Of a DNA stretch of 64,000 nt, positions 1 to 64,000 are shown piece by piece. The notes under the pieces are model-generated. The model had not been told where the DNA came from and did no database searches. It saw only the letters and a list, made by a program, of their open reading frames with translations. Numbering within the stretch: the stretch's first letter is position 1; each line of letters starts with the position of its first letter. Source of the DNA: Dehalococcoidia bacterium (GTDB taxonomy: Bacteria; Chloroflexota; Dehalococcoidia; Plut-88900); contig OZ240215.1 in assembly GCA_965197585.1 (NCBI GenBank), positions 256,001-320,000 on the forward strand, in the 5' to 3' direction. Made by a program: the position numbers and the translations under genes.

Positions 1-949
1 CCTACGTCATAGACCCCGAGGGGGAGTACGCCGACATGGCCAGGGCCGCAGGGGGCAGGGTGCTGTCGCCGGGCGTACCGGGCCAGGGCATGAACCCCTT
101 CGTAATGGACCGGAGGGACTCGGAGGAGCTGCTCCGGCGCATCGGCAGCCTGAGGAGGCTGATAGAGGTGATGGTGGGTGAGAAGCTCGGTGCGGAGCGT
201 CGCGCTGACCTGGACCACGCCCTGGCCGGCTACTACGCCGAGCCCCGGGAGCGCACCGGGTTCCGTGACTTCTACGGCTATCTGCAGAGCGGGGAGAACG
301 ATGAGGCCGACCTCGACTCGGGGCAGGCCTTGGCCAGGCTGCTGCGGCCCTTCGCCACGGGCAGCCTCCGCCACATACTCTCCGACGAGGGCGACGACCT
401 GCTGCACAACGAGGCCCTGGTCACGGTGTTCGACCTGAGGCTCCTTGAGCCCGAGCTCCGGCCCGCCGCCGCCATGGTCTGCACCGAGACGGTGTGGGCC
501 GCTGCCGCACAGGACCCCAAGCCGAGACTGCTGGTGGTGGACGAGGTGTGGAGCGTCATGCAGCACCCCGAGGGAGCGGCGTTCATGGTCTCCATGGCCA
601 AGAGGGCCCGCAAGCACCGGCTGGGACTCCAGTTCATAACCCAAGACGTCCAGGACCTGCTCAGCGAGGACACCTCCCGCACCATCACCGGTCACTCGGG
701 CAGGGCGCTGCTGCAGAACGCCGCCTTCAAGCTGCTGCTCCAGCAGGACGCCGCGGCCATATCCACGGTGGGTGAGGCCTTCGACCTGCCCCAGGACCTT
801 CAGAAATGGCTTCTGTCCTGTCCCAGGGTGACGGGCTCCTGCTGGCCAGGGGCAACCGGTTCCCGGTGCGCATAGAGGCAACGGCGGAGGAGGCGGAGAT
901 CATCGAGTGGAGGCCAGGACGCCACCAGAGAAAGGACCATCATCTATGA
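1..949 (+). pseudogene. VirB4-like conjugative ATPase, C-terminal part, with a 1-nt frameshift at the G run 826-828
   Basis: YVIDPEGEY, LLVVDEVW (Walker B) and RARKH..ITQ motifs. Adding one G gives CPRGDGLLLARGNRFPVRIEAT..., ending in TGA 947-949 that overlaps the next ATG (ATGA). Confidence 0.8.
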
Positions 950-3444
950 GACTGAAACCGAAGAAAATCCCGTTTGAGAACGCCAAAGACGAGAAAGGCC
1001 CCATCCTGCTGGCGGTGACGCCGCCTCGCACTGGTGAGCGCACCCTGCTGGGTGTTGAGAACCTGCTCCAGTCCATCGCCGTTCCCGAGCCCTTCTCGCT
1101 GGAACTGGCGGGGGACATGGACGGCGTGACGCTTATGGCCCGCTGCTTCGATGACCAGGTGGTGCGCGGTCAACTGTCCGCCCACTATCCCCAGGCCCGC
1201 ATCCGGAATGTGCACACCGGCGACGACCCGCTGCACCTCAACGAGGGGGAGCAGGCGTGGTCGATCACGCTGCGGGCCAACGGCCCCGAATACCTCCCGC
1301 TGCGCACCTTCCGCGACGACGACCTGCTCGACCCCGGCTCCGATCCCCTGATAGCCCTGATGGGCGCTCTCTCCGAGTTGGAGCACGGGGAGCGCGTAGT
1401 GGCGCGTCTATTGCTGCGGTCCCTCGGACCCGACTGGTCGCAGGCCCACATGGACAAGGCCCAAAATAAGCCCGGCTACGGGCCGAGGGAGTCCTCCCAG
1501 ACCTATCAGGGCGGAACGTTGCAGATCGACGGCGTGACGATGGCCTTCCTGAGCATCGGCGCGCTAGCCGCCCTCAAGGGTTACATGTGGGTGCAGGACG
1601 GCGAGATATGGAAGACCGCGCTCCTGGGCGTCGGCACGGTCCTGGGGATGGCCGCAGGTGGCTGGGCGTGGCAGCGGTGGAAGAAAGCACGAAGCGGCGC
1701 CGATGACCCGACCCTGGTAAGGGAGAAGGTCTCCCGAATCGCCTTCGAGGCGGAACTGCAGATCGTCGCCGTGCTGCCCGAGGACACCCGGGCCCAGCGG
1801 GCGAAAGAGCTCCTTGGGCCGGTGGCCGCCGCCTACCGCCACTTCGACAACCCCGCAGGAGCGCGGTTCAAGGTCGGCAAGGTCAGGCCCTCGATACCCG
1901 ACACGGCGACACTGCATCCGGCGGGCCCCGGCCTGCTCGGCAGGCGCAGCGTCCTGGGCGTCCGCGAAGTGGCTTGCCTGTGGCACCCGCCCGGGGCAGG
2001 GGACGAGACGCCCCTGGTGGAGCGATCCGGCGCCAGGGCGCTCCTGCCATCGGCCAAGGGCGTCAGGGGCGGCGCTCTAGTTGGGGACACCACGGCCGGC
2101 AAGCCCAGGCCCATCCGCTTCCCCGACGACCTGCTGAGGCGTCACCACCTCTACGTGGCGAGAACGCGCATGGGCAAGTCCACTCTCATGCACCACATCG
2201 TCGTCCATAAGATGCGGGAGAAGGCCGAGGGCAGGGACGGCGACGCCATAGTTGTCGTAGATCCCCACGCCGACCTGGTGGCGGGGCTGATGGAGCACGT
2301 CCCGGAGTCTCTCATTGACCGCGTGCGACTCATCGACCTTGCCGACTACACGAGGGTGCCGGGCATCAATCTGCTGGACACCCGCATCTTCTCCGACCGC
2401 GACCGCACCGCCGACTCGGTGGTGCGGGTTGCGAGAGGCCTGTGGGAGCAGTGGGGGCCGAGGATGCAGTCCATCCTCGAGCAGACCGTCAAGACCCTGC
2501 ACGAGGCCAACGAGCACCCCTCAACCGACGTGGGCAGCCAGCACACCGTCCTCGACGGGCTGAAGCTCCTGTCCGATAGGAAGTTCCGGTCCGAGGTCCT
2601 CAAGAAGGTCGAGGATCCGTACCTGCTTGAGTGGTGGGCCAGGGACTTTGGAAGCTGGCACCACCAGTACCGTGCCGAGGCCCTTGCCCCGGTCCAGACC
2701 AGGCTCTCCTACTACGCAACCTCCAAGCGGGCGCGAGCCATCCTCGGGCAGCGCCGCTCAACCATCGACATGCGGGAGACTATCCTGAACGGCGGTGTCC
2801 TGCTGGTGTCCACCGCTCAGGGTGTGGTGGGCAAGGATGTGGCGGCCCTGGTGGGCGCGTCCCTTCTCAATCTGGTCGATTCGGTCATCCGCGAACAAGG
2901 AGGCATAGCCATCAGGGAGCGGCGGGGAGCGCTGGTGGTCGTCGACGAGATGCAGTCGATGCCCGGCGTGGACTACGAGTCGATGCTCAGCGAGCTGGGC
3001 AAGTTCGGGGCTTCCTTCATCCTGGCCACCCAGAGCCTGGCCAAGCTGGACGACCTTTCCCGCACCATGCAGGACACCCTTCTGGCCAACGTCGGCTGTC
3101 TGGCCGTCTTCCAGGTGGCAGGCAACGACGCACGCCAGCTGGTGTGGGAGCTGGACAAGGACCGCGTGTCCGAGGGCGACATCGTGTCCTTGCCGGTGCA
3201 CCACTGCTACGTGCGCGCCACCGTCGGCAAGGAGCGGATGCCCGCCTTCTCGATGATGGTCAGAAAGCCGGAGCCGGGAGAGCCCGGCGTCGCACTCCGT
3301 ATCCGCGAGGCGGTGGCCGCCTACACCCTGTCTGCCCAGGACATCCATTTCACCGAAGCCCCCGCCCAGAAGAAGGTGCGGGACTTCAGGGACCGGGCCG
3401 AGGACCTGGAGAGCAACGAGGCGGAGCAGGAGGTGGAACAGTGA
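946..3444 (+). CDS. VirD4/TraD-like type IV coupling protein
   Basis: Two TM segments, Walker A variant ARTRMGKS, VVDPHAD, VVVDEMQ Walker B, LATQSL; ATG 946 coupled to the virB4 stop. Confidence 0.85.
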   Translation: MRLKPKKIPFENAKDEKGPILLAVTPPRTGERTLLGVENLLQSIAVPEPFSLELAGDMDGVTLMARCFDDQVVRGQLSAHYPQARIRNVHTGDDPLHLNEGEQAWSITLRANGPEYLPLRTFRDDDLLDPGSDPLIALMGALSELEHGERVVARLLLRSLGPDWSQAHMDKAQNKPGYGPRESSQTYQGGTLQIDGVTMAFLSIGALAALKGYMWVQDGEIWKTALLGVGTVLGMAAGGWAWQRWKKARSGADDPTLVREKVSRIAFEAELQIVAVLPEDTRAQRAKELLGPVAAAYRHFDNPAGARFKVGKVRPSIPDTATLHPAGPGLLGRRSVLGVREVACLWHPPGAGDETPLVERSGARALLPSAKGVRGGALVGDTTAGKPRPIRFPDDLLRRHHLYVARTRMGKSTLMHHIVVHKMREKAEGRDGDAIVVVDPHADLVAGLMEHVPESLIDRVRLIDLADYTRVPGINLLDTRIFSDRDRTADSVVRVARGLWEQWGPRMQSILEQTVKTLHEANEHPSTDVGSQHTVLDGLKLLSDRKFRSEVLKKVEDPYLLEWWARDFGSWHHQYRAEALAPVQTRLSYYATSKRARAILGQRRSTIDMRETILNGGVLLVSTAQGVVGKDVAALVGASLLNLVDSVIREQGGIAIRERRGALVVVDEMQSMPGVDYESMLSELGKFGASFILATQSLAKLDDLSRTMQDTLLANVGCLAVFQVAGNDARQLVWELDKDRVSEGDIVSLPVHHCYVRATVGKERMPAFSMMVRKPEPGEPGVALRIREAVAAYTLSAQDIHFTEAPAQKKVRDFRDRAEDLESNEAEQEVEQ

Positions 3445-5090
3445 GAACCGAAGGATGTGAGGCCGACCTGCTCCGCGCCCTAGCGTCGATGCCCTTCCTG
3501 GACCGGACGGAGATGGTTGCCGTCTCCGGCTGGTCTAGGGGGGCGGTCTACGAAGCCGTGGAAAAGCTGGATAGGGGCGGCTTCTGCGACGCCGTGACTC
3601 ACACCGCCGACTTCTCTTCCCCGACCGAGAGGTACTACCTCACGGCAGAGGGGTTGAAGCGGCTCGCCGGGGAAGAGGACATGTCTCTCGATGAAATCCT
3701 GCGCTCCCGCCCTGTCTCTGCGCAGTGGCGGCGCAGCCTGATGGAGCGTCTCGACGCCCTGGCAACCGTTTACCTTCTGGCCGGCGCCCTCGCCGCAGTC
3801 GCATATCCCATACGGTTCCGCTGGTACCGGTCCTCGTCCCTCGACGCTGCGGTCGCCCTTCCGGATGGGCGCACCGTCGGAATCGTCCGGCGAGGAAACA
3901 CGTCCGACAGGTCGGCATTCTCCAATCGCATGTGGAGGCTGCGCGGTACTGCACTTCCAGGAGCCGTGCTGATCCTCATGCCCGACCCCGTGCGGCTGAG
4001 ACACTCCCGCAGGATGCTGGAGGGCTTCCCCGTGCCAGCCTTCCTCGCCGTGGAGAGCGAGGTGGTGGCGGCGCCGGACGGACCGGTGTGGAGCCCCCAC
4101 GCCGTGCGGGCCGACATCGACCTGCGCTCGGCCCTGGAAGGGATAGATAAGATGGGGCCCCTTCCGGAAGAGGCAGCGGTGGAGCGGGCATCGCTACCCT
4201 CTGACTTCAACGTCCAGGGGCGGGGATGGGACATATCCGACTACATGCTGCCAGTCATACTAAAGGCCACCGAGAAGCGGGCCGTCGAGCTGGTGGCCGA
4301 CTGGCCCTGGATCGCTCTCTCGGAACTCGCCGGGCTGATGGGTGTCTCCCATCAGAGGGCCTCCCAGCTTGTTATCCCCCTGGAATTCTACAAGCTTGTG
4401 GTCCGCCCACGCGATGCGGGCGGACGCCTGGCCCCTACCGACCGGGGACTGGCCCTCCTAGCCCGCAGAGACCGCACCTCCGTCGGCCTGGCCAAGAGGC
4501 GGTGGAGCGCCGCCCCTCTGTTCACCGCCGACAGTTATGAGTGGACAGGCGTCACCGGCAGAAGGACACGCCAACTGCTCTGGAACATCGAACACACTGC
4601 CGCCGTCCACGACTTCCTTGCCCACCTCACAGCCCAGGCGGCTTTGTTAGGCTGGCAGGCCTCCCAGCTCGACCCACCCAAGAGGGCCTCCCGCTACTTC
4701 AAGCACGGCGACGGGATCCGCTCGGTACATCCGGATGCCTTCGGCATCCTCAGAAAAGGAGAGACAACCTGGTCTTTCTTCCTGGAGTGGGAGAGGCGAG
4801 CCGTGCGCCCGACAACCATGTCGGAGCGGCTCGCCCCCTATCTGCGCTACTACTCATCTCACAGGCCCACCGACGACCACGGCACTCGGCCCGACGTCCT
4901 GGTTGTCTTCGACGACGAGATCGCAGCGACCCACTTCCTGCGCGTGGCAAGGGAGGAGATGCAGGCGAAAGGTACGACCGTACCCCTTTGGGTCTCCCAC
5001 AGGGTCGCCACAGAGGAGCTGGGGCCGCTGGGATGCGCCTGGCGTGCCCCCGGTGACTGGGACTCACCCAGGGCCATGCCGCCGCAGTGA
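3441..5090 (+). CDS. Replication-relaxation (Replic_Relax) family relaxase, apparently two tandem domains
   Basis: GTG overlaps the VirD4 stop. C-half has HTAAVHDF, HPDAFG, FFLEWER (PD-(D/E)xK-like); N-half has a similar wHTH plus YYLTAEG. Confidence 0.7.
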   Translation: MRTEGCEADLLRALASMPFLDRTEMVAVSGWSRGAVYEAVEKLDRGGFCDAVTHTADFSSPTERYYLTAEGLKRLAGEEDMSLDEILRSRPVSAQWRRSLMERLDALATVYLLAGALAAVAYPIRFRWYRSSSLDAAVALPDGRTVGIVRRGNTSDRSAFSNRMWRLRGTALPGAVLILMPDPVRLRHSRRMLEGFPVPAFLAVESEVVAAPDGPVWSPHAVRADIDLRSALEGIDKMGPLPEEAAVERASLPSDFNVQGRGWDISDYMLPVILKATEKRAVELVADWPWIALSELAGLMGVSHQRASQLVIPLEFYKLVVRPRDAGGRLAPTDRGLALLARRDRTSVGLAKRRWSAAPLFTADSYEWTGVTGRRTRQLLWNIEHTAAVHDFLAHLTAQAALLGWQASQLDPPKRASRYFKHGDGIRSVHPDAFGILRKGETTWSFFLEWERRAVRPTTMSERLAPYLRYYSSHRPTDDHGTRPDVLVVFDDEIAATHFLRVAREEMQAKGTTVPLWVSHRVATEELGPLGCAWRAPGDWDSPRAMPPQ

Positions 5091-5158
5091 CCAATTAGTG
5101 ACGGAGGAGAATGTCGTATAGTCCTGCGCCCTCGTTCTGCGAGGGCGAGGGAATAGCC

Positions 5159-5440
5159 ATGCGTTCGCGAAACACCGACAAGCGAAAAAGTCCCCGGAAG
5201 CGTGGAGGACGGACTGTTGTCCGGCTCGATACGGCGGCCCTCTGGAGGCGGCTCACCCTGTTGAACCGTTCCCAGAACTGGCTCGCCAGGGAGGTCGGGG
5301 TCAGCCCCGGATACATGTCGATGCTGGTCAATGGGGGGCGCTCACCCTCCGGGCGCATCCGCCGCCGGATGCAAATGGCTCTCGGCGTGAACGACTTCAA
5401 CCAACTGTTTACTTTGGAGGTGACGGATGAACAGCTCTAA
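5159..5440 (+). CDS. XRE-family HTH regulator
   Basis: SQNWLAREVGVSPGYMSMLVNGGRSPS. Confidence 0.85.
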   Translation: MRSRNTDKRKSPRKRGGRTVVRLDTAALWRRLTLLNRSQNWLAREVGVSPGYMSMLVNGGRSPSGRIRRRMQMALGVNDFNQLFTLEVTDEQL

Positions 5441-5759
5441 CACAAAATTATGCTTCGATGGCCACACGCACCGAAGCGCCGCTGATGGCAGCGACCTGTC
5501 CTACCTGGGCGGCGTTCTGCCTCAGGACTTCCCGGAGCGCCTCGAAGGACTAAAGGAGGCCAGCGGCCTCTCCTGGGGTGCGATGGCCAGGTCCATCGGA
5601 GTGGACCGCAAGCAGCTGATGAGGTGGCGCAAGAAGGGCACTGAACCGTGCGGAGGGGCGATGCACGCCATCTTCCGCTTCGCAATCCGGATGCCCGACG
5701 GCCTGGCCATCCTCATGAGCGAGAGATTCGAGAAAACCCTCTTTAGGGAGGGACGCTAG
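5427..5759 (+). CDS. XRE-like HTH regulator
   Basis: FPERLEGLKEASGLSWGAMARSIGVDRKQLMRW; SD GGAGG. Confidence 0.75.
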   Translation: MNSSNTKLCFDGHTHRSAADGSDLSYLGGVLPQDFPERLEGLKEASGLSWGAMARSIGVDRKQLMRWRKKGTEPCGGAMHAIFRFAIRMPDGLAILMSERFEKTLFREGR

Positions 5760-5944
5760 ATGCACGGCCCTGCCGGGCGCATGGCGCAACGGCGGCACGG
5801 CGGGGCCGGTTAGAGACGGCTACCGGGCATTCACCCCATCCGTCGGTGCCCGGGGCCAAGCACAGACTTTTGACCTGGGCCAAAGGCCTGACGAGTTACT
5901 AAAAGACCAATACTTTGCTACCACGAATCGGAGGACATGAAGAA

Positions 5945-6178
5945 ATGATGACAATACATGACAGACTGCTGAGGCGTCGACAGGTTGAGGAAATCACGGG
6001 CATGAGCCGCTCGTCGATCTATCGGCTGATGCAGGACGGTGAATTCCCCCGGCCCGTAAGGATCGGCCCTGCCGCCGTCAGGTGGAGGTCGAGCGATATC
6101 ACGGCATGGTTGGAGTCACGGCCGGTTACCAGGAGTGAATTTGACCCGCCGAATTCGGCCTGGAAGCGGCCTTCATAA
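5945..6178 (+). CDS. AlpA-family excisionase/regulator
   Basis: LLRRRQVEEITGMSRSSIYRLMQDGEFPRPVRIG. Confidence 0.9.
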   Translation: MMTIHDRLLRRRQVEEITGMSRSSIYRLMQDGEFPRPVRIGPAAVRWRSSDITAWLESRPVTRSEFDPPNSAWKRPS

Positions 6179-6220
6179 CCGAATACCCAGTTTGGCAGAG
6201 ATGCTCCGGTGTTCTTGAGA

Positions 6221-7369
6221 TCAGCCGGCGAGGTAGTCCGCCCACATTTGCATCAGCGCTCGACGGCGTTCGAACAGATCTGACCTCGCGTAGGCCTGCT
6301 CGGTCGAGTTACCCAGGCTGTGGGCAAGAGCTGCCTCGGATACGACCCAGGGGGTGTCCGTTTGCTCCAGCGTCCAGTTCTTGAAGCTGCTGCGGAACCC
6401 GTGTACGGTGGCATGCTCCGCCAGGCCGACGGAACGGAGGATCTTGGTCAGCGTCATGTCGGACATCGGAGCTCCCTGTTTCAGCGGTGAAGGGAACACC
6501 ACACCTGAGTCCTCCCGCAGAGCAGATGCTTCTCCGAGAGCTTCGAGGGCTTGGTCACTAAGAGGCACCCGGTGTTCCACTCCCGCTTTCATCCGATCAG
6601 CGGGAATCCGCCACACCAGGTCCCCGGGGTCGATCTCGTCCCAGGTAGCGCCCCTGGCTTCACCGGAGCGCGCCGCCGTGAGAACCAGGAATCGGAAGCA
6701 CAACTTGGCGGACATTGAGGCCTGGGATGCCGCAACCGTCTCAAGTGCTGACCCGACTTCCTGATAGGGCAACGCCCTGAAGTGTGCCTTCACCTTTGGC
6801 ATAGGAGGCAAGGCGCCGTCGATGGCTTCGCCCGCCGGATTGGAATCAATGAAGCCGTGCGCCATAGCCCACCTGAAGACGGTCCTCATCCGTTGACGGA
6901 CCCGACGGGCCGTCTCCGGCCGGGTCGTCCATATCGGGGTGAGGACCTGCAGCACATCTCCGCGGCCTATCCGATCCAAGGATGTGTTGTTCAACGACGG
7001 CATAGCGTGACGTTCCAAAGTCTGAATCCAGCCTGCAGCGTGCCTGGGATTGTGCCAGCGGGGTTTGTTAGCCTCATGGACGGTATATGCGGCTTCCCTG
7101 AAGGTCGGCATCGCGGGCGCGTGCTTTTCGGCCACGGGGTCCCGTCCCTCTTTGAAAGCTGTTCGATATTCCGCTGCCTTTTCCCGGGCTCGAGCCAGGC
7201 TCACGGACGGGTATCCTCCCAGGCCAATATCTCGTCGTCGGCCGTCAACGGTGATGCGCAGCACCCACGATTTTCGCCCCGCTTTACTGATGAAGAGGTG
7301 GAGCCCACCACCATCGGAGTACCGCCCCGGTGCGTTCAGTGCCTTGACCCGTGTTGCCGAAAGTGTCAA
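6221..7369 (-). CDS. P4-type tyrosine integrase
   Basis: N-terminal DGGGL arm-binding domain; catalytic ARSGE, HGFR, LAH, Y. Confidence 0.95.
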   Translation of the reverse strand: MTLSATRVKALNAPGRYSDGGGLHLFISKAGRKSWVLRITVDGRRRDIGLGGYPSVSLARAREKAAEYRTAFKEGRDPVAEKHAPAMPTFREAAYTVHEANKPRWHNPRHAAGWIQTLERHAMPSLNNTSLDRIGRGDVLQVLTPIWTTRPETARRVRQRMRTVFRWAMAHGFIDSNPAGEAIDGALPPMPKVKAHFRALPYQEVGSALETVAASQASMSAKLCFRFLVLTAARSGEARGATWDEIDPGDLVWRIPADRMKAGVEHRVPLSDQALEALGEASALREDSGVVFPSPLKQGAPMSDMTLTKILRSVGLAEHATVHGFRSSFKNWTLEQTDTPWVVSEAALAHSLGNSTEQAYARSDLFERRRALMQMWADYLAG

Positions 7370-7390
7370 ATATGCCTCCGTTTCTCATTA

Positions 7391-7414
7391 AATGTTCCCA
7401 CAAATATTACCACA
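7391..7414. promoter_or_regulatory. 12-bp tandem direct repeat, probable integrase arm-type sites
   Basis: AATGTTCCCACA / AATATTACCACA between integrase start and tRNA. Confidence 0.45.
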
Positions 7415-7528
7415 CTTGAGGCGAGACACCAAAGGAAAAATGCGGTGTTACTGGGTACCTGAAAGGTGCATATTAGCTACGATACAGGTGGGATATGGGT
7501 AAACTGGGGTCAAGCATATAAGTGATAT

Positions 7529-7618
7529 TGGCGGAGGGAGTGGGATTCGAACCCACGGTACGCTGACGCGCACGCCGGTTTTCAAGACCGGTGCCTTAAA
7601 CCACTCGACCATCCCTCC
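7529..7618 (-). tRNA. tRNA-Ser (anticodon TGA)
   Basis: GGAGGGA acceptor, anticodon arm CCGGT-CTTGAAA-ACCGG, long variable arm, GGTTCGAATCC, encoded CCA; 90 nt. Confidence 0.97.
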
Positions 7619-7663
7619 GGCAACGCATGGACTATATGATACGCCGTTTTGGATGGGTCAGGG

Positions 7664-9019
7664 CTATCGGACCCATTCTTGAAAGTAGTTCTCGAACTTC
7701 TCTTCAAGCGAGTAACGATTCTCGTCGAGCCATTTCTCGTCGAGGAAGACGGCAGTTTGTAGAGCTTGAGGCGAGTTAGGGAGAGCGGAGAACTTATTTG
7801 GCGGAATGGTTTGTTGGACGATGGGGATGGCGAGCCGGTTCAGAGGACCGAAGGCAGTGAACTCGGCAATGCGGGCGTTAATGTGCGGATACCCAGTCTA
7901 GGCGATGAACAGCTCAGCGAGCTCCTTGTCGTAGATGCCCTGAGGTATAGTGAAAACACTTGTCTGGATTATATGGCCGCACTCGTAACAATAGTGAATA
8001 GACTCTCCGACGACTTCCTGTTGGGCGTTCCAAATCCGGTGGTTCCACGTTGCACAGATATCTAGTTCGCCACTAATGAGCATCTTGGGACACTCATCGA
8101 CGGTATTCTGCCAAATATCGATGTCAGTGGAGATTTCTTCTAGCTTGGCGAAGGATTGGTCTATCTGTTCTTCGCCTAGGCTTGCGTAGGCCTGGCGAGA
8201 CTCAGGAGTGGCTAGGATATCGGGGTTGAGAGCGAACTGGGCGAAGAAAAGAGCCTCATCTCCACCGGAGCGCAAGTCAAGGCTTCGGTTTCCGGGGAAT
8301 CGGTCGATGTTCCAGAAGTCGGCCCAAGAAGAGGGCTTTTGGCCGTCCCAGAGGTCGTCGATAGCGCCGAGGTTGTAAGCGAGTCCGGTGGAATAGACAA
8401 TGCCGCCCCCGCCGCTCCAAGAGTTCCTGGCAACTTCCGGGAAGCCTAATATGTATCCGTTGTGGATGGCAGGGTTGAGTTCTTCTATGTCCCCTTTGTT
8501 ACCATGCTGGTGAATATATTCTCCTCCAGGCTCCGTAAAGTGGTAGGGTGTGGGGGTAGGTCTAGGCGTGATTCCGGCCCGCGGAATGTATTCGTTGATA
8601 GTTATTCGAAACTTCTCCTGGAAGGGGAGGAAGTAGGCTTGACGTTGAGCGCGGCCGTAGGAACCGCCCCACGCCAAATAGGTTAGGCTCTCCCCTCGAT
8701 ATTTCCCCAAAGCCAGCTCTATCTCCTCAAAGGTAGCAGGGTTCTTCGCCGTCCATTGGGGAATGTCCCGTGGTACAGGAGTGGGAGTAGGTGTGGGAAT
8801 GGGAACGGGTGTGGGGAGCGGGTCAGTTGCAGTGGGAACGGGTGTGGGGAATGGGACAGTTGGAGTGGGGGCAACGGTGTTTGTGGAAGGTAGCGGAGTT
8901 GGATTGGGTTCCTCTGTGCAGGACACGGCTATAAATAGCGCAGCGACCACGATGAGTCCTGCCATGATCCAGCGCCCGGCACGGTGCGGCCTGGGCCAAT
9001 TCATGCTTGGAATATGCAA
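7664..9019 (-). pseudogene. PotD-like ABC substrate-binding lipoprotein with an internal TAG at 7898-7900
   Basis: Lipobox IAVSC, PT linker, WGGSY motif. The frame continues 77 more sense codons after the TAG and aligns with paralog 40109-41542. Confidence 0.8.
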
Positions 9020-9121
9020 CCTTCCCTCTCAGCTAGGTTAACGAAAAAGTCGAGCATTGGATATGTCAGGGAAGAAGGAAGATGCCGTTGGGACGGCGGA
9101 ATGACGAAGGATGGGAAGGGG

Positions 9122-10390
9122 TTAGGGAATAGGGATAATGTCGAACCCAGTGTAAGACTGCAACACCTCTGGTATACGCACCGACCCGTCAGCCTGCTGG
9201 TAAGTCTCGAGCACCGAGATCAACACTCTCGGCAGCCCCAGCCCCGAGCCGTTGAGTGTGTGCACGTACCGGGGCCGTGCCCCCTCCTTCGGTCGGTAGC
9301 GGATATTGGCTCTGCGGGCCTGGAAATCGAGACAGTTGCTGCATGAACTGACCTCCAGCCACTCTTCGCAGCCCGGCGCCCACACCTCCACGTCATAAGA
9401 CTTGGCGGAGTGGAACCCGAGGTCGCCTGTGCAGAGTTCAAGGACGCGGTGGGAGAGACCAAGTGCCTGGGCGACACCCTCGGCGTGGGAGAGCATGGAC
9501 TGGAGTGCCTCTTCGGAGTCCTCAGGTGCGACGTACTTGTACATCTCCACCTTGTCGAACTGATGGCCTCGCTTGATGCCTCTAGTATCCCTGCCCGCCG
9601 ACATCTTCTCCCGGCGGAAGCAGGGCGTGTAGGCAACGTAGTTGATGGGTAGATCGGTAGCGTCGAGAATTTCGTCCCTGTGCATGTTGGTCAGCGGCAC
9701 CTCAGCAGTGGGGACTAACCAAAGGTCGTCCTGCTCGTCGTGGTAGACGTTATCGGCGAACTTTGGCAGCTGAGCGCTCCCGACCAGCGCCTCCCGTTTG
9801 ACCACGAAGGGCGGGTAGATCTCCGTGTACCCGTTCTGGGACTGGTGAAAGTCCACCATCCAGGAAATGAGCGCCCTTTGGAGCCGAGCCCCGCGCCCCT
9901 TGAGGACATAAAATCGGGAGCCTGATATCTTCACTCCCCTCTCAAAGTCCAGGATGCCCAGGTTCTCGCCGATCTCCCAGTGCGGCCGAGGTTGAAAGTT
10001 GAAAGTCGGTGCCGTTCCCACGGTCTTTATGAGCACGTTGCCGCTCTCGTCGACGCCCGAAGGCACATCCTGTAGGGGTATGTTCGGTATTTGGAGCAGT
10101 AGCAGATCTAGCTCTTCATCCAGCTCCTTGAGGTCGGTTTCGAGCGTCTTTATCTCCGACCCGACCTGACGCATCTCCCCTATCACCTCAGGCGGCTTTT
10201 CCTTCATCTTGGACAGCTCTTTGCTTACCTGGTTGCGGCGTGCCCGAAGGGCCTCCGACGAGGAGAGAATCACTCGACGTCTTTCGTCGAGTTCGATGAT
10301 TCGGTCAAGGGGCGCATGGTCCTCGTCCCGGCGGTCCAGGGCCTCCCGGACGACGTTCGGGTTTTCGCGTATTAGGTTGATGGACAACAT
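9122..10390 (-). CDS. serS: Seryl-tRNA synthetase
   Basis: LVPTAEVPL, FRRE, HQFDKVE, EVSSCSNC, HTLNGSGL. Confidence 0.98.
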   Translation of the reverse strand: MLSINLIRENPNVVREALDRRDEDHAPLDRIIELDERRRVILSSSEALRARRNQVSKELSKMKEKPPEVIGEMRQVGSEIKTLETDLKELDEELDLLLLQIPNIPLQDVPSGVDESGNVLIKTVGTAPTFNFQPRPHWEIGENLGILDFERGVKISGSRFYVLKGRGARLQRALISWMVDFHQSQNGYTEIYPPFVVKREALVGSAQLPKFADNVYHDEQDDLWLVPTAEVPLTNMHRDEILDATDLPINYVAYTPCFRREKMSAGRDTRGIKRGHQFDKVEMYKYVAPEDSEEALQSMLSHAEGVAQALGLSHRVLELCTGDLGFHSAKSYDVEVWAPGCEEWLEVSSCSNCLDFQARRANIRYRPKEGARPRYVHTLNGSGLGLPRVLISVLETYQQADGSVRIPEVLQSYTGFDIIPIP

Positions 10391-10463
10391 GAATGGAACT
10401 CTCGGCTCTGGATGTTTCGGAACAGTATAAGACAGTGAGAACGAGGGTGGAGCTTGGGGAGGA

Positions 10464-11966
10464 TCATTGCGGGTCGCGACGCTCGACGGAGCGTAGCTGC
10501 GGGAACAGTATGACCTCCCGGATGGACTGCTGGTCCGTTAGCAGCATCACCAGCCGGTCGATGCCCATGCCGAGTCCGCCGGTCGGCGGCATCCCGTGCT
10601 CCATGGCCAGAAGGAAGTCTTCGTCCAGCCGGTCGACCTCCTCGTCTCCGAATTCAAACCTGAACTTCTCCTGCTCGGCGAAGCGTTCTCGCTGGTCTAT
10701 CGGGTCGTTAAGTTCCGTGAAGGCATTGGCGATTTCCATCCCCGCGGCAAACCCCTCGAACCTCTCGACAAAACGGGGATCGTCGGGCTTGCGCTTCGAT
10801 AGAGGAGACATCTCGACCGGATGGTCGATGACGTAAGTAGGCTGGACGATGTATGGTTCGACGAAGGTGGAGAGCAGCTTGTCATAAAGTTGTGCAGGAC
10901 TGAGCCCCTCGACTCGCTGGCCCACGGCCTCCGCATCCTTTCGTAATACGTTGATGTCGGAGTACTTTGGGTCGGCAATGTCCAGACCGCTCCGCCCGAG
11001 GATCGCATCCCGGACGGAAACCCGGGGCCAGGGTGGCGTGAAATCCAGCGTGTGACCGGCGTACTGGACCGTCCGGGTCCCGAGAACCTCCTGCGTGATA
11101 TAGGCCAACATATCCTCAACCATGCGCATAACGTCGTTGTAGTCGGCGTAGGCCTCGTAGCTCTCCATGGTTGTGAACTCGGGGTTGTGCTTGGTGTCGA
11201 TCCCCTCGTTGCGGAATATCCGCCCGATCTCGTACACCTTGTCGATACCTCCGACTATGAGGCGCTTCAGATACAGTTCCGTGGCGATTCGCAGGTAGAG
11301 CGTACGCTCCAGGGCGTTGTGCTCGGTCACGAAGGGCCGAGCCATGGCCCCTGCGGCTACGGGGAGCAGGATGGGCGTCTCTACTTCGGCGAAGCCCCGG
11401 TCGTCCATGAAGCGGCGCATGGATGAGATGAACCGGGCGCGAATGTCGAAGATTCGACGAGCGTCGTCGTTGGATATAAGGTCCAGGTAGCGGTGCCGGT
11501 GCCGCTTCTCGACGTCCGTGAGACCATGCCATTTTTCAGGCAGTGGACGGAGCGCCTTGGTGAGCAGGGTTAGGGACTGGGCACGGACTGAAATCTCGCC
11601 GGTACGGGTGCGGAACATGGGCCCCTCGGCAGCGATGGAATCCCCGGTGTCCAACTCCGACAGTACGATCTGCTGCTCGGGCTGCAGGTCCGATCCTCGG
11701 ATGAAGAGCTGGACAGACCCCGTGCCGTCCCGGATGTCGGCGAAGGAGACCCGGCCCATGCCCCGGAGAGCCATAAGCCTCCCAGCCACCGCAACCGAGC
11801 GCCGCGGCACGCGCCCCGAATCTTCGATTGCTCTGAAGTAGGCTAAGGCGTCGGCTACGGTGTGGGTGCGGTTGAGACGGGCGGGATAAGGGTCGATGCC
11901 CTGGGCGCGTAGACGCTCAACTTTGGAGAGCCGTTGCTGGAAAAGGTCTTCGCCTCTATCGGCCAT
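10464..11966 (-). CDS. lysS: Lysyl-tRNA synthetase (class II)
   Basis: LYLRIATELYLKRL, FRNEG, HNPEFT, GMGIDRL. Confidence 0.98.
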   Translation of the reverse strand: MADRGEDLFQQRLSKVERLRAQGIDPYPARLNRTHTVADALAYFRAIEDSGRVPRRSVAVAGRLMALRGMGRVSFADIRDGTGSVQLFIRGSDLQPEQQIVLSELDTGDSIAAEGPMFRTRTGEISVRAQSLTLLTKALRPLPEKWHGLTDVEKRHRHRYLDLISNDDARRIFDIRARFISSMRRFMDDRGFAEVETPILLPVAAGAMARPFVTEHNALERTLYLRIATELYLKRLIVGGIDKVYEIGRIFRNEGIDTKHNPEFTTMESYEAYADYNDVMRMVEDMLAYITQEVLGTRTVQYAGHTLDFTPPWPRVSVRDAILGRSGLDIADPKYSDINVLRKDAEAVGQRVEGLSPAQLYDKLLSTFVEPYIVQPTYVIDHPVEMSPLSKRKPDDPRFVERFEGFAAGMEIANAFTELNDPIDQRERFAEQEKFRFEFGDEEVDRLDEDFLLAMEHGMPPTGGLGMGIDRLVMLLTDQQSIREVILFPQLRSVERRDPQ

Positions 11967-12004
11967 GCGAAAAAGATTGAGGGCCTAATGGAAGGTCCCT
12001 CTGG

Positions 12005-12475
12005 CTATTCAATGCTCTTGATGGTCAGCTTTAGGACTCTGGCCGGCGCTATTACCCGGACGTCGTCACCGACTTTGCTGCCGAGGAGCGCCTTGCCCAC
12101 GGGGCTTTCGTTGGAGATTTTGCCGGCCTTGGGGTCCGCTTCGTCGCTGCCTACTATCAGGTAATTCATGGTGCGCCCCGACTCGTTCTGAACGGTCACC
12201 TTGGCCCCAATGTCTACAAAGGCTGACTTCCGGTGCTCGTCGGGGATTACGGTGGCATTGTGCAGCATATTGTCCAGGGTCATGATCCGCCCCTCGATGA
12301 ACGCCTGCTCATTCTTGGCGTCGTCGAACTCGGCGTTGTCGTCGGTGCCGCCGAAGTCCTTGGCATGGAGTATGCGGTCGGCTATCTTGTGGCGCTTTTC
12401 AGTGCGGAGTTGGTGAAGCTCCAGCTTAAGCTCCTCAAATCGCCTGTGTGTAAGGTATGTCTTCTTAAGGGCCAT
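12005..12475 (-). CDS. greA: Transcription elongation factor GreA
   Basis: DDNAEFDDAKNEQ, ISNESPVGKALLG; start taken at ATG 12475. Confidence 0.93.
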   Translation of the reverse strand: MALKKTYLTHRRFEELKLELHQLRTEKRHKIADRILHAKDFGGTDDNAEFDDAKNEQAFIEGRIMTLDNMLHNATVIPDEHRKSAFVDIGAKVTVQNESGRTMNYLIVGSDEADPKAGKISNESPVGKALLGSKVGDDVRVIAPARVLKLTIKSIE

Positions 12476-12536
12476 GGCGTTGGCAAGGAGGAGAATAAAA
12501 AGACCCCTTGGGAGAAGGAGTGGGAACGAGGTCATT

Positions 12537-13070
12537 TTATGTTGTGCTGAGAGATTTGTAAAGTAGGATGGCCGTGGCCGACTTCGCATCGCCGATTTGG
12601 CTGGCGTTTACCATGTCCACGGCCTCGGAAAGCGTGACGGGCACTAGAGAGATATCCTCGTCGGCGTCGGGCTCAAGCGGATCGTAAGAGAGGCCCGTGG
12701 CCAGGAAGAGGTGGTTGAACTCGGTGCAGAATCCGGGAGAGCTGTAGACCGATCCGAGTAGCCTGAAGTTTTCGGCCCGGTAGCCGGTCTCCTCCCTGAG
12801 CTCGCGCTGAGCGGCGGCCTCGATATCCTCGCCGGGCTCTATGCCGCCGGCTGGTGTCTCCAATAGCTCCATACCTGCCGCGGCCCGGTACTGCCTCACC
12901 AATAGTAGGTTGCCATCATCGTCGACCGGCAGGATATGCACCACATCCACATGCTCGACTATTTCCATTCTGGCTTCCCTGCCATCTGGGAGATGGAAAG
13001 CGTCTATGCGGAGGTTGACCACCTTGCCGTCGTAGATGCGGGTGCTCTTTGTTTCGGGTTTGTCGTTCAT
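12537..13070 (-). CDS. NUDIX hydrolase (ADP-ribose pyrophosphatase-like)
   Basis: Nudix box GGIEPGEDIEAAAQRELREETGY. Confidence 0.93.
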   Translation of the reverse strand: MNDKPETKSTRIYDGKVVNLRIDAFHLPDGREARMEIVEHVDVVHILPVDDDGNLLLVRQYRAAAGMELLETPAGGIEPGEDIEAAAQRELREETGYRAENFRLLGSVYSSPGFCTEFNHLFLATGLSYDPLEPDADEDISLVPVTLSEAVDMVNASQIGDAKSATAILLYKSLSTT

Positions 13071-13083
13071 GAGGGGATGGGGC

Positions 13084-13953
13084 TTATTCCATTCTGGTCA
13101 GCCTTTCGGTAACCGTGGAATAGAAGCGGCCGGGGGGTTGGAATCGCAGGAAGCGGGCGGAGTTTGGGCTTATGGTAGCGGAGACGGTGTAACCGTCCTC
13201 GAGGTCGGCTTCTATCTGGCCGTCTACGCTCATTATCACCTCGTGGTCCGTGCTCACGGTGAGGTCTATCACGGATGTTGGCGGCAGTACTAGGGCGTTG
13301 GATATAGTGAGATGAGAAGTCACGGGGTTAAGTACGAACTCGTCTGTAAGAGGATTGAGAATCGGGCCGCCCGCAGCCATGGAATAGCTGGTACTGCCAG
13401 TGGCCGTGGCGATAATGACACCGTCACCCTTGTAGACGGTGAAGAGATCACCATCGATACGGGCCTCGATGCGTATGACCCGAGCCACGCGCCCCCGCGC
13501 TACAACTACGTCGTTCAGTGCGAAGTAAGTCCTGCGCCCCGCGCCCTCACCATCGGCTGTCGTGGCGGGAGGCACGACCTCAGCCTGGAGCGTGGCCCGA
13601 CGCTCGATCCTCCCCCCGTCAGCAAGGAGCTGCGGGAGGTCTTGGAGGGCCTCGGCGGGGTTGAGTTCGTTCATAAACCCCACTTTACCCATGTTGATGC
13701 CAAGGACGGGGATCTCGGAGGACAGGGCAAGATGGGACACCCGCAGCATGGTGCCGTCCCCCCCAACGCTGATCAGCAGGTCCCGGTCGCCGACACTGTC
13801 TGAGGTTATCTCTTCGTCCCACGCCGAACGCGCCCATCCCCTGACGCCGGTTTTGCCGAGGATGTCCAGCAGGTCATCGGCGAGGACCCGGGCTGCGGGG
13901 AGCCGCGGATGGTAGAATACGGCTACCCGTCTTATGTTTTGATCTTCGGACAA
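13084..13953 (-). CDS. nadK: NAD kinase
   Basis: GGDGT, GINMGKVGF, ATATGSTSYSMAAGG; TTG start after GAGAGG. Confidence 0.93.
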   Translation of the reverse strand: MSEDQNIRRVAVFYHPRLPAARVLADDLLDILGKTGVRGWARSAWDEEITSDSVGDRDLLISVGGDGTMLRVSHLALSSEIPVLGINMGKVGFMNELNPAEALQDLPQLLADGGRIERRATLQAEVVPPATTADGEGAGRRTYFALNDVVVARGRVARVIRIEARIDGDLFTVYKGDGVIIATATGSTSYSMAAGGPILNPLTDEFVLNPVTSHLTISNALVLPPTSVIDLTVSTDHEVIMSVDGQIEADLEDGYTVSATISPNSARFLRFQPPGRFYSTVTERLTRME

Positions 13954-14097
13954 GTTGGCCTCTCTCGGGTCTCGGGCCTGTGGGAAGGTACGCTGTTGAA
14001 GGCGCAAGTATAAAACGCAGCCGGAATCCAAGTCGAGACTCCCACTGCTGATGGACGGTCTGATATTGCCGAGATTAGGTCTGATGGAGGTACGCAG

Positions 14098-15015
14098 GTG
14101 AGAATAATTGTCATAGGTCAAGCGCCCTTTGGGGCCGGAGTCCTGGAAAAGCTCGTGGAACGGGGAGATGATGAGGTGGTGGGAGTCTTCGCACCCCCGG
14201 AGAGGCGCGGTAGACCTGACCCCCTGTCTGCGAAGGCGGAGGAGCTTGGCATCCCCCTGATAACGGTAACGTCCATGAAGACCGACGAGATCTACGACAC
14301 TATCGCGGGAATGAAGCCCGACATCGGGGTTATGGCCTTCGTGACGCTTCTCGTGCCGGAGAGGGTATTGAATGCGCCGACTCTGGGCACCATCCAGTAC
14401 CACCCGTCCCTGCTGCCGAAACACCGGGGCGCGAGCGCCATCAACTGGGCCATCATCAACGGAGATGACAAGACGGGCCTTACGATCTTCTGGCCCGACA
14501 AAGGCCTGGACACGGGCCCCGTCCTTATGCAGAAGGAAGCGGCTATCGGACCCGACGACACCGTCGGCTCCGTCTACTTCAACCACCTCTTCCCGGATGG
14601 CGTAGCCGCTATGTTAGAGTCGGTGGACCTGGTGAAGGCCGGCAATGCCCCGAGAATCGTGCAGGACGAGTCTCAGGCCACCTACGAAGGTATCTGCCGC
14701 CCCGAAAACGCGGAGGTTGACTGGCAGAAGGACGCCCAGACCGTATACAACCTCATTCGGGGCACTAACCCTCAGCCTGGCGCATGGGGAGTCCTGAAGG
14801 GCCAGAAAGTCAAGGTCTTCGATTCGGAGTTGAGCTCTGATTCCGGGGCTGCAGGTGAAGTGCTGGCCATAGCAGAGGACGGTTTCGCGGTGGGCACCGG
14901 GGGTGGGGGCTCGGTGAAGATAAAGCGAGTGCAGCCACCCGAGTCCCGGAAGATACCCGCAGCCGAATACATCGAACAATCGGGCCTGGCGGTCGGAGAC
15001 CGGTTCGGGGCGTAG
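14098..15015 (+). CDS. Formyltransferase (Fmt / 10-formyl-THF dehydrogenase N-domain-like)
   Basis: YHPSLLPKHRGASAINWAI, GLDTGP. Confidence 0.85.
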   Translation: MRIIVIGQAPFGAGVLEKLVERGDDEVVGVFAPPERRGRPDPLSAKAEELGIPLITVTSMKTDEIYDTIAGMKPDIGVMAFVTLLVPERVLNAPTLGTIQYHPSLLPKHRGASAINWAIINGDDKTGLTIFWPDKGLDTGPVLMQKEAAIGPDDTVGSVYFNHLFPDGVAAMLESVDLVKAGNAPRIVQDESQATYEGICRPENAEVDWQKDAQTVYNLIRGTNPQPGAWGVLKGQKVKVFDSELSSDSGAAGEVLAIAEDGFAVGTGGGGSVKIKRVQPPESRKIPAAEYIEQSGLAVGDRFGA

Positions 15016-15110
15016 AGTCCTCTATTAGGGTACTGCCTTAGCGCAGTCTTGGATAATCGAATTTACCACGCGATCTTGCTACAGCCGCCTCAATGGTGTA
15101 TGCTTGGTGT

Positions 15111-15314
15111 ATGACACGTACCAACATAGATATAGATGATCGGGTGGTCGCCGAAGTGATGGCACGCTACCGTATTACAACCAAGCGCGAGGCGGTTAAC
15201 TTCGCCCTCCGAATGGTTGCGGCTGAGTCATTGTCCCTGGACGAGGCCCGTGCCCTCCGCGGCGCCGGCTGGGACGGTGACCTTGAGGCAATGCGCTCCG
15301 GCCGTTCGTTGTGA
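15111..15314 (+). CDS. vapB: VapB-type antitoxin
   Basis: MTRTNIDIDD..TTKREAVNFAL; overlaps vapC; TGGTGTATG direct repeat at 15094/15105 over the start. Confidence 0.88.
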   Translation: MTRTNIDIDDRVVAEVMARYRITTKREAVNFALRMVAAESLSLDEARALRGAGWDGDLEAMRSGRSL

Positions 15315-15721
15315 TCCTAATCGACACTTCGGCCTGGATAGAATTCCTTCGCGACACCGGCTCTCCGGTCTGCCTTCTCGTAGATGAACTGCTGTCGGAA
15401 GAAATCGCCGTATGCGACGCCGTGCGTATGGAAGTGCTGGCCGGTGCCCGAGACGAATTCCATTTATTGGACCTGCGCAGACTCCTGGCCCGTGCGGTGA
15501 TGCTTCCGACCGACCCTACTGACTACGAGGATGCGGCTGCCCTATACCGCCGTTGCCGTCGAAATGGAGAAACCGTCCGCAAGCTCATCGACTGCCTCAT
15601 CGCCTCAGTAGCCATAAGCGCGGGGGCCTCAGTTCTACACCAAGACGCCGATTTTGACGCGCTCGCGCGCCACACTGGTTTGCTGACATACAGAACTGAA
15701 GGGCGTCAGGCGCTCTATTAG
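15311..15721 (+). CDS. vapC: VapC PIN-domain toxin
   Basis: ILIDTSAWIEF, DCLIA, HQDADF. Confidence 0.92.
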   Translation: MILIDTSAWIEFLRDTGSPVCLLVDELLSEEIAVCDAVRMEVLAGARDEFHLLDLRRLLARAVMLPTDPTDYEDAAALYRRCRRNGETVRKLIDCLIASVAISAGASVLHQDADFDALARHTGLLTYRTEGRQALY

Positions 15722-15741
15722 ACCGAACAGCCGAGGCTGAA

Positions 15742-17208
15742 TCAGCCCAGCGTCGTCACCGCAGTCCCCACCAGGTCCATAACGTAGTTGGGCACTATTC
15801 CCATGAACAGCACCCCGAGTACCGTTATGGCCATAGCGGCATTCAGGGGCAATGTAGTGGGGACGGGCTCTTCCCTCCGGGAGGGGGCCAGGTACATCGC
15901 CTTTATCACCCGGAGGTAGAAGTAGGCCGAGATGACGCTGTTTACCATCCCGACCACCGCCAGCCACACCAGGTCGGTCTCGACGGCGGCTTTGAAGACG
16001 TTCAGTTTGGCCCAGAAGCCGGCGGTTGGCGGGATTCCCATGAGGGATATGAGGGATATTGCCATACCCAGTGCCAACACCGGGTTCCGGCGTGCGAGCC
16101 CCGCGTAGTCCTGAATTAGCTCGCTCTTGATGACACCGGATATGGCGATCACCCCAAAGAATGCAGCCAGATTGGTAGCCGCATAGGCGACCAGGTAGAA
16201 CATCAGGCTCTCGACCCCCGGGCCGAGGGCCGAGCCGTCCTTCCCGATGGCCGCCAGCCCCACCATGATGAACCCGGCATGGGCGATAGTGCTGTAGCCC
16301 AGCATCCGCTTGATATTCGACTGGGCTATGGCTACCAGGTTTCCGATAAACATCGATACGGCTGCCAGGATGGCGAATAGCAGCGCCCACTCCTCGGTGA
16401 CTGAGCCGAAGGCCAGGAAGAAGACCCGGACTATGACGGCAAACCCTGCTGCCTTACTGGCCACTGAGAGGTAAGCCGCCACGGGCGTAGGTGCCCCTTC
16501 GTACACGTCTGGCACCCACATCTGGAAGGGTACCGAGGAGATCTTGAACCCGAACCCGGCGACGATGAAGATGACTCCGAGTAACAGGGCTGGCTGCTCG
16601 ATTAGCTGGCTGAAGGGCGTCAGCCTGTCGGCGATGTCCAAGAGCCTAGTGCGGCCCGTGAGCCCGAGGATCATGGCAAACCCGAACAGCATTATTCCCG
16701 AGCTGATAGCGCTCAGCACCAGGAACTTCAGGGCAGCCTCCGTGGAGCGATTGTCCTTGTTGAGAGCTATCAGGGCCACGGTAGCCAGTGCGCTCAACTC
16801 CAGGGATACGTAGATGGATATCAACTCGGTGGAAGCGGCCAGGAGCATCAGGCCCCCGGAGGCCATCATAATCAGGGCGAAATACTCGGCTCGATAGGCC
16901 CGCAAGCCTGTGGCGCTATGGGAGGCCATTATGACTAAGGCAGTCGCGCCGAGGATCAGGAACTTGAAGAACAGCGCATAGTGGTCTACGACAAGGAAGC
17001 CGTTGAACCCGGTCAATGCGTTGGACTCTAACCCGTCGACCTTGAGCCAGAGCACCAGGGATAGGGCCGCCGAAGCGGCAATACCTGCCAGGCTCAGGGG
17101 AGCCAGTACATCCTTCTTCTTGAGAACCAGGTCCAGAAGGATGATGATGCCCGCGGCCCCGCCCAGGACCAGCTCGGGCATTAGGAGATATAGGTCGTCA
17201 GGATACAT
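15742..17208 (-). CDS. nuoN: Complex I subunit N
   Basis: EAALKF, PFQMWVPDVYEGAP, GIPPTAGF. Confidence 0.96.
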   Translation of the reverse strand: MYPDDLYLLMPELVLGGAAGIIILLDLVLKKKDVLAPLSLAGIAASAALSLVLWLKVDGLESNALTGFNGFLVVDHYALFFKFLILGATALVIMASHSATGLRAYRAEYFALIMMASGGLMLLAASTELISIYVSLELSALATVALIALNKDNRSTEAALKFLVLSAISSGIMLFGFAMILGLTGRTRLLDIADRLTPFSQLIEQPALLLGVIFIVAGFGFKISSVPFQMWVPDVYEGAPTPVAAYLSVASKAAGFAVIVRVFFLAFGSVTEEWALLFAILAAVSMFIGNLVAIAQSNIKRMLGYSTIAHAGFIMVGLAAIGKDGSALGPGVESLMFYLVAYAATNLAAFFGVIAISGVIKSELIQDYAGLARRNPVLALGMAISLISLMGIPPTAGFWAKLNVFKAAVETDLVWLAVVGMVNSVISAYFYLRVIKAMYLAPSRREEPVPTTLPLNAAMAITVLGVLFMGIVPNYVMDLVGTAVTTLG

Positions 17209-17223
17209 TAGCGTGTGCCTGGA

Positions 17224-18696
17224 CTAGCCGCCGTATAGGGCGCTGATAGGCGCTACTCCTTCCCTGAGCATGTCGGTGATAAAGGACGGATAGACCCCGA
17301 CTATCAGAATCGGGGCGATTAGCAGAATGGCTCCGGCCTTGTCCACAATCCCCGCATCCCCGACGTGCTGGAACCGAGTCGTTGGGGTTCCGTACATGGT
17401 GCGTTGCAGGGTCCACAGAATATAGCCCGCTGAGAGAAAGATTCCGAGCACACCAAGGACCGTGGCTGTTCGCCATTCCTGGAAAGTGCCTAAGAATATT
17501 GTCAGCTCTGCCACAAAACCGCTGGTTGCCGGAAGACCCAGAGACGCCAATCCTCCGATGAGGAAGGCCGCAGCTATGAATGGCATTCGGTTCGCCAACC
17601 CCCCGAGGTCCGGGATGTGCCGAGTGTGGACCCGGTCGTATACAAGACCAACGAGGAAGAAGAGGAGGCCGGTAATCGTGCCGTGGGTGAACATCTGCAG
17701 CGCGGCTCCGGTCAGGCCAACCTCGTCCAGGGAGGCGACGCCCAACAGCACGAATCCCATGTGGCTGACACTACTGAACGCCACTAGCCGCTTCAGGTCG
17801 GTCTGCTGGAACGTTACGAAGGCTCCGTACAGAATGTTGACTACCCCCAGGACCGCCAGCCAGATTGCCAGCTTATCTGTGACTTCGGGGAAGAGGCTGA
17901 TGGAGATGCGGAGGATGCCGTAGCCCCCCATCTTGAGTAGCACACCGGCCAGCATAACGCTGACAGCGGTTGGGGCGTCGGTGTGGGCATCGGGGAGCCA
18001 CGTATGGAAAGGCCAGATGGGTAGCTTAACGGCGAATGCGGCCATTATCAGAAGGAACGCGAGCTCGGCGGAGATGAACAGGTTTGGTATCCAGTCCGAC
18101 CCCGTCTTGGCCAACTCGATCATGTTGAACGAACCTGCCGCAAACCCGACCGCCAGAATCCCGACCAGCATCAGCGCACTCGCCCCAACCGTGTAGATCA
18201 GGAACTTCATCGCCGAGTACTCTCGCCGGCCGCTTCCCCAGATGGAAATGAGCAGGTACATTGGGACCAGTTCCACTTCCCAGAACAGGAAGAACTGGAC
18301 AAGGTCCAGAGACGTGAACACCCCCATGACGCCCGTTTCCAGGACGAGCATCCAGATGAAGTACTCCTTGGTCCGATAGTTGATCTTCCAGGAAGCCAAA
18401 ATCGCCGCAACGGAAAGGAGGGCGGTCAGGACCACCATCGGCATCGATAGGCCGTCCACGCCGAAGAAGTACTCGACGTTGATAAACGGGATCCACTGGT
18501 ACTGCTCGACAAACTGTGGATCGGAGATGGAGGTGTCGAAGCGAATCGCAGTGATGATAGCCAGTACGAGGGTGGCCAAGGTTACGCCAAGGGCCACTTG
18601 GCGGCTTCGCCCTCCCTCGGCCCGAGGTAGCAGGAGAATCACCACCACCCCGGCCAGGGGCAGGAACACTATTAAGCTGAGTATGCCGGTAAACAA
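17224..18696 (-). CDS. nuoM: Complex I subunit M
   Basis: FHTWLPDAHTDAP, LLKMGGYG, AFSSVSHMG. Confidence 0.96.
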   Translation of the reverse strand: MFTGILSLIVFLPLAGVVVILLLPRAEGGRSRQVALGVTLATLVLAIITAIRFDTSISDPQFVEQYQWIPFINVEYFFGVDGLSMPMVVLTALLSVAAILASWKINYRTKEYFIWMLVLETGVMGVFTSLDLVQFFLFWEVELVPMYLLISIWGSGRREYSAMKFLIYTVGASALMLVGILAVGFAAGSFNMIELAKTGSDWIPNLFISAELAFLLIMAAFAVKLPIWPFHTWLPDAHTDAPTAVSVMLAGVLLKMGGYGILRISISLFPEVTDKLAIWLAVLGVVNILYGAFVTFQQTDLKRLVAFSSVSHMGFVLLGVASLDEVGLTGAALQMFTHGTITGLLFFLVGLVYDRVHTRHIPDLGGLANRMPFIAAAFLIGGLASLGLPATSGFVAELTIFLGTFQEWRTATVLGVLGIFLSAGYILWTLQRTMYGTPTTRFQHVGDAGIVDKAGAILLIAPILIVGVYPSFITDMLREGVAPISALYGG

Positions 18697-18700
18697 AGCT

Positions 18701-20620
18701 TTACAGCCCGGTCGCGAACCAGAATATGGCCATAATGACTATCAGACCGACAAATATGCCGACCCCGTAGGCCTGCACCTGGCCCGTCTGCAGCTTGGCA
18801 ATGCCGCCCCCGAAGTTTCGGCCCAGGGAACCCACTACGTTGACGATACGGTCCACTACGTTCCTGTCGAATATGTCCCCACCCCGTGCCACGATACCCA
18901 GGCCCACCTTGCGTACAATCCCCGTCTCGTAGATCTCGTCCATGTAGTACTTCCGGGCGAGAATCTGGTGGATGGGACTGAAGGTGGCCATGATCTTCTC
19001 GGGGGAGATGATGCGCCGGACATAGATGGCATAGGCCACGCCAATGCCTAGCGCAGCAACGAGCGAGGACGAGATCGCGATGCCCGTGGGAAAAGGCTCC
19101 CCGTGGCCCGTGAGCAAATCGGACATCCAGCTCTCGGGGATGCCCAGAATCGAGAAGCCGGGAAGGTTGGCGAGCCCCGCGGCAATCGCCCCCGCAGCGA
19201 GAATGAGCATTGGAACAACCATGATGACAGGGGACTCGTGGGGTTCGTCTGGTACGTGTTCGCCGTGCTGCGGGGCCTCGCCGCCGCGGTATTTGCCCAG
19301 GAATGTGATGAAGATAAGCCTGAATATGTAGACTGAGGTAAGAAAGGCGGCAAGGATGCCGAGAATATAGACCCCTTTATCCCCGTGCCACGCGGCGGCC
19401 AATATCTCGTCCTTGCTCCAGAACCCTGAGAAGGGAGGTATGCCGGCTATGGAGAGTCCCCCTATGGCGAAGGTGGCAAATGTCCAGGGCATCGGCTTTG
19501 CCAGCCCACCCATGCGCCGTATGTCATAGGTCCCCGTGGCATGGTTGACGCTCCCCGAGCCCAGGAAGAGCAAAGCCTTGAAAAACGCGTGGGTGAACAG
19601 GTGGAAAATGGCCGCTGGCACCGCCCCGACTCCCAGGGCGAACATCATGAACCCCAGTTGGCTCACCGTTGAATAGGCGAGCACCCTCTTGATGTCCGTC
19701 ATCACCAAACCCATGGTGGCCGCGAACAGGGCGGTCCCCGCCCCGATGTAAGCAACGGTGGTCATTGCCGTGGTGGAGGCCTCGAAGAGGGGGAACATTC
19801 GGGCGACCAGGAATACCCCGGCGGCCACCATTGTGGCAGCATGAATAAGGGCGCTGACCGGGGTCGGGCCTTCCATCGCGTCTGGAAGCCAGGTGTGAAG
19901 GGGGAACTGCCCCGACTTCCCGACCGCACCCGAGAAAATGCCCAGAGCAACCAGCGTGAGGGCTATGCCTGCTAGTGGGCCTCCTGCGGCATCGTTCAAG
20001 AAGGCGATGTCCAGCCCATCGGCGCCGAGGGTCATGTACACGCCCAGGATGGCAATTAGGAAACCCAGGTCGCCGAATCGAGTCACGATAAACGCCTTCT
20101 TGGCGGCGGCCGCCGCGCTTGGTCTATCGTGCCAGAAGCCTATCAACAGGTAGGAGGATAGGCCCACCAGCTCCCAGAATACGAAGAGCATTATCAGGTT
20201 GTCGGCCATAACCAGCCCGAGCATCGAGCACGTGAACAGCGACATGTATGCGAAGAACCGGGCTATCGAGGCATCGTGCTTCATGTAGCCCAATGAATAC
20301 AGCTGCACCATGAGGCTAACGCCCGTAACCACAATGAGCATGATCGCTGTCAGGGAGTCCATCAGGATTCCCATCTTGATCTGCAAGACGCCTATATCCA
20401 TCCATCCATGGCTCGAATAGTCCTGCAGATGGCCCGGCGTATCGATAACCGATGCCAGGGCCCAGATGGACAGTACAAAAGATCCGCCGATAGATAGTAC
20501 GGCCACGAAGCCAGCCACAATGGCCGCAGACCCGAACAGGGGACGCACAACAAAGACAATTAGAAGGAACGAGATCAGGGGAAGGAATAGGATCAGCCAG
20601 CTTGCCGCTTCGGGGATCAT
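18701..20620 (-). CDS. nuoL: Complex I subunit L
   Basis: WLPDAMEGPTPVSALIHAATMV, HAFFKALLF. Confidence 0.97.
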   Translation of the reverse strand: MIPEAASWLILFLPLISFLLIVFVVRPLFGSAAIVAGFVAVLSIGGSFVLSIWALASVIDTPGHLQDYSSHGWMDIGVLQIKMGILMDSLTAIMLIVVTGVSLMVQLYSLGYMKHDASIARFFAYMSLFTCSMLGLVMADNLIMLFVFWELVGLSSYLLIGFWHDRPSAAAAAKKAFIVTRFGDLGFLIAILGVYMTLGADGLDIAFLNDAAGGPLAGIALTLVALGIFSGAVGKSGQFPLHTWLPDAMEGPTPVSALIHAATMVAAGVFLVARMFPLFEASTTAMTTVAYIGAGTALFAATMGLVMTDIKRVLAYSTVSQLGFMMFALGVGAVPAAIFHLFTHAFFKALLFLGSGSVNHATGTYDIRRMGGLAKPMPWTFATFAIGGLSIAGIPPFSGFWSKDEILAAAWHGDKGVYILGILAAFLTSVYIFRLIFITFLGKYRGGEAPQHGEHVPDEPHESPVIMVVPMLILAAGAIAAGLANLPGFSILGIPESWMSDLLTGHGEPFPTGIAISSSLVAALGIGVAYAIYVRRIISPEKIMATFSPIHQILARKYYMDEIYETGIVRKVGLGIVARGGDIFDRNVVDRIVNVVGSLGRNFGGGIAKLQTGQVQAYGVGIFVGLIVIMAIFWFATGL

Positions 20621-20818
20621 CTATATCTTCCTGAGAATCTCATCGGCGACATGCTCGCGGCCCTTTGGAACGTAGACTATGAACGGCACGCCCTCAGCCC
20701 AGGAGAGGATATCGCCCTCGGGGAGAATGCGGGTGGGAAGTCCCTCGCCCTCGAATAGGTCTTTCCACATCTCGGCGACCATGAGAGTTGGGACTCGTTT
20801 GAATTCCATCCAGCTCAT
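20621..20818 (-). CDS. Small soluble protein within the nuo operon (DUF2007/PII-like fold suspected)
   Basis: 65 aa, abuts nuoL; AEMWKDLFEGEGLP...VYVP pattern. Confidence 0.7.
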   Translation of the reverse strand: MSWMEFKRVPTLMVAEMWKDLFEGEGLPTRILPEGDILSWAEGVPFIVYVPKGREHVADEILRKI

Positions 20819-20832
20819 AAGTGTAGTGGAGC

Positions 20833-21141
20833 CTAGCCTTTCAGTATCCCTACCTCGCCGACCTCAACGGTCTGTCGGCTTCGGAATACGGCAATGACAA
20901 TGGCCAGCCCGAGCGACACCTCGGCGGCAGCGACGGCAATAACGAAGATTGCGAACACGTGGCCCGTCAATAACGTCGGGGAATTGTATCGCGAGAAAGC
21001 TATGAAGGCGATGTTCACCCCATTGAACATAATCTCGATGCACATCAGGATCGCGACGATGTTCCGCTTGGAGAGTGCCCCCCAAAGGCCGATACAGAAC
21101 ATGATGGCCGACAGGACCAGGAAGTGTTCAAGGTTAATCAT
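20833..21141 (-). CDS. nuoK: Complex I subunit K
   Basis: LMCIEIMFN, VAAAEVSLGL. Confidence 0.95.
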   Translation of the reverse strand: MINLEHFLVLSAIMFCIGLWGALSKRNIVAILMCIEIMFNGVNIAFIAFSRYNSPTLLTGHVFAIFVIAVAAAEVSLGLAIVIAVFRSRQTVEVGEVGILKG

Positions 21142-21640
21142 TGCCGTCGGCCTCTTTCGGTCGGGCGATGACTATCGCTCCGATCATGGCGGCCAATAGC
21201 AAAACGGAAGCAACCTCGAAGGGGAGGACGAAACGGTTGAACAGGGCGTCGGCAAGGAGGTTGGTCGTCGAGTCGGGTGGGGTCTCCGACGATAAAGGCC
21301 AGTCGGTCGTGAAGATGGCGACGATGATGGCTGAGAAGATAACTCCGGCTAGGAAAGCCCCGGGCGCCGAGAGCCGGTTGGATGGATTGCCCTGCTGTGT
21401 GTCCCTGGTAAGCATGATGGCGAATATCAGAAGCACCGATATCGCGCCGACATATATCAGGACTTGGGCAACTGCCAGGAAGTCGGCCTGCAGGATTATG
21501 TATATGCCTGCAACTGCCAGGAAGGACAATATGAGGAATAGGGACGCACGGAAGATATCCCGCAGAAGGACCACCGCTGCAGAGGAAATCACCGCAAGGG
21601 AGGCGAGAATCCAGAAGGCTATGGCTATGCCGACTTCCAT
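21134..21640 (-). CDS. nuoJ: Complex I subunit J
   Basis: AQVLIYVGAI, PFEVASVLLL. Confidence 0.95.
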   Translation of the reverse strand: MEVGIAIAFWILASLAVISSAAVVLLRDIFRASLFLILSFLAVAGIYIILQADFLAVAQVLIYVGAISVLLIFAIMLTRDTQQGNPSNRLSAPGAFLAGVIFSAIIVAIFTTDWPLSSETPPDSTTNLLADALFNRFVLPFEVASVLLLAAMIGAIVIARPKEADGND

Positions 21641-21652
21641 GCGCTGGCTTCT

Positions 21653-22210
21653 CTATCTCTCTCCGCTTTCGGGGGATTGGGGTGTGGGCTCACCGTCGTT
21701 GGCCCAGCGGCCCTTCCAGGAGCGCCCTGCGCCGTCGGAAGGGAGGGAATACTCTGGCAGATATCGGGTGCCGTCCAGGTTGGGACGGAAGAAAGCGCTT
21801 GGCCTTTTGTCTCGTTCTCGTAGATCGTCCACGTGGACTACCATGTCGGTGCGGGTGTAGACGGCCCGCTCGAACCCCGAGCCCATGAACAGGGCGTCGT
21901 AGGGGCACGCCTCGACGCACAACCCGCAAAACATGCAGCGTCCGGTGTCTATGTCGAAAACGTCTATAGCGTAGTCCAGACCCTGCTTCCGATCACCCTC
22001 GGGGTGAGTCACTATCTTGATGGTGCCCAATGGGCAGTATTTGGCACAAGAAGCGCAGCCTGTGCAGCGGTCTTCGTACCAGGTGAACTCGTATCCGCGG
22101 AACCGGGTGCCGCGCGTGACCATCTCTTCGGGGTACTGGACGGTGAAGGGCTTCCTGAAGAGGTGCTTGAAGGTAACGATCATCCCTTTTGCAATTCCCA
22201 AGCCGTACAT
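21653..22210 (-). CDS. nuoI: Complex I subunit I
   Basis: TVQYPEE; two CxxCxxCxxxCP motifs. Confidence 0.93.
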   Translation of the reverse strand: MYGLGIAKGMIVTFKHLFRKPFTVQYPEEMVTRGTRFRGYEFTWYEDRCTGCASCAKYCPLGTIKIVTHPEGDRKQGLDYAIDVFDIDTGRCMFCGLCVEACPYDALFMGSGFERAVYTRTDMVVHVDDLRERDKRPSAFFRPNLDGTRYLPEYSLPSDGAGRSWKGRWANDGEPTPQSPESGER

Positions 22211-23418
22211 TATTCACTACCTCCGGCTACAGGCCTGGACAGGGCTGCGAGCCGTTCGGAGCCTCCGGACACTACCTGGCGAGTCTGGCCTTGGAAGCCG
22301 ATGAGCTTGTGCAGCATTGCGACCAGGCCTATCGCAATGACAATGTTCACTGGTATTAGCCACGGGGGAAGGCCGTCCGACCAGACGACCACCTGCACCG
22401 CAGTAATGGCCGCGTTAAGCAGGGCGAGTGGGAACAGGAACTTCCATGCGAAGGTCATAACCTGGTCTACTCGGAGTCTCGGCAGCGTGGCCCGAGTCCA
22501 TACGAAGATGCCGAATATGAAGAATATCTTGACCAGCAGCCAGAGGTACCCCGGCAGACCCGGCCCCTCCCAGCCGCTCAGGTATAACGTGGCCATCACA
22601 GCGGAGTAACCGACAAGGGAGATGCCCTCTGCAGTCAGGAACATGACGAACTTCACGCCACTGTACTCGGTGTGAATCCCCGCTATGATTTCCGACTCGG
22701 CCTCCATCAGGTCGAACGGCGAGCGGTTGAGCTCGGCGGAGACCGCCATGAAGAAGATGATGAATCCCAGCGGTTGGAACAGAATGAGCGGCCAACTGCT
22801 CTGGACTCCAACGATGTCGTTTAGCGCCATGGAACCGGCGATGAGCACGACTCCCATGACGGAGATGACCAGCGGAATTTCGTAGCTGACCAGTTGGGCC
22901 ACAGCCCGCATCGCTCCAAAGAGGGCGTATTTGTTGTTCGATGCCCACCCGGCCATGAAGACCCCTATGGTTTCCATGGCCGTTACGGCGACTATAAAAA
23001 GAATGCCGACATTCAGATTGGTGAGATAGGTCTCCCCGCCGAACGGTATTACGGTGAACATGAGCAGGGCAGGTACCATCACGGCCACGGGAGCGAGGGT
23101 GAATACCAGCTTATCCGCCCCCCTGGGGATGATGTCCTCTTTGGTCATGATCTTTATGGCGTCGGCTATGGGCTGTAGAACGCCAAATGGCCCGACTCGG
23201 TTGGGCCCGACCCGGTTTTGGAACCTGCCAAGTAGGCGCCTCTCCAGAAAGATGAGAATGGGGACGAGCACCATCGGAATGTTGACGAGCACCAATATGC
23301 TGAGCAGCCCGAGCACCAGGTAGGTAACCCAGCCCTCCGCTGATTCGGGCACGACGGCCTCGATCCACCCGCGAATTACTTCGCCCAGCTCTCTCCAGAA
23401 CTCGTAGAACCAGTCCAC
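22210..23418 (-). CDS. nuoH: Complex I subunit H
   Basis: QNRVGPNRVG, NRSPFDL.EAESE, TLPRLRVDQ. Confidence 0.96.
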   Translation of the reverse strand: MDWFYEFWRELGEVIRGWIEAVVPESAEGWVTYLVLGLLSILVLVNIPMVLVPILIFLERRLLGRFQNRVGPNRVGPFGVLQPIADAIKIMTKEDIIPRGADKLVFTLAPVAVMVPALLMFTVIPFGGETYLTNLNVGILFIVAVTAMETIGVFMAGWASNNKYALFGAMRAVAQLVSYEIPLVISVMGVVLIAGSMALNDIVGVQSSWPLILFQPLGFIIFFMAVSAELNRSPFDLMEAESEIIAGIHTEYSGVKFVMFLTAEGISLVGYSAVMATLYLSGWEGPGLPGYLWLLVKIFFIFGIFVWTRATLPRLRVDQVMTFAWKFLFPLALLNAAITAVQVVVWSDGLPPWLIPVNIVIAIGLVAMLHKLIGFQGQTRQVVSGGSERLAALSRPVAGGSE

Positions 23419-24521
23419 TAGCGGTCCACCTCGCCCATGTTGATATCTATGCTGCCAAGGATGACGATGAGGTCGGCCAGTTTCCAGCCTATTGATAATT
23501 CTCGCAGGACGGTTAGGTTAATGAAAGAAGGGGCCCTGATCTTGCAGCGATATGGGGAGATTGCACCGTCGCTCACTAGGTAAAACCCGAGCTCACCCTT
23601 GGGGGCTTCCACGTGGGCGTAGGCCTCGCCGACCGGAGGTCTGATTAGAGCCGGGGCCGTTGCCCGGAACCTGCCCCCGGGTATCTGCTCCATCGCCTGC
23701 TTCACGATGCGAACGCTCTCCCGCATCTCCTCCAACCGGACGAGGAAACGATCGTAGGTGTCTCCGGTAGCGCCTACGGGCACGTCGAAGTCGAAACGGT
23801 CGTAGACTTCATACGGATCGGATTTGCGGAGGTCCCAGTTCACCCCCGAGGCCCGCAGCATCGGCCCCGAGATCGAGGAGTTGATTGCCAGTTCTGGTGG
23901 GAGGATGGCTATGTCCTTGGTTCGGGAGACGATAATCTCGTTCTCCCGCAAAAGGGCCTCGTACTCGTCGATATATCCCGGCATCTCGTTGATGAACTTC
24001 GTGAGCGCGGGCGTGAACTCCGGTGGGAGGTCCCCGCTGACCCCGCCGATGCGCATGTAAGAGTAGGTTATCCGTGCCCCGCATACCATCTCAAAGAGGT
24101 CCAGAATCTTCTCCCGCTCCCGGAACATGTACATCAAGGGTGTCGCTAGAGCCCCGAGATCGTTGATGAAGAAACCGAGGGCCATGCAATGGCTGGCGAT
24201 ACGCATCAGCTCTGCCATGATGACCCGGATGTACATCGCCCGTTCCGGCGGCTCGATGCCCGCAAGCTTTTCGGCTGCCAGGACGTATGCGAGGTTGTTA
24301 GACATGGAGGCCAGGTAGTCCAGCCTATCGGTTAGGGTGATTATCTGGGTGTAGGTGCGCTCCTCGGCCAGCTTCTCGGTGCCGCGGTGCAGGTACCCGA
24401 ATACGGGCTCCAGGTCGGTAACTACCTCGCCGTCGAAGGTGACACGCATCCTGAACACACCGTGGGTGCTCGGGTGCTGCGGCCCGATGTTGACCATCAC
24501 CTCTTCGGTCTTAAGGGTCAC
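23418..24521 (-). CDS. nuoD: Complex I subunit D
   Basis: [26 protein letters not shown]. Confidence 0.97.
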
Positions 24522-24579
24522 CGTGTCCTCAATTCATTCATGGTGGTTGGAACCATCACCGCCGACAGAAATATTGCGG

Positions 24580-25026
24580 CTATGCGTTGGTAAAGTCCTT
24601 GCGGTGAGGATGGCCCGGGAAGCCCTCCCACAGCATTATACGTTTCAGATCGGGATGTCCTTCGAAAGCGATGCCCATCAGGTCGTAAACTTCCCGCTCC
24701 TGGAGCAGGGCGCCGTGCCAGATGTCTGTCACCGAAGGCACGGACGGTGACTCCCTCGTAAAGGCCCGAGTCTTCAGGACAACCGAGTGATTGTGCTTTA
24801 TCGATAAGAGATGGTACACGACCTCGAAGTGGTCTATGTAGTCCACCCCCGTGACGCCAACAAGGAAATCGAATGCCAGATCGGGGTCCTCATAACAGTG
24901 ACGGGCCACCTTGGCGAGGGTGTCGGTGGATACGACCAGCGCGTTCCCGCCAGCTTCCATCACCGAGCCGGGGAAACGGTCCTGAATACTCCGGGCGAGG
25001 TCTTGGGCATTAAGCTCGGTGGTCAC
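24580..25026 (-). CDS. nuoC: Complex I subunit C
   Basis: EREVYDLMGIAFEGHPDL, GHPHRKD. Confidence 0.95.
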   Translation of the reverse strand: MTTELNAQDLARSIQDRFPGSVMEAGGNALVVSTDTLAKVARHCYEDPDLAFDFLVGVTGVDYIDHFEVVYHLLSIKHNHSVVLKTRAFTRESPSVPSVTDIWHGALLQEREVYDLMGIAFEGHPDLKRIMLWEGFPGHPHRKDFTNA

Positions 25027-25032
25027 TTTAGG

Positions 25033-25647
25033 CTAGCTCTTCGTCTTGGCAATGCTATATTTCTTGATCTTTGCCTGCAGCTGCATCAGGCCGTACAGGA
25101 GGGCGTCCGGGCGGGGTGGACAGCCGGGTACATAGACGTCCACCGGGACAATGCGGTTGACTCCGGGCACCACCGAATAGGACTCGTAGTAGGGCCCGCC
25201 TGAGGTGGCGCACACGCCCATGGATATGACCCACTTGGGATCGGCCATCTGCTCGTATATGCGCTTGACGGGAACTGCCATCTTCCAAGTGAGGGTGCCC
25301 GCGACGATCATGAGATCGGCCTGCCGAGGCGTCGCCCGGAAAGCCTCCGACCCGAAACGTGCGATGTCATATCGGGACATGGCCGCGCCGATCATTTCGA
25401 AAGAGCAGCACGCAAGACCAAAAGTGAGAGGCCAAACGGCGTTTCGCCGACCCCAGTTCAGTATGTAATCGACGCTCGTGACAAGTATGCTGCGCTTCAG
25501 GTCGGCCGGCACCTCAATCACAGGGTCCGGGTTCGGGAACTGAGACGCCGCCTTGAGGGCGTTGACCTCTTCGCCTTCAGCAAGATCAAGGGCCTGAACG
25601 TCGATTGAGGTGCCTAGAATGGGAAGATTCCCCTTGTTGCCTTGCAT
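25033..25647 (-). CDS. nuoB: Complex I subunit B
   Basis: [18 protein letters not shown]. Confidence 0.96.
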
Positions 25648-25651
25648 GACT

Positions 25652-26023
25652 TTAGCTCCACTCCAGGGCTTTCTTCCGCCATGCGTAGGCGTAGCCGATA
25701 AGCAGGATGACGATGAAAATTCCCATCTCTATGAGTCCGAATACCTTCAGCTGGTCAAGGTGGACAGCCCAGGGGAATAAAAAGATAACCTCCACGTCGA
25801 ATATGACGAAGAGAAGAGCGATGAAGTAGTAACGGAAGTTGAACCGGATCCAGGATCCCCCGACCGTCCGCATCCCCGACTCATAGGTATCGAGCTTCAC
25901 GGGGGTCGGATTGCTAGGTCTGATCCTGACCAGGGACAATGCCCAGGGCAACAGGATCATCGAGATTGGGATAAAGGTTGCTAGAAGAAGGAAGAGACCT
26001 ATATAGCCGTAGTCGGCCAGCAC
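25652..26023 (-). CDS. nuoA: Complex I subunit A
   Basis: YESG, FVIFDVE, LEW. Confidence 0.95.
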
Positions 26024-26206
26024 CTAAAGCCTCCCCGGAAAAGTTGGCCCGAATATAGCATAGGGGCCATGTCGGTGCAAGTGAAAAGCCGCACAATAGC
26101 CTATTACCTCAGGGGTCGGGAACACATAATCAGGTAGCTGTTGACTACCCCCCGACCCACCAGTTAGATTGACCCCCAATCCCGCACAAAGGAGCCGCCT
26201 TAAGCA

Positions 26207-26824
26207 ATGATCCTCAGAGTCGTGGTGGTCGGGCCATACCAGGAGAACACCTACATAATCGGGTCGGACGAGACCCAGGAAGCCGCAATCGTAGATGCGG
26301 GCGCCGAGTGGCGTTCGATTATGAGTGCCGTGGAGGACTCGGGGCTGAAGGTTAAATACCTTCTCACCACCCACGGCCACGAGGACCACATCGGCGCCGT
26401 GGCCGACATGGTGGACGCCACCAACGCTCCCTTCGCCATCCACGAAAATGACGTCTACATGCTCGAAAAGCCCCCCGACTCCGCCTCCATAATTCCCGGC
26501 TTCCGCAACCCGCCCGAACCCGACCTCTACCTGAAAGAAGGCGACACAGTCGAGATTGGAGACCTCTCCTTTTCGGTAATCGAGACTCACGGGCATACTC
26601 CTGGGGGGATTTCGTACTACGGTCACGGGTTGGTCTTCACCGGCGACACCCTGTTCAGGGGCAGCGTCGGTCGCACCGACTTCGAAGGGGGAGATTGGGA
26701 GCAGCTGATCGAGAGTATAAAGACAAAGCTGTTGACCCTTCCTCCGGACACAGTAGTCCTTCCCGGCCACGGGCCCCACTCGAGCGTCGGAGCGGAGGCC
26801 GAGTGGAACCCATTCTTGAAATAG
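26207..26824 (+). CDS. MBL-fold metallohydrolase (glyoxalase II-like)
   Basis: THGHEDH, GHTPG, FTGDTLF, PGHG. Confidence 0.93.
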   Translation: MILRVVVVGPYQENTYIIGSDETQEAAIVDAGAEWRSIMSAVEDSGLKVKYLLTTHGHEDHIGAVADMVDATNAPFAIHENDVYMLEKPPDSASIIPGFRNPPEPDLYLKEGDTVEIGDLSFSVIETHGHTPGGISYYGHGLVFTGDTLFRGSVGRTDFEGGDWEQLIESIKTKLLTLPPDTVVLPGHGPHSSVGAEAEWNPFLK

Positions 26825-26840
26825 GCCCCAAATCCCCCAA

Positions 26841-26928
26841 CCCCAAGGGTGCAGTGGGGAGTCCCGTCCCCTCTCCCTCGATGGGAGAGGGCTAGGGCCG
26901 TAGGCTCGCCTAGGTGAGTGAGGGTGAT
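26841..26928. repeat. REP/MITE-like palindromic intergenic repeat, copy 1
   Basis: CCCTCTCCC-tcgat-GGGAGAGGG; 42-nt block 26887-26928 nearly identical to 31362-31403. Confidence 0.75.
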
Positions 26929-26990
26929 AGTAGTTCGCTAAAATACATGACGCACAGTTATCCAACGCTCTCTGGCACGGGAGAAACAGA

Positions 26991-27992
26991 ATGGAATTTG
27001 GCTTAAACCTCAGAAACTTCATGGCCGACCCCAATCGGCCTATGCACGATCAGATCGAAGAGACCGCCAAGCTGCTGAGCCTTGGAGAGGAGCTAGGCTT
27101 CTGGGGTGCCTACGCCCCCGAGCATTGGGTCTCCCACCCGACCAGGTGGGTCTCTCCCATGCCTCTACTGGGTCGGCTGGCTGCCGCCGGATCCAAGATC
27201 AGGCTGATCACCGGTGTGCTCCTTATGCCCCTCCACAACCCCGTCGATATCGCAGAACAGACCATAGCGTTGGACCAGATTTCCAACGGGAGATTCATCC
27301 TAGGCCTGGGGCTCGGGTACCGGGAGAAGGAGCTTGAGATAGTCGGCTCTAACCGCTCGGAGAGAGTAGGCAGGCTCGAAGAATCCATAGAACTGATGAA
27401 GATGCTGTGGTCGGGGGAAGAGGTGACGTATCGCGGGCGCTATTTCAGGGCGACGGGTGCTCAAATGGGAATAAGGCCCGTGCATTCTCCGCGCCCGCCC
27501 ATCTGGCTGGCTTGCCAGGGCCGCCGAGCCGCGAGCAGAGCGGCCCGCATCGCCGACGCCTGTCTTGTCGGTCCCTACGTCAGCTGGGCCGACCACGAGT
27601 CCCTCGCCACCATATACTGGGAGGAACTTCAGCAGCAGGGAAAAGAAGCCGATGGGTTCTATGCCGGTCACCGTTGTATCAGCTTCGACTCAGACCGTGA
27701 GTCGGCTATCAGGTCTGCGAAAGAATCGGCGGAGGCAACGGCGGCGGTCTACGGAGGCTGGGGAATGCAGGAGCGCACCGCCGTAGACCTCGGCTTGGAC
27801 AAGATGCGCAACCTCGATGAGTGGGCCATAGTCGGCAATGCCGAGCAGTGTGCAGAGCAGATCGCCGAACATCGAGACAAGTCCTGCTCAGGCTACATGG
27901 CCTTCACATTCCTGAACCTGCCCGCAGACCTTCCTGCTCGGCGTGAATATCTGCAGAGGGCATGGGAAGAAGTGCTGCAAGACCTGACCTAG
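26991..27992 (+). CDS. LLM-class flavin-dependent oxidoreductase
   Basis: AEQTIALDQISNGRFILGLGLGY, RPPIW. Confidence 0.9.
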   Translation: MEFGLNLRNFMADPNRPMHDQIEETAKLLSLGEELGFWGAYAPEHWVSHPTRWVSPMPLLGRLAAAGSKIRLITGVLLMPLHNPVDIAEQTIALDQISNGRFILGLGLGYREKELEIVGSNRSERVGRLEESIELMKMLWSGEEVTYRGRYFRATGAQMGIRPVHSPRPPIWLACQGRRAASRAARIADACLVGPYVSWADHESLATIYWEELQQQGKEADGFYAGHRCISFDSDRESAIRSAKESAEATAAVYGGWGMQERTAVDLGLDKMRNLDEWAIVGNAEQCAEQIAEHRDKSCSGYMAFTFLNLPADLPARREYLQRAWEEVLQDLT

Positions 27993-28003
27993 AAGGGACA
28001 TCC

Positions 28004-28657
28004 TCAACTTCCCAATGCATTCACAATTTGACGAGCCACAAGATATATGTCTCCTGTTGGTTCATGGATGATCTTTTGGTCAATTCCAACTGGAATCCTC
28101 TGCCCAACCCAATACCGATGTCCGGCTGAAAGGAGCATGGGGATGTCCCCGCTCGAATCCCCCACGGCGGCCACGTTCCTCATATTAACGCCGAGATTGT
28201 CAGCCAGTCTTGCCAGCCAATGCGCCTTGTCTTTAGGCCAGAATGGGGTTACCAGCCCGCTAGATGAAAGCCCTGTCCCAACTGAAAAATCCGCTCCAAA
28301 CTTGTCGGCAAACCACTCCACTGCGAACTCCCACGTGAGCGACACAATGGCTATCTTGAAGCCTCGGTCACGGAGCAAAGTAAAACTCTCAACTACTCCG
28401 GGCGCAACGCGGATTGTGGGGAGATGCTTGCGCAGATCATCGAACGAGAACTGGGAATACCATTCTGCAATCTCCTCCCTCGCCGCCGTTATCTCCTCAA
28501 CCTGCTCGGAAGTCAACTGCTCTAATTCGCGCATCCGCTGGATACGTCCAATGCCCTTTGCGATGGCCTCGCAGACGGTCTGTCCCCATAGCAAAGTTCC
28601 ATCCAGATCAAAGGCTGCCAGCCTTATGGGGCGATTTTCTTCCACGGCGTCGGTCAT
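28004..28657 (-). CDS. HAD-family hydrolase (SerB-like)
   Basis: AFDLDGTL, GDSSGD. Confidence 0.88.
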   Translation of the reverse strand: MTDAVEENRPIRLAAFDLDGTLLWGQTVCEAIAKGIGRIQRMRELEQLTSEQVEEITAAREEIAEWYSQFSFDDLRKHLPTIRVAPGVVESFTLLRDRGFKIAIVSLTWEFAVEWFADKFGADFSVGTGLSSSGLVTPFWPKDKAHWLARLADNLGVNMRNVAAVGDSSGDIPMLLSAGHRYWVGQRIPVGIDQKIIHEPTGDIYLVARQIVNALGS

Positions 28658-28687
28658 GAGTTTCCTGGGCGCTTAACTACTGTTTAC

Positions 28688-29803
28688 CTAACTCATCGGA
28701 AACCCGTACAGCTTTGCCGCGTTCTCCCCGACAATCTTCCGCGTCTCTTCCTCCGGCAGCTCACTGAATGTCCGATCTATAACTTCCCTGGAATGCGGGA
28801 AGGTTCCTTCGTCGTGGGGATAGTCGCTGCCCCACATCAGGCAGTCCACCCCGGTAATGTCCCGGTTCCTCAAACCAACCTCATCATCCCCGAACGTCAC
28901 GTATCCTTGCCTCTTCCAATACTCACTCGGCTTCAGAGACAGTTTGGGCTGCTGCCACATGTGCCTCTTGTCGTAGAGTTCATCCAGCACGTTTAGGTAC
29001 CACGCCAGCCAGCCTATCCCACACTCAACCAGTACGAAATTCAATTCTGGATGCCTCTCCAGCACCCCCGATGCCGTTAGCATTGTCAACGGAGCCATCG
29101 CTACCGTCATCCCCAGTCCTATGTAGATCAGGCCCGCCCCGTGGGAGTTCTCCTCCCCCATGTCCTCCGGTATCGGGTCTGTCCCGGTAAATACGTGAAA
29201 GCTCAGGGGGACTTTCACGTCGTCCATCGCATCCCAGAACTTTTCGTAGTCGGGCCTGTTGTATGGCAGGTTGGACAGAAGCACCGGCAGGGAGAACGAC
29301 CTGTATCCGAGCTTGGCCGTGCGCCGTGCTTCCTTCACGGATCCTTCAATGTCTCCCATGGGAATCATCGCGGAGGGTACGAACCTGTTCATGTTGTCGG
29401 CGAAGACCTCGTGGTACCAATCGTTGTAGAGGCGGCTGAATGCCACCTGGTACCCGGGGTCCGGAGAGGCCAGGGCATTGAATATGCCATTGGGATATAT
29501 GACCTCCGCACTCACCCCGTCCTCTTCCAGGTCGGCTATCCTCAGCGGCAGATCGGTGCCCGCCTCCCTCCCCTGCCCCGCCCCTTCATCGCTCCTGAAC
29601 TCCCGCCGCTTGTCTTCCTCGGTGAGCTGTGATATTGCGATGTCCTGCCTTAGCGGCCTTTGCCCGTCCTGGATATAGTAAATGCCTCCGTTCCTCTCCT
29701 CCGTCCGGGGCGCGCGCCTTCGGTACTCCTCCGGCAGCTGCTCGAACAGGCTTGACGGCTCCGATGCATGTGAGTCCGCCGAAATTATCATCAGGTCCGA
29801 CAT
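28688..29803 (-). CDS. Amidohydrolase_2-family metallohydrolase
   Basis: ISADSH, VECGIGW, WGSDYPH. Confidence 0.9.
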   Translation of the reverse strand: MSDLMIISADSHASEPSSLFEQLPEEYRRRAPRTEERNGGIYYIQDGQRPLRQDIAISQLTEEDKRREFRSDEGAGQGREAGTDLPLRIADLEEDGVSAEVIYPNGIFNALASPDPGYQVAFSRLYNDWYHEVFADNMNRFVPSAMIPMGDIEGSVKEARRTAKLGYRSFSLPVLLSNLPYNRPDYEKFWDAMDDVKVPLSFHVFTGTDPIPEDMGEENSHGAGLIYIGLGMTVAMAPLTMLTASGVLERHPELNFVLVECGIGWLAWYLNVLDELYDKRHMWQQPKLSLKPSEYWKRQGYVTFGDDEVGLRNRDITGVDCLMWGSDYPHDEGTFPHSREVIDRTFSELPEEETRKIVGENAAKLYGFPMS

Positions 29804-30026
29804 GTGGATCTCCCCCTTGAATTACCTGGTCCCGTGAGTATCTCATATTACCGAATACAGGTGCGCATTGCAGGTTAATTGTATACGCCGAGGCATAGCT
29901 GGTAGCAGCGCACGCAACCTTTCCGTACCTGCCTCCTGATTCTTGTACAATGCCGGAGACGACTGCGTTCAAGCCTCAGCGCATCCCGACTCTGCTCAGT
30001 AAGCACTAATAAAGAGGGCCTGATAC

Positions 30027-31163
30027 ATGAAGGTGGAACTGATCAATCCCCCCGGACTCGACACGTCGGGCGCCCTCTCCCAAGGCACGAGAGCCGGTGA
30101 CTGGATATTCGTCTCGGGGCAAAGGGCCCGGGACACGAATGGAAACACCGTCGGGATTGGTGATTTCGAAGCCCAGGCCGACCGTGCATTTCAATGTGTG
30201 GCTCAAGTCCTGGCGGAAGCCGGTGGCGACCTTTCCGACGTAGTCAAACTCACGGCCTACCTGGTCAATCCCCTCCATGTCCAGACCTTCCACAATATGT
30301 GCGCCCGCATGTTCCCCACCCATCCCCGCTCCGGCACTACGGCGGTTGTCGCATCCCTCTCCTCCCCCGATGCCCTGATCGAAATCGAAGCATGCGCCCG
30401 ACTCGGCCAAAATACCGAACGACTGCCACAGAGGACCGGACCTTTTGCTGCAGGGGTGAAGTCCGGCAACACCATCTTCATCTCGGGCCAAACCGCGGCA
30501 TGTCGGCAGGGCCAGGAACCTCCAACCGACTTCCCCTCCCAACTCCACGCCGTCTATCAAAACCTTGATGCCTCTCTCACCGACTTCGGAGCGGGCTTTA
30601 GCGACCTCGTGAAGATCAACTACTTCATCTCCAATCCCCTCTACTACCGAGAGCTGTATCGCATTCGAGAGGGGGGCTTCGAAGTGGACTGGCCCGGCGA
30701 CTCCGTGGTCTCCATCCGTGCCCTCGATGACCCTCATGCCCTTGTCGAAACCGACGCTGTTGCCCTCGCCCCCCCGTCGAAGGCCGAGTTCGTAAACTCC
30801 CCTGAACTGCCGCCTCCCTTCAACTTCAGCAACGTGGTCGTCGCCGACGGACTGGCCTATGTATCCGGCCAGGTGGCCCGGGACAAGGACAAAAACCTGG
30901 TACTTCCGGGAGACTTTGACGCCCAGTTTCGACAGGCCCTCAAGAACGTTGAAATAGCTCTCAACTCCGTAGGATGTAGCTTCGCGAATGCAGTGAAAGT
31001 CTCCTGCTTCATCAGTCACGCCGGTTACTTCGAACAATCGCTGGCAATAAGGAGTGAGGTCTTCCAGGGTCGACCCCCGGCGGTAACGAGCGTGGCCGTC
31101 GACAGCATGGGAGGCTTCCCCGAAGCCCTCTGCGAAATAGACGCCATCGCCGCTATTCCCTGA
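30027..31163 (+). CDS. Triple-domain Rid/YjgF-family protein
   Basis: Three FVSGQ...VK...EIEA/ETDA/EIDA modules. Confidence 0.88.
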   Translation: MKVELINPPGLDTSGALSQGTRAGDWIFVSGQRARDTNGNTVGIGDFEAQADRAFQCVAQVLAEAGGDLSDVVKLTAYLVNPLHVQTFHNMCARMFPTHPRSGTTAVVASLSSPDALIEIEACARLGQNTERLPQRTGPFAAGVKSGNTIFISGQTAACRQGQEPPTDFPSQLHAVYQNLDASLTDFGAGFSDLVKINYFISNPLYYRELYRIREGGFEVDWPGDSVVSIRALDDPHALVETDAVALAPPSKAEFVNSPELPPPFNFSNVVVADGLAYVSGQVARDKDKNLVLPGDFDAQFRQALKNVEIALNSVGCSFANAVKVSCFISHAGYFEQSLAIRSEVFQGRPPAVTSVAVDSMGGFPEALCEIDAIAAIP

Positions 31164-31253
31164 CCTAAAAACTACTACCCCATCTCCCTAGATGAACCCT
31201 TTGCATCACCGCCATTCCTGTGTAAGCAAACTAACGAAATATGGCACATCCAT

Positions 31254-31403
31254 CCCCAAGGGCGGGGCATTCCGCTCGCCCTGAGCTTAGTCGAAGGGTC
31301 TCAAGAGCGGAATGGGGGTCCCGACCCCTGCCCGGAGTTACGCAAAGGTCTCTCGAAGGGGGAGGGCTAGGGCCGTAGGCTCGCTGAGGAGAGTGAGGGT
31401 GAT
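31254..31403. repeat. REP/MITE-like repeat, copy 2, with nested inserts
   Basis: Shares CCCCAAGGG, GTCCCGnCCCCT and the 42-nt block with copy 1; carries CCCTGAGCTTAGTCGAAGGG. Confidence 0.7.
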
Positions 31404-32719
31404 TCTGTCGGGAAGTTCCGGGAAAATGTCACCTCAATAAACCGCATGGACTGGATAGCCCACTACAATGAAAGCGCCGTGTCACCCGAGGAGGCCGTCC
31501 GCATCGTCAACTCCGGAGACCGAGTCTACTTAGACCCGGCAGTAAACAACTTTATCCCCAACGCTCTGGCCGCAAGGAGCACCGAGCTTTCAGACGTGAG
31601 GATAATGTTCCAGGGCCCCTTCGAGTACCAGGACTGGTTGGGTGGGGGATATCAGGACAGCTTCAATCTGGTCGCCCATTTCTATCTTGGCGCCTTCTCC
31701 CGTCCTGCCCACGACAAGAAGTTGATCGACTACTACCCCATGGTCCTCTCCCACGAGTTCAAACCGTACCATGAGAAGCGCGAGCCCCGATTCGTGGCAG
31801 ACGTCGCTATTGTTCGGATGTCTACCCCGAATGAACTTGGTTACTGCAGCTTCGGGGCGGGCATGTGGGACAACCGGAGTTGGGCCAAAGGCGCAAGGAA
31901 AGTCATCGCCCAGCACGATCCGACCTTCATACGCACCTACGGGGACAACTACATCCACCTTTCGGAAATCGACAGGTCGGTGCACTACACCCCACCCGAG
32001 ATCACCGTGGAAGAAGCGAGGGCGATCATAGATGGTGTGGAAGACGAGAAGGTGAAGTCGGAACTCCTCGGGTTCATACTCCATATGTCGGGAATCGAGC
32101 GCCAACAATGGGTGCCGAGCCTTTGTGACAAAAGCCTTGTTGAAGTGCGGGCGCTGGCTGGCGATTTCGGTTGGAGCAACCCTCCGCAAGCGGACAAGCC
32201 CTTCGCAGACCATGTGGCGGAAATCGTCCCTGATGGCAGCACCATCCAGATAGGAGTCGGAAGTCCGGGCCGGTATCTGGCCCGGCTGGGCGCCTTCGAC
32301 TCCAAGAAAGACCTGGGTTGGCACTCGGAGATGGCCACGCCCGGCGTCCTCGATCTCGTGCGGGATGGCATCCTGAACGGCAGCCGAAAGACCATTCACC
32401 GGGACAAGCTGGTCGGGACCAGCGTTGACGGCTCCAGCCCAAAGGAGATCGAGTGGGCCCACAACAACCCCCTCATAGAGCTCTACGACGCCGAATACGT
32501 GGTGAACATCCGCACCGTGTCCGCCCACGAAAACTACTACGCAATCAACAACGCCATATCCATCGACCTGACCGGTCAGATTAACTCAGAGACCATCGGG
32601 ACCCGGATGTGGAACGGGACCGGGGGCCAGACCGAGCTGCACATGGGAGCCGTTCTCTCGAAGGGTGGCATGGCCATCACCCTGCTTCGGTCAACTGCGG
32701 CCAGAGGCACGATATCTAG

Positions 32720-33914
32720 GAAACCTCTGAACAAGTATAGGGGCATAGGTAATAGTAAGATAAGGGGACTAACGCCAAAGCTGGGGAGAGATTTGATGGA
32801 GCAGCCCACATTTGCAGACTTGGAATACGAGGGCAAGAAGCGAAAGACCCGCCGGGAGATATTTCTGGAGCGGATGGAGGACCTGGTTCCATGGGGAAAG
32901 TTGGAGGAGCGAATCCGGCCCTACTATTCCAGGGCGGGCCGTGGACGGAGGCCCTACGAGTTATCCGTGATGCTGCGGATACACTGCGTGCAGTTGTTCT
33001 ACAACCTGAGCGATCCGGGCATGGAGGACATGCTCTACGAGGTGGAGTCGGTGAGGCGGTTCACAGGTCTGAGGCTGTCCGGCCCCTTGCCTGACGAGAC
33101 TACGATACTGAACTTCCGCCATCTGCTGGAAGAGCAGGAGTTGGGTCGGGGGCTGTTCGAGGAGATCAACCGTCATCTGGAGTCTCGGGGACTGAGGCTC
33201 AGGGAGGGTACGATTGTGGATGCGAGCATCATCGAGGCGCCGGCGTCTACGAAGAACCGTACTGGAGAGCGAGACCCCGATATGCACCAGGTGAAGAAGG
33301 GGAAGGAGTGGCACTTCGGGATGAAAGTGCACATTGGTGCAGACGCTGACACGGGGGTAGTGCACAGTATGAGTACGACAGCTGCGAACGTGCATGACGT
33401 GACGGAGGCGCACCGGCTGCTGCATGGAGGGGAGAGGCGAGTGTGGGGAGATGCGGGATATCAGGGAGTGGAGAAGCGGGCGGAGAATCGGGATATGGAT
33501 GTGGAGTGGCGGGTGGCGATGAGACCCGGACAGCGTCGGAAACTGAGGGCGGGGAGCTGCGAAGCCTTGGCGGAGAAGAGCAAATCATCCATCAGGGCTA
33601 AGGTGGAGCATCCGTTCCTGTACGTGAAACGGCACTTCGGCTACGCCAAGGTCCGCTACAGGGGCCTGTACAAGAACACGCAACGGGTGGCGATGCTGCT
33701 GGGGCTGGCCAACTTGGTAAGGGCCGAGCGCCACTTAGCGGTGTGACGGGGAAGCAGTGTGCCCAAATCCAGGTTGATGGTGACTGGATGCCCTGACAGG
33801 CCAGAACATAGGATGCAAATAAGCCTCCGGGACGCAACATTACGACCCAACCTCTCCTCAAAACTCCATGCAAGACAACTTAAGCTGGTTTACAGTGAGT
33901 TGTTCAGAGGTTCC
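32720..33914 (+). mobile_element. IS5-family insertion sequence (1195 bp)
   Basis: IRs GAAACCTCTGAACAA / TTGTTCAGAGGTTCC; CTAG target duplication at 32716-32719 and 33915-33918. Confidence 0.95.
32796..33746 (+). CDS. IS5 DDE transposase
   Basis: TIVDAS, GMKVHIG, GDAGYQG, IRAKVEHPF. Confidence 0.95.
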   Translation: MEQPTFADLEYEGKKRKTRREIFLERMEDLVPWGKLEERIRPYYSRAGRGRRPYELSVMLRIHCVQLFYNLSDPGMEDMLYEVESVRRFTGLRLSGPLPDETTILNFRHLLEEQELGRGLFEEINRHLESRGLRLREGTIVDASIIEAPASTKNRTGERDPDMHQVKKGKEWHFGMKVHIGADADTGVVHSMSTTAANVHDVTEAHRLLHGGERRVWGDAGYQGVEKRAENRDMDVEWRVAMRPGQRRKLRAGSCEALAEKSKSSIRAKVEHPFLYVKRHFGYAKVRYRGLYKNTQRVAMLLGLANLVRAERHLAV

Positions 33915-34195
33915 CTAGAATCGTCCCTCAACTCCCCGAGGGTGGGGTCGTCACCATACCTCGCACCTTCGCTGACACGATAGTCACTGAGTACGGCGTC
34001 GCCCGACTCCTCGGCAAGTCCCTGAGAGAACGGGCGGAGGAACTCATCTCCGTAGCCCACCCCGACTTCCGAAGCGACCTCCGTAAAGCCGCCCAAAAAC
34101 TCTTCTATCCTTGATATTGCCCCCCACGTATGAGAGACCCTCGGTTAAGCTAGGTCAAGCGAGCCTTTGCACTCCAGATGGAAGGAGAAGCGCCA

Positions 34196-35011
34196 ATGAG
34201 TTCTTCCGAGAAAAGCCTGATAGACGCCAACCCGGAGCCATTCAGAATGAACCTCGAGTTCTACGACGATATCCGAACAAGGGTTTTCGAGCGCAAGCTG
34301 CTGCAAAGATCAATAATTCCACCTGACAATGGGAGAGGATTCAGGGTAGACAAGGGTCAAACTTTTAGAATCATCCAGGAAGAAGGACCACAAGTTGTAG
34401 ACGTATGTCTCTGGAACGCCGACTGTCCTCAGCGGGAGTCGCTAAGCCTGAATCGCACCCTTCTTGCAGATGGGTTGTTCATCACGACCAATGCCAGGCT
34501 TTGGTCCGACCTCCCCATGTATCGACCCATTGCCACCTGTATCGCGGACACAGTGGAAACCGGCCCGGCCGACGAGGGATGGCACGCGCATTTCTCGGGG
34601 AGTCATTGCGCTTCAGAGGTCTGGGAGCTGACGTTCGGCGTGCCCGGTTTAAACGGATGTCACCTCAATCTTTTGCAGGGCGCGGAATCTATGGGCCTTA
34701 CCGAGGAAGACGTAATCGGCGACAACATCAACCTCTTCATGAAGATGCGCATTGATGGTTTGACGGGCCGTCGATACTTCAGCAAGACCGACGCGAAGAA
34801 AGGCGACCACATAGAGTTTTACGCAGAAATCGACCTGCTGATATCCGTCTCAGTCTGCCCCGACGGCGATAGCAGCTTGATCCCCGAAACTTTCCACAAG
34901 CTCCCAATCGCCGTCGAAATCTATGAAACAGGCATTACTCCAAAGGAGTTCGCAAAGTGGACGGATTGGCGCCCCGACTGGAAGGGAAGCTGGGAAGCGT
35001 CCAGAGCATAG
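34196..35011 (+). CDS. DUF1989 / urea-carboxylase-associated family protein
   Basis: GPQVVDVCLWN, CHLNL, INLFM, SVCPDGD. Confidence 0.82.
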   Translation: MSSSEKSLIDANPEPFRMNLEFYDDIRTRVFERKLLQRSIIPPDNGRGFRVDKGQTFRIIQEEGPQVVDVCLWNADCPQRESLSLNRTLLADGLFITTNARLWSDLPMYRPIATCIADTVETGPADEGWHAHFSGSHCASEVWELTFGVPGLNGCHLNLLQGAESMGLTEEDVIGDNINLFMKMRIDGLTGRRYFSKTDAKKGDHIEFYAEIDLLISVSVCPDGDSSLIPETFHKLPIAVEIYETGITPKEFAKWTDWRPDWKGSWEASRA

Positions 35012-36188
35012 TGCTCTTCGGTAGGCCAAGCAACACCGTAGCCGGGACGTTCCGGCGGGTGGTGTCAATTTGGATCATGGTCAGAGGCATAGCCCCTTGA
35101 TCCCTACCCCCGACATCCTCGAAAACCATTTCATCGTAGGGTGAGCCCTCGTCCTTAAGCGCCGTCAGAGAGACTTGTATTCCCCGACCCACGATCTTCG
35201 CCATCATCTCCACGAACCCGAACATCGCCCTGTGTATCTCTACGGATGCCTTCTCCACCTCGAACAGACGCCTGCGGGTTATCCGTAAGATGTGCTTGCC
35301 CGGCGAGGGAGACGTAAGCTCCGCCTCGTCCCCGGCCATGTCCGTGAGATGCTTCATGAAGGTGGCCAGTGCACCGGCATCCGAGCCCTTGATACCCAGC
35401 TCATCTAGCAACCGTCTGCCGTATTGGATGGCAATGCCCCGATAAGATTTCTCTACAATCCCGACAACCGTGGGGGCGTCCAGAACTTCGACGAGGGACA
35501 ATATGCTCACCTCCACGTACCCCCGCCCGAAATTGCGCTTGGACTTGGCTATCCGGTCCGGGGGCCAGACCTCGGGATCGAGCTTCGGTGCAGTCTCGGG
35601 GTCAAACGGCGGCATGGTTTCAGAAGGGTCGAACCTGAAGCGCTCCTCCTCCGTGAGTTCATGGTCGTACTCCAGGAAGTAGCCTTCGGCGTAGGGCTCA
35701 CCGTCCGCGAAACCTCTGCACAGAACGAAGCCCAGGCGGGGTTTGTTAAGCCGGACTCCGTTGTAAGGATGCCAGCCTTCGAACGGCGCCCGACCCACGC
35801 TCGGCGGATTGGCGAGCCACCCCGTCCCGTCAGGCACATAGGGTCCGTTATACCGGATCCACGCCTTCTTGGGAGACTCCACCACCATCTCCAAATCGAT
35901 CCCTCCCAGGCCGTTGGAGAAATAGTGGTATTTCGCCGCAACTACCGCCGCAGGTTCCTTGTCTGGGTCGATTCCCAGCTTCTTCAGCCCGTCGATGAAG
36001 TGGCCTTGGGAATGCCTGTTAAGCATAGTAAAACGCCACTTCACAACCGCCTCTTCTCCATGCTTAAAGAGCGTAACTACCGTCATCCCCCCGACCCAAA
36101 GCCAGTACAGCCGGGAGATAAAGTCACACTGGCCCTCTAATGACCACTTATCGGGGGACATCGTAGCGTCGGCTGCCATCAGTTCCAT
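34935..36188 (-). CDS. Hypothetical protein at the end of the CoA-transferase operon
   Basis: Long ORF with SD, co-oriented with the operon; 3' end overlaps the convergent gene. Confidence 0.75.
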   Translation of the reverse strand: MELMAADATMSPDKWSLEGQCDFISRLYWLWVGGMTVVTLFKHGEEAVVKWRFTMLNRHSQGHFIDGLKKLGIDPDKEPAAVVAAKYHYFSNGLGGIDLEMVVESPKKAWIRYNGPYVPDGTGWLANPPSVGRAPFEGWHPYNGVRLNKPRLGFVLCRGFADGEPYAEGYFLEYDHELTEEERFRFDPSETMPPFDPETAPKLDPEVWPPDRIAKSKRNFGRGYVEVSILSLVEVLDAPTVVGIVEKSYRGIAIQYGRRLLDELGIKGSDAGALATFMKHLTDMAGDEAELTSPSPGKHILRITRRRLFEVEKASVEIHRAMFGFVEMMAKIVGRGIQVSLTALKDEGSPYDEMVFEDVGGRDQGAMPLTMIQIDTTRRNVPATVLLGLPKSTMLWTLPSFPSSRGANPSTLRTPLE

Positions 36189-36312
36189 CTCCTTCGGAGA
36201 ACACTTGCTTTAGTCTGTACGCAGAGGGTGGAGAGAAAAGCCAGATTTCAAGCGCGCTTGTCTCACCTTAACTTTTAGGTGCGGAAGCCTCGCCCCTCTC
36301 GGTGCGGTGCCA

Positions 36313-37599
36313 CTAGACCGGCGGCCTGGTGACCATCAGCCCCGCTTCCGCCAACAGGTCTGCATGTGCCGTCCCCATGCTCAGCAGGTCTGTAACCACA
36401 TACCCGTTGTGCTCGCCCAGCGTGGGTGCAGGCCTGTGCAGCACTATTGGTGTCCTGGAAAGCTGGATTGGGGCCCCTAGAAATTGCATGGTTTCAGCCT
36501 TGGAGAGAGGTACGTCCCATATGTAGCCCCGCTCCCTCAGATGAGGGTCTTCCGCCACGTCCTGGTTCGTAAACACCGCTCCGGCAGCTATCCCCCTCGA
36601 CTGAAGAGAATGCATCACTTCTTTATAGTCCTTGTCGGCTGTCCACAGGGAGATGTTGGCATCCAGCTCCTCCCAGTTGTCCCGACGCCCTTCCTGGTCC
36701 GCAAACTTCTCGCTTCGCGTCCACTCGGGACTGCCTACGACTTCGCAAAATAACGTCCATTCCTCGTCGTTCGCCACCGAGATTGCCACCCACTTGTCGT
36801 CTCCCCTGCACCTGTAGCACCCGTTTGGAGCAAAAACGAGATGCCTGTTTCCCATCCTCTCCGGCTCCTCCCTGTTCATGCTGTAGGCCATTAAGTGCTC
36901 GCCTATCAGCCCTATCATGGATTCGCTTTGAGAGAGGTCTACATATTGCCCTTTGCCTGTACGCCTCCGGTGAAAGAGTGCTGTGACCATGGCCGAAGCC
37001 GCATGTACGCCGGCGCTCGGATCGGCGTACGCCTCGCCATGCCGCATGGGCCCCGTTCCCGCGTACCCCATCAAGTGTGTGATCCCTGCGTTCGGTTCTA
37101 TATCGCTTCCGTAGCTCACGAAGTGCCCCTGGGGCCCATACGTCCCGAAACCCGGCATTGAGACCATGATTATGGATGGGTTCAGTTTCTTGAGGGAGGG
37201 ATAGTCAAATCCGAAGTTCCTCATTACCCTCGCGCTGTAGTTCTCCAGGACCACGTCAGAGATGAGGACCAGGTTGCGGAATATCTCCTTGCACTCCTCC
37301 GAGGTCAGGTCCAGGGTCAGGCTCAGTTTGTTGCGGTGGTATTCGTTGAAGGGCGCATAGCGATTGTAAGGTTCATCGCCGGGGTCGTTGTTGGGATAAG
37401 GGGCATGAACTACCCGCATGTATTTCAAGGGTTGGGGAGGGTCCACGTTGGCCGGCCCCCGACCCGCCGGAGCCTCGATCTTGATTACCTCAGCCCCGAA
37501 GTCTGCCAGGAAACGGCCCCCGATTGGGCCTGCCCAGCCCCGGGTCAGGTCCAGGACCCGCACACCCTTTAGAGACGATTGTTTTGATGCGTCCTTCAT
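36313..37599 (-). CDS. CoA-transferase family III (CaiB/BaiF)
   Basis: VLDLT..WAGP, HRNKLSLTLDL, GFGTYGP. Confidence 0.93.
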   Translation of the reverse strand: MKDASKQSSLKGVRVLDLTRGWAGPIGGRFLADFGAEVIKIEAPAGRGPANVDPPQPLKYMRVVHAPYPNNDPGDEPYNRYAPFNEYHRNKLSLTLDLTSEECKEIFRNLVLISDVVLENYSARVMRNFGFDYPSLKKLNPSIIMVSMPGFGTYGPQGHFVSYGSDIEPNAGITHLMGYAGTGPMRHGEAYADPSAGVHAASAMVTALFHRRRTGKGQYVDLSQSESMIGLIGEHLMAYSMNREEPERMGNRHLVFAPNGCYRCRGDDKWVAISVANDEEWTLFCEVVGSPEWTRSEKFADQEGRRDNWEELDANISLWTADKDYKEVMHSLQSRGIAAGAVFTNQDVAEDPHLRERGYIWDVPLSKAETMQFLGAPIQLSRTPIVLHRPAPTLGEHNGYVVTDLLSMGTAHADLLAEAGLMVTRPPV

Positions 37600-37630
37600 A
37601 TATGGTATGGCTCTTTCCGCCTCTGACGGA

Positions 37631-38842
37631 TTAAATTACTTTCGCTTCCCTCAGTCGAGCCATCTCCTTCGGACTCAAGCCCAGGTTGTTCACGTAGATA
37701 TCCTCATTATGCTCTCCGAGAAGCGGAGCCCGACTCAGTTGAAAGGGCGTATCGGTCATCTTGAACGGAGCGCCGGGATAGGTCTGCCGCCCCGCGTGTG
37801 GATGTTCGACGTCCACCCAGAAGTCCCTTGCGGCCAGCTGGACGTCGCTCATCAGTTGCTCACAGTTGTTGAGCCTCCCTGACGGTATCCTCAACTCTTG
37901 GGCTCGCCTGACTATTTCGTCGGCAGTGTGTTCCATTAACCACGGCAGCAGGATATCGTCAAATTCATCCGCGATGTTCCAGCGGTCGTGACGGTCTGCA
38001 TATCTGGGCTCATCCAGCAGGTCGGGCCTCTCTATCAAGAGCATCAGGTTGTCGTACTGGTCGGGTGTGGCTATGCTGATCGAAACATATCCGTCCATGC
38101 ATGGATACAACGCCAGGGGATGTATCCCGACCGGATGGCGGTTGCCTGCTCTTTCATTCTGAATGCCCACGTGAGTCCAGACCACTATGGCGAATTCATG
38201 GAAATAGGCCATTGCCTCCATCACGGAAACGTCGATGTACTGCCCCTCCCCGCTCTCCTCCCGCCAGTAAAGCGCTGCGGCAATTGCATTGTAAGCTTGC
38301 ACCGCAGTCTCGTATTCCGGGATATGGCCGCTGCCCGTTAACGGTTCCCTGTCGGGCTCGCCGTTCATATACATCAGCCCCGTGACTGCGTAGCTGATCA
38401 TCGAGTTAGCTTTGTAGTCCCGATAAGGGCCCGTCTGCCCGAAACCCGTGATCGAGGTCATCACTAGACCCGGGTTGATGCCTTCCAAGGTGCCATAGCC
38501 CAGCCCCATCTCAGCCATCGACCCGGGCGGTAAGTCCTCCACTACCACGTCCGCCTTTGCAATCAGTTTCTTGAAAGTCTCCACACCCGAGGCGGTTTTG
38601 AGGTCGAGAGTAATGCTCTTCTTGCCCGTGTTCAGGTACAAGAAGGGAGCGCTGGTCTCCTGGTGGGGAACGTGGTCAAGGAAAGGGCCCGTCCTCCTGA
38701 AGCTATCGCCTCCGGAAGGGTTCTCTATCTTGATAACCTCCGCCCCGAATGAGGCCATCATCTTGGTGCAATAGGGAGCGGCCAACCCCTGACCCAGTTC
38801 CAGCACCTTTATCCCGTCCAGCGCCCCTTGAGTACTTGTCAT
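37631..38842 (-). CDS. CoA-transferase family III, partner subunit
   Basis: GAEVIKIENP.GD, NTGKKSITLDL, GFGQTGPY. Confidence 0.93.
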   Translation of the reverse strand: MTSTQGALDGIKVLELGQGLAAPYCTKMMASFGAEVIKIENPSGGDSFRRTGPFLDHVPHQETSAPFLYLNTGKKSITLDLKTASGVETFKKLIAKADVVVEDLPPGSMAEMGLGYGTLEGINPGLVMTSITGFGQTGPYRDYKANSMISYAVTGLMYMNGEPDREPLTGSGHIPEYETAVQAYNAIAAALYWREESGEGQYIDVSVMEAMAYFHEFAIVVWTHVGIQNERAGNRHPVGIHPLALYPCMDGYVSISIATPDQYDNLMLLIERPDLLDEPRYADRHDRWNIADEFDDILLPWLMEHTADEIVRRAQELRIPSGRLNNCEQLMSDVQLAARDFWVDVEHPHAGRQTYPGAPFKMTDTPFQLSRAPLLGEHNEDIYVNNLGLSPKEMARLREAKVI

Positions 38843-38849
38843 AATGCCT

Positions 38850-39290
38850 TCAGTTAACGGGGACGCTGGCCTTGCCCACTATCACCTTGTCCCCATCCTG
38901 ATTTTCCAGCCAGATGTCCAAATATACGTGGTCGGCAGCATCCCCTTCCGCCGGGTCTCTGACGACACCCTTGGCCGTTAGCTCATCTCCCCCGCAAACC
39001 CAGTTGATGAAAGTGCAAGATAAGTTGCCGCCTTTGAGCCAACGCTCACCAAATGAATTAAAGAGCATTTCCCAGCCCACCCTCATAGTGTCGACGCCCC
39101 CGGCCACGACATCCCGTGCCCCGAGCGAGTGGGCGGTTTCAGTGTCGTTATGAATGTTCTTTCCCGCGAACGATTGTCCCCACAGCGACTCCCTCCCCCT
39201 GCTGTTGGATATTATGTCCTCGGCTGAAATCTTCCTGGTCAATGAAGGGAGGCTAAACCCCGGTACCAACTCCCCCGCTGCGACTGTCAT
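38850..39290 (-). CDS. MaoC-like hotdog-fold dehydratase subunit
   Basis: NIHND..A...G...VVAGG. Confidence 0.8.
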   Translation of the reverse strand: MTVAAGELVPGFSLPSLTRKISAEDIISNSRGRESLWGQSFAGKNIHNDTETAHSLGARDVVAGGVDTMRVGWEMLFNSFGERWLKGGNLSCTFINWVCGGDELTAKGVVRDPAEGDAADHVYLDIWLENQDGDKVIVGKASVPVN

Positions 39291-39354
39291 ACTTTATCCC
39301 TTTCCTTTCGACGCCCATTCCAATAAGACTAACGCTCACTTTTTGTGGCATGCG

Positions 39355-39756
39355 TCATAGGCTTAAGAGCAGCGTATTCTTGCTTTTGACTATCTCCCGC
39401 CCGTCCTCGTCGCAAGTGGTCGTTTCAAATACCAGGAAGTCCTTGCCCCTCTTGATGAATTTGTCGGAGACCGCTCCGGTTACGATCAGATCCTTGCCGA
39501 TCATGGGTGGGTTGATGTAATGATTTTCGGCCTTGGTGTGGATGGCGTCCCCCACGTTGTATTGGATCATGAATGCTAGGGAATAGTCGTTGTCCGTAAG
39601 GGCGCTCGGTGCGATAGGGCTGTCCCCTGAATACCGAGAACTGCTCAGCATCTCCTTGGAGGCGGCAAACGCCACCATCTCCCGGGTCACCCTGTAACGA
39701 TAGGGCCCTATCGTTTCCCCCACCTGCGCATCTTCCAACTTAAGCTTTTCTGCCAT
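39355..39756 (-). CDS. MaoC-like hotdog-fold partner subunit
   Basis: DKFIKRGKDFLVFET..DEDGREI. Confidence 0.75.
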   Translation of the reverse strand: MAEKLKLEDAQVGETIGPYRYRVTREMVAFAASKEMLSSSRYSGDSPIAPSALTDNDYSLAFMIQYNVGDAIHTKAENHYINPPMIGKDLIVTGAVSDKFIKRGKDFLVFETTTCDEDGREIVKSKNTLLLSL

Positions 39757-40020
39757 AAAACATCCTTTGCAGCTATCTTGCTCGCCTGATTATCCACTAA
39801 GCGCTCTTACCTGGCATCGGTCGGTCTTGTACGACTCATTTTGTCGTAACTCTACCGTCCAGTCTCCATCCCTGCATACAGGTCTTGTACTGGGTGACAT
39901 CTGCGTTCCCGATGTCGATCAAAGGGCGACGGTACTAGACTCGACACACGGGTCGCTCTCCATCTGGCAAAGTTGACCGAAGTTGGGGCAGGGAATGACC
40001 CTACTTGGCCTTTGCCCCAT

Positions 40021-40071
40021 AAAAAGAAAGCGGTGAGGCCGGGCGACATTCTCATGACACCCGACCTCACC
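40021..40071 (-). terminator. Probable intrinsic terminator after the SBP gene
   Basis: GGTGAGG..CCTCACC hairpin followed on the minus strand by GCTTTCTTTTT. Confidence 0.6.
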
Positions 40072-40108
40072 AATTCTACTAATGACCTAAGACCAGCTCT
40101 CTACAGCT

Positions 40109-41542
40109 TTAGCTACCCGTAGTTTGCCAGGTGACGTAACGCTCAGTTTGCTCGGCGGTGACGCCGGTCTGCCATACTTCGTCCACTAGCCAGCCGTATT
40201 GGGCGTTAGCGGGTGAGGTGGGCAGGAACTGCCGCGCTTCGTCGAATTCCGGACCGGCAAGAAGCTCCCAGGATGCCTGGTTGATGGGGGAGTACTGGAT
40301 GTAGCGGGAAATCTGGTTGTTTATCTCCGGGAAGGAGAGGTATGCCATGATGAGCTGGGTAAGCTCAAACTTCTCCGGCTCGGCATCTCTCAAGCCGATG
40401 GGAATCACTTGGGCGAATGTGGTCATGAGGTGCCCGGCTTCCCAGGACATCTGCAGAGGATCGCCGTTAAGGATGGCTGCTCCGAAACGGCCATTGCCCG
40501 TGAGGCACATGTCCACCTCGCCTACGATCAGGAAGGTGGGGCAGTCGGAGGATCCGGCGGCATAGACGTTGATATGGGGCTTCAGCTCGTCCAGGTACGT
40601 GTAGGCTTCATCGATCTGTTCGAGGCTAAGGGTGCCGTCGGTTGTGCCTATGTGCTCGGGGTTTTCGCTCCAGTAGGCGGCCGTCACATAGCGCAGCCAC
40701 GTCCATCCACGACTGTCCAGAGCGCGGACGCCGGGGAAGGTCTCCACGTCAAAGAAGTCCTTCATGGACTTGGGCCGAGTCTCTTCGGTGTAAGTGTTCG
40801 TGCTGTATGCCAGCGGTTCGGAGGCTATTCCTCCTACGCCGGCGAAGTAGGCGTGGTCCCTCAGGATACCCGCAAAGCTCCGGTTGTCGACCACGCTCTT
40901 GTCCAGGGGTTCCAGGAGCCCGATCTCACCAAGTTCGGCGAAGACCGGAGTAGTCCCCAGGGCGAAGGTCCAGTCGAAGTTGCCGGTCTCGGCTATCAGT
41001 CGCAGCTTCGTATTCGGGTTGGTAGTCCCGTCCGCAATTACTTCAATGCCAAACTGTTCAGCAATGGGATCGAAATATGCCACTTGCTCTGCGGAAGTAT
41101 AGGCGCCGCCCCAAGTTCCGTAGGTTATGGTCTGGCCTCTGTAATTTTCCAGTTCCGCCTCTATCTCCTCGCGCGTCGCTGGATTTTCTATTGTCCAATC
41201 AGACGGGGGCCTTATAAGGCTCTCAGGCTCGGGCATCGCAGTGGGTTCCGGCATGGCGGTGGGCTCGGGCATTGCCGTGGGAACAGGTGTCGCCGTGGGC
41301 AACGGTGCCTCACCGGCGGCGGGGCCCTGTGGGCCTTGCGGGCCGGCGGGTCCGGCATCGCCTGTGGCGCCGGCTGCGCCGGCAACTCCGGAGGGACCGG
41401 CAGGACCTGGAGGGCCGGCAGGACCTGCACAGGCCGCTGCCACCAGTAGGACTATCAGCAGAATGCCCATAACCCCCAGGATGACGCGGCCCCTTGTCAT
41501 TTTCTTAGCTGTTTTTCCGATCTTGACCATTTTTCCTCCCAT
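40109..41542 (-). CDS. PotD-like substrate-binding lipoprotein with collagen-like stalk
   Basis: Lipobox VAAAC, 12 Gly-X-Y triplets, 3x PTAMPE, WGGAY, FFDVETFPGVRAL. Confidence 0.88.
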   Translation of the reverse strand: MGGKMVKIGKTAKKMTRGRVILGVMGILLIVLLVAAACAGPAGPPGPAGPSGVAGAAGATGDAGPAGPQGPQGPAAGEAPLPTATPVPTAMPEPTAMPEPTAMPEPESLIRPPSDWTIENPATREEIEAELENYRGQTITYGTWGGAYTSAEQVAYFDPIAEQFGIEVIADGTTNPNTKLRLIAETGNFDWTFALGTTPVFAELGEIGLLEPLDKSVVDNRSFAGILRDHAYFAGVGGIASEPLAYSTNTYTEETRPKSMKDFFDVETFPGVRALDSRGWTWLRYVTAAYWSENPEHIGTTDGTLSLEQIDEAYTYLDELKPHINVYAAGSSDCPTFLIVGEVDMCLTGNGRFGAAILNGDPLQMSWEAGHLMTTFAQVIPIGLRDAEPEKFELTQLIMAYLSFPEINNQISRYIQYSPINQASWELLAGPEFDEARQFLPTSPANAQYGWLVDEVWQTGVTAEQTERYVTWQTTGS

Positions 41543-41736
41543 ATCCTAAAAAGCGCCTCTTCTGTGGGCGCAAGTTCGAATTCTAGGTGTCCTAGGTTAA
41601 CCCGTCAAGCCTGTCAGAAGCGGGGCGCCACTCTCATCACCTTGGCAATACTGTTGACGCAACTTCCTTTTGACATTACCTTTGTACAATCAAACGGTAT
41701 ACTCCACATTCTTTGGAACAACTCAGGAGATGAATT

Positions 41737-42978
41737 ATGGGCAAGTCTTTTCCAAAAACGGGCTCCAACTGGGACGAGCTAAAAGACCAACTCACCGAGG
41801 CGCGACAAGGAGATATAAACTGGCGCACCGGTAAAATCTCAGGTCTGCTCTATTACGCCGGCGACGATGTTATACAGGTCGCCCACGACGCGTACGCTAT
41901 GTTCTTCAACGAGAACGCAGTCTATCCAAAGGTCTACCCGAGCCTCGCCAAAATGGAGGAAGAGGTTATAGACCTGAGCCTCGGGCTGCTTCACGGCGGA
42001 GAGAACGCTGCCGGCAGCATGACGACGGGAGGCACCGAAAGCATCTTCCTCGCCATAAAGTCCGCCCGAGACTGGGCCCGAGCCAATAGACCTATCGATG
42101 GCGCTCCTGAGATATTGACCTCGCGCACGGCGCATCCTGCGTTTGACCGCGCCGCCGAGCTCCTGGACATGAAAGTCGTAAGGGTAAACCCGGGCCCCGA
42201 CTTCCGCGCTGACGTCGACGCCATGTCCGACGCCATCACCGATAACACCATCATGATGGTCGGCTCAGCCCCGGAGTACCCGCATGGGGTTGTCGACCCC
42301 ATCGGCGACTTGGGAGAACTCGCCCAGTCCAGAGACCTCTGGCTCCACGTGGACTGTTGCATAGGCGGATTTATCGCGCCCTTTGTCAGGAAGCTGGGCT
42401 ATCCCATCCCCGACTTCGATTTCGCCATCCCCGGCGTCAGGTCCATCTCCGCGGATATACACAAGAACGGCTATGCGGCAAAGGGTGCATCCACGGTCCT
42501 CTACAGTGACGCCCAGTACCTGGAATACCAGGGATTCGTCTTCGACCAATGGTCTAAAGGCCTCTACTCGACCCAAACATTCGTCGGCAGCCGACCCGGT
42601 GGGGCCATAGCCTCCGCATGGGCGGTAATGAACTATCTGGGCGAAGAGGGGTATATGCGGATTGCGCAGGAAGTCATCCACATCAGGGAAGCGTTAATGG
42701 ACGGCGTTAATCGCATTGATGGCCTGGAGACATACGGAGACCCGCAGCTGACCATTTTCACCTACGGTTCCAGTGAATTCGATATTTTCGCCGTCGCAGA
42801 CGGCATGTCCGACTCAGGCTGGTACACGAGCCGCATCCAGGAACCCAACGCCATACACATGATGCTGTCCCTAATCCAGAAGCCGGTTGTCGAAGAATAC
42901 ATCAGCGATCTCTCTTACATTGTTAACAAGGTCAAAGAAGGCAAAATCGTGGCGGCTGACACGAAAGTAGCCTACTAG
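41737..42978 (+). CDS. PLP-dependent group II decarboxylase / sphingosine-1-phosphate lyase-like
   Basis: TTGGTESI, LHVDCCIGGF, SADIHKNG, GSRPGG. Confidence 0.88.
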   Translation: MGKSFPKTGSNWDELKDQLTEARQGDINWRTGKISGLLYYAGDDVIQVAHDAYAMFFNENAVYPKVYPSLAKMEEEVIDLSLGLLHGGENAAGSMTTGGTESIFLAIKSARDWARANRPIDGAPEILTSRTAHPAFDRAAELLDMKVVRVNPGPDFRADVDAMSDAITDNTIMMVGSAPEYPHGVVDPIGDLGELAQSRDLWLHVDCCIGGFIAPFVRKLGYPIPDFDFAIPGVRSISADIHKNGYAAKGASTVLYSDAQYLEYQGFVFDQWSKGLYSTQTFVGSRPGGAIASAWAVMNYLGEEGYMRIAQEVIHIREALMDGVNRIDGLETYGDPQLTIFTYGSSEFDIFAVADGMSDSGWYTSRIQEPNAIHMMLSLIQKPVVEEYISDLSYIVNKVKEGKIVAADTKVAY

Positions 42979-43364
42979 CGCCATCGCCCGTAGATAGGTC
43001 TGGTGCAGAAAAAGTGCCTGAAGCCTAAGCCCTAGCCTAGCTGCACGGCCCTCCGACCCAAATCCCGGCTGCGTACTGAGTTACTTTAGGAAGTCGGGGC
43101 CTGTTTATGGGCCCGCTTTCTCGCTGCCTCTGATACGTTCGCGAAGCGGGCCGGGCCGCCGACACTGCCCGCAAGCATCTCAGCTGCCATCCTCTCTCAG
43201 TTGTTCTTGCCCACTCAAGAGCAGACCAAAATTAACCCCTCACCCGGTCACGAGGTGATGCGTCTCCACTACGCAATGTCTAGCCGCGCGCCCTTATGCC
43301 AAACCAGACATGAGTGCAGGGTAGTCTCGGAAAGGTTGGGCTAGCTTCAATAGGAAGGGGTTCT

Positions 43365-43600
43365 GGTAGACCAAGCGGTACTGTAGACAGAACTTTTCAG
43401 TGGGTAGTGCCACTTTAGGAAGTGCAGTCGTAAAGGGCGAGGAAATTTTCACGGTTCAAATCCGGCTAGGTGACCCCGACCGTATAAAAGGCAGAACCTT
43501 TACGATGAATTTTGGATTGGCACTTTGAGGAACAGTGCCAGTAGGTCGCTGCTTGGTTCGAGTCCAGTTAGGTGGGCCTGGCTTGACGGTAGACAGAACT
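43365..43600. repeat. Three tandem att-like sites, GGT-N3-CC-N12-AGRCAGAAC
   Basis: Starts at 43365, 43469, 43571 (spacing 104/102); two are preceded by GGTTCRARTCC. Confidence 0.75.
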
Positions 43601-45156
43601 CCGCCGTTCAGGGCCATGTCCTCGGTTCTCTTCCCCGGTATGGGGCTGTCGTCCGGCATGGGCACCGTATACCGGACGACAGCCTTGCCGGGCATGACGA
43701 CGATCTCCTTGACGAAGGTCTCGATGAAGGCCCTGCGCTCGGTCAGCTCGCTGTCCTTCAGGAACTCGCTCATGTCCTGGGCGTAGGTAGTGATGGTCTC
43801 CACGTCGTCCAGGACCTCCCTGCGCTGGGAGAGAATCGCCCTTGCCTCTTCCGCCGAAGCCTCAAGACGCCGCTGCCGCTCCCGGTGCTCTTTGATGCGG
43901 TCTGAGGCGTCGGCCATGTCGGTGTCGGTGGTCTCCACCAAGTGCCAGATGCGGCCCAGCTTGCGCTTCACGTCCTCAAGCTCATCCTCGATGGTCTCCA
44001 GCCGCTTGCGCTGCTCGGCGGCAACGCCGTCCATCCGTTCGTCCACCACCTTTACCAGGGCGCGGATGTTGCCGTCGGTGAGGATGTTGGAGCGAATGTT
44101 GCCGACGATCATCTCCTCGAATCGCCGGGCGTTGATCCTCGGCGAATCGCAGGCTTCCTTGCCGCGCTTCATGATGGACTGGCAGACGTAGTAGGAGAAC
44201 TGGCCGCTCTTGGCCTCCTGCCCGCTGAACGCCCGGTCGCACTCCTTGCACTTGACCAGACCGCTGAGCAGGTAGGTGCTCCCGACGCGGCGGGGGTGAG
44301 TCCTCTTGGGCGCCCTTGAGCGCATCAGCCGTTTCACGCGGCGGAATTGGGCCTTGGAGACGATGCTGGGGAACGCCTTCTCGACGCGCACCGGGTCGGC
44401 CTTGTCCTTGGCGTTCGTGCCCCAGACCAGAGCGCCTGTGTAGGCTTCGTTTCTGAGTAGGAGATGGACGCCGTTCTTGGACCAGAGCTTTCCTGCGGGG
44501 CTGGCGATGCCCTCGTCGTTGAGGGCGCGGGCGATGTCCAGCATCCCCCTACCGGCCTCGGCCATGTCAAAGGCGCTCTTGACGACACGGGCCGCATCCT
44601 CGTCGGGTTCCAGGGTGGGGCGCTTCTTGGGTCCGTCCTGGACGTAGACCTTGCGGAAGCCGTAGGGCACCCTGCTGGCGACCCAGAAGCCGCGAGACGC
44701 CGCCTCGCGCATCCCCCGCGTGACCTCCTGGGCCAAATTTTCGCTGTAGAATTCGTCCACGCTCTCGATGATGCCCTCAAGCAACCTGCCGGTGGCGGTG
44801 TCCTCGGCTTGCTCGGTTATGGAGACGACGCGGACGCCCTTGCGCCTGAGCATGGACTTGAAGGCGACGGCGTGCTCTCGCTTGCGTGTGAACCGGCTGA
44901 ATTTCCAGACCAAAATCTCCTGAAAGGGAGCATTGGGCTTGGCGGCCTCGTCGATCATCTTGCGGAACTCGGGGCGGTCGGCGATGCGCCCGCTCTCGGC
45001 CTCGTCCACGTACTCGCGGGCGACGATGTAGCCGTTCTTCTCGGCGTAGTCCCTCAGCGCCCTGAGCTGGGCGGAGACGGAGAGGTCCACGTCCTGGCGG
45101 TCGCTGGACACCCTGGCGTAGAGCGCTGCGGGGGTGTAGTCGGTCTTATCATTCAT
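43456..45156 (-). CDS. Large serine recombinase (resolvase + recombinase + Zn-ribbon/coiled coil)
   Basis: YARVSS, SRFTR, YLLSGLVKCKEC, YYVC; SD AAGGAGG; 3' end reads through att-like sites. Confidence 0.95.
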   Translation of the reverse strand: MNDKTDYTPAALYARVSSDRQDVDLSVSAQLRALRDYAEKNGYIVAREYVDEAESGRIADRPEFRKMIDEAAKPNAPFQEILVWKFSRFTRKREHAVAFKSMLRRKGVRVVSITEQAEDTATGRLLEGIIESVDEFYSENLAQEVTRGMREAASRGFWVASRVPYGFRKVYVQDGPKKRPTLEPDEDAARVVKSAFDMAEAGRGMLDIARALNDEGIASPAGKLWSKNGVHLLLRNEAYTGALVWGTNAKDKADPVRVEKAFPSIVSKAQFRRVKRLMRSRAPKRTHPRRVGSTYLLSGLVKCKECDRAFSGQEAKSGQFSYYVCQSIMKRGKEACDSPRINARRFEEMIVGNIRSNILTDGNIRALVKVVDERMDGVAAEQRKRLETIEDELEDVKRKLGRIWHLVETTDTDMADASDRIKEHRERQRRLEASAEEARAILSQRREVLDDVETITTYAQDMSEFLKDSELTERRAFIETFVKEIVVMPGKAVVRYTVPMPDDSPIPGKRTEDMALNGGVLSTVKPGPPNWTRTKQRPTGTVPQSANPKFIVKVLPFIRSGSPSRI

Positions 45157-45173
45157 GGGTGCGTCCTCCTTGC

Positions 45174-45371
45174 TCATTCCTGGTCGTTCCTGCGGGCCTC
45201 GGCCCGTTGGCGGCGCTCCTGCCGCAGCCACTCCCGCTCCTCCATGTACAGCCGGATGGCCTCGCGGAGGAACTCGCTCATGGTGCGGTCATCCTCCTTG
45301 AGCATCTGCTGCACCTGCTCCGCCAACTCCGGGGGCATGGAGAAGCTGATGACCTTCGTGGTCCTGGGCAT
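45174..45371 (-). CDS. CopG/ribbon-helix-helix regulator
   Basis: KVISFSMPPEL...RTMSEFLREAIRLY. Confidence 0.85.
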   Translation of the reverse strand: MPRTTKVISFSMPPELAEQVQQMLKEDDRTMSEFLREAIRLYMEEREWLRQERRQRAEARRNDQE

Positions 45372-45410
45372 ATTTTTTACCCTTTGCAGTAATACCTAGT
45401 CATACTCTTA

Positions 45411-45439
45411 TCATGAACGAACCGGGCCGCCGTTGTCAA
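45411..45439 (-). promoter_or_regulatory. Probable sigma70 promoter for the RHH-recombinase operon
   Basis: TTGACA followed ~18 nt later by CATGAT on the minus strand. Confidence 0.4.
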
Positions 45440-45597
45440 GGGGGGACAGCATGAAGAACGGGGGCAGCTCGGGCGGGAGCTTGGGAGCAGCCTCGGTCGT
45501 TCCGCCAGGTTCCGTGGGGAGTCCGCCCTCCGGCGTCTCCCCTCCGCGTTTCGTGATTCGTTCAAGCAGCTTCTTCAATTCGCTCGTTTCCTTTTCT

Positions 45598-45915
45598 CTA
45601 GGGGGTTGGGAAGTCCACGAGGCCGCTGCTGAGCAGCGCGGCCACGCCCTTGGCCGACAGGGCCAGAACCAGCCCGACCACCGCCATGACGACGGCGGTC
45701 TTGGCCTTGCCCCCGCCCCGCTCCTCGCCCCCCTCGGCCATCAGGATGAAGCCGGCCCAGACGATGGCGAAGAGGCAGAGGCCGGCGGCGGCGTAGACCA
45801 TCGCCGTGAGCACGCGGTCGAACTGGCGGAGCATCTCCTGCTCCTCCGGCGGGGCCGCGCCGGTGGTCGCCAGCGCAGCCCCGGCCAGAATCGTCATTGC
45901 CAATACCCGCCTCAC
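45598..45915 (-). CDS. TrbC/VirB2-like pilin
   Basis: Two TM helices around GGGKAK; GTGA coupling with the upstream gene. Confidence 0.65.
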   Translation of the reverse strand: MRRVLAMTILAGAALATTGAAPPEEQEMLRQFDRVLTAMVYAAAGLCLFAIVWAGFILMAEGGEERGGGKAKTAVVMAVVGLVLALSAKGVAALLSSGLVDFPTP

Positions 45916-47642
45916 CAGGGCCACTCCCATCCCAGCAGGTCGAACCACTGGCGCAGGCCGTCTGCGGGCTCCTGCTCGGCAGGCGGGTCCTCCGGCTCCG
46001 GCTGGGGCAGGACCAGCGCCTCGAAGGGGTCGTCGCTGCCGACGCCGGACGACGCAAGGGCGAGGGACTCGTCCCTGCTCCCCGTGACGGCCGCCCGCTC
46101 CACCACCTCGGCCTTCACGTGCTCGGGGTGGACGATGGTGAGCGTGACCTGCTTGTCGATCGTCCTGGCCGGCACGTATGCGTAGGCGTAGGCGGAGACG
46201 GTGTGTTCCGTCGTGGTGCCGTCGTCGTGGGTGACGGTGATGGTGTCGCTGTCGCTGTCGGAGTCGCTGGCCCCCGGGCGGTACAGGCTCACCGTCTCGG
46301 TGCGCTCCTCCGTCCGCTCCGGGTGGTGGGTGAGCACGGTCAACGGGGGGATGGGTATGCTGAGGCTCGCCTCCAGGCTCACGTCCACGCTCACGGCGTG
46401 AATCGCCTGACCATTCCCGATGGGCAGCCGGAAGCGGGTCTCGCCGTCGGGGATGAAGGCGACGCTTGTGCTCGACGCTCCCGTCGAGGCGGTGACGGTT
46501 CCAGTGACCGCCGTCACCTGGGCGTCCATCAGGGACGTCTGGGTGACGCTCTCGTGCCCGGCCACCGTCTGGAGCTCGACCGGGTGCTCGATGGACGTGA
46601 CGCACTCGGCCGTGATGACGCCGCTGACTGCTCCCGGCGTCCAGCCCAGGGACGAGAGCCTGACGTCGCAAAGCTCCCCGTCGATTTCAGGGAGCGGGTA
46701 CGGGATCTGGTCATGCTCGACGGTCAGCGCCCCGGCCTGGCCGAGGGTGTCCTCCCAGGACACCGTGAAGGACGGCGCGGGTCCGTGCAGGGGGAGGGAG
46801 TAGTCGATGCGCTCCCCCTCGGCGAGCGTTGCCGAGCCCCAGAAGCGCAGCCACGTTCCCTGCGGCCCGCCGAATGCCCGCACCCGGATGTCCAGGGCGG
46901 TGGCGGCCCGAAGGGTGACGGCGGCACGGTCGCCGGAGACGGTGAGCCCCTCGACGAATATCCGGCGTCCCTCCACAGGCTCGGTCAACTCGAAGTCGAT
47001 CTCGTCCCGCCAGGGCTCGTGGTCGTCGGCCAGGGCAGACTCCGGGACGGCCACGACCGCCGCCATGAGGACGGCCAGGGCCACGACCGGAATCCAGCCC
47101 ATGCGGGGCTTCCTGCGTCTGCTCTGCAAGGTCTCGGCTTTATGCCCTTGTCCGCGCCCGTTCCCGGCGTCCTTGTTCCTGCGCTTGCCGAACCAGCGCA
47201 TCCGCCCGTTGCGGCGCTCCTTGTTCTTGCGGGTCTTCCTGTTCTTGCGCAGCCTCGCCAGGGCGCGTCCGGCGCGTTTCGCCATCAGGCTCAGCGGGCA
47301 GGGGCCGCTCCTGACCGGCTGCGGGGGCGCGGGCGGCTCGCTCCTCACCAGCTGGGAGACCGGCCCTGCGTAGAGCCGCGCCCCCAGCCGGTACTTCAGC
47401 AGGTCGGCGGCCACCAACGGCAGCCGCCGACCGCCAATCTTCCCGACGACCATGACGATGCCGACCAGTCCGAAGAGGACGGCCAGGGCCATCCGCACCT
47501 CGGACGGGCCGACCGGGGCGTAGCGGTATGCGCCGTAGGACAGGGCGCACACCGCCGTCACCGCCACGACCTGCGGGAAGGTGAATCCCAGCAGCACCCG
47601 GTCCTCGGCCTGAACGTGAGTCGGTACCTCGTGTTCTCTCAT
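45912..47642 (-). CDS. PrgI-family protein fused to a large extracytoplasmic domain
   Basis: HEVPTHVQAEDRVLLGFTFPQ N-terminus, TMs, basic linker, beta-rich acidic C-terminus. Confidence 0.7.
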   Translation of the reverse strand: MREHEVPTHVQAEDRVLLGFTFPQVVAVTAVCALSYGAYRYAPVGPSEVRMALAVLFGLVGIVMVVGKIGGRRLPLVAADLLKYRLGARLYAGPVSQLVRSEPPAPPQPVRSGPCPLSLMAKRAGRALARLRKNRKTRKNKERRNGRMRWFGKRRNKDAGNGRGQGHKAETLQSRRRKPRMGWIPVVALAVLMAAVVAVPESALADDHEPWRDEIDFELTEPVEGRRIFVEGLTVSGDRAAVTLRAATALDIRVRAFGGPQGTWLRFWGSATLAEGERIDYSLPLHGPAPSFTVSWEDTLGQAGALTVEHDQIPYPLPEIDGELCDVRLSSLGWTPGAVSGVITAECVTSIEHPVELQTVAGHESVTQTSLMDAQVTAVTGTVTASTGASSTSVAFIPDGETRFRLPIGNGQAIHAVSVDVSLEASLSIPIPPLTVLTHHPERTEERTETVSLYRPGASDSDSDSDTITVTHDDGTTTEHTVSAYAYAYVPARTIDKQVTLTIVHPEHVKAEVVERAAVTGSRDESLALASSGVGSDDPFEALVLPQPEPEDPPAEQEPADGLRQWFDLLGWEWPW

Positions 47643-47671
47643 GTCTTTCTTTCCTCCCTTCTCACGCCGGC

Positions 47672-47980
47672 CTAGCCGGTGGGGGTGCTGCTGGTGCCGC
47701 CGCCGGGGGCTTCCGGCTCGGGCAGCACGTCGTCGATGTCGATTCCGGGGTCCACCACGGCGTTCATCACCAGCTCCACGACGCCGTAGGCGACCAGGGC
47801 CAGGACGATGCCCGCCAGGGCGGTCATCATTGCGCTCTTGCCGCGCTCCATCTGGTGGGGCGCTCCGCTGGCCGTCAGGTACAAGTACGCGCCGTAGATG
47901 AAGAATCCGACGCCCACCGCGCCGACGATCCCCAGCAGGATGCCCACCAGGTTCGATATGGTCTGTGTAAGGTCTTCCAT
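47672..47980 (-). CDS. TrbC/VirB2-like pilin
   Basis: GAYLYLTASGAPHQMERGKSAM..ALAG; SD GAGGAG. Confidence 0.8.
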   Translation of the reverse strand: MEDLTQTISNLVGILLGIVGAVGVGFFIYGAYLYLTASGAPHQMERGKSAMMTALAGIVLALVAYGVVELVMNAVVDPGIDIDDVLPEPEAPGGGTSSTPTG

Positions 47981-48129
47981 TCCTTGCTCCTCTCTGTTAT
48001 CGAGCGTTCCGCTCGTCTCTATCGGTCGAAGTCCGTAAGCTCCGTTAGCTGCACATCTCTCCGCCTCCGTCGTGGTATTGGTCGGCGCTCTGTCGTCCGC
48101 GCCTGTGTGATTTCGTTGTCTCGGTCGGG

Positions 48130-49104
48130 CTACTCCCCGCTGCTCCTGGGCGCTCCGCCGCCGTCTCCCCCTGCCGATGGGGTCGCCATCGAGGCCGCCG
48201 AGCTCAGGCCGCTGGCTGCCGCCGACACCCCCGCGCTGGCCGCAATCGCTCCGACGGCCATGCCGCCCGGCCCTCCCGCCGCCCCGCTCATAAGCCCGAT
48301 GGTCCGGGCCGAGCGCATCAGCGACGACGGCAGGTTCATGCCGAAATAGAGCATCGAGAGCCAGGAGTCGAAGGTCCCGGCGTTGCCCATCATTGAGGGC
48401 ACCCGGGTCGCCATGTAGACGAAGGCCAACGACATGAGCAGCTTCCAGATCAGGTCCTGCACCGGCTCGAAGGCGGCGACCGACGCGAACTCGTTGAGGA
48501 AGCCGATTCCCAGGGCCAGGGCGATGAGCTGCACCGCCTGCTGGAACACCGTCGTCATGAACAGCCGCAGCCAGTGCCGTCCCCAGCCCGCCGTGTGGGG
48601 CAATATCCACAGCCCCAGCGCAATCGGGGCCAGGGCCAGCAGGATGTCTATGAGGGCCAGGCGCAGCACCATCTGCACGATCACGTAGAGGACGAAGAAG
48701 CCGTAGACCAGGTAGAGCAGGGCCAGGAGTTGCGCCATGCCCACGCTCCCGGCCTGGACGGCTCTGAGGAACGTGTCGAGGGGAGCCCTGAGCAGGTCTC
48801 CGGGGGTGACGCCCAGGGAGACGGCTATGAAGCCGGACACGGCGTCGGCCACGTCGAGGACCAGGGCGCACCACCACAGGGAAGACGCGGCGGCCACGAG
48901 GCCGAGCACGAGGCGGGGCACCATCTCCCGCCAGCCCGTCTGCTGGCGTCCAAGGTGCTCGCTCACGATGAAGCTCAGGCCCATCCAGCCGAGGATGACC
49001 ACCAGGGCGCCGGTTGTTATGGCCCAGACGACCATCCACGCCTGGCGGACCAGCTCGTGGGCGTAGGTGAGGTCGGGAGGGGTGCCGGTGAGGATGTCGC
49101 TCAT
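48130..49104 (-). CDS. VirB6/TrbL-like membrane protein
   Basis: Multi-TM, LALAPIAL..W..PHT..W, Gly/Ala/Ser-rich tail. Confidence 0.8.
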   Translation of the reverse strand: MSDILTGTPPDLTYAHELVRQAWMVVWAITTGALVVILGWMGLSFIVSEHLGRQQTGWREMVPRLVLGLVAAASSLWWCALVLDVADAVSGFIAVSLGVTPGDLLRAPLDTFLRAVQAGSVGMAQLLALLYLVYGFFVLYVIVQMVLRLALIDILLALAPIALGLWILPHTAGWGRHWLRLFMTTVFQQAVQLIALALGIGFLNEFASVAAFEPVQDLIWKLLMSLAFVYMATRVPSMMGNAGTFDSWLSMLYFGMNLPSSLMRSARTIGLMSGAAGGPGGMAVGAIAASAGVSAAASGLSSAASMATPSAGGDGGGAPRSSGE

Positions 49105-49107
49105 CGG

Positions 49108-49722
49108 CTACCCGCCCCCGCAGTTGTCGGCGTCCTCGCCGGACGCTCTTTCAACGACGCCGCAGAGGGTGCCGTGGACTCCCTCGACCACCCAGCCGGC
49201 GAAGGCCCTCGCCCAGCGCGCCGGGTTGAGGGCGGAGAGGATCTTGTCCCAGATGCGGCCCGGCTCGTGGAAGGGAATGACGCTGTAGAACTCGCCCCGC
49301 TTGCCGTCCTCGGCGACGGCCAGCATCACCAACAGGTACGCCCTGTCGCGGTCGAGGTCGGGCTGCTCGTCCAGGTCGGGGTACTCCCACGAGTACTCCC
49401 AGCCGTCGCTGCGCTCCTTCTCGCCCCCCTTGACCCGGTACATGGCGCTTATCCAGTCGCCGGTGTCGGCGTCGCGGACGGCGTAGAAGAGGTCCGCGAT
49501 CTCGCGGTCGAAGACGGGCCGGGCGACGAACTCGCCGCCCTTCTTGCGCTCGACGAACTCCCGGTCGGCGTTGACGAGGGTTATCTCGTCGCCGGGCGGG
49601 GTCTGGGCCAGGGCGATGTTGCTTGCGGGGATCGCCAGGAGCGCCGCCAATAGCAGCGCGGATGCCAGGGGAATAAACCGACTGAAAGACCGGAGTTTCG
49701 ATTTCAGCGCCAAGATGTTCAC
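49108..49722 (-). CDS. Exported hypothetical protein, first gene of the tra operon
   Basis: SD GGGAGG, GTG start, signal peptide ALA|Q. Confidence 0.75.
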   Translation of the reverse strand: MNILALKSKLRSFSRFIPLASALLLAALLAIPASNIALAQTPPGDEITLVNADREFVERKKGGEFVARPVFDREIADLFYAVRDADTGDWISAMYRVKGGEKERSDGWEYSWEYPDLDEQPDLDRDRAYLLVMLAVAEDGKRGEFYSVIPFHEPGRIWDKILSALNPARWARAFAGWVVEGVHGTLCGVVERASGEDADNCGGG

Positions 49723-50159
49723 CTCCCTGCCTATTGCCGCGAATCAGCGATTCGCCGCTGTCCCGAAAGAGTGTGGACAACCGGGACGCCCTGCATAACT
49801 ACTTGAAGGGGTACTCATATGAGCGCCCCTATAGGCCCTTGGTTTGGACACCCCTTCCGTGATGTCATTGGGGTGTACAGAGAAAGGACTTTGGCGACAA
49901 TTTGTCGTGGGTCGTGGTTTCGTAGCTAAAACAGGGGGAAATCCCCCCCTACAGGACGTAAAAAGTGAACACTTTGTCGTAAGGGCACGTTCCGCCCGCA
50001 GGGTGCAAAACGGGCCATAGTGGTGAACAAATCGCAGCCAGGAAAATCGGCGAAATCGAGCAAAACCACCCACACTGGTTGACAAGACGCAGCCCGTGGA
50101 AATTGGGGCCGGCGTCTGGGGCCGGGCCGGGGTCGAAAGTCTGGAATGGAGGCGTGTCG

Positions 50160-50993
50160 ATGGAAGCGAGGAAGCCGGTCTTCGGCAAGAGCAACAGCGT
50201 GGAGGACATGCAGCACGTGCGGCTCATGGCGCTGCTGCAAGAGCTGGAACGGGAGCACGGGCGCAAGGGAGCGGCGGCGGTCCTGGGGCTCGACCACCGG
50301 ACGCTGGGCGCCAGCCTGGACGAGGGCGTGCTGTCCCGGCGGGTCCGGGGCGCGTTGGAGCGGGCGTTGCAGGAGGGCATCGGCTCCGCCGCCGACCGGC
50401 AGCGGGAGCGCAACGACGGTCTGGAGAAGCGGTTGGAGGAGCTGGAGGGCGTCGTCGAGGCGCAGGGGAAGGAGATGCGGGTGGGACGCAGGGCGTTGGA
50501 GGACGCAATGCGGGCCGGGCGGGAGGAGCAGGCCAGGGCGCTCAGGGAGTTGGAGACAAGGCTGGCGCAGCCCCAGGCCGACGGGTCAGCCCGGGGAGAA
50601 GCGGCGACGCCCAGGCCCGGCCAGCCCAGGGGGAGGGTCACGCTCAGGCGGGAGTTCCCCGATCTCGTGACCCGCGAGCCCGCCGAGGACGACGAGGAGG
50701 TGTTCGCCGACGCCTGGGCGCTGATCGTCGAGTGGCGGGAGCTGAAGGCCGCGCACCCCAGCCGGGGCAGGGGTCCGTCGTGGCTTGCGACCCAGGAGCG
50801 GCTGCTGACGGTGGAGCTGACGCTGCTGGAAGAGCACGGGATGACGCTGCCCCCGGAGACGTACCCGCTGCGGGGCTTCGCACGGGACGGGCAGACCGGC
50901 TGGCGAAGGACCGCGCTCTACGACACGCGTAGAGCGCGGGCAAGGTGGGAGCTTCTCCGGCGCGTGCTCACCCTGTGGCTCTGGCGGAAGTAG
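50160..50993 (+). CDS. Hypothetical protein (HTH-like N-terminus, coiled coil)
   Basis: SD GGAGG; GRKGAAAVLGLDHRTL; heptad-rich middle. Confidence 0.7.
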   Translation: MEARKPVFGKSNSVEDMQHVRLMALLQELEREHGRKGAAAVLGLDHRTLGASLDEGVLSRRVRGALERALQEGIGSAADRQRERNDGLEKRLEELEGVVEAQGKEMRVGRRALEDAMRAGREEQARALRELETRLAQPQADGSARGEAATPRPGQPRGRVTLRREFPDLVTREPAEDDEEVFADAWALIVEWRELKAAHPSRGRGPSWLATQERLLTVELTLLEEHGMTLPPETYPLRGFARDGQTGWRRTALYDTRRARARWELLRRVLTLWLWRK

Positions 50994-51220
50994 CAGGCTC
51001 CGAGTGCGGGGAGTCGCGGTCAACTTTTGTGAACACTTTGGCCGCAATCTGCGGAAGGGGGCCTGCAGGCCCTCTCATCGCGGTGGCGGGCCGGGTGATA
51101 ATGACTGCGCTGTTTGGCTTTCTCCAAGGTTTCCGACCATAGAAACCTGGGTGCGTGGTCCCTGTTGCACGGGCATGACCGGAGGATGATTCGCTCTCCC
51201 CCGGTCGCCCACGAGGGAAT

Positions 51221-51428
51221 GCTGCCGAAGCGGAGTTGACGCTGGTCCTTCGCAGGCAGCGCGGGCCGAAACGACGGAGTTGGCTTAGCCCTTCGTCCTC
51301 GGTCCAGTCCGGCGGTTGGAGTGATAAGCCCTTCGCCCGTTGGACACCCGTCCGGTGGTTGGGAGTTGATCGCTTCCGTCGCTGGACACCGGTCTGGCGT
51401 TGGGAGTCGATCGCTCTCGCCGTTGGAT
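51221..51428 (+). repeat. Array of five ~42-nt hairpins with GGAGT(Y)GRY apex
   Basis: GGAGT at 51232, 51276, 51318, 51362, 51403; the stems covary. Confidence 0.8.
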
Positions 51429-51748
51429 TGCCGGGACGGAGCGCGCCCCTTGCGCCTCGTCTTCACTTGGTCGGTCGGAGTGCGCCTGCCTGTTGCAGAC
51501 AGGTTTGTCACCCCGGCTGGCTCCTCATGCTCTGCGGCATGGCTGACACGCAGCCGGGCCGCAGCTTCGACATGCGCCGGTCTGCCGATGAAAGCAGGCT
51601 GGCCGCTTCCCGTCTCGCAGCTTCCCCACTGACGGTATCCACCCTGGGCAAGCTGCGCCTTTCTCCCATGCGCTGGCCTCCGATGAAGTCGTAGAACAGC
51701 CGCTTCCCCCATAGCAGTTCCCCCGGAGTCGATTCCCCGACGAATCAC

Positions 51749-51773
51749 CCCCGTATCAAGTACGGGGCAGGCT
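51749..51773. repeat. Short REP-like palindrome nested in a longer hairpin
   Basis: CCCCGTA-TCAAG-TACGGGG-CAGGCT. Confidence 0.6.
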
Positions 51774-51919
51774 CTGGGGCGAGCTGCGTTTTCTTCACCC
51801 CCGCTCCGTCTCCCGCGTCCGGCATCCGACCGTGGGCGGAGTGCGTCCAGCGTCAACCCATCACCACCGACTCCCGCCGTGGATGCCGCGCGGGTGTCAA
51901 CAACCGAAAGGAGGCGTCT

Positions 51920-51949
51920 ATGCACGTCAACGAGGTCCATCGCCGCTGA
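51920..51949 (+). CDS. Putative 9-aa leader peptide MHVNEVHRR
   Basis: Perfect SD AAAGGAGG at 51907-51914, 5-nt spacer, followed by a terminator-like hairpin. Confidence 0.55.
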   Translation: MHVNEVHRR

Positions 51950-51988
51950 CGGCGGGGCCTCCGGCTCTCACCACACATCCCCATCCAC

Positions 51989-52027
51989 AAGGGTCGTCTC
52001 GTTCGTTCGAGGCGGCCCTTCTTCTTT
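51989..52027 (+). terminator. Terminator/attenuator hairpin before the 4xHTH gene
   Basis: 13-bp stem AAGGGTCGTCTCG/CGAGGCGGCCCTT, then CTTCTTT. Confidence 0.6.
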
Positions 52028-52084
52028 GCCCGCAGGCGGGCGCAGGCCAAAGGCAACACAACACAACAGAAGGAGGACGGACCG

Positions 52085-53212
52085 ATGACGACGGCAACAC
52101 AGACGACTGGCACTCGGACGACGGAGACGACGACGAGGACGGCGGAGAGCGAGCTGCGGGCGGCTGCGAGGCGGCGGGGGGTCACCATGAAGGAACTCGC
52201 GGCCATGATGGGCGTGAGTGCGGGCTACCTGTCGCAGTTTGCGAACGGGCGCAGGCCGTGGACGCCGAAGATGCGCCAGAAGGTTATGGCGGTCCTGGGA
52301 GAGGTTCCCGGCCAGGGGACCGTCTACCGACAGGGCGGCGTGGTGACCGGCGAGAGCAGCTTCATCCGGGAGCGCGCCCGCGAGATGGGATTGACCATGC
52401 GGGACCTGGCCGACCGCGCCGGGGTGTCCTACGGATACATGACCCACGTCGCCCGCGGCCACGGCAACATGGGCGTCAAGGTCCAGACCCGGATCGAGTC
52501 GGCGCTCAAGGCCCCGGCGAAGGTTGCCCCGGCGCAGTGCGCCAACCGCCCGGCGAGCGTGGTGAGCGGGCAGAGCAGCTACGTCCGGGAGCGCGCCCGC
52601 GCCCTGGGCATGACCATGCGGGAGCTGGCCGAGCGGGTCGGCGTGTCCGCCAGCTACATGTCAATGGTGTCCCGGGGCCGCAGCAACATGGGCGTGAGGG
52701 TCCAGGCGCTGGTCGAGGCGGCGCTGGAGGCCGAGGCGACGGTCGCGTCAGCGCAGCTTGCCTGCGTCGACGCGAAGGCCGTGTGGGACCGCATGGACGC
52801 TCACGGGTTCAGCCAGAACGAGGTCGCCCGGCGCGCCGGCATCAGCTCCTCGTACCTCTCCCTCATCATGAACGGCAAGTCCACTCCGTCGGCGGGCGTC
52901 CTGAAGAGGCTGCACGCCGTGCTGTTCAAGCACACGAAGTCGGAGGAGCAGGTCATGCCCGCCGAGGTGAAGGTGCTGGGCTGGCGGAAGGGCGAGCGGA
53001 GCGGCATGGTGGTGCACGGCGCGGGTGGGCCGGGGCGCAGCGGCAGGCTCGGCGGTCCCGCCGTCCGGGTCGGCGGCCGGGTGCCCTGGGGCGCGAAGGC
53101 GGAGTACGCCTACCGCGCCGGGTACGACGGCGCGGGCCGGGTGTCGATGACGCCCGTCCTGATGCCGGGCTACTCCGCCATGCTCAAGCAGCCGGAGCCG
53201 GCAGCGGCCTAG
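52085..53212 (+). CDS. Regulator with four tandem XRE HTH domains and an unrecognised C-terminal domain
   Basis: TMKELA/TMRDLA/TMRELA/SQNEVA + GVSxxY repeats; SD AAGGAGG. Confidence 0.85.
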   Translation: MTTATQTTGTRTTETTTRTAESELRAAARRRGVTMKELAAMMGVSAGYLSQFANGRRPWTPKMRQKVMAVLGEVPGQGTVYRQGGVVTGESSFIRERAREMGLTMRDLADRAGVSYGYMTHVARGHGNMGVKVQTRIESALKAPAKVAPAQCANRPASVVSGQSSYVRERARALGMTMRELAERVGVSASYMSMVSRGRSNMGVRVQALVEAALEAEATVASAQLACVDAKAVWDRMDAHGFSQNEVARRAGISSSYLSLIMNGKSTPSAGVLKRLHAVLFKHTKSEEQVMPAEVKVLGWRKGERSGMVVHGAGGPGRSGRLGGPAVRVGGRVPWGAKAEYAYRAGYDGAGRVSMTPVLMPGYSAMLKQPEPAAA

Positions 53213-53288
53213 AGACCTACGGGGGAAGGACACCGAATTGCGGTGTCCTTCCCCCGGCACGCCAATGTATGCTGCCTTTTTTTGCGTT

Positions 53289-53687
53289 TCAGCCCCTGCG
53301 GTCGCGGCCGCCCCGCCGATGCGCCGCCTTTCGCTCTGGGCTCTTGCATCGCGGCGGCGCCGCCGGTCTGAGGACCCTGGCGGAACTGCGCTCGCCCCCG
53401 GCGGAGCCGGGCGTCCCATTCCCCGTTTCCCGCCGGATGCTCCAGTCGGTGAACAGATGGCCCAGGCCCAGGTCGTCGGCCAGGTCCAGCAGCGCCATCT
53501 GGTGCCGGAAATGGGGCCGCACCCCCTCCTTCCACCACCGCTTCACGGTGTGGGGATAGGTCCCGAGACGGCGGGCGATCTCCGCCCACGGCAGGTCCGA
53601 CTCCTCCTTGAAGCGCACCAGGCGCTGCGGGAAGTCGTCGGGGAAGACGTAGGTCCTTCTGCTGTGATGTGTCCGCTGTCTCGGCAT
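53289..53687 (-). CDS. XRE-like HTH regulator (paralog of 5427-5759)
   Basis: FPDDFPQRLVRFKEESDLPWAEIARRLGTYPHTVKRW. Confidence 0.75.
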   Translation of the reverse strand: MPRQRTHHSRRTYVFPDDFPQRLVRFKEESDLPWAEIARRLGTYPHTVKRWWKEGVRPHFRHQMALLDLADDLGLGHLFTDWSIRRETGNGTPGSAGGERSSARVLRPAAPPRCKSPERKAAHRRGGRDRRG

Positions 53688-53852
53688 GGACGCCGGTCCT
53701 TCCGCAGGAACCCCATCGGGGTCCTTTCCGGCGGGAGCGCCCATGCCGTCCCGTATCCGGTCCGCGGGGCGGAACGAGAATCGCACGCTTCCGCCGCCTG
53801 TCTGCCCCCGATACCTGGGACAATCCGTTGCGAGCGGTACACTGCCCCGGCC

Positions 53853-56800
53853 CTAAGGCGTCGGGTTGACGTAGTTGGACCAGCCGCTCAGGCCCGCCGC
53901 ATTGATGGCCTTCACCCGGTACACGTGCTTGACCCCCGCGGTGACGCCGGTGTCGGTGAAGGTCGTCGCCGTGCTCTCGGTGTCCGCCACGTACACCAGC
54001 AGGGCGCTCTCGCCCTCACTGGGGCGACGCCGCAGGACCTGGTAGCCCGTGATCGAGTCGTCATTGGGGGCCGTCCAGCTCAGCACGATGTGCCCGTCCG
54101 CGTTGACCGTCGCCGTCAGGCTCGTGGGCGCGGGCGGAGGGCTTTCGGGCGTCTGCTGGTCGTCTCCGGCCTCTTCCTGCTCCTCTTCCTCCGGCCCGGG
54201 GAGGGTGACCTGCACCCCTCCGGACAGCGTTGTCCCGCCCTCCGTGCAGATTCCGCCCGAACCGCACGCCTGGCCGGTCACGAGGCTGAACACGATGTCG
54301 TCGGAGCCGTCGGGGTCCAGGAAGAAGATCCAGGCGTTCTCCAGCCCGTCCTCCTCGTGCTGTCTCACGCTCCTCACCGCGGCGCCGGTCAACGACAGCG
54401 AGGGCGTCGTCTTCTCGAACGATGCCACCGCCATGCTGAAGGTGACTATCACCTGGGGCCGGTCGTCTGCGCCATTGTGGCGAGCCGATTGGAACCGGCT
54501 GTCCGGCCGTGATGCCGTGAGCGGCACCGGCGCCGCCGTCACCTCGGCAGTCGCCGCGCTGGTCAGGGTCTCCTCGTTATCGGCGTCGTCGGTGAAGGTG
54601 ACCCGCACCTGGATGGTCTTTCCCTGCTCGCTGGCGGTCAGGGTGTAGGTGGAGCCGGTGGCCCCGCCGATGTCCGACCCCCCTGCGATCCACTGGTAGC
54701 TGTAGGAGACGCTAGTCAGTCCGTCCTGGTCGGCAATGTTCGACGTATCCACCGTAAGGGTCTCTTCCACCTGGGGCGTCCCGCCGATGGTGGGCTTGCC
54801 CGTGGCCTCTCGGTTGGGCGCCGCCGTAACGGCCACGGTAGCCGCACTGGTCAGGGTCTCCTCGTTATCGGCGTCGTCGGTGAAGGTCACCCGTACCTGG
54901 ATGGTCTGTCCCTGCTCGCTGGCGGTGAGCGTGTAAGTCGAGCCGGTGGCCCCCGCGATGTCCGACCCTCCGGCCAACCACTGGTAGCTGTAGGAAACGT
55001 TGGTCAGGCCGTCCTCGTCTGTGATCGAGGACGTGTCCGCGGTGAGGGTCTGCTCAACCTGGGGAGTGCCGCTGATCGTGGGCGCGCCTGCGGCTGACGT
55101 GTTGGTGGGCGGCGCCTCGGCGGGCCCCGTTACGGTCGCAGTGGGACTGTTGGTCAGCTGCCGCGGGCTGTCTTCCCTGGTGCAGATTGCTCCTGTGGTG
55201 GTGCAGGACCGGTTGGCGGGGAGGGTGATGCCAACGTCGCTATTGTCGTCGGGTTCGACGGTGATCTCCCAAAGGTCGTTGCGTCCGTCGACTCTGCGTG
55301 CCCCGGTGACGTCGCCTTCAGAGAGGCTGAAAGCATCGTCGCGCATGTTCACGTAGCTGACGCCGACATCTTCACTGAAGAGGACGCGGAAGGTGAAGGC
55401 TGTGGAGCCGTCGTGGCTGTCGGGCAGGCCCTGGAATGCGGCCGTGAGGAGCGCCTGAGCCGCCGCCGCCACCGCCTCAGTGGCCTCGCTGGTCAGGGAT
55501 TCCTGGTTGTCCGCATCGTCGGTGAAGCTCACCTGCACCTGGAAGGTGTAGCCCTCGTCCGTCGGGGCGAGTGTGTAGGTCGAGCTCGTCTCTCCCAGTA
55601 ATACAAGGATGACGCCCGACTTGCTGGCTAACCACTGGTATCTGAAGACGGCGTTCTCCAGCCCGTCCTCGTCGTCAATGGCCGACGTGTCCGCCGTCAG
55701 CGTCTGGCCCACCTGCGGCGTGCCCGTGATGGCGGGCAGGCCCGTCGGCTCGGAATTCGGCCTGGCCGCCACGATCACCGTACTGCGGCTGGTCAGGGAC
55801 TCGGTGGTACCGCGGTCGTCGGTGAAGGAGACCCTGACCGCGAAGGTCCGTCCCTTGTCGGCTGGGGCCAGTGTGTAGGTCGAGCCGGTCTCTCCCGGCA
55901 TTTCGACGTTGATGTAGTAGCTGGTCCCGGTGTTTGCGTCGACGACCGACTGGTTGTGGAGCCACTGGTACTCGAAGGTTGCGTTGGTCAGCCCGTCGGC
56001 GTCATCGATGGCCGACGTGTCCGCCGTCAGCGTCTCGCCGACCTGGGGCGTCCCCGTGACGGCCGGAAGGCCCGTCGGCTCGGTGTTCGGCGGGGGCGCC
56101 ACGGCCACCGTGGCCTCGCTGGTCAATGTCTGCTCGTAGTCGGCGTCGTCGGTGAAAGTCACCCTGACCTGGAAGGTGGAGCCCTCGTCATCTGGGATAA
56201 GCGTGTAGGTCTGGCCCGTCTCTCCCGGTATTTCAATGCTGAGGATGTTGCTGGTTCCGGTTACGTCGTCGATGACCGTCTGGCTGGAAATCCACTGGTA
56301 GCGGTAGGCCACGCTGGTCAGCCCGTCGGGGTCGTCAATCGCCGAGGTGTCCGCCGTGAGCGTCTCGCCGACCCGGGGCGTGCCGTTGACGGAGGGAAGG
56401 CCCGTGGGCTCGGAATTCGGGGCGGCGGCCGCCACCGCCTCCGTGGCCGGGCTGGTCAGCGTCTCGCTGTACCCGCGGTCGTCGGTGAAGGAGACCTCCA
56501 CGTGGAAGGTGTGGCCCTCGTCCGCCGGGACAAGCTTGTAGGTCGAGTCCGTCTCTCCCGCATATTCATACGTGGTGGACGACTTCGTGGCGAACCACTG
56601 GTACCTGAAGACGGCGTTCTCCATCCCGTCGGCGTCCTCGATGGCCGAGGCGTCCACGGTCAGCGTCCGGCGCACCTGGGGCGTCCCGCCGATGGTGGGC
56701 TCCCCGGTTGCCAAGGTGTTTGGCGGGGGCGCCACCGCCTCCGTCGGCGCGCTGGTGCGGCTCTCCTGGTTGTGCGCATCGTCGGTGAAGGAGACCTTGA

Positions 56801-59800
56801 TCTTTATGGTCTTGCCTTCGTCCGCGAGACCCAGGGTGTACGTGGAGTCCGTCTGGTCCGCTATCTTGGAGTTATTCCGGATCCACTGGTACAGGTAGGT
56901 GTAGGACGCGTGGGTCAACCCGTCGGCGTCGGAGATACCCGACGTGTCAACGGTCAGGGTCTGGCCCACCTGGGGCGTCCCGCCGATGGTGGGACTGCCG
57001 GTGGCCCTGGTGTTGGCCGGGGTGGTCCTCACGTTGTAGGTGTCGCGCAGGATCAGCCATGCGGCGGCGGATGCGCCGTAGTCGTCGCCCGTGGCGACGT
57101 GCCGGAGGAGCACCCAGCGGTCGACGTAGTTGGCGTCCTCCGTGCTGGTGATCGTCACCGTCTGGGGCGTGTTCCAGTTGTCTGCGGTGAAGGTCAGGCT
57201 GGCGGGACTCACCGTCGCCCGGCCCGTCGGACGTTGGCCGATGGCCACGGTGACGTCGTCCGCCGGCTGGGACGCCAGCGCCACGGTGTATGTGCCGCTC
57301 TCGCCTTCATCGATCTTAAGGTCGGTCCGGCTCAGGGCCAGCCCCCCGTCGGGGCGGTCCACGTCGGCAAGGGTGGACCCGTTGGTCGCCGGCTGCCCGG
57401 TGAACGTGAGCAGATTATTGCCATATAGGTCCTCTAAGATGGACTCACCCGTCTCGACGAAGAGGTTGTCGTAGGACACGGCCACCGTCTGCCCCTGGGT
57501 GACCGGCTCCGCCATCGTCAAGGTGACCGTGTCTCCGGACACCGCGGCGTCGCTGCGCGCCGCCACTTCCCCGTCCACCCGGACGTCCAGCGCCAGGCTC
57601 TGGAGGAGGCTGGTCTGCACGCCGAAGGCTCTCAGGATGGCCGGGGACTTGATGCTCTCGTTGAAGGTGACCGCCACCTGCGCGCCGTCGGTCGAGACCT
57701 GGGCGCTGGCGAACTCGGGGCTGACCGCGTCCACCCGGTGGGCGGTGCTGCCGAGCCCAATGTGGTCCAGCACGGCGTCCCGACCCTCGGAGTCCCGTAT
57801 CCAGCTGTCCCGTACCCAGTTCTTGGTCCCGGTCTGGGTCTCGGTGACCTTTACATCCAACCTCAGGCTGCTGGGCGGGAGCAGCAGCGCGAAGGTTTCT
57901 TCGTCGCCCGGCACCACCGTGTATTCGAGGATGACCTTGTTGCCGTCGGTCCTCGCGTAGTGGGCCGTCCTGGTCTGGCCGCCCAGCTCCAGGTCCACCT
58001 CGGCGGCGTGCTTCTTTGAACTGTTGTAACTGACCGTCACGTCGTCGCTGAAGGCGACGGTCACCTGGATGGTGTCGCCAAGGCCGTAGACCCGGTCGGT
58101 GCCCGGGTTGGAGGTGAAATCGACGGACGTAACGGTGGTCGGAACGTATTGCCTCTGGCGAGTATCTCCGTCACCGCCTTCCCCGCCGGCCCTCGCCGTG
58201 GCGGGCTGTGGCGGGGCCAGCATGTGCGCGCTCATGGCGGCGTGGTTTGCCAGGTCCAGGTGTTTTCGTTGAAATTCCTTGTACGTGCGCTCCCATGTGA
58301 AGGTGACGTCGCGGCCTGATTGGGAGCGCGCGATGCCGTTGGCCGCTCTGAGCGGGAGCGTGTAGGTGGCTTCGCCCTTTCCTTTGCCGTCAACGTTGTA
58401 GATCCACCTGAGGAACAGCGTGTGGAAATCGTCGAACTGCCCTTCCCAATAGCCCTGCCAGGCCCGGGCGGCGGCCCCGGAGCCGTGGGTTCTGAATGTG
58501 GCCGTGATCCAGACCGGGTCCGTGTCTCCGGTCTTATCGGTCGTTACGTTCAGACGCCGCAGCTCCCACCCGTCTGCTGGGCCGAACTTGTCGGGTTCGT
58601 GGTCGTAGCTAAAGTGGGTCTTCCCGTAGACGATGTTGCCGTTATCATCTACTGAGGTGTATCTTCTTGATTTGAATTTCACCTCGCCTGCCCGCTCCTC
58701 TTCCCCAGCGGTCTGGCCAACCCGGTTCTGCACCTCGTCGTTGCGGATGGAGACCAATACCTGGTCCCCGGCGCTCCAGCCCGGAGCGTGGGTAAATTGC
58801 CATACCCACGGAGTAGTAGCATGCGCAAGCTGCGCGTCCGCGAAGGGCAGCTCCACACCACCGCCAAGCGTCAGCGTCCATCCGGCAACCTCGTCAGCGC
58901 TGGGGTAGGCATTTCGATCAAATGATATTTGCGTTTGGGTGGTAATGTCAGAGATCTGCTCAATCTCATACCCGATCCAGGGGTACCGGGGCTGGCCTGG
59001 AGTCCCGATTGTTACAGTTTCATCCCGCCCGGTCACGATCAGGTTGTTGGTTAAATCGCCGGCATGGCTCGCAGTAGCACGGTTGTATCCGACAAAAGCA
59101 GTGCTTCCTATTGTGTCCGTCGTCATCAGCGCCGTCCAGATGGTCCGGTAGCCGTAAGCGTTCGGCAGTGGGGGGCCGACGAGTTTCACTGAGACGGAGT
59201 CGTCCTCCGCCCAGGTCAGCCCGTGGTTGCTCCATGAGGAACGGGTGACGTTCCTGAAGAGGTCTATGCTTTGGTTGGCCTCGCTGAGGAGGAATCTCTG
59301 CCCACCGAGTTCCAGTGCGAGGTCTGGCTCGAATGTGGTTGGGAATAGCGGGGCAATTGTGAAGTTGAGGGAATCGATTGTGAGCGAGCCGGTGTCAATC
59401 TGTGCCCTGGCGAGGTTGACTACCGAGTACCTTGTTCCACGGTAAGTAAATTCGTTTGACCCAAGAGTTCCCGTGTCGGGATTGAAGCCGATTATTGTTA
59501 CGGTATTTCCCGAAACGGTCACTTGGGACCTACCCACCGTCATGGTCGTTGACAGGAAGGAGCGATCCCCGCCGGCGATGGTGTCGTACGTTGGGCAGTG
59601 TTCGGCCGGCGGGGCGGAGCACGTGACGGTGTAGCCGTCGCCGAACGTGAAGGGCACGAAGGGGCCCTCCGTCTCCGGCTCCGTGTCGTCGGTCGCAAAG
59701 GGCGACTTCGTGTTGGTCTCGGTGTACACCGCGATCTCCAGCGAGTTGCCTGTGATGATGTCATTCGTGTGCGGGGACAGGCTATCCAGGTCGGCTCCCA

Positions 59801-62327
59801 GGTAGAACACGTCCCCGATGCTGGAGCCCGTAGCCGCGCCCGAGTCCTCGCCGTTGCTCGCGGTCCGCTGCAATCGGTGGGTCGTGCCTCTCACGTATCT
59901 CCAGACCATCACGTAGTTGGTTTCCGGCGCCAGGTGCGTTCCCGGCGGCGCCTCAAAGAAGTTGTGGCCCGGCGCGAAATCGGTGGGGCTGACCAGGTCG
60001 AACAGCTTCCTGCCCGGCCGGGAACGGGCGTCCTCGTGCACGGCCACCGACACGGAGGCCGGATTGTCGGGATAGTCGCCGTGGCCGCCTTCGATGTTGA
60101 CGCCGATGCCCTGCAGGCGGTAGCCGAAATCGTTGGAGCCGGTCGTGAACTCCTGCGACACCACCCTGTTGGTGGCGCCGACGGAGACGGAGCCGTTGTC
60201 GGTCTGCCCAAGGTTCTGCACCATCGCGTTGAGTGGCTCGCCGAGCACGGCCATGTACGGATAGTTCAGAGCTACATCCCCCTTTGCGCCGGTGAAGCTC
60301 ACGCCCGCCGCCGCCGGGTCGTCAACGCCATCGACAAAGGCGCCTGCAACGCGTTCTAAGGTGGCCTCTCGTCTCCGTGTCCTTTCGGGGCCAGTATCTT
60401 GGCCAACAGGATGGTCGAAGACGTATTCCTGGCCGCCTGAGGCTCCTGTCACGGTTGCGCCTTGCGGGGCCGTCCATACCGGCAGGCCGGGCGCCTTACG
60501 TGTATTGGTCAGGCTGAACTGCTTGGTCCCCGTCCGGGAACCCGAGCGCAGGTCGAAGGGGTTGGTAAATCCGCTGCCGCTTGGGTTTGTGTCGTCCATG
60601 TTGAAAGAAACACCGCGGATGAGGTAGCGGTCCGCTGCTCCGAGTTCGATCCCGAAACCAATTTCGTCGCCGACCGATATGATCTCTTGAGGAGGACCCG
60701 CGACGTCGTCAGAAGTGTCTTCAGTGCCCTTATCATTGATGGGGCTTTGCGTGTAGTTTGAAGCCAGGATGCCGCGAACTCGCTTCGAGCCCTCGACGGC
60801 CAGGCGCAGCACGTTGGCGCGGTCGTCGGAAATCACCCAGTGTCCAGTGTCGCTCAACGCCCGGACGGCCGCGTCGTCGTAGATGACGGCCCCCGTCTCG
60901 CCGCCCGCATCCTCGTTGTTTGAGGTCGTCTCCTTGATCGACAGCGTGGAGCCGAAACCCGACAGCACGACGAAATAGTTGACGTTCGGGTACGCGAACG
61001 CGCCCGCCGGGGCCATGAACTTGTTCAGGCCGGCCGTGAAGGAGCGCGGGTTCTCAAAGTCGAATAGCTTGTACGCGCTATTGGGTTGAAAGCCCCCTTC
61101 AACGCCGCCGCTCCACAGGGAGACGGTCAGGCGGGACGGGGCCGCGGCGAGGTCGATGGAGACGCTGGAGATTTCGTAGCCCTGGCCGTGATCCCCCAGC
61201 CTGAAGCCCAGGGCGTACCGCTTGGTGATGTTCGCCGTGGTCGACGACTGGCCCGTGTTGCTGACCAGCGTCGACGCGGGCAGCGGGTCCGGTTCGACGA
61301 TCGGGCCGAAGGGCAGGCTGTTCACGGTCTCCGAGAAGTTGCCCCTGTCCGTGTACGAGACTCTCACCATGATCCGCTTGCCGACATCGGCGGCGACAGG
61401 CTGGTAACTGGCCGAGTTGCCGCCCACGTTGGTCCTGGTGTTGCCGTCGACCCGGACCCACTGGTAGGTCCAGGTGAAGAAGACCCAAGTATTGCTCGTG
61501 TCAATGGGGAGCCCGTTAGCGTCGGCGATGTTCTCAGTGTCGGCGAACAGGATGCCGGCGCCCTCCGCGGAAGCCAGGACCACCGGCCGGCCGGTGGCGC
61601 GAGTGTTCGCCGTCGTTTCATAGCCATTGACGGTGATCTGGATGGCCTCGTTGCTCCCGCTCTTGTGCTCCCAGTCGCCGCTGACCTTGACATCGTACTT
61701 GTTCTTGATGCTCCACCCCGTTAGGCCGGTGGAATCCTCTCTTCCGGAGGTGGTCGAGTCGAGCGTGACGTACTGGGAGCCGATCTGCTTGATTACTACG
61801 GTGTAGTCGGTGTTCGCCTCGAGGAAAAGGCCGGGGTGCGTGAACTTCAGGTTCCCGGCCGTGAAGCTCCCCGGCCGCGTAAGGGCCGTGCAGCGCGAGG
61901 TTGGAAACCCGCTGGAAGACACCTCGCAGATGTCGACATCGAAGTCGTCGCCCTGGGTGTCCTCTGAGACCACGATCACGCTGGTCAGCGTGTAGCCGTG
62001 CGTGGCGCCGGCCGTGTGGAAGAGCTGCGCATGGGCGTTGCCGCTGGTGCTGACGCTATCATCGGCGCCTCGCCCGACGTTGCTCACGAGGATGCGCGTC
62101 GTGGTTTGCGCCTCCGTAGGCGCTGACCAGAGGAGCACGCCGCCCAGCGCCAGCAGGGCGATGAGCAGCAGCGTGAGCGGCGCAAAGCGACGGGGGGTGG
62201 TGAGGACTAGGGGAGAGGAAGGGAGGGACTTACCGGACGGGGAGAACCGGCTGGACGTGAGCCGCCGGGTCGTGCGCAGAAGAGACGCCAGCAGTGGAAG
62301 CGCCGTAAGACGCCGGTAGGCGGTCAT
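53853..62327 (-). CDS. Giant secreted repeat protein / adhesin (2824 aa)
   Basis: Signal peptide, LVSNxGQ-type domains, 7-8 TGxPTIxGTPQVGxTLTxDTS Ig-like repeats, Calx-beta-like segment, C-terminal Fn3. Confidence 0.9.
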   Translation of the reverse strand: MTAYRRLTALPLLASLLRTTRRLTSSRFSPSGKSLPSSPLVLTTPRRFAPLTLLLIALLALGGVLLWSAPTEAQTTTRILVSNVGRGADDSVSTSGNAHAQLFHTAGATHGYTLTSVIVVSEDTQGDDFDVDICEVSSSGFPTSRCTALTRPGSFTAGNLKFTHPGLFLEANTDYTVVIKQIGSQYVTLDSTTSGREDSTGLTGWSIKNKYDVKVSGDWEHKSGSNEAIQITVNGYETTANTRATGRPVVLASAEGAGILFADTENIADANGLPIDTSNTWVFFTWTYQWVRVDGNTRTNVGGNSASYQPVAADVGKRIMVRVSYTDRGNFSETVNSLPFGPIVEPDPLPASTLVSNTGQSSTTANITKRYALGFRLGDHGQGYEISSVSIDLAAAPSRLTVSLWSGGVEGGFQPNSAYKLFDFENPRSFTAGLNKFMAPAGAFAYPNVNYFVVLSGFGSTLSIKETTSNNEDAGGETGAVIYDDAAVRALSDTGHWVISDDRANVLRLAVEGSKRVRGILASNYTQSPINDKGTEDTSDDVAGPPQEIISVGDEIGFGIELGAADRYLIRGVSFNMDDTNPSGSGFTNPFDLRSGSRTGTKQFSLTNTRKAPGLPVWTAPQGATVTGASGGQEYVFDHPVGQDTGPERTRRREATLERVAGAFVDGVDDPAAAGVSFTGAKGDVALNYPYMAVLGEPLNAMVQNLGQTDNGSVSVGATNRVVSQEFTTGSNDFGYRLQGIGVNIEGGHGDYPDNPASVSVAVHEDARSRPGRKLFDLVSPTDFAPGHNFFEAPPGTHLAPETNYVMVWRYVRGTTHRLQRTASNGEDSGAATGSSIGDVFYLGADLDSLSPHTNDIITGNSLEIAVYTETNTKSPFATDDTEPETEGPFVPFTFGDGYTVTCSAPPAEHCPTYDTIAGGDRSFLSTTMTVGRSQVTVSGNTVTIIGFNPDTGTLGSNEFTYRGTRYSVVNLARAQIDTGSLTIDSLNFTIAPLFPTTFEPDLALELGGQRFLLSEANQSIDLFRNVTRSSWSNHGLTWAEDDSVSVKLVGPPLPNAYGYRTIWTALMTTDTIGSTAFVGYNRATASHAGDLTNNLIVTGRDETVTIGTPGQPRYPWIGYEIEQISDITTQTQISFDRNAYPSADEVAGWTLTLGGGVELPFADAQLAHATTPWVWQFTHAPGWSAGDQVLVSIRNDEVQNRVGQTAGEEERAGEVKFKSRRYTSVDDNGNIVYGKTHFSYDHEPDKFGPADGWELRRLNVTTDKTGDTDPVWITATFRTHGSGAAARAWQGYWEGQFDDFHTLFLRWIYNVDGKGKGEATYTLPLRAANGIARSQSGRDVTFTWERTYKEFQRKHLDLANHAAMSAHMLAPPQPATARAGGEGGDGDTRQRQYVPTTVTSVDFTSNPGTDRVYGLGDTIQVTVAFSDDVTVSYNSSKKHAAEVDLELGGQTRTAHYARTDGNKVILEYTVVPGDEETFALLLPPSSLRLDVKVTETQTGTKNWVRDSWIRDSEGRDAVLDHIGLGSTAHRVDAVSPEFASAQVSTDGAQVAVTFNESIKSPAILRAFGVQTSLLQSLALDVRVDGEVAARSDAAVSGDTVTLTMAEPVTQGQTVAVSYDNLFVETGESILEDLYGNNLLTFTGQPATNGSTLADVDRPDGGLALSRTDLKIDEGESGTYTVALASQPADDVTVAIGQRPTGRATVSPASLTFTADNWNTPQTVTITSTEDANYVDRWVLLRHVATGDDYGASAAAWLILRDTYNVRTTPANTRATGSPTIGGTPQVGQTLTVDTSGISDADGLTHASYTYLYQWIRNNSKIADQTDSTYTLGLADEGKTIKIKVSFTDDAHNQESRTSAPTEAVAPPPNTLATGEPTIGGTPQVRRTLTVDASAIEDADGMENAVFRYQWFATKSSTTYEYAGETDSTYKLVPADEGHTFHVEVSFTDDRGYSETLTSPATEAVAAAAPNSEPTGLPSVNGTPRVGETLTADTSAIDDPDGLTSVAYRYQWISSQTVIDDVTGTSNILSIEIPGETGQTYTLIPDDEGSTFQVRVTFTDDADYEQTLTSEATVAVAPPPNTEPTGLPAVTGTPQVGETLTADTSAIDDADGLTNATFEYQWLHNQSVVDANTGTSYYINVEMPGETGSTYTLAPADKGRTFAVRVSFTDDRGTTESLTSRSTVIVAARPNSEPTGLPAITGTPQVGQTLTADTSAIDDEDGLENAVFRYQWLASKSGVILVLLGETSSTYTLAPTDEGYTFQVQVSFTDDADNQESLTSEATEAVAAAAQALLTAAFQGLPDSHDGSTAFTFRVLFSEDVGVSYVNMRDDAFSLSEGDVTGARRVDGRNDLWEITVEPDDNSDVGITLPANRSCTTTGAICTREDSPRQLTNSPTATVTGPAEAPPTNTSAAGAPTISGTPQVEQTLTADTSSITDEDGLTNVSYSYQWLAGGSDIAGATGSTYTLTASEQGQTIQVRVTFTDDADNEETLTSAATVAVTAAPNREATGKPTIGGTPQVEETLTVDTSNIADQDGLTSVSYSYQWIAGGSDIGGATGSTYTLTASEQGKTIQVRVTFTDDADNEETLTSAATAEVTAAPVPLTASRPDSRFQSARHNGADDRPQVIVTFSMAVASFEKTTPSLSLTGAAVRSVRQHEEDGLENAWIFFLDPDGSDDIVFSLVTGQACGSGGICTEGGTTLSGGVQVTLPGPEEEEQEEAGDDQQTPESPPPAPTSLTATVNADGHIVLSWTAPNDDSITGYQVLRRRPSEGESALLVYVADTESTATTFTDTGVTAGVKHVYRVKAINAAGLSGWSNYVNPTP

Positions 62328-62359
62328 GACCTACCCCCGGCCAGCCGAGTCCAAAAATC

Positions 62360-62372
62360 GGGGGGGGGGGGG
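62360..62372. repeat. G13 homopolymer in the leader of the giant protein gene
   Basis: 13 consecutive G, ending 32 nt upstream of ATG 62327. Confidence 0.9.
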
Positions 62373-62910
62373 TGAACATTTGAGCTACGCCGCTATGGGC
62401 GGCGAAGCCCGAGGCGAGCGGCGCAGCGACGGCAGGGGCCGTCATGCTGCACGCCGCCTCACGTGCCTGGACCGGTCTGTCGAACGCCATGTGAATGCCT
62501 CCCTCGCAACGTTTCGGATAAGAGGGACCTACGACCCTCCTCGGCTGTCCGGGCGTAGCGTGGAAGCCTGTGATTCCACCTACCTTGTCACTCTTCTTAC
62601 GCACATTCCCATGAAAACGGTAGCGGCTCTCTATCGGTTTGGTAAGTGCCTAATCACACTTTCTCGGCAGCAATTTTGTTAGCTTTTAGAGAGTGTGTTT
62701 TTGCAACTTTTTTGCTCTTTAGGCGACCGTGTGTTTGCTCTGAAAGGAATTGCACACTCTTGCGGCGACAATGTGGTTGCTCTAAGGGGGGGTGTCTCTG
62801 CAATAGGAGGAACAAGGCCACGGCTTCGCAAGCATGTGGGCGTACGCCGAGCGGCTGGGTGGACGCCTCATCGTCGAGCCTACGGGACCGGTCGGGGGCG
62901 CCAGCGTGAC

Positions 62911-63257
62911 CGGAGCGGCCCGGCTACCTTCAGAAGGTGGCCGGGATGGACCAGGTCCTGGGCATGATGAAGAGCGCGGCTGCGGGCGAGATGCGTCTGC
63001 CGACAGAGGTGGTAAGGCGGGTCTTCGACAGGATTCGGAGCGGGGCGAGAGCGAAGGACGTCAACCTGACCCAGAGGGAGAGGGAGATACTCGTGTCGTT
63101 CTGCCGGGGCATGTCATACGTTGCGATCGCGGCGGCAAGGGGAGTCAAGGTGGTCACCATCCGAAACGCCATCTACACCATCCAGGTCAAGCTGGGCGTC
63201 GACTCGAAGCAGGAGATCGTGGTGTGGGCTGCGCAGAACGGGCTGCTGGATGACTGA
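62911..63257 (+). pseudogene. NarL/LuxR response regulator remnant (receiver domain lost or frameshifted)
   Basis: GYLQK receiver tail, then LTQREREIL...IA..RGVKVVTIRN..KLGV HTH. Confidence 0.75.
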
Positions 63258-63490
63258 GGCGGCGGGCGGCTTGCGAGGGAGCGGAGCGGGGCCAGAGCGC
63301 GCCACGTCTAGTCCCAACGGCCATACATTTTTCTACCCAGTTGAGACTGAATTCATAGCTGTTGGGCCTAGCAAGGGTTGTCCTGCTGGGCGGAGGCTTG
63401 CCGTGAGGGCCGCCGAGCATGTGTTGGCTCTCGGAGTCGCTCGTGGGGTATCGGGTATCACTAACCCTTACCCAAGGACAGTAATCGCTC

Positions 63491-63865
63491 GTGAGATGCC
63501 GCAACCCCAAGGGGTGCATTGGGTGGGAATTGGTGAATCAGGACAGATCGGAGATATTAAGCTCGATGGAGCGGCACGGCGCGGAACGGGTGCTGAATCA
63601 AGAAATAGTCGAAAGATCAATGGTAATCTGGCGAATCAGGCCCCACGAAGAGATTTCGGAGACCTACGTTCGATTGGAGGAGTTTACGGCTAGCTCAGCG
63701 CGCTATGCACGGAGCGCCCTCAGGGTCATAGATCGCATTAGGAATCTTGGCAATGGGGACGACCAAGACCTTATTGCAGCGTTGAAGAAGTATGTGGAGG
63801 TTTCCGTGGTACAGATGAAGAAGGCTGATATGCACCAACTTGTCATGTTCCTAGGATCGCTATGA
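63491..63865 (+). CDS. Hypothetical protein, start uncertain
   Basis: ORF in lower-GC DNA right of element 2. Confidence 0.35.
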   Translation: MRCRNPKGCIGWELVNQDRSEILSSMERHGAERVLNQEIVERSMVIWRIRPHEEISETYVRLEEFTASSARYARSALRVIDRIRNLGNGDDQDLIAALKKYVEVSVVQMKKADMHQLVMFLGSL

Positions 63866-64000
63866 CGGTCACAGCGATAACCTCAGTGCGGATGACATTC
63901 AGCCGGCGTCCTCTGGAGGATGAGTGTGAAGCTTTAGGTCCAGATGAACGCCTGGAAGTTCCTCGTTCTGGGCTACTGCATTACCACGCCACCTTTCGGT

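Follow-up and report, generated by a model that had tools for sequence, protein, structure and literature searches.

How can three attachment-like sites come to lie in a row at the 3′ end of a single serine recombinase gene? The question is raised by positions 43365-43600 of the window, that is, the whole stretch of 64,000 nt from a Dehalococcoidia bacterium that was analysed here. The first-pass annotation of this DNA offered two answers: a record of serial integrations, in which every unit of about 103 bp supplies a new tRNA-mimic target, or a set of swappable recombinase C-termini. The insertion of large DNA cargoes relies mainly on large serine recombinases (LSRs), and in relatives of these uncultured Dehalococcoidia serine-recombinase islands carry dehalogenase genes. 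Here, we argue that the three sites are probably hybrid attachment junctions (attL/attR type) of LSR elements, and that, of the earlier answers, the first is for the most part correct and the second holds in part.

Three Sites and Their Geometry

The motif GGT-N3-CC-N12-AGRCAGAAC occurs exactly where it had been described, on the + strand at 43365, 43469 and 43571, with spacings of 104 and 102 nt. If one mismatch is allowed, the 64-kb window contains four matches, the fourth being at 1728 with one mismatch, against 0.06 expected, and none of 100 shuffles reaches four. A repeat search gave the identical register of the three sites, while Tandem Repeats Finder reported no rows for 42500-44000 because the units are too diverged. 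The T-loop-like sequences noticed before are also in place 16 nt ahead of their sites: GGTTCAAATCC, for site 2, from 43453 and GGTTCGAGTCC, for site 3, from 43555. Likewise, the 12-mer ACTTTAGGAAGT has exact copies at 43412-43423 and, as had been pointed out, at 43083-43094 on the + strand. A search of 42979-43364 by nhmmer with a unit profile (E<=10, filters off) found no unit, and the copy at 43083 may have been left by an older unit or be there by chance.

What would such a site be made of? Each can be read as a 19-nt target-type half-site with the T-loop GGTTC at its outer end, a 2-nt centre, and a 24-nt element-type arm with GAAC at its outer end; the crossover centre would correspond to acceptor positions 71-72 of a tRNA. 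A geometry check of sites 2 and 3 showed 19 nt between the start of GGTTC and the centre, and 24 nt from the centre to where GAAC ends. From this 19-2-24 geometry the predicted crossovers, all on the + strand, are AG at 43368-43369 for site 1, 24 nt inward of the arm's outer GAAC, GA at 43472-43473 for site 2, where identity between the window and the related genome G001 drops, and GG at 43574-43575 for site 3. These are the dinucleotides that had been predicted, and the partner sites confirm two of them: site 1 and its partner at a tRNA-Glu gene share AG, and site 3 and its partner at 324097-324098 of the host genome (G000) share GG. Paired junctions have in common only TGGTAG or GGTGGGCC, about 6-8 bp, with no long target duplication. 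We infer that strand exchange takes place at the 2-nt centre.

A Recombinase with an Attachment Site in Its Own Reading Frame

The open frame of recombinase X (P0001) spans 43456-45231 on the - strand. Its Pfam matches, PF00239 (1.9e-32), PF07508 (2.2e-20) and PF13408 (2.4e-12), correspond to an N-terminal resolvase, a recombinase domain and a zinc ribbon (Zn_ribbon_recom), which is the architecture of LSRs. It is true, as the earlier reading had it, that the frame runs through two sites: it crosses site 3 as VLSTVKPGPPNWTRT and then site 2 as VLPFIRSGSPSRI before its stop. This read-through is a by-product of integration and not native coding, since homologues diverge directly after VLSTVK-GG; the part 3′ of 43576 is a fusion that reads antisense through the third T-loop and unit 2. 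Paralogues and 120 homologues of P0001 align only to about residue 560 and diverge beyond it.

How can a recombinase gene acquire such an end? The element carries its 50-bp attP within the recombinase frame, at the 3′ end of it, so that the uncut gene encodes one arm, the centre, the other arm and then about 11 codons of conserved tail (DRTFxWxVxL and a stop). With attP inside the frame, integration cuts the gene and severs its last ~20 codons. The recombinase end should then be fused to a sequence encoded by the target, usually an antisense tRNA, and the last ~20 codons, here called a tail module, would be carried to the opposite end of the element. An uncut example is found in a relative, at locus L092, where a site of 50 bp, uninterrupted and with perfect inverted repeats of 19 nt, lies in a recombinase frame ending in DRTIFEMWLGSL and a stop.

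The closest 120 homologues of P0001 are alike before VLSTVK-GG, which marks the split, and fall into classes after it. As assigned by pattern matching, 46/120 continue into an antisense T-loop, 21 run antisense through another recombinase gene, 16 have a native-type tail, 34 end otherwise, and three lack the motif. Two paralogues, 65-66% identical, end within the antisense 3′ ends of tRNA-Glu(CTC) and tRNA-Glu(TTC). Among 80 related loci, all from Dehalococcoidia or Chloroflexi assemblies, 60 show the arm pattern with the position of the 24-nt arm kept; in 22 of these 60 the arm adjoins an antisense tRNA called by ARAGORN (Met, Ile, Val, Ala or Lys), and in 24 a T-loop heptamer ends after the centre, at 19 nt in 22 loci and at 20 nt in two. 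LSRs of this family are common in Dehalococcoidia, with the 3′ ends of tRNA genes as their targets.

As read from these comparisons of sequence, the recombinase C-terminus is predicted to swap between the excised and the integrated state. In this sense the idea of swappable C-termini stands; it does not stand as an exchange among the three sites, which are direct repeats with different arms and centres. It might be imagined that the native tail of ~13-20 residues, which is encoded across attP and present in the excised form only, senses the integration state and sets the direction of recombination without a classical directionality factor, and jointly that the modules have evolved optimised mimics of tRNA 3′ halves as portable landing pads, so that elements could enter one another, and hybrid sites too, with a single good half-site, build nested or stacked islands and leave solo modules as a record; this joint proposal is speculative, and we rate it as rather improbable. 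No directionality factor was identified. If tail exchange does regulate activity, the family would be to serine recombinases what Mx8 IntP and the 'suicidal' integrases of archaea are to tyrosine recombinases.

Site 1 and the Boundary of an Island in tRNA-Glu

The last syntenic gene before the island is a host gene for a PLP-dependent decarboxylase (Pfam PF00282) at 41737-42978 on the + strand. Its DNA is 73-93% identical in G001-G009, and similarity stops at the stop codon. In four relatives (G001, G002, G003 and G005) a tRNA-Glu(CTC) locus follows within 0.4-1.3 kb of this gene and no island is present; these are the empty sites that had been proposed as a comparison. In G003 and G001 the homologous flank reaches the common TGGTAG and there passes without interruption into tRNA-Glu(CTC), entering at its 3′ end in antisense. 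Accordingly, the interval 42979-43367 (no strand assigned) is native intergenic flank from downstream of tRNA-Glu(CTC); it was the host side of the original target and extends up to the site 1 centre. Comparison with relatives gives 62-70% identity over the 60 nt on the left of this centre and 55-57% on its right, to be read against unrelated 60-mers, which average 56% and reach at most 68%.

Where is the other end? In the host genome the syntenic match resumes exactly at the 3′ end of tRNA-Glu(CTC), at 383578, and the partner junction of site 1, with AG at 383582-383583, joins a second recombinase gene, recombinase Y, to this tRNA gene. Over their last 14 nt, the arm of site 1 and the arm adjoining tRNA-Glu(CTC) are identical. 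Recombinase Y lies against tRNA-Glu(CTC) about 84 kb to the right and is the partner of site 1, which is therefore the far boundary of a composite island of ~84 kb in tRNA-Glu(CTC). Site 1 would accordingly be the tail end of a Y-type element, the mate of its recombinase end. The claim that a recombinase uses the sites as attachment junctions, and that they mark the boundaries of elements, is borne out here by the four relatives without the island and by the matching arms and centres of the partners.

Site 3 and Element X

Site 3 is the left junction of element X, with its partner just past the end of the window. The element lies on the - strand from 43576 to 64000 and on to the window-equivalent position 68096; it measures 24.5 kb at 60-70% G+C, and its right junction is in locus L007. 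Its recombinase-end arm, 43576-43599 on the - strand, encodes VLSTVKPG and matches the 18-nt arm motif exactly. The arm at site 3 and the far arm (G000 324073-324096) differ at one of 18 positions, face each other, and both adjoin GG. The far end of the element encodes a sequence ending in DRTIFEMWFSLTV and a stop, and by Pfam the cargo includes T4SS-pilin-like proteins and a surface protein of 2824 aa. Reconstructed as it was before X entered, the target is a hybrid in which a T-loop half is followed by another tail arm. The LSR family appears to accept targets with one good half-site, hybrid sites included. Characterised large serine integrases are not known to work on a hybrid site unless a directionality factor is present, which counts against this step.

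Units 1 and 2 as Severed Tail Modules

What are, then, the two units between the outer sites? Each ~103-bp unit can be regarded as a severed tail module, composed of an arm, a conserved tail, a stop, a spacer and a T-loop-like half-site. Unit 1, a Y-type module at 43370-43471 on the + strand, has its arm at 43370-43393, its stop at 43416-43418, and after the spacer a 19-nt T-loop half-site at 43453-43471; it translates to GRPSGTVDRTFQWVVPL, ending in DRTFQWVVPL and the stop, a tail of the type found as native tail in homologues. Unit 2, an orphan Z-type module at 43474-43573 on the + strand, has its arm at 43474-43497, its stop at 43526-43528, and after the spacer its T-loop half-site at 43555-43573; it translates to GDPDRIKGRTFTMNFGLAL, with the tail GRTFTMNFGLAL, and many loci have homologous modules whose tail is as long and whose stop is equally placed. 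The two short + strand peptides had been recognised as similar before; because attP lies within the reading frame, they are severed 3′ ends of recombinases and not incidental peptides. The hairpins proposed at their stops fared less well. Local inverted repeats do exist there, although they are neither unusually stable nor common to related units: in nine folded units the z values, relative to shuffles, span -1.87 to +1.17, and the units are predicted to fold differently.

The family is not confined to the window. Iterated nhmmer searches gave 14 units in the host genome and 16, in 15 loci, from relatives, and in their alignment the stop column is nearly invariant and the T-loop conserved. In G001 a copy of unit 1 is 92% identical and ends at the next centre. 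Across the centre of site 2, identity between the window and G001 falls from 95% on the left to 63% on the right, and across a third T-loop, at 191.8 kb of G000, that between G000 and G003 falls from 90% to 55%, the right-hand values being within the range of the unrelated 60-mers given above. Homology between genomes thus breaks exactly at the predicted centres, which indicates that the half-site of a unit was the target for the next junction. Unit 1 ends in a mimic of a tRNA 3′ half that became the target half of site 2, which carries a Z-type tail module; unit 2 ends in another mimic, whose T-arm resembles that of tRNA-Val, and this became the target half of site 3, where element X has its recombinase gene against the mimic. 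The proposal of serial integration with a new tRNA mimic per unit therefore holds for units 1 and 2 as next targets and fails for site 1, where the flank is native and has no mimic.

Site 2 is an orphan. The search for distal attachment sites that had been suggested yielded partners for sites 1 and 3 and none for site 2: in G000 298.9-384 kb, four arm types sought by regular expression gave no partner, P0001 gave only tblastn matches of E>1 in 324-331 kb, and no Z-type recombinase was found in the island. Since the island has neither a Z-type recombinase nor the partner arm, a simple nested history requires the later loss of two element interiors. We infer the order of events, and the way in which units 1 and 2 lost the remainder of their elements. 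A solo unit may arise by nested insertion followed by loss, by recombination at an internal pseudo-site, or by recombination between two hybrid sites. It is to be noted that tail modules adjoining intact recombinase genes, those of element X and of six type-4 junctions, mostly have no clear T-loop, so the mimic may not be native to every module. One pair, L030 in G003 and G000 2445.9 kb, with a net 82 bp extra, was considered as solo unit and empty site and was set aside, as the alignment of the junction is ambiguous. Sequence beyond the 191.8-kb array of G000 had no empty-site match in G001, G002, G003 or G005, which is uninformative either way.

Other Ways to Read the Stack

Need the stack have been built at this locus at all? 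It might be possible that the Y-type element brought units 1 and 2 at its tail end as a fossil cassette, so that only the entries of Y and X took place here. The order of a Y-like unit, a Z-type unit and the T-loop core GGTGGGCC recurs at G000 191.8 kb, with 75% identity over 156 nt, and the unit order is found also at the orthologous locus of G002; this recurrence means that the stack may predate the window locus. Y-like then Z-type units are seen in L026 as well, and type-4 then Z-type in L024. Against a ready-made stack, unit 1 of G001 (92%) is joined at the equivalent centre to a different arm, with TG and not GA, and so this junction turned over recently; moreover, G000 191.8 kb and G002 share a unit 1 counterpart and its arm and diverge about 40 nt past the start of the counterpart of site 2. 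We consider such pre-assembly to be a serious candidate, yet an unlikely one on balance, and it is a variant of serial junction formation that does not contradict it. The whole might also be an artefact of misjoined repeats and recombinase genes from several community members, for the genome is a single contig assembled from a metagenome, with 6.9% estimated contamination, recombinase-like sequence is very abundant in the samples, and short-read contigs break at 43400. A chimeric join is an unlikely source all the same, as it would not produce arms and centres that match at both ends, as they do in the outer pair (site 1 and tRNA-Glu) and in the inner pair (site 3 and G000 324097). Comparable stacks occur in other assemblies and loci (L023, L024 and G000 191.8 kb), and a contig from a public run, possibly of the source sample, covers 42837-43400, that is, the flank and site 1, with no difference. 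An artefact is thus very improbable.

Two further readings seem hardly tenable. The recombinase frame crosses sites 3 and 2 and every unit has a tail-like coding piece, as would suit a shufflon-like switch that exchanges the recombinase C-terminus in place among cassettes. Serine recombinases require matching centres, whereas the centres here are AG, GA and GG and the arms differ too. Shufflons have inverted copies of one crossover site flanking 3′ cassettes; all three sites here are direct repeats on one strand, the tails lie on the strand opposite to the recombinase gene, and the tails of homologues vary with the context of integration and not by local switching. Nor are the units likely to be the remains of tandem tRNA genes or a non-coding RNA with structure, their resemblance to attachment sites then being secondary, even though GGTTCRAxTCC followed by an acceptor-like stretch is present in units 1 and 2 and the ~78 nt that separate an arm's end from the next centre come near the length of a tRNA. 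As had been stated, no intact tRNA is found at the sites by ARAGORN or Rfam: at gathering thresholds and at E<=1, Rfam gave only microRNA-like chance matches in 40000-47000, and the sole tRNA in the window is a tRNA-Ser at 7529-7618. Folding shows nothing stable or shared; conservation falls on the columns of the arm, the fixed stop codon and the half-site, without paired stems, and the breakpoints between genomes fall at the centres.

Relation to Known Integration Systems

The system is nearest to the ssrA islands of Dehalococcoides and to phage Mx8 IntP. The ssrA islands, with the serine recombinase DsiB, are likewise from Dehalococcoidia, and in the part of the report drawn on here DsiB is an LSR of ~540 residues encoded at the island edge on the reverse strand, next to the attachment site (McMurdie et al., 2011; PMC3146451). 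They target a stable RNA gene in its tRNA-like 3′ part, the insertion having been placed in the T-loop region, and several islands stand in tandem downstream of this target, some without an integrase (McMurdie et al., 2011). The likeness of P0001 to DsiB is one of described features. The differences, as far as the same part of that source goes, are that the window family targets ordinary tRNA genes of several kinds and mimics instead of ssrA, that its predicted centre is in the acceptor stem (71-72) and not in the T-loop, that its ends have 6-8 bp in common and not a 20-bp direct repeat of ssrA's 3′ end, and that neither an in-frame attachment site nor solo units of ~100 bp are described there. 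In fact, the tmRNA gene of the host genome (1082944-1083296) is far from the studied sites, and ssrA is not their target. The DsiB-type islands have a module of six genes beside the integrase, one of which is a small second serine recombinase, DsiA. No recombinase of this kind was seen among the tested neighbours, which covered a subset of the small frames: those at 45912-47642 and 45598-46671 on the - strand lack such a domain, that at 47672-49039 (-) is T4SS-pilin-like, and the other tested open frames have no Pfam match.

Mx8 IntP is a tyrosine recombinase. In the material used from PMC6070905, its attP too lies within the integrase reading frame, the protein is changed on integration, and the altered integrase keeps its activity with changed properties; stacking of severed tails is not described in that material. 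The enzyme studied here belongs to the serine recombinases, and its site is a 50-bp palindrome with a 2-nt centre. Archaeal SSV-type integrases target tRNA genes. According to the part of PMC8371274 relied on here, these 'suicidal' enzymes are tyrosine recombinases of archaea only, whose gene contains the attachment site and is partitioned on integration; the split integrase is probably inactive, and the complete gene is argued to act like a directionality factor. In the family studied here only the last ~20 codons are exchanged, and P0001, a serine recombinase, is alike in one respect without being a member.

The integrases of phiC31, Bxb1, A118 and SPbeta have the same LSR domain architecture. 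Phage LSR sites are about 40-50 bp, with inverted half-sites, a 2-nt centre and an element half ~5 nt longer, as in the 24 and 19 nt found here; their attP is beside the gene and not within it, and their targets are mostly protein-coding genes. The word tRNA does not occur in the preprint by Durrant et al. on thousands of LSRs. A search of the literature, most subscription journals being outside it, turned up no serine recombinase with attP in its own frame and none that targets tRNA genes generally. Tandem accretion of islands by tyrosine integrases is a known phenomenon at tRNA genes, with the tRNA's 3′ end as a hot spot, elements in a row, and fragments that are direct repeats of the tRNA 3′ end produced by recombination. 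There as here, short tRNA-like fragments mark old boundaries (accretion as cited in PMC3146451, in the part used). The half-sites of 19 nt found here differ from these in that they end recombinase-tail modules of ~103 bp, and the repeats differ in arm and centre.

What would be unusual for LSRs in this family is the recognition of the universal T-arm and acceptor end of many tRNA genes, the seeming sufficiency of one good half-site, and an attP in the recombinase's own frame. The finding explains a dispersed family of ~103-bp repeats with 14 copies in the host genome, and tail modules allow the integration history of islands to be read in uncultured Dehalococcoidia.

Public sequencing runs were also consulted. 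Among the 15 of 73 joints listed, none crosses sites 1-3 or represents an excision joint, these being joints of contigs and so blind to rare excision products. The four runs compared are contigs as well, and a depth step at 43.6 kb sums many organisms; neither summed depths nor uncovered stretches are taken as evidence. The runs that contain the window stretch include sponge metagenomes.

Three probable attachment sites at the end of a recombinase gene

The motif GGT-N3-CC-N12-AGRCAGAAC, reported in the first-pass annotation, occurs exactly on the + strand at 43365, 43469 and 43571 (sites 1, 2 and 3), with spacings of 104 and 102 nt. When one mismatch is allowed, four copies are found in the window against 0.06 expected, a number reached in none of 100 shuffles, and a repeat search of the window gave site copies in the same register. 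The T-loop-like motifs said to lie 16 nt upstream of sites 2 and 3 are indeed present there, GGTTCAAATCC before site 2 and GGTTCGAGTCC before site 3. No intact tRNA stands at the sites, as had been noted: the sole ARAGORN call in the window is tRNA-Ser at 7529-7618, to which Rfam adds nothing. The open frame 43456-45231(-) encodes a large serine recombinase, P0001, with Resolvase, Recombinase and Zn_ribbon_recom domains; translation bears out both its passage through sites 3 and 2 and the tails previously read on the + strand. The finding is real and for the most part was well read. Hairpins proposed around the stop codons of the units (the ~103-bp stretches between consecutive site centres) had no support on folding, and the 12-mer noticed again at 43083 does recur, but as an isolated copy with no further unit around it.

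What kind of target do such sites represent? Large serine integrases join an element-type half of 24 nt to a target-type half of 19 nt across a 2-nt centre. An arm pattern was applied to 80 related loci from Dehalococcoidia assemblies, and in 60 of them the recombinase gene ends in a 24-nt arm (GTTCTGTCTACCGTCAA...). Next comes a dinucleotide, GG at 48 loci and CC at 12, with a variable partner beyond it. This partner is an antisense tRNA gene called by ARAGORN (Met, Ile, Val, Ala or Lys) in 22 of the 60, and in 24 of them the end of a T-loop heptamer lies 19 nt (22 loci) or 20 nt (two loci) past the dinucleotide. Sites 2 and 3 show this arrangement when read from the opposite side, with the start of GGTTC 19 nt ahead of the dinucleotide (GA at 43472-3 in site 2, GG at 43574-5 in site 3) and an arm ending in GAAC over the next 24 nt. 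Site 1 has a 24-nt arm and AG (43368-9), with native flank where the T-loop would be. Two paralogues of P0001, 65-66% identical, are encoded in the source assembly (G000), and their 3' ends overlap the antisense 3' ends of tRNA-Glu(CTC) (G000 383578-383654) and tRNA-Glu(TTC). The three sites are very probably junctions of large-serine-recombinase elements. The sites of such integrases measure 40-50 bp (PMC12286644).

Exchange of recombinase tails

At one related locus (L092), the recombinase frame crosses a 50-bp site that is uninterrupted and contains perfect inverted repeats of 19 nt; the frame stops 11 codons past the site and ends in VLSTVKNGGPILTVDRTIFEMWLGSL. The far end of element X, the 24.5-kb element carrying P0001, encodes GPPNLTIDRTIFEMWFSLTV, while units 1 and 2 encode tails ending in TVDRTFQWVVPL and KGRTFTMNFGLAL, respectively. 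The 120 closest database homologues of P0001 are similar up to VLSTVK-GG and diverge after it. By our own patterns, 46 of them run on into an antisense T-loop (..G[TI]RT..), 21 go antisense through a second recombinase gene, in 16 a native-type tail closes the protein within 36 residues, 34 were classed as other and three lack the motif; a few in the 'other' class look native-like (e.g., VLRMFRYSVSI). Therefore, integration would replace the last ~20 codons of the gene and leave the severed tail at the element's opposite end. The part of P0001 that is encoded 3' of 43576 is a by-product of this fusion.

Insertion at tRNA-Glu(CTC)

Positions 256001-320000 of G000, a 3.43-Mb single-contig assembly, make up the window. 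The comparison with empty-site genomes, suggested earlier as a check, was made. The decarboxylase gene (end 42978) is separated from the tRNA-Glu(CTC) locus by 0.4-1.3 kb in four relatives (G001, G002, G003 and G005), and the long syntenic match with relatives begins exactly at G000 383578. Since the tRNA gene lies close to the decarboxylase gene in the relatives, ~84.2 kb is inserted at its 3' end in G000. Native flank lies to the left of site 1, as its homologue in G003 and G001 indicates: there it leads into TGGTAG and then the antisense tRNA, and in G000 TGGTAG is followed by the site 1 arm. A distal att for site 1 was found in the arm between recombinase Y, the paralogue abutting tRNA-Glu(CTC), and that tRNA gene; the last 14 nt are identical and both centres are AG. 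Site 3 has its partner in an opposite-strand arm at G000 324073-324096, with one of 18 positions different and GG at both centres; the two arms face each other and bound element X, whose G+C is 60-70%. For site 2, neither a partner nor a matching recombinase was found in the island, and the remainder of the Z-type and type-4 elements is missing.

Tail arms also stand back to back at one centre at G000 181.5, 329.6 and 460.6 kb, at two further loci (L034, L035) and at the window-equivalent position 68097 (G000 324.1 kb), each with a tail-like frame that runs outward and stops at the usual distance; the junctions at 324.1 and 329.6 kb belong to the island. The converse arrangement, in which two recombinase genes converge on a single 50-bp site, is present in at least 10 of the 60 related loci. 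Thus, the family seems to recombine sites with only one target-type half. Among public-run contigs, one spans 42837-43400 without difference from the window, and no excision joint is among the joints listed.

Breakpoints and history of the stack

From centre to next centre, a unit consists of arm, tail, stop, variable spacer and a half-site of the T-loop type, whose last letters are GGT. With iterated nhmmer, 14 units were found in G000 (four partial) and 16 in 15 loci of relatives, a biased sample fetched on array match; after the arm, conservation is highest in the stop column and the T-loop. Over the 60 nt to the left of the site 2 centre, unit 1 matches its 92% copy in G001 at 95% identity, against 63% to the right, and the two have different centres (GA, TG) and arms. 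At the third centre of an array at G000 191.8 kb, identity to the G003 counterpart, which has a different recombinase (55% identical to P0001), is 90% on the left and 55% on the right, the baseline for unrelated 60-mers being 56% on average and 68% at most. Such falls in identity mark the T-loops as real breakpoints.

How, then, could the stack have been built? Serial integration, with tRNA mimics borne by the units as targets, was proposed at first pass and mostly stands, with breakpoints at T-loops. On the likeliest course of events, a Y-type element would have entered tRNA-Glu(CTC), with its tail module, unit 1, as the distal boundary. The mimic ending unit 1 would have become linked to unit 2, a tail module of Z type, and the mimic ending unit 2, whose T-arm resembles that of tRNA-Val(GAC), to a further tail arm (type 4). 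Later, element X would have been inserted between this mimic and the type-4 arm, in an orientation that puts its recombinase gene next to the T-loop, just as at genuine tRNA targets.

Our confidence in the exact route is much lower than in the reading of the junctions. A clear T-loop is missing from most tail modules that neighbour intact recombinase genes. Both G000 191.8 kb and G002 repeat the order of a Y-like and then a Z-type module, and some of the stack may accordingly have been assembled before it reached this locus. The candidate routes are nested insertion followed by loss, exchange of hybrid sites with one another, and resolution at an internal pseudo-site.

Several other units were seen. 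Three type-4 units (G000 154988, 428744 and 499740) share a left flank of ~40 nt ending in a T-loop-like half-site, and therefore the profile may miss further unit types; a fourth serine recombinase, distant at 27% identity, lies ~3 kb away from the one at 499.7 kb. A single Z-type unit in G003 (L030, 2941-3260) is absent from G000 2445831-2446050 between flanks 88-93% identical, the net difference being 82 bp with an ambiguous junction alignment. In the paralogous array (L001, G000 191600-192100, - strand), a Y-like and a Z-type unit are succeeded by a third T-loop, the core of which is GGTGGGCC; a 34-nt perfect hairpin follows instead of an arm, so this may be an unoccupied landing site. The sequence past it was not found in G001, G002, G003 or G005.

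Relation to known systems

Large-serine-recombinase islands at stable-RNA genes are a kind already known. The closest system is the ssrA islands of Dehalococcoides, which have a ~540-residue serine recombinase, DsiB, at the island edge, insert in the T-loop region of the tmRNA gene with 20-bp direct repeats as boundaries, and occur in tandem, some without integrase (PMC3146451). Compared with that description, the P0001 family differs in its targets (tRNA genes and mimics), in the place of the centre, in how short the shared core is, and in having tail modules and an attachment site that lies in frame. Attachment sites within the integrase gene are described for phage Mx8 (PMC6070905) and for archaeal 'suicidal' integrases (PMC8371274); these are tyrosine recombinases, so the present system is like them in one respect and not a member. 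A full-text literature search of incomplete coverage found no serine recombinase with these properties, and the word tRNA is absent from the Durrant et al. preprint. The in-frame attachment site with C-terminal tail exchange, and the stacked ~103-bp tail modules with apparent re-use of tRNA-3'-half mimics as targets, were thus not found described for this enzyme class.

Cargo and surroundings of element X

Element X carries a 2824-residue surface protein (53853-62327(-)) that has a fibronectin type III domain at its C-terminus and also a weak SWM repeat; most of the other open frames of X lack a Pfam family. Beside the recombinase, 45598-46671(-) and 47672-49039(-) have a C-terminal T4SS_pilin domain (PF18895), the former scoring slightly below the family cut-off. 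Summed contig depth in four public runs (X4, X1, X6, X7) is in the tens on the host side (38000-43212) and in the thousands on the recombinase side (43614-50000); other organisms contribute to the sum, and recombinase-like sequence is accordingly very common in the samples. One X6 contig gives an X-like recombinase another neighbour: sequence like that at ~49838 is joined through seven extra letters to the arm at 43582.

Another dispersed repeat family of ~150-650 bp (L017, 8375-9660) matches well over 100 places in G000 at 70-95% identity, and in relatives a repeat of this type lies between the decarboxylase gene and tRNA-Glu(CTC). The frame 40109-41542(-) encodes an SBP_bac_8 solute-binding protein with an N-terminal collagen-like Gly-X-Y stretch slightly below the Pfam cut-off. 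Positions 1-6000 belong to a block of 63-73% G+C (G000 246-262 kb) that ends near tRNA-Ser(TGA) at 7529-7618 and may be another island at a tRNA gene.

What the first reader, a model, noticed from the sequence alone, without database searches (positions are those of the whole stretch)
51221..51428. Tandem array of five covarying RNA hairpins with variable loops: candidate antisense-RNA immunity array
Seen: five consecutive hairpins (51221-60, 51264-304, 51307-45, 51350-87, 51392-428) with 2-4 nt linkers and GGAGT every 41-44 nt. The stems differ in sequence but keep pairing (GTCCGGCGG/CCGTTGGAC, GTCCGGTGG/TCGCTGGAC, GTCTGGCG/CGTTGGAT). G-U pairs imply RNA from the + strand. Apices vary: GTTGACGCTGG, GTTGGCTTAGCCC, GTGATAAGCCC, GTTGATCGC, GTCGATCGC. 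There are no invariant repeats and no cas genes, so this is not CRISPR. Established: P1/P7 C4 and P4 CI RNAs are leader-encoded antisense RNAs whose loop sequences set immunity specificity. Inference: the array may be a set of loop variants, one for self and others for sister elements.
Basis: partly seen in the sequence, partly recalled or inferred. Interest (0 to 1): 0.9.

Follow-up and report, generated by a model that had tools for sequence, protein, structure and literature searches.

The report
Expandable hairpin array inside new ncRNA
The five hairpins are real and form the variable middle part of a conserved, roughly 550-base structured RNA that has not been described before, found on conjugative-element islands of Dehalococcoidia bacteria; what it does is unknown, and the proposed antisense-immunity role is not supported.

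Summary
Five two-tier hairpins lie at 51221-51428, with GGAGT every 41-44 nt. They are stable only as plus-strand RNA (z -3.8). As DNA, or on the minus strand, they fold no better than shuffled sequence.

The array is the middle module of a larger non-coding unit, about 51108-51666. This unit has a conserved -10-like box, a strongly conserved multi-helix 5' domain, the array, a conserved 3' domain and a terminator-like end.

The unit follows an unnamed HTH/coiled-coil gene (P0002 family, at least 1400 members) in Dehalococcoidia islands that carry T4SS genes. A model built from units 3 onward found 267 matches in 100 related loci, 266 of them on the strand of that gene. About 90% of stem cells pair, against 30-46% when the partners are slid, and there are compensatory and G-U changes. 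Unit number runs from 3 to 8.

The apical loops fall into a few conserved classes. No complementary targets lie within 4 kb, and neither C4 nor any other Rfam family matches. The antisense-immunity reading is therefore not supported.

Best guess, which is inferred: the array is a multivalent protein-binding platform in a leader RNA that controls read-through into downstream regulatory and establishment genes. This is a new RNA class of unknown function.

The parts
50160..50993 (+). P0002-family gene. The ORF runs from 50079, but the likely start is M27, giving 277 aa. It encodes a Cro-like HTH, a long coiled coil and a conserved helical C-domain. It is the constant upstream neighbour of the RNA.
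   Evidence: GC3 periodicity. Found upstream of the array in nearly all loci. At least 1400 relatives, mostly about 277 aa, with no Pfam family or name. AF2 model has pLDDT 70.7; the best Foldseek match is N15 Cro at E 0.93, which is not significant.
51020..51041 (+). Conserved box TCAACTTTTGTGAACACTTTGG. Relatives carry GTGAAC-type repeats here. It is a candidate operator.
   Evidence: Alignment of 74 unique upstream regions. Conserved in the own-genome paralogue. A role as operator is inferred.
51097..51102 (+). Promoter-like -10 box GATAAT, with a weak -35-like CTCATC at 51074-51079. The transcription start is expected near 51108-51110.
   Evidence: [AGT]ATAAT is present in 48 of 64 anchored homologues, and in 47 of these it sits at the same offset (-19 from GGCTTT). 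The strict consensus scan found no promoter in the window.
51108..51220 (+). 5' domain: a highly conserved multi-helix junction closed by CUUUC/GAGGG.
   Evidence: RNAalifold on 21 sequences gives 32 pairs, with clean swaps GC:11/UA:10 and GC:8/UA:6/AU:2.
51221..51260 (+). Hairpin unit 1 (alpha-type apex GACGCUGGUC).
   Evidence: -21.3 kcal/mol, z -3.14. Across 39 orthologues of units 1+2, 92.6% of cells pair, and one pair swaps CG:32/GC:6.
51263..51305 (+). Hairpin unit 2 (apical stem GGC/GCC).
   Evidence: -22.8 kcal/mol, z -3.08. In the own-genome paralogue the apical stem is GAU/AUC, a compensatory change. Pair counts.
51307..51345 (+). Hairpin unit 3 (beta-type apex GUGAUAAGCC).
   Evidence: R1 match at 45.6 bits; this unit was in the model seed. 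-18.7 kcal/mol, z -3.95.
51350..51387 (+). Hairpin unit 4 (gamma-type apex UUGAUCGC).
   Evidence: R1 match at 51.2 bits; this unit was in the model seed. -19.6 kcal/mol, z -3.94.
51392..51428 (+). Hairpin unit 5 (gamma-type apex UCGAUCGC; 4 of its 8 outer pairs are G-U).
   Evidence: R1 match at 40.8 bits, E 4.7e-9; this unit was not in the seed. -15.7 kcal/mol, z -1.95.
51429..51666 (+). 3' domain: hairpin A at 51435-51461, three further conserved hairpins, then a terminator-like stem (CGCAGCUU 51616-51623 with AAGCUGCG 51650-51657) and a U-rich tail.
   Evidence: nhmmer finds it directly after the array in 80 of 99 loci. RNAalifold on 24 sequences gives 42 pairs, 14 with double changes, for example CG:9/UA:8. 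The terminator stem was read from the sequence; homology ends at ...GCUGCGUCUUCUUU.
51700..51795 (+). Second terminator-like module. It encloses the small hairpin CCCCGUAUCAAGUACGGGG and is followed by GCGUUUUCUU.
   Evidence: Terminator-like site at 51770-51785. The hairpin motif recurs in 23 of 100 sources.
51908..52020 (+). SD-like AAAGGAGG, a 9-codon mini-ORF (51921-51950, MHVNEVHRR) and a 13-bp terminator-like hairpin (51989-52020), just before the 4xHTH gene.
   Evidence: Sequence. Terminator scan. Weak Rfam CC2171 match at 28.9 bits against a gathering score of 75.
52085..53212 (+). 4xHTH (Xre-type) regulator gene, 375 aa. This is the true downstream gene; the 575-aa ORF 51832-53559 is in the wrong frame.
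   Evidence: GC3 frame. HTH_3 at E 2.9e-30 with repeated HTH stretches; the best NCBIfam match is TrbA, below its cut-off.

Best explanation
The five hairpins are the central repeat module of a conserved non-coding RNA unit of roughly 0.46-0.6 kb, here about 51108-51666 on the + strand. The module can gain and lose units. The RNA unit belongs to genomic islands of Dehalococcoidia (Chloroflexota) that carry T4SS genes.

The unit has its own promoter-like -10 box. It then runs through a strongly conserved multi-helix 5' domain, 3-8 tandem two-tier hairpins of about 40 nt, a conserved 3' domain and a terminator-like stem with a U-rich tail. Each hairpin has a G-U-rich outer stem and a GGAG:CUUC inner stem, and presents a GGAGU(U)GA apex. 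The unit always follows the P0002 HTH/coiled-coil gene and always precedes same-strand genes whose identity varies: the 4xHTH regulator, a Zn-ribbon membrane protein and others.

Proposed mechanism, which is inferred and not shown: the array is a multivalent platform that binds several copies of an element-encoded protein. The linked P0002 protein is the first candidate. Occupancy would decide whether RNA polymerase stops at the terminator-like modules after the RNA or reads through into the downstream regulatory and establishment genes.

I put about 0.85-0.9 on its identity as a structured RNA that is not coding, not ssDNA and not CRISPR. I put about 0.35-0.4 on the cis-acting read-through mechanism.
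For: RNA, plus strand only:
- The RNA fold has z -3.81 on + and +1.07 on -.
- With DNA parameters the + strand is no better than shuffles (z +0.88; 164 of 200 shuffles fold as well).
- Among 186 distinct units, 18.5% of pairs are G-U, mean energy is -19.5 on + against -13.1 for the reverse complement, and 170 of 186 units are more stable on +.

Conserved structure:
- The model of units 3 onward gave 267 matches (E<=0.01) in 741,572 bases of 100 loci, 266 of them on the P0002 strand.
- 90.4% of cells pair against 30-46% when slid, with AU64/GU17/GC12 at one pair and G-U fixed at particular pairs.
- Units 1+2 pair in 92.6% of cells against 32-55% when slid, with a CG32/GC6 swap.
- The 5' and 3' domains show clean swaps.

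Not coding.

Transcription unit:
- A -10-like box sits at a fixed offset in 47 of 64 homologues.
- A terminator-like end marks where homology stops.
- Contigs of RNA libraries from two studies overlie 51146-51454 and 51433-51673. This is weak support: they are contigs, the runs were chosen with this stretch, and DNA can be present in such libraries.

Leader context:
- The next gene is always on the same strand, 240-3000 nt after the P0002 gene.
- Three terminator-like modules lie between the RNA and the 4xHTH gene.
- Unit number tracks the downstream gene class: at least 5 units in 16 of 17 RNAs before a 4xHTH gene, and at most 4 in 24 of 31 before the Zn-ribbon gene. Kinship is not controlled here.
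- Long structured leaders with attenuators and processive antitermination are documented in Gram-positive conjugative plasmids (abstracts of PMC13401043 and PMC8191782).
Against: - No binding partner, transcription start, 3' end or read-through has been shown. The strict sigma-70 scan found no promoter in the window, and the window's -35 is poor.
- The RNA is larger and more conserved in sequence than typical leaders.
- Its constant partner is the upstream gene, not the downstream one, which fits a stand-alone RNA as well.
- The terminator-like tails are only moderately U-rich.
- Covariation is dominated by one-sided G-U changes. Only 5-6 of 15 pairs (units 3 onward) and 5 of 32 pairs (units 1+2) show double changes. 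Many units are paralogues or kin, so the shuffle controls overstate significance.
- The island in this window (about 43.4-62.5 kb) lacks a VirB4-like gene and may be a remnant.
Confidence: 0.45

Rival explanations
1. The RNA is a stand-alone, trans-acting non-coding RNA or RNP. It would be made from its own promoter and ended at its own terminator. The hairpin array would then serve as a sponge or scaffold for a protein, or drive RNA-RNA assembly through the self-complementary GAUC/CGAUCG loops, rather than controlling downstream read-through.
For: It has promoter-like and terminator-like boundaries. It has a multi-domain architecture with a median of 521 nt and very high sequence conservation in the 5' domain. 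The downstream gene varies while the RNA and P0002 stay constant. Gamma loops carry the palindromic GATC: TTGATCGC occurs 104 times within arrays of 80 loci.
Against: No partner is known. CsrA is not found in this one-contig genome. No abundance or processing data exist. The RNA is always followed by same-strand genes.
Confidence: 0.27
2. One reading: an antisense-RNA immunity array like P1 C4 or P4 CI, in which each loop pairs with a leader of its own or a sister element and sets immunity specificity.
For: It is a leader-like plus-strand RNA on a mobile element. Hairpin number varies. Some loops differ between the two copies in this genome.
Against: There is no C4, isrK or other Rfam match. 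The loops fall into a few conserved classes and are more conserved than the stems. Complements of the loop 8-mers occur 0-6 times in 674 kb, with no recurrent site within +-4 kb. Near-identical arrays co-reside in one genome: G006 loci L016, L020, L023, L030 and L032.
Confidence: 0.05
3. The array works as a single-stranded DNA element of the transferred strand, such as a single-strand origin or priming site, an Frpo-like ssDNA promoter or an attC-like recombination site.
For: The islands carry T4SS genes, and primase and Rad52-like genes lie further downstream in relatives. The array is strictly strand-specific. The STAXI authors raised the same possibility for their motif (PMC2864571, passage read).
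Against: As DNA the + strand folds no better than shuffles (z +0.88). G-U is fixed at particular pairs, for example GU in 71 of 94 rows. A conserved duplex-type -10 box precedes the unit. No PF03432 relaxase match was found in the genome. The recombinase here is a serine recombinase, not an integron integrase.
Confidence: 0.06
4. The array is a duplex-DNA array of operators or iterons, spaced about four helical turns apart, bound by the 4xHTH or P0002 HTH protein. On this reading the hairpin potential is a by-product of palindromic sites.
For: HTH proteins flank the array. The GGAGT spacing is 41-44 bp. Unit number correlates with the presence of the 4xHTH gene.
Against: The stems change sequence while keeping pairing, and they do so through G-U on one strand only, which duplex recognition does not explain. 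Arrays also occur where no 4xHTH gene follows.
Confidence: 0.05
5. The array is a repeat RNA that is cut into units of about 40 nt, acting like a type III antitoxin (ToxI-like) or as small guide or decoy RNAs, for example decoys against a host defence nuclease.
For: The layout is promoter, array of units of about 40 nt, terminator-like stem, then gene. Relatives often have a gene of about 165 aa next.
Against: The units are diverged, not near-identical repeats. The 165-aa protein has a Zn-ribbon-like N-terminus and hydrophobic C-terminal helices, and no ToxN, CptN or TenpN family match. Here the next gene is a 4xHTH regulator. The large conserved 5' and 3' domains are not expected for ToxI.
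Confidence: 0.05

Closest known systems
STAXI RNA motif (Rfam RF01728; Weinberg et al. 2010, PMC2864571, passage read)
   Same: Both are structured units repeated in tandem (2-3 times in STAXI), next to DNA-handling genes on mobile DNA. Both have unknown function, raise the same RNA-or-ssDNA question and were resolved in favour of RNA on energetic grounds.
   Different: There is no match to the Rfam model. STAXI units are pseudoknots in Enterobacterales. Here the units are two-tier hairpins, 3-8 of them, embedded between large conserved 5' and 3' domains, in Dehalococcoidia.
P1/P7 C4 and P4 CI antisense RNAs (recalled; Rfam c4 family)
   Same: Both are plus-strand RNAs encoded in a leader on a mobile element, with stem-loops that present their loops.
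   Different: There is no model match. No complementary target sites were found. The loops are conserved classes rather than specificity variants. This RNA is also much larger.
Type III toxin-antitoxin antitoxin RNAs (ToxI, CptI, TenpI; recalled)
   Same: Both have the order promoter, tandem units of about 36-45 nt, terminator, gene.
   Different: ToxI repeats are near-identical and are processed by a ToxN-type endoribonuclease encoded next to them. Here the units are diverged and no such protein family follows.
Structured leaders of conjugation operons in Gram-positive plasmids: the pLS20 zipper-type attenuator and conAn antitermination (PMC13401043 abstract; PMC8191782 listing)
   Same: Both are long structured leaders followed by terminators, controlling entry into element operons.
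   Different: The pLS20 leader is one long imperfect stem that competes with a terminator. It has no tandem array and no sequence relation to this RNA. Function here is untested.
CsrB/RsmZ-type protein-sponge RNAs (recalled)
   Same: Both carry many hairpins with a short G-rich motif repeated along one RNA, a multivalent design.
   Different: No CsrA gene was found in this genome. GGAG here is paired within the inner stem, not exposed in a loop.
Large ornate bacterial ncRNAs often found on mobile DNA (ROOL, GOLLD, HEARO, OLE; recalled)
   Same: Both are about 0.5 kb or more, multi-domain, strongly conserved, linked to mobile elements and of unknown function.
   Different: No Rfam match was found. 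None of those RNAs has a hairpin array that varies in unit number.

Membership tests
C4/CI-type antisense immunity RNA | Match to the Rfam covariance model (c4, isrK) | tested here: not met
   There is no match in the array at E<=10 over 49500-53500. There is no family at gathering score in 16 homologous loci covering 141,813 bases.
C4/CI-type antisense immunity RNA | Loops complementary to target sites in the same operon | tested here: not met
   Complements of five loop 8-mers occur 1, 6, 3, 6 and 0 times on the + strand in 673,633 bases of 80 loci, with no recurrent position. Only +-4 kb was searched, and only exact 8-mers.
C4/CI-type antisense immunity RNA | Loop sequences differ between heteroimmune relatives | tested here: not met
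   The loops fall into a few classes tied to position: alpha in 40 of 52 first units and gamma in 47 of 52 last units. The gamma loop columns are nearly invariant.
C4/CI-type antisense immunity RNA | Processed out of a leader transcript | not testable with these tools
   Only contigs of RNA libraries were available. They show no molecule ends.
STAXI motif | Match to Rfam RF01728 | tested here: not met
STAXI motif | Structured unit repeated in tandem near DNA-handling genes of mobile DNA | tested here: met
   There are 3-8 tandem units. The surroundings include a serine recombinase and T4SS pilin here, and primase and Rad52 in relatives.
STAXI motif | The unit is a pseudoknot | tested here: inconclusive
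   The units fold as plain two-tier hairpins with high ensemble frequency. Pseudoknots were not searched for.
Type III antitoxin RNA (ToxI-like) | Near-identical direct repeats | tested here: not met
   TRF reports no repeat in 51221-51428 even at score 30.
Type III antitoxin RNA (ToxI-like) | ToxN, AbiQ, CptN or TenpN-type gene directly downstream | tested here: not met
   Downstream here is a 4xHTH protein. The protein of about 165 aa in relatives has no Pfam match and looks like a membrane-anchored Zn-ribbon protein.
CRISPR array | Identical repeats separated by unique spacers | tested here: not met
   The units abut with 1-4 nt linkers and differ in sequence. A crude k-mer scan of the genome found only coding or 60-nt tandem repeats. 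The cas genes were not searched by family.
CsrB/RsmZ-type sponge | Cognate CsrA/RsmA protein present | tested here: not met
   PF02599 gives 0 matches in the one-contig genome, whose completeness figure is 91.9%. The control search hits 3 of 14 known genomes.
REP/BIME-type dispersed palindromes | Many copies spread over the chromosome | tested here: not met
   R1 finds 3 matches in the 3.43-Mb genome, all in this array. Only 150 of 2680 first-look candidates were scored. In the window there are 3 matches, all here.
ssDNA promoter, single-strand origin or attC | Stable fold of the strand as DNA | tested here: not met
   The DNA-parameter fold is -49.6 kcal/mol, z +0.88, and 164 of 200 shuffles fold as well.

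The most novel reading that the evidence does not exclude
The array is the expandable core of a new class of large, ornate non-coding RNA carried by conjugative elements. The 3-8 hairpins would form a multivalent surface, with their fixed G-U pairs, GGAGU(U)GA apices and self-complementary GAUC/CGAUCG loops. That surface would assemble a higher-order RNP or RNA-only complex. The complex would either reprogramme RNA polymerase (RNA-based processive antitermination) or act as a decoy that protects the incoming element from a host nuclease. Copy number would tune the dose.
Probability: 0.2. Interest if true: 0.85.

Novelty: new variant of a known kind. Interest (0 to 1): 0.68.

Why it matters
Large bacterial RNAs with complex, conserved folds are rare, and several turned out to be new machines or RNA-only assemblies. 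This one has three useful properties.

- It is common in one uncultivated lineage. The linked gene has at least 1400 relatives in the protein collection and 551 confirmed stretches in GTDB species genomes.
- It sits at the regulatory hub of conjugative-element islands.
- It has a feature I did not find described: a hairpin module that gains and loses units while keeping its fold.

Together these give a clean natural series of 3-8 units for testing how valency in an RNA sets a regulatory output. They also give a handle on how mobile elements of Chloroflexota, which are almost unstudied, control their genes.

Tried and rejected
**Coding frame.** Rejected. There is no GC3 periodicity over 50980-51900. 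Only 7 of 53 arrays have a stop-free + frame, and array lengths are spread over all residues mod 3.

**Known RNA family.** None found.

**CsrA sponge.** Rejected because no CsrA was found.

**CRISPR or an RNA mimic of CRISPR repeats.** No CRISPR-like array was found in the genome by a crude k-mer and TRF scan. The cas families were not searched.

**Type III toxin-antitoxin.** Rejected.

**REP-like dispersal.** Rejected.

**attC-like site.** The 3' ends of units 3 onward read GTTGGAC, which fits GTTRRRY as I recall it. However, the 5' arm is not its exact complement, the DNA fold is poor and the recombinase is of the serine type.

**Fold of P0002.** Foldseek against the PDB gave nothing at E<=0.001. 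The ESM Atlas gave no usable hit for residues 190-304. NCBIfam gave none. The only Pfam match was a sub-threshold ANG-1-like hit at 20.1 bits against a cut-off of 28.5.

**Relaxase and coupling-protein families.** PF03432 and PF02534 gave no match in the genome. The transferred strand therefore could not be inferred.

**RNA libraries.** In the three RNA runs the bins 52109-52663 (the 5' part of the 4xHTH gene) had no cover, and run X1 had none over 50000-51109, while run X4 covered everything.

**Class-level search.** A sample of the class with R1 found matches in 2 of 151 genomes, both in family f1, using stricter filters. This means not found in those searched, not absent.

**Literature.** Searches on Dehalococcoidia, SAR202, ICE, sponge, and tandem hairpins with conjugative elements listed nothing on such an RNA. 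The listings were read by title and abstract start only.

In early reading I mis-indexed the ruler by one base.
Full report
**1.

The sequence at 51221-51428 folds as five consecutive two-tier hairpins. As RNA the units fold at -21.3, -22.8, -18.7, -19.6 and -15.7 kcal/mol, with z-scores of -3.1, -3.1, -3.95, -3.9 and -1.95 against dinucleotide shuffles. Their reverse complements reach only -16.0 to -4.5 kcal/mol, with z from -1.8 to +0.6.

The whole stretch 51200-51450 folds at -130.7 kcal/mol on the + strand (z -3.81, 0 of 200 shuffles as good) and -93.8 on the - strand (z +1.07). GGAGT lies at 51232, 51276, 51318, 51362 and 51403.

**2. It is not coding, and the local gene map differs from the ORF list**

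GC3 periodicity is strong in 50079-50993 (+) and in 52085-53212 (+). It is absent from about 50980 to 51900. The 575-aa ORF 51832-53559 is a wrong-frame artefact. The real downstream gene is 52085-53212, which encodes four Xre-type HTH repeats.

Among homologues only 7 of 53 arrays keep any stop-free + frame. Array lengths are spread over all residues mod 3.

**3. Context**

The window is about 58% G+C, but 44-62.5 kb is 65-70%. This island holds the following genes:

| Coordinates | Strand | Product | Calls |
|---|---|---|---|
| 43456-45231 | - | large serine recombinase | 13 |
| 45912-47642 | - | PrgI-like protein (weak match) | 13 |
| 47672-49039 | - | protein with a T4SS-pilin domain | 7 |
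| 50079-50993 | + | P0002 | 7, 10 |
| about 51108-51666 | + | the RNA | see sections 4 and 5 |
| 52085-53212 | + | 4xHTH regulator | 12, 13, 27 |
| 53853-62327 | - | 2824-aa ZirU/fn3 surface protein | 27, 28 |

The island has no VirB4-like gene. Such genes lie at four other places in the genome. One of them sits in a second high-G+C island just left of the window, which also carries a diverged paralogue of the P0002-RNA locus. Record titles of related loci name Dehalococcoidia/Chloroflexota MAGs.

**4. Homologues show a conserved RNA unit much larger than the finding**

The 1.1-kb gap has a 68%-identical copy in the same genome with four hairpins instead of five. In that copy the apical stem of unit 2 changes from GGC/GCC to GAU/AUC. 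A 701-nt query matched 9 of 61 related genomes (counting the window's own), often in several copies.

The constant neighbour is the upstream gene P0002. Its family has at least 1400 members of about 277 aa, with no Pfam family and no name. An alignment-based scan of GTDB species genomes confirmed 551 stretches, of which 80 loci were fetched.

In these loci the RNA has the same order throughout:
- **Promoter-like box.** [AGT]ATAAT is present in 48 of 64 anchored sequences, and in 47 of these it sits at the same offset.
- **5' domain.** It is almost invariant in sequence, with clean swaps at two pairs (GC:11/UA:10 and GC:8/UA:6/AU:2).
- **The hairpin array.**
- **3' domain.** It is found directly after the array in 80 of 99 loci. 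It has 42 predicted pairs, 14 with double changes.
- **3' end.** A stem CGCAGCU/AGCUGCG plus a UCUUCUUU-type tail, at which homology stops.

From the 5' core to the end of the 3' domain the RNA measures 461-1321 nt, with a median of 521.

**5. The array itself**

Span-limited folding shows 3 units in 5 RNAs, 4 in 22, 5 in 10, 6 in 11, 7 in 2 and 8 in 2, among 53 unique RNAs. One further RNA carries an insertion.

Units 1 (GCUGSC...) and 2 (GGGCCGA...) are positional orthologues. Units 3 onward are a duplicating family (GUCYGGCGG...CCGYYGGRC).

*Model search.* A model built from 21 units of this family found 267 matches at E<=0.01 in 741,572 bases of 100 loci. Of these, 266 lie on the strand of P0002. 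The one exception overlaps a + match. In the window the model found only the three units here, and in the whole 3.43-Mb genome only these three.

*Pairing of units 3 onward.* On the 94 distinct rows of the best 150 matches, 90.4% of stem cells pair, against 30-46% when partners are slid. One pair reads AU64/GU17/GC12. G-U is the majority state at several pairs: GU 71 of 94, UG 75 of 94 and GU 62 of 94.

*Pairing of units 1 and 2.* These pair in 92.6% of cells against 32-55% when slid, with a CG32/GC6 swap.

*Caveat.* Double changes are few: 5-6 of 15 pairs and 5 of 32 pairs. Many rows are kin or paralogues, and A4 was fitted to the model.

**6. RNA rather than ssDNA or duplex sites**

With DNA parameters the + strand scores -49.6 kcal/mol, which is no better than shuffles (z +0.88). 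Among 186 distinct units, 18.5% of pairs are G-U and 170 units are more stable on + than on -.

Fixed G-U positions, the duplex-type -10 box and the terminator-like end all point to a transcript. Contigs from RNA libraries of two studies overlie 51146-51454 and 51433-51673. This is weak support, because they are contigs, the runs were chosen with this stretch and DNA can be present in such libraries.

**7.

The apical parts are not free variants. They fall into a few classes that share GGAGU(U)GA:

| Class | Apical sequence |
|---|---|
| alpha | GGAGUUUGACGUUGGUCCUUC |
| beta | GGAGUGAUAAGCCCUUC |
| gamma | GGRGUUGAUCGCYUC |
| delta | rarer |

The classes show positional preference: alpha in 40 of 52 first units and gamma in 47 of 52 last units. 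In the gamma units the loop is more conserved than the stem.

Complements of the loop 8-mers are essentially absent from the + strand within 4 kb, at 0-6 hits in 674 kb with no common position. Near-identical arrays co-reside in one genome. Rfam has no C4, isrK or other match. I therefore rate the antisense-immunity reading at about 5%.

**8. What it most likely does**

Shown:
- It is a conserved, strand-specific, structured, non-coding unit with promoter-like and terminator-like boundaries.
- It is fixed downstream of P0002.
- It is upstream of same-strand genes that vary: the 4xHTH regulator, a Zn-ribbon membrane protein of about 165 aa, a protein of about 160 aa, and IS insertions in some loci. 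Primase and Rad52-like genes lie further on in relatives.

Inferred:
- Repeated hairpins with an invariant apex motif and fixed G-U pairs suggest a multivalent binding platform.
- In the window three terminator-like modules follow the RNA before the 4xHTH gene: 51616-51666, 51700-51795 and 51989-52020. The last is preceded by a 9-codon mini-ORF with a strong SD.
- Unit number tracks the downstream gene class: at least 5 units in 16 of 17 RNAs before a 4xHTH gene, and at most 4 in 24 of 31 before the Zn-ribbon gene. Kinship is not controlled here.

I therefore favour a leader RNA whose array binds several copies of an element protein and sets termination against read-through. P0002 is the first candidate: it has a Cro-like HTH, a long coiled coil and a conserved Arg/Trp-rich C-domain. 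This is conceptually like the attenuators and processive antitermination described for Gram-positive conjugative plasmids.

A stand-alone trans-acting RNA or RNP is nearly as likely.

**9. Comparison and novelty**

The nearest described thing is the STAXI motif. It consists of tandem structured units near ssb, antirestriction and integrase genes, has unknown function and was judged more likely RNA than ssDNA (PMC2864571). This RNA does not match that model, its units are hairpins rather than pseudoknots, and it has large flanking domains and a variable unit number.

It fails the tested defining features of the following:
- C4/CI antisense RNAs
- ToxI-type antitoxins
- CRISPR arrays
- CsrB-type sponges
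- REP elements
- ssDNA promoters and single-strand origins

Three literature searches listed nothing on it. Supplements and the scan's earlier notes were closed.

I class it as a new variant of a known kind, namely structured RNAs of unknown function associated with mobile elements. It has one feature that may be unprecedented: a hairpin array that can gain and lose units.

**10. Verdict**

| Claim | Verdict or probability |
|---|---|
| Observation | confirmed |
| Interpretation | partly supported: RNA yes, antisense immunity no |
| Identity as a structured RNA | about 0.85-0.9 |
| Proposed cis-acting read-through control | about 0.35-0.4 |
| Interest | 0.68 |

Noticed in passing
window 51745-51775; also 27 places in 23 of 100 sources: A small hairpin, CCCCGUAUCRAGUACGGGG followed by CAGGCUCUG, recurs in these islands. 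It lies on both strands and inside coding regions, and it keeps pairing through double changes (CCUCGU..ACGAGG, CCCCGC..GCGGGG). In two RNA libraries the bin that holds it has depth 5000-6000, against about 15 beside it, with loose ends on both sides. It occurs once in this genome. It could be a dispersed RNA or DNA signal, such as a 3'-end stabiliser, a recombination site or a nicking site.
   Followed up: partly
window 51908-52020: A strong SD (AAAGGAGG), a 9-codon ORF (MHVNEVHRR) and a 13-bp terminator-like hairpin lie directly upstream of the 4xHTH gene. The layout resembles a leader-peptide attenuator. Rfam gives a weak CC2171 match at 28.9 bits, below the gathering score of 75.
   Followed up: no
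G000:C1:248692-249265 (- strand), about 7 kb left of the window start; window 1-6000: A second, 68%-identical P0002-RNA locus with four hairpins sits in another high-G+C island. That island also holds a VirB4-like AAA_10 gene at window position about 519. The island around the finding lacks such a gene and may be a truncated element.
   Followed up: partly
window 51832-53559 versus 52085-53212: The longest ORF (575 aa, Arg/Gly/Pro-rich) is in the wrong frame. The GC3 frame and Pfam show that the real gene is the 375-aa 4xHTH protein.
   Followed up: yes
related loci L033-L112: RNAs followed by a 4xHTH gene have at least 5 units in 16 of 17 cases. RNAs followed by a Zn-ribbon membrane protein of about 165 aa have at most 4 units in 24 of 31 cases. 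Kinship was not controlled.
   Followed up: partly
L059, L062, L067, L110, L111, L033: Insertion sequences (IS21-type IstB and transposase, and one IS110-like) and one unexplained insertion of about 750 nt lie between P0002 and the array, inside the array or just after the RNA.
   Followed up: no
window 53853-62327 (-): A 2824-aa ORF has six ZirU-family stretches, an fn3 domain and an SWM repeat. It is probably a giant surface or adhesion protein of the island.
   Followed up: no
window 51350-51428 within the fold of 51200-51450: In the full-length MFE fold, units 4 and 5 pair with each other in a nested alternative instead of forming two local hairpins. Tandem similar hairpins can therefore adopt register-shifted conformations, which could matter for co-transcriptional folding or switching.
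   Followed up: no

What the first reader, a model, noticed from the sequence alone, without database searches (positions are those of the whole stretch)
51235..52027. Long-range loop-target complementarity linked to a 9-aa leader peptide and terminator upstream of the 4xHTH regulator
Seen: hairpin-1 loop GTTGACGCTGG (51235-45) is the exact 11-nt complement of CCAGCGTCAAC (51847-57), which lies in the loop of a long stem (51812-51894). The core GTCAAC recurs 5 nt before the SD (51896-901), inside the mini-ORF (51925-31) and upstream at 51019. Hairpin-5 GGGAGTCG is complementary to CGACTCCC (51868-75). Next come a perfect SD, MHVNEVHRR*, a 13-bp terminator-like stem and the regulator. Established: this order resembles P1 c4-icd-ant and P4 CI-kil control. 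Inference: RNA pairing blocks leader translation and causes termination, keeping the element silent.
Basis: partly seen in the sequence, partly recalled or inferred. Interest (0 to 1): 0.85.

Follow-up and report, generated by a model that had tools for sequence, protein, structure and literature searches.

The report
Structured leader RNA of mobile element

Summary
The exact 11-nt complement 51235-45/51847-57 is not above chance alone: 216 of 1000 dinucleotide shuffles of the 1091-nt spacer give one.

The spacer 50994-52084 belongs to a conserved, multi-copy, strand-specific structured element. There are at least 119 stretches in Dehalococcoidia/Chloroflexota genomes, 0 in IMG/VR viral contigs and no Rfam 15 family.

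Order on the + strand:
- a -10-like GATAAT box
- an invariant two-hairpin 5' core
- a variable tandem hairpin array
- the 'A3' module
- optionally 'module B', a long stem that sequesters the SD
- a strong terminator (T2)
- a T-free spacer, then the next gene

Loop-target pairing is possible only where GUUGACG loops and module B co-occur. 48 of 51 type-I loci without module B keep the loops, and type-II loci keep CGUCAAC without such loops. The 9-aa ORF is the stub of a 90-141-aa gene.

Best reading: a cis-acting leader RNA gating read-through of T2 into the 4xHTH regulator (elsewhere a split primase). The P4/P1-like antisense idea remains a clade-specific possibility.

The parts
50160..50993 (+). 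'up' gene. The ORF opens at TTG 50079; the likely start is ATG 50160. Predicted as an N-terminal HTH-like part, a long helix and a C-terminal helical domain. It is the constant upstream neighbour of the leader.
   Evidence: GC3 is 0.91. A homologue ends within 400 nt upstream of the core in 88 of 99 loci that have enough flank. The AlphaFold model has pLDDT 83.9. There are only weak Cro/cII-like and XRE leads and no Pfam family above cut-off.
51019..51034 (.). Operator-like DNA direct repeat GTCAAC-TTTT-GTGAAC, upstream of the leader promoter.
   Evidence: Sequence read. GTGAAC is the commonest hexamer (75 occurrences) in the 118 nt upstream of the -10 in 114 loci.
51056..51075 (+). GC-rich palindrome after 'up' (AGGGGGCCTG/CAGGCCCTCT), probably the terminator of 'up'.
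   Evidence: pair I23. In relatives equivalent hairpins are followed by T-rich runs.
51097..51102 (+). -10-like box GATAAT, inferred promoter of the leader. The TSS is inferred near 51108-51110.
   Evidence: In the 112-sequence alignment A1 the box (G/A)ATA(A/C)T is invariant or at least 90% conserved (T12 invariant; A8, T9, A10 at 90% or more), while its flanks vary. The simple sigma-70 scan did not flag it.
51116..51178 (+). Invariant 5' core: GGCTTT, hairpin P1 (51124-51151) and hairpin P2 (GTGC 51151-54 / GCAC 51167-70).
   Evidence: Invariant columns in A1. P1 arms are pair I24. The P2 stem changes in a compensating way between subtypes (GTGC/GCAC, GGGC/GCCC, GGGT/ACCC, GGATTC/GAATCC), read. 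The P1 pattern was part of my search pattern, so its invariance is partly by construction.
51181..51199 (+). Optional small hairpin GGAGGATGATTCGCTCTCC, present in a subset of type-I loci. It resembles the type-II GGATCGAGCC..CTCTCC hairpins.
   Evidence: Alignments.
51220..51430 (+). Tandem array of five hairpins with a unit of about 41 nt.
   Evidence: Direct repeats D2 and D3 are spaced 41-42 nt apart. For H1 and H2, 27 pairs give 98.2% paired cells and four pairs show changes on both sides; G-U is the majority state at four pairs. The number of units differs between loci.
51431..51570 (+). Conserved connector with the hairpin CTGCGGCATGGCTG..CAGCCGGGCCGCAG (51532-51564).
   Evidence: pair I9. 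RNAalifold on 69 sequences finds 19 pairs in all across this hairpin and the start of A3, 8 of them with compensating pair types; G-U cells number 174 against 9 A-C cells.
51571..51790 (+). A3 module, duplicated here (51571-51662 and 51667-51790). The second copy carries a dispersed 32-nt repeat (51745-51777) in its loop and ends in GCGTTTTCTTC.
   Evidence: Repeats D4 and D9. A terminator-like site lies at 51770-51785. The module is conserved in both subtypes. Matches to the dispersed repeat are listed.
51803..51914 (+). Module B, a long imperfect stem. It comprises the anti-SD GCTCCGTCTCCC (51803-14), CCCGCG/CGCGGG, and GGCATCC (51821-27) paired with GGATGCC (51881-87). The C/A-rich apical region holds CCAGCGTCAAC (51847-57), and the base pairs with the SD AAAGGAGG (51907-14).
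   Evidence: Found in 27 loci. RNAalifold on 26 distinct sequences pairs CUCC with the GGAG of the SD around the conserved stem.
51920..51949 (+). 9-codon ORF MHVNEVHRR*, the 5' stub of a longer gene. Its 3' half and stop codon lie in a local hairpin (51932-51961).
   Evidence: Of 27 module-B loci the ORF has 9 aa in 12, 4 aa in 5, 3 aa in 2 and 90-141 aa (RRRKR plus a hydrophobic stretch) in 6; 2 have no SD and start. The local hairpin is seen.
51989..52041 (+). Terminator T2: a 13-pair stem (51989-52020), CTTCTTT, then a second hairpin GCCCGCAGGCGGGC.
   Evidence: Among 39 distinct variants, 15 pairs are predicted, 5 with compensating types; there are 91 G-U cells against 5 A-C cells. T2 forms in every masked fold.
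52042..52084 (+). CA-rich spacer without a single T, with the SD GAAGGAGG in front of the regulator. It leaves no room for a -10 box.
   Evidence: Read; conserved.
52085..53212 (+). Regulator of 375 aa with repeated Xre-type HTH domains. It can only be transcribed by read-through of T2.
   Evidence: Pfam HTH_3 at 2.9e-30 with 3 scored stretches, plus further HTH hits at residues 24-51 and 93-145. Also PHROGs and NCBIfam hits.

Best explanation
The finding lies inside a roughly 0.93-kb transcribed and highly folded 5' leader RNA, running from about 51108 to the T2 terminator at 52027. It belongs to a previously uncatalogued, multi-copy RNA family of integrative, probably conjugative, elements in Dehalococcoidia.

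The family always sits between an HTH/coiled-coil gene ('up') and the element's replication and regulation genes. These are usually a split DnaG-type primase followed by the 4xHTH regulator; in the window's clade the regulator alone remains.

The leader acts in cis as a gate. The downstream gene has no promoter of its own, so it is made only when RNA polymerase that started at the GATAAT promoter passes the strong terminator T2. I think the invariant 5' core and the tandem hairpin array are the platform, for a protein or for polymerase itself, that sets how much read-through occurs. That would be antitermination or attenuation of the nut/put/conAn or pLS20-leader type. Module B is a zipper-like long stem that hides the SD of the first small ORF.

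The 11-nt pairing between the H1 loop and the module-B loop is an optional, clade-specific extra contact, not the conserved mechanism.

Shown: conservation, strand-specific structure, the terminator, the T-free spacer, and synteny.
Inferred: the transcription start, cis action, and the antitermination mechanism.
For: 1. Conserved family. 13 of 61 related genomes match, including the window's own genome, and 9 of 11 in the window's family. A degenerate 5'-core pattern finds at least 119 stretches; all 80 listed titles are Dehalococcoidia, Tepidiformaceae or Chloroflexota MAGs. From these and the earlier loci I kept 115 distinct instances.

2. Strand-specific single-strand structure. The + strand MFE is -531.9 kcal/mol against -482.9 for the - strand. 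In H1 and H2, 98.2% of cells pair and 0 of 500 shuffles reach the observed value. G-U is the majority state at four pairs. G-U cells outnumber A-C cells 91 to 5 in T2 and 174 to 9 in the connector/A3 region.

3. Promoter-like box. (G/A)ATA(A/C)T is conserved just upstream of an invariant 5' core, while its own flanks vary.

4. T2 is a textbook GC-rich stem plus a U-rich tail, conserved with compensating changes.

5. The bases between the T2 tail and the ATG of reg, 52028-52084, contain no T, so there is no -10 box there.

6. RNAalifold on 26 module-B sequences pairs the anti-SD CUCC with the SD.

7. Synteny. 'up' is upstream in 88 of 99 loci. In 102 loci with enough flank, the first recognisable downstream gene is the primase Zn-finger protein in 48, the primase in 18, reg in 27 and none of these in 9.

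8. Weak hint of transcription. Contigs from three metatranscriptome libraries, of relatives at 85% likeness or more, lie on the leader. One 918-nt contig covers 51433-51673 and 51795-52066, and one 813-nt contig covers 51247-52044.

9. Precedent. Long leaders with attenuators and antitermination systems head conjugation operons (abstract of PMC13401043; search listing).
Against: - No transcription start, RNA end or strand has been observed. The RNA-library evidence consists of contigs of relatives, may include DNA, and the runs were selected with this very stretch.
- No antitermination factor is identified. 'up' looks like a DNA-binding HTH protein, though only from weak leads.
- The simple promoter scan did not call the GATAAT box.
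- I found no alternative structure that competes with T2, so how read-through would be regulated is unknown.
- The tandem, copy-number-variable repeats next to primase genes would also suit a DNA-level origin or priming signal.
- The covariation is mostly one-sided (G-C to G-U or A-U): only 4 of 27 pairs in H1 and H2 change on both sides, and the sequences are related to one another.
Confidence: 0.55

Rival explanations
1. One reading: P4 CI / P1 c4-like antisense control within one transcript, or in trans between co-resident copies. GUUGACG-containing hairpin loops of the array pair with GUCAAC sites in the module-B loop, just before the SD and in the first codons of the small ORF. This blocks its translation and favours termination, keeping the downstream regulator silent.
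For: - Exact 11-nt complement in the window. The global fold of 51105-52030 forms it with probability at least 0.98, and the duplex energy is -27.1 kcal/mol.
- 15 of 27 module-B loci have an 11-12-nt WC+GU complement, 7 of them an exact 11-nt one.
- L006 has a different target flank (CTTGCGTCAAC) that matches a different loop variant (GTTGACGCAAG) in its own array: 12 nt, against 7-10 nt with other arrays.
- The apical 7-mer CGTCAAC is intact in 19 of the 20 type-I module-B loci and in 3 of the 7 type-II ones (the typing is mine, from the loop lists), which may mean relaxed constraint where no partner loop exists.
- Three GTCAAC lie within 80 nt around the SD.
- P4 keeps its replication genes silent in just this way (passage in PMC4825925).
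Against: - The 11-mer alone is at chance level (216 of 1000 shuffles).
- Own-locus complementarity, 9.74 nt, barely exceeds cross-locus complementarity, 9.15 nt. The CAG-type target pairs equally well with nearly every type-I array.
- L084, L094, L116 and L131 keep the loops but have target flanks that break the extension, leaving 6-7 exact nt at the apical motif (the 9-nt match of L116 lies beside it).
- 48 of 51 type-I loci with no module B keep the loops.
- Type-II loci have module B but no GTTGACG hairpin loops, and they show no excess of upstream-downstream complements: 249 against 269 in the control.
- The ORF is a gene stub. It is separated from reg by T2 and 135 nt, so there is no translational coupling.
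- No anti-terminator alternative was found.
Confidence: 0.2
2. A single-stranded DNA element rather than an RNA: a lagging-strand or transferred-strand priming signal (sso/ssi-like), or an origin recognised by the element's own split primase, whose genes usually follow it.
For: - The strand-specific hairpins with G-T-tolerant stems are orientation-specific, as such signals are.
- The array lies directly upstream of the Zn-finger and DnaG-like primase genes in 46 of 102 loci, and a primase is the first recognisable gene in 18 more.
- Unit number varies between loci.
- The element carries a pilin-like conjugal transfer gene.
Against: - G-U (G-T) is the majority state at several stem positions, which is costly in DNA hairpins.
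- A conserved unpaired -10-like box precedes an invariant start region.
- An SD/anti-SD stem, SDs, ORF starts and a U-tailed terminator all lie on the same strand.
- The window's clade lost the primase but kept the array.
- RNA-library contigs lie on the leader (weak).
Confidence: 0.12
3. Double-stranded DNA operator or iteron array. GT(C/G)AAC/GTTGAC hexamers, in both orientations, are binding sites for the flanking HTH proteins ('up', or the 4xHTH regulator). The apparent loop-target complementarity would then simply be the same protein site in opposite orientations.
For: - GTGAAC/GTCAAC direct repeats are the commonest hexamer upstream of the promoter in 114 loci.
- The loop motif GTTGAC is the reverse complement of GTCAAC, which clusters three times in module B.
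- HTH genes lie on both sides.
Against: - This does not explain the conserved stems with one-sided and compensating changes, nor the G-U over A-C asymmetry.
- Type-II arrays have other loop motifs.
- The module-B sites do not overlap any promoter-like box.
Confidence: 0.08
4. A processed repeat RNA, as in type III toxin-antitoxin loci (ToxI-like), or another trans-acting small-RNA array. The roughly 41-nt units would be cut apart and act as individual small RNAs on a protein or on other copies of the element.
For: The layout is promoter, tandem repeats of about 41 nt with variable copy number, terminator, then gene. There are several diverged copies per genome.
Against: - The genes behind the terminator are an HTH regulator or a primase, not an endoribonuclease.
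- About 400 nt of other conserved structure lies between the array and T2.
- The units are hairpins of unequal sequence, not near-identical repeats (72-83% identity between units).
Confidence: 0.05

Closest known systems
Satellite phage P4 immunity: CI RNA with seqA and seqC in the PLE leader
   Same: An untranslated leader of an integrated element holds both a regulatory RNA determinant and complementary sites on the same strand, upstream of the replication (primase) genes. Premature termination keeps these silent (passage read in PMC4825925). The order of leader, small ORF, terminator and primase or regulator is alike.
   Different: The Rfam scan at E up to 10 gave no match to an isrK/seqA or c4-type family. 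The complementarity here is not conserved across the family. The leader is about ten times longer, with a tandem hairpin array. Processing into a small RNA is unknown.
Phage P1 immI: c4 antisense RNA, icd, ant
   Same: An RNA encoded upstream in the same operon is needed to block expression of downstream genes through sites near a small ORF (passages read in PMC8198154; the loop/RBS details are recalled, not read).
   Different: The small ORF here is a gene stub. A strong intrinsic terminator and 135 nt separate it from the next gene, so there is no translational coupling. No c4 family match was found.
pLS20 conjugation-operon leader: zipper-type attenuator cATT followed by the conAn antitermination system
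   Same: A leader several hundred nt long at the head of a mobile-element operon, containing a long imperfect stem whose flanks are complementary and extend it (abstract read, PMC13401043). Module B has such flanks (CUCC..CCCGCG / CGCGGG..GGAG). Terminators must be read through.
   Different: In module B the 3' flank is an SD, not a terminator. T2 lies 75 nt further on and showed no competing structure. No conAn-like genes were recognised. The phylum and sequences are different.
Lambda nut/boxB with N, and HK022 put RNAs (processive antitermination; recalled knowledge)
   Same: Promoter-proximal hairpins in the nascent RNA make polymerase read through terminators in front of replication genes. 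Here an invariant two-hairpin core lies directly after the promoter, followed by further hairpins with conserved tops.
   Different: No N-like protein is known here, no sequence similarity exists, and the function is untested.
Type III toxin-antitoxin loci (ToxIN; recalled knowledge)
   Same: Promoter, tandem RNA repeats of about 36-45 nt, terminator, then gene.
   Different: The downstream gene is not a ToxN/AbiQ-type nuclease. The repeats are diverged hairpins embedded in a much larger structured RNA.

Membership tests
P4 CI RNA / seqA-seqC immunity | Regulatory determinant and its complementary target(s) lie on the same strand of one leader transcript | tested here: met
   51235-45 and 51847-57 are exact complements on the + strand; the global fold pairs them.
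P4 CI RNA / seqA-seqC immunity | The complementarity is maintained, and co-varies, in relatives | tested here: not met
   Own-locus 9.74 nt against cross-locus 9.15 nt. 48 of 51 type-I loci without the target keep the loops. Type-II loci keep the target without such loops. One possible compensating case, L006.
P4 CI RNA / seqA-seqC immunity | Sequence and structure homology to the known RNA families (c4, isrK/seqA) | tested here: not met
   The Rfam 15 scan of 50500-52600 at E up to 10 lists 7 weak matches, none to these families. Scans at gathering score found none in the window or in 8 related loci. That Rfam holds these families is my recollection.
P4 CI RNA / seqA-seqC immunity | A small stable RNA is processed out of the leader | not testable with these tools
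   Only contigs of RNA libraries were available; they show no ends.
P1 c4-icd-ant | The target overlaps the RBS of a small ORF that is translationally coupled to the downstream gene | tested here: not met
   GTCAAC sites flank the SD and start, but the ORF ends at 51949 and reg starts at 52085 with terminator T2 between them. The ORF is a stub of variable length.
Intrinsic (factor-independent) terminator | GC-rich stem-loop directly followed by a U-rich tract, conserved with compensating changes | tested here: met
   13 pairs at 51989-52020 plus CTTCTTT. In 39 variants, 5 of 15 pairs show compensating types.
Leader-peptide transcription attenuator | Translation of the leader ORF switches between terminator and anti-terminator hairpins | tested here: not met
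   T2 forms unchanged when 51895-51949 or 51895-51962 is left out of the fold. The ORF is not conserved as a peptide.
pLS20-type zipper attenuator | Long imperfect stem whose upstream flank is complementary to a downstream terminator, giving an antiterminator | tested here: inconclusive
   The long stem with complementary flanks is present, but the 3' flank is the SD, not T2. Only the abstract of PMC13401043 was read.
Type III toxin-antitoxin | Tandem repeat RNA followed by a ToxN/AbiQ-type endoribonuclease gene | tested here: not met
   The downstream genes are an Xre-type regulator, a Zn-finger protein and a DnaG-like primase. PADLOC was not run.
Any Rfam 15 family | Covariance-model match at the family's gathering score | tested here: not met
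   Window: only a tRNA at 7532-7618. 8 related loci: 0 matches. Best sub-threshold match: CC2171, 28.9 bits against a gathering score of 75.

The most novel reading that the evidence does not exclude
The leader is a new class of large mobile-element RNA whose type-specific hairpin arrays form an RNA-based immunity or incompatibility code among the several related elements that share one Dehalococcoidia genome. Type I tops read GGAGUUGACG; type II tops read GGAUCGAGCC.

The arrays would act either as antisense determinants or as decoys that mimic the GT(C/G)AAC operator and titrate the element's HTH repressors. Transcription of the leader would then flip a bistable switch that opens T2 and starts replication and transfer.
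Probability: 0.12. Interest if true: 0.85.

Novelty: new variant of a known kind. Interest (0 to 1): 0.6.

Why it matters
Dehalococcoidia, many of them uncultured (several of the runs that hold this stretch are labelled sponge metagenome), have almost no characterised gene regulation or mobile-element biology.

This is a large (0.55-1 kb), abundant and clearly structured RNA family: at least 119 stretches in one scan, several copies per genome, and absent from Rfam 15. It sits at the decision point of an integrative element, between an HTH gene with operator-like repeats and the primase and regulator genes.

It offers three things:
- a defined handle (promoter box, core, array, T2) for testing how such elements stay silent or switch on;
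- a natural series of arrays with different unit numbers and two loop types for structure-function work;
- a possible new example of RNA-level control of termination outside the model phyla.

For the scan itself, it shows that a striking long-range complement can be real in the sequence yet secondary to the conserved architecture.

Tried and rejected
- **Plasmid records.** A blastn of 50900-52200 gave no match.
- **IMG/VR viral contigs.** The 5'-core pattern gave 0 matches, so I found no support for a phage origin. PHROGs gave nothing for the neighbouring ORFs except HTH and primase families.
- **Coding reading of the spacer.** ORFs 51020-51940(-) and 51236-51694(+) have no Pfam family, and neither passes the GC3 filter.
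- **Trans targets of the H1 loop.** No complement of 10 nt or more lies elsewhere in the 64-kb window; there are only scattered 9-mers.
- **Hairpin-5 GGGAGTCG with CGACTCCC.** The target strand is not conserved.
- **Type-II arrays and downstream targets.** 8-mer complements number 249 against 269 in the reversed control.
- **'up' as an RNA-binding partner.** The model is confident (pLDDT 83.9), but Foldseek against the PDB gave no match at E of 0.001 or better; the best rows are N15 Cro and lambda cII at E 1-4. The ESM Atlas gave only leads at 0.78 to XRE-type HTH clusters. The arginine-rich C-terminus as an RNA-binding motif remains my speculation.
- **RNA-library depth.** The three RNA runs show no cover over 52099-52582 and low or no cover over 'up', while the leader is covered. 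By the tool's own caveats (contigs, runs chosen with this stretch, possible DNA) I do not use the gaps as evidence. The depth spike in bin 51736-51856 is due to the dispersed repeat.
- **Literature.** Searches for Dehalococcoidia or Chloroflexota with conjugative elements, serine recombinase, and structured, non-coding or leader RNA listed nothing on this element or RNA. I claim 'not found in these two searches' only.
Full report
**What is in the sequence.** The finding sits in a 1091-nt spacer (50994-52084) between two + strand genes with high GC3. These are a 304-codon ORF that I call 'up' (50079-50993) and a 375-aa protein with repeated Xre-type HTH domains (52085-53212).

- the 11-nt complement 51235-45 / 51847-57 (also, I14)
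- GTCAAC at 51896, 51926 and 51019
- GGGAGTCG at 51402-09 against CGACTCCC at 51868-75
- the SD at 51907-14
- the ORF MHVNEVHRR* at 51920-49
- a 13-pair stem at 51989-52020 followed by CTTCTTT

The 11-mer is unremarkable by itself: 216 of 1000 dinucleotide shuffles of the spacer contain an exact inverted match of that length. Three GTCAAC within 80 nt, against 18 in 64 kb, is a real cluster.

**Context.** The window belongs to a 3.43-Mb single-contig genome of the class Dehalococcoidia, going by the record titles of relatives.

At 43456-45231(-) lies a large serine recombinase, exactly where GC rises from about 58% to 65-70%. At 47672-48100(-) lies a pilin-like conjugal-transfer protein. At 53853-62327(-) lies a 2824-aa fn3/SWM-repeat protein. 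Most other ORFs have no family. I read this as an integrative, probably conjugative, element. The 5'-core pattern has 0 matches in IMG/VR, and plasmid records give no match.

**The spacer is a conserved, multi-copy element.**
- The same genome holds a second copy, 68% identical over 15-662 of the query, 7 kb left of the window and in the opposite orientation.
- 13 of 61 related genomes match, counting the window's own genome, and 9 of 11 in the same family, several of them many times.
- A degenerate pattern from the 5' core found at least 119 stretches in species-representative genomes. Every one of the 80 listed titles is a Dehalococcoidia, Tepidiformaceae or Chloroflexota MAG.
- After dropping short flanks and identical copies I worked with 115 distinct instances.
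- No Rfam 15 family reaches its gathering score in the window or in 8 related loci. At E up to 10 the best match is CC2171 with 28.9 bits against a cut-off of 75.
- Two literature searches listed nothing on it.

**Anatomy.** From left to right on the + strand:
1. A GC-rich palindrome after 'up'.
2. Operator-like GT(C/G)AAC-N4-GTGAAC direct repeats. GTGAAC is the commonest hexamer upstream of the -10 in 114 loci.
3. A -10-like box (G/A)ATA(A/C)T that is conserved while its flanks vary.
4. An invariant 5' core with two hairpins.
5. A tandem array of hairpins with a unit of about 41 nt, whose number differs between loci.
6. A connector and the 'A3' module. A3 is duplicated in the window, and the second copy carries a dispersed 32-nt repeat.
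7. In 27 loci, 'module B'. This is a long imperfect stem (GGCAUCC/GGAUGCC, CCCGCG/CGCGGG) whose base pairs an anti-SD CUCC with the SD. RNAalifold on 26 distinct sequences gives this pairing. Its C/A-rich apical region carries CGUCAAC.
8. A small ORF.
9. Terminator T2, followed by a second hairpin.
10. A CA-rich, T-free spacer with the SD of the next gene.

Two array types exist. In type I (about 70 loci) the hairpin tops read GGAGUUGACG(C/U)UGGUCC or GGAGUUGAUCGCUUC. In type II (about 42 loci) they read GGAUCGAGCC / GGAUUGAGCC.

**The structure is real and belongs to the + strand.**
- For hairpins 1 and 2 (68 type-I sequences, 58 distinct) 98.2% of 1565 pair cells are standard pairs, against 32-57% with slid partners. 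0 of 500 column shuffles reach the observed pairing or covariation score, and 4 of 27 pairs change on both sides.
- G-U is the majority state at four pairs, for example GU 47 / GC 18 / AU 3.
- In T2 (39 variants) G-U cells outnumber A-C cells 91 to 5. In the connector/A3 region (69 sequences) they do so 174 to 9. Compensating pair types occur at 5 of 15 and 8 of 19 pairs.
- The + strand folds 49 kcal/mol better than the - strand.
- With the -10 box, SDs, an anti-SD stem and a U-tailed terminator all on this strand, RNA is the more natural reading, though single-stranded DNA is not excluded.
- Contigs from three metatranscriptome libraries, of relatives, lie on the leader. One of 918 nt reaches from 51433 past T2 to 52066. 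This is only a weak hint, because the contigs show no strand or ends, may derive from DNA, and the runs were picked with this stretch.

**Test of the loop-target idea.** The pairing is thermodynamically attractive in the window. A global fold of 51105-52030 forms it with probability at least 0.98, and the duplex energy is -27.1 kcal/mol. Across the family it does not behave like a conserved interaction.

1. Among the 27 module-B loci, 15 have an 11-12-nt WC+GU complement, and 7 of those an exact 11-nt one. L084, L094, L116 and L131 keep GUUGACG loops but have target flanks (UUU, GUU) that leave only 6-7 exact pairs at the apical motif. Type-II loci (L029, L039, L041, L042, L050, L059, L143) have 6-7.
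2. The longest own-locus complement averages 9.74 nt against 9.15 nt across loci, because the CAG-type target fits nearly any type-I array. L006 is the single case that looks compensatory: 12 nt with its own H2 loop variant GCAAG against 7-10 nt elsewhere. That loop variant also occurs in loci without module B.
3. 48 of 51 type-I loci without module B keep TTGACG loops, and only 7 of 51 have CGTCAA in the next 650 nt.
4. Type-II loci show no excess of upstream-downstream complements: 249 against 269 in the control.

In favour, the apical 7-mer is intact in 19 of the 20 type-I module-B loci but in only 3 of the 7 type-II ones (the typing is mine, from the loop lists). Two independent flank/loop matches among roughly six flank variants is also somewhat more than I would expect; this is my rough estimate, about 2 in 100, and it is not phylogeny-corrected.

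I reject it as the family's conserved mechanism.

**The mini-ORF.** Behind the same SD and AUG-CAC the ORF has:
- 9 codons in 12 of 27 loci
- 4 codons in 5
- 3 codons in 2
- 90-141 codons in 6, encoding a protein with RRRKR and a hydrophobic stretch
- no SD and start at all in 2

The nine-codon copies differ by 5 non-synonymous changes and 1 synonymous change. It is the stub of a gene, truncated in different ways, not a conserved leader peptide. Folding with the ORF region masked leaves T2 intact, so I see no classical attenuator switch.

**What lies downstream.** In 102 loci with enough flank, the first recognisable gene after the leader is:
- a 160-aa CHC2-like Zn-finger protein with a membrane anchor in 48
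- a DnaG-like primase in 18
- the 4xHTH regulator in 27, within 1300 nt in 20 of them
- none of these in 9

46 loci have the Zn-finger protein, then T2, then the primase. The window's clade has lost the primase genes. T2, the SD and the first 20 or so codons of its regulator align with the start of the primase gene of the paralogous copy. 'up' precedes the leader in 88 of 99 loci. Its model (pLDDT 83.9) is all-helical, with an N-terminal part that only weakly resembles Cro/cII-type HTH domains.

**How it most likely works.** The T-free bases between the T2 tail and the regulator's start (52028-52084) leave no room for a promoter. The regulator here, and the primase elsewhere, can therefore be expressed only by read-through of T2 from the upstream GATAAT promoter.

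The promoter is itself flanked by operator-like repeats and an HTH gene. This is the layout of an early or immunity region, in which a nascent leader RNA decides whether polymerase reaches the replication genes. Known examples are P4 (passage in PMC4825925), lambda and HK022 (recalled), and the pLS20 conjugation operon with its 456-nt leader attenuator and antitermination system (abstract of PMC13401043).

I commit to a cis-acting leader RNA whose invariant core and hairpin array set T2 read-through, with module B hiding the SD of the first ORF. My confidence is 0.55. The structure, terminator, spacer and synteny are shown. The transcription start, cis action and antitermination are inferred.

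**Novelty and verdict.** The kind of system, RNA-level control of termination in the early operon of a mobile element, is known. The RNA family, its size, its variable hairpin array with two loop types, and its phylum are new as far as Rfam 15 and my two searches show. I rate it a new variant of a known kind, with interest 0.6.

Noticed in passing
window 51745-51777: A dispersed repeat of about 32 nt, a small hairpin, is inserted in the loop of the second A3 copy. It has 90-100% matches at many places in genomes of several families of the class, and it causes a depth spike in all four laid runs. It looks like a REP/MITE-type element.
   Followed up: partly
window 51019-51034, and the equivalent places in 114 loci: Direct repeats GT(C/G)AAC-N4-GTGAAC lie 60-90 nt upstream of the leader's -10-like box. 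GTGAAC is the commonest hexamer there (75 occurrences). This is a likely operator for one of the flanking HTH proteins.
   Followed up: partly
L032 (G000:C1:244000-256000), 3958-5385 on the - strand: A second, 68%-identical copy of the leader lies in the same genome, 7 kb left of the window and in opposite orientation. It is followed by a 163-aa CHC2-like Zn-finger protein with a membrane anchor, T2, and a 460-aa DnaG-like primase, which together look like a split primase.
   Followed up: partly
window 52009-52147 against L032 4100-3958: T2, the SD and the first 20 or so codons of the regulator align (75%) with the start of the primase gene of the paralog. This suggests a deletion fused the primase 5' end to the regulator gene in the window's clade.
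   Followed up: partly
window 52087-52135: The regulator begins with a threonine-rich run encoded by an imperfect 15-nt tandem repeat (3.5 copies).
   Followed up: no
window 53853-62327 (-): A 2824-aa ORF with a C-terminal fibronectin type III domain and a SWM repeat. It is possibly a surface or adhesion protein of the element.
   Followed up: no
window 1-64000: GC is 54-62% between about 5 and 44 kb and 65-70% on both sides. The two high-GC flanks each carry a copy of the leader-containing element type. A tRNA of 87 nt lies at 7532-7618 (-), near the left GC step.
   Followed up: no
window 47672-48100 (-): A small ORF matches T4SS pilin (Pfam PF18895, 1.9e-11). It also matches the Mbov_0395 pilin-like conjugal transfer family at 37.1 bits, just under that family's cut-off of 40. 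It is the only recognisable conjugation gene near the leader.
   Followed up: no
L039 (G011:C1:101500-105800), inside module B: One relative carries an insertion of about 50 nt of CTGTCTGCC/GCAGGCAGG-type simple repeats in the 5' arm of the module-B stem, so the stem tolerates large insertions.
   Followed up: no
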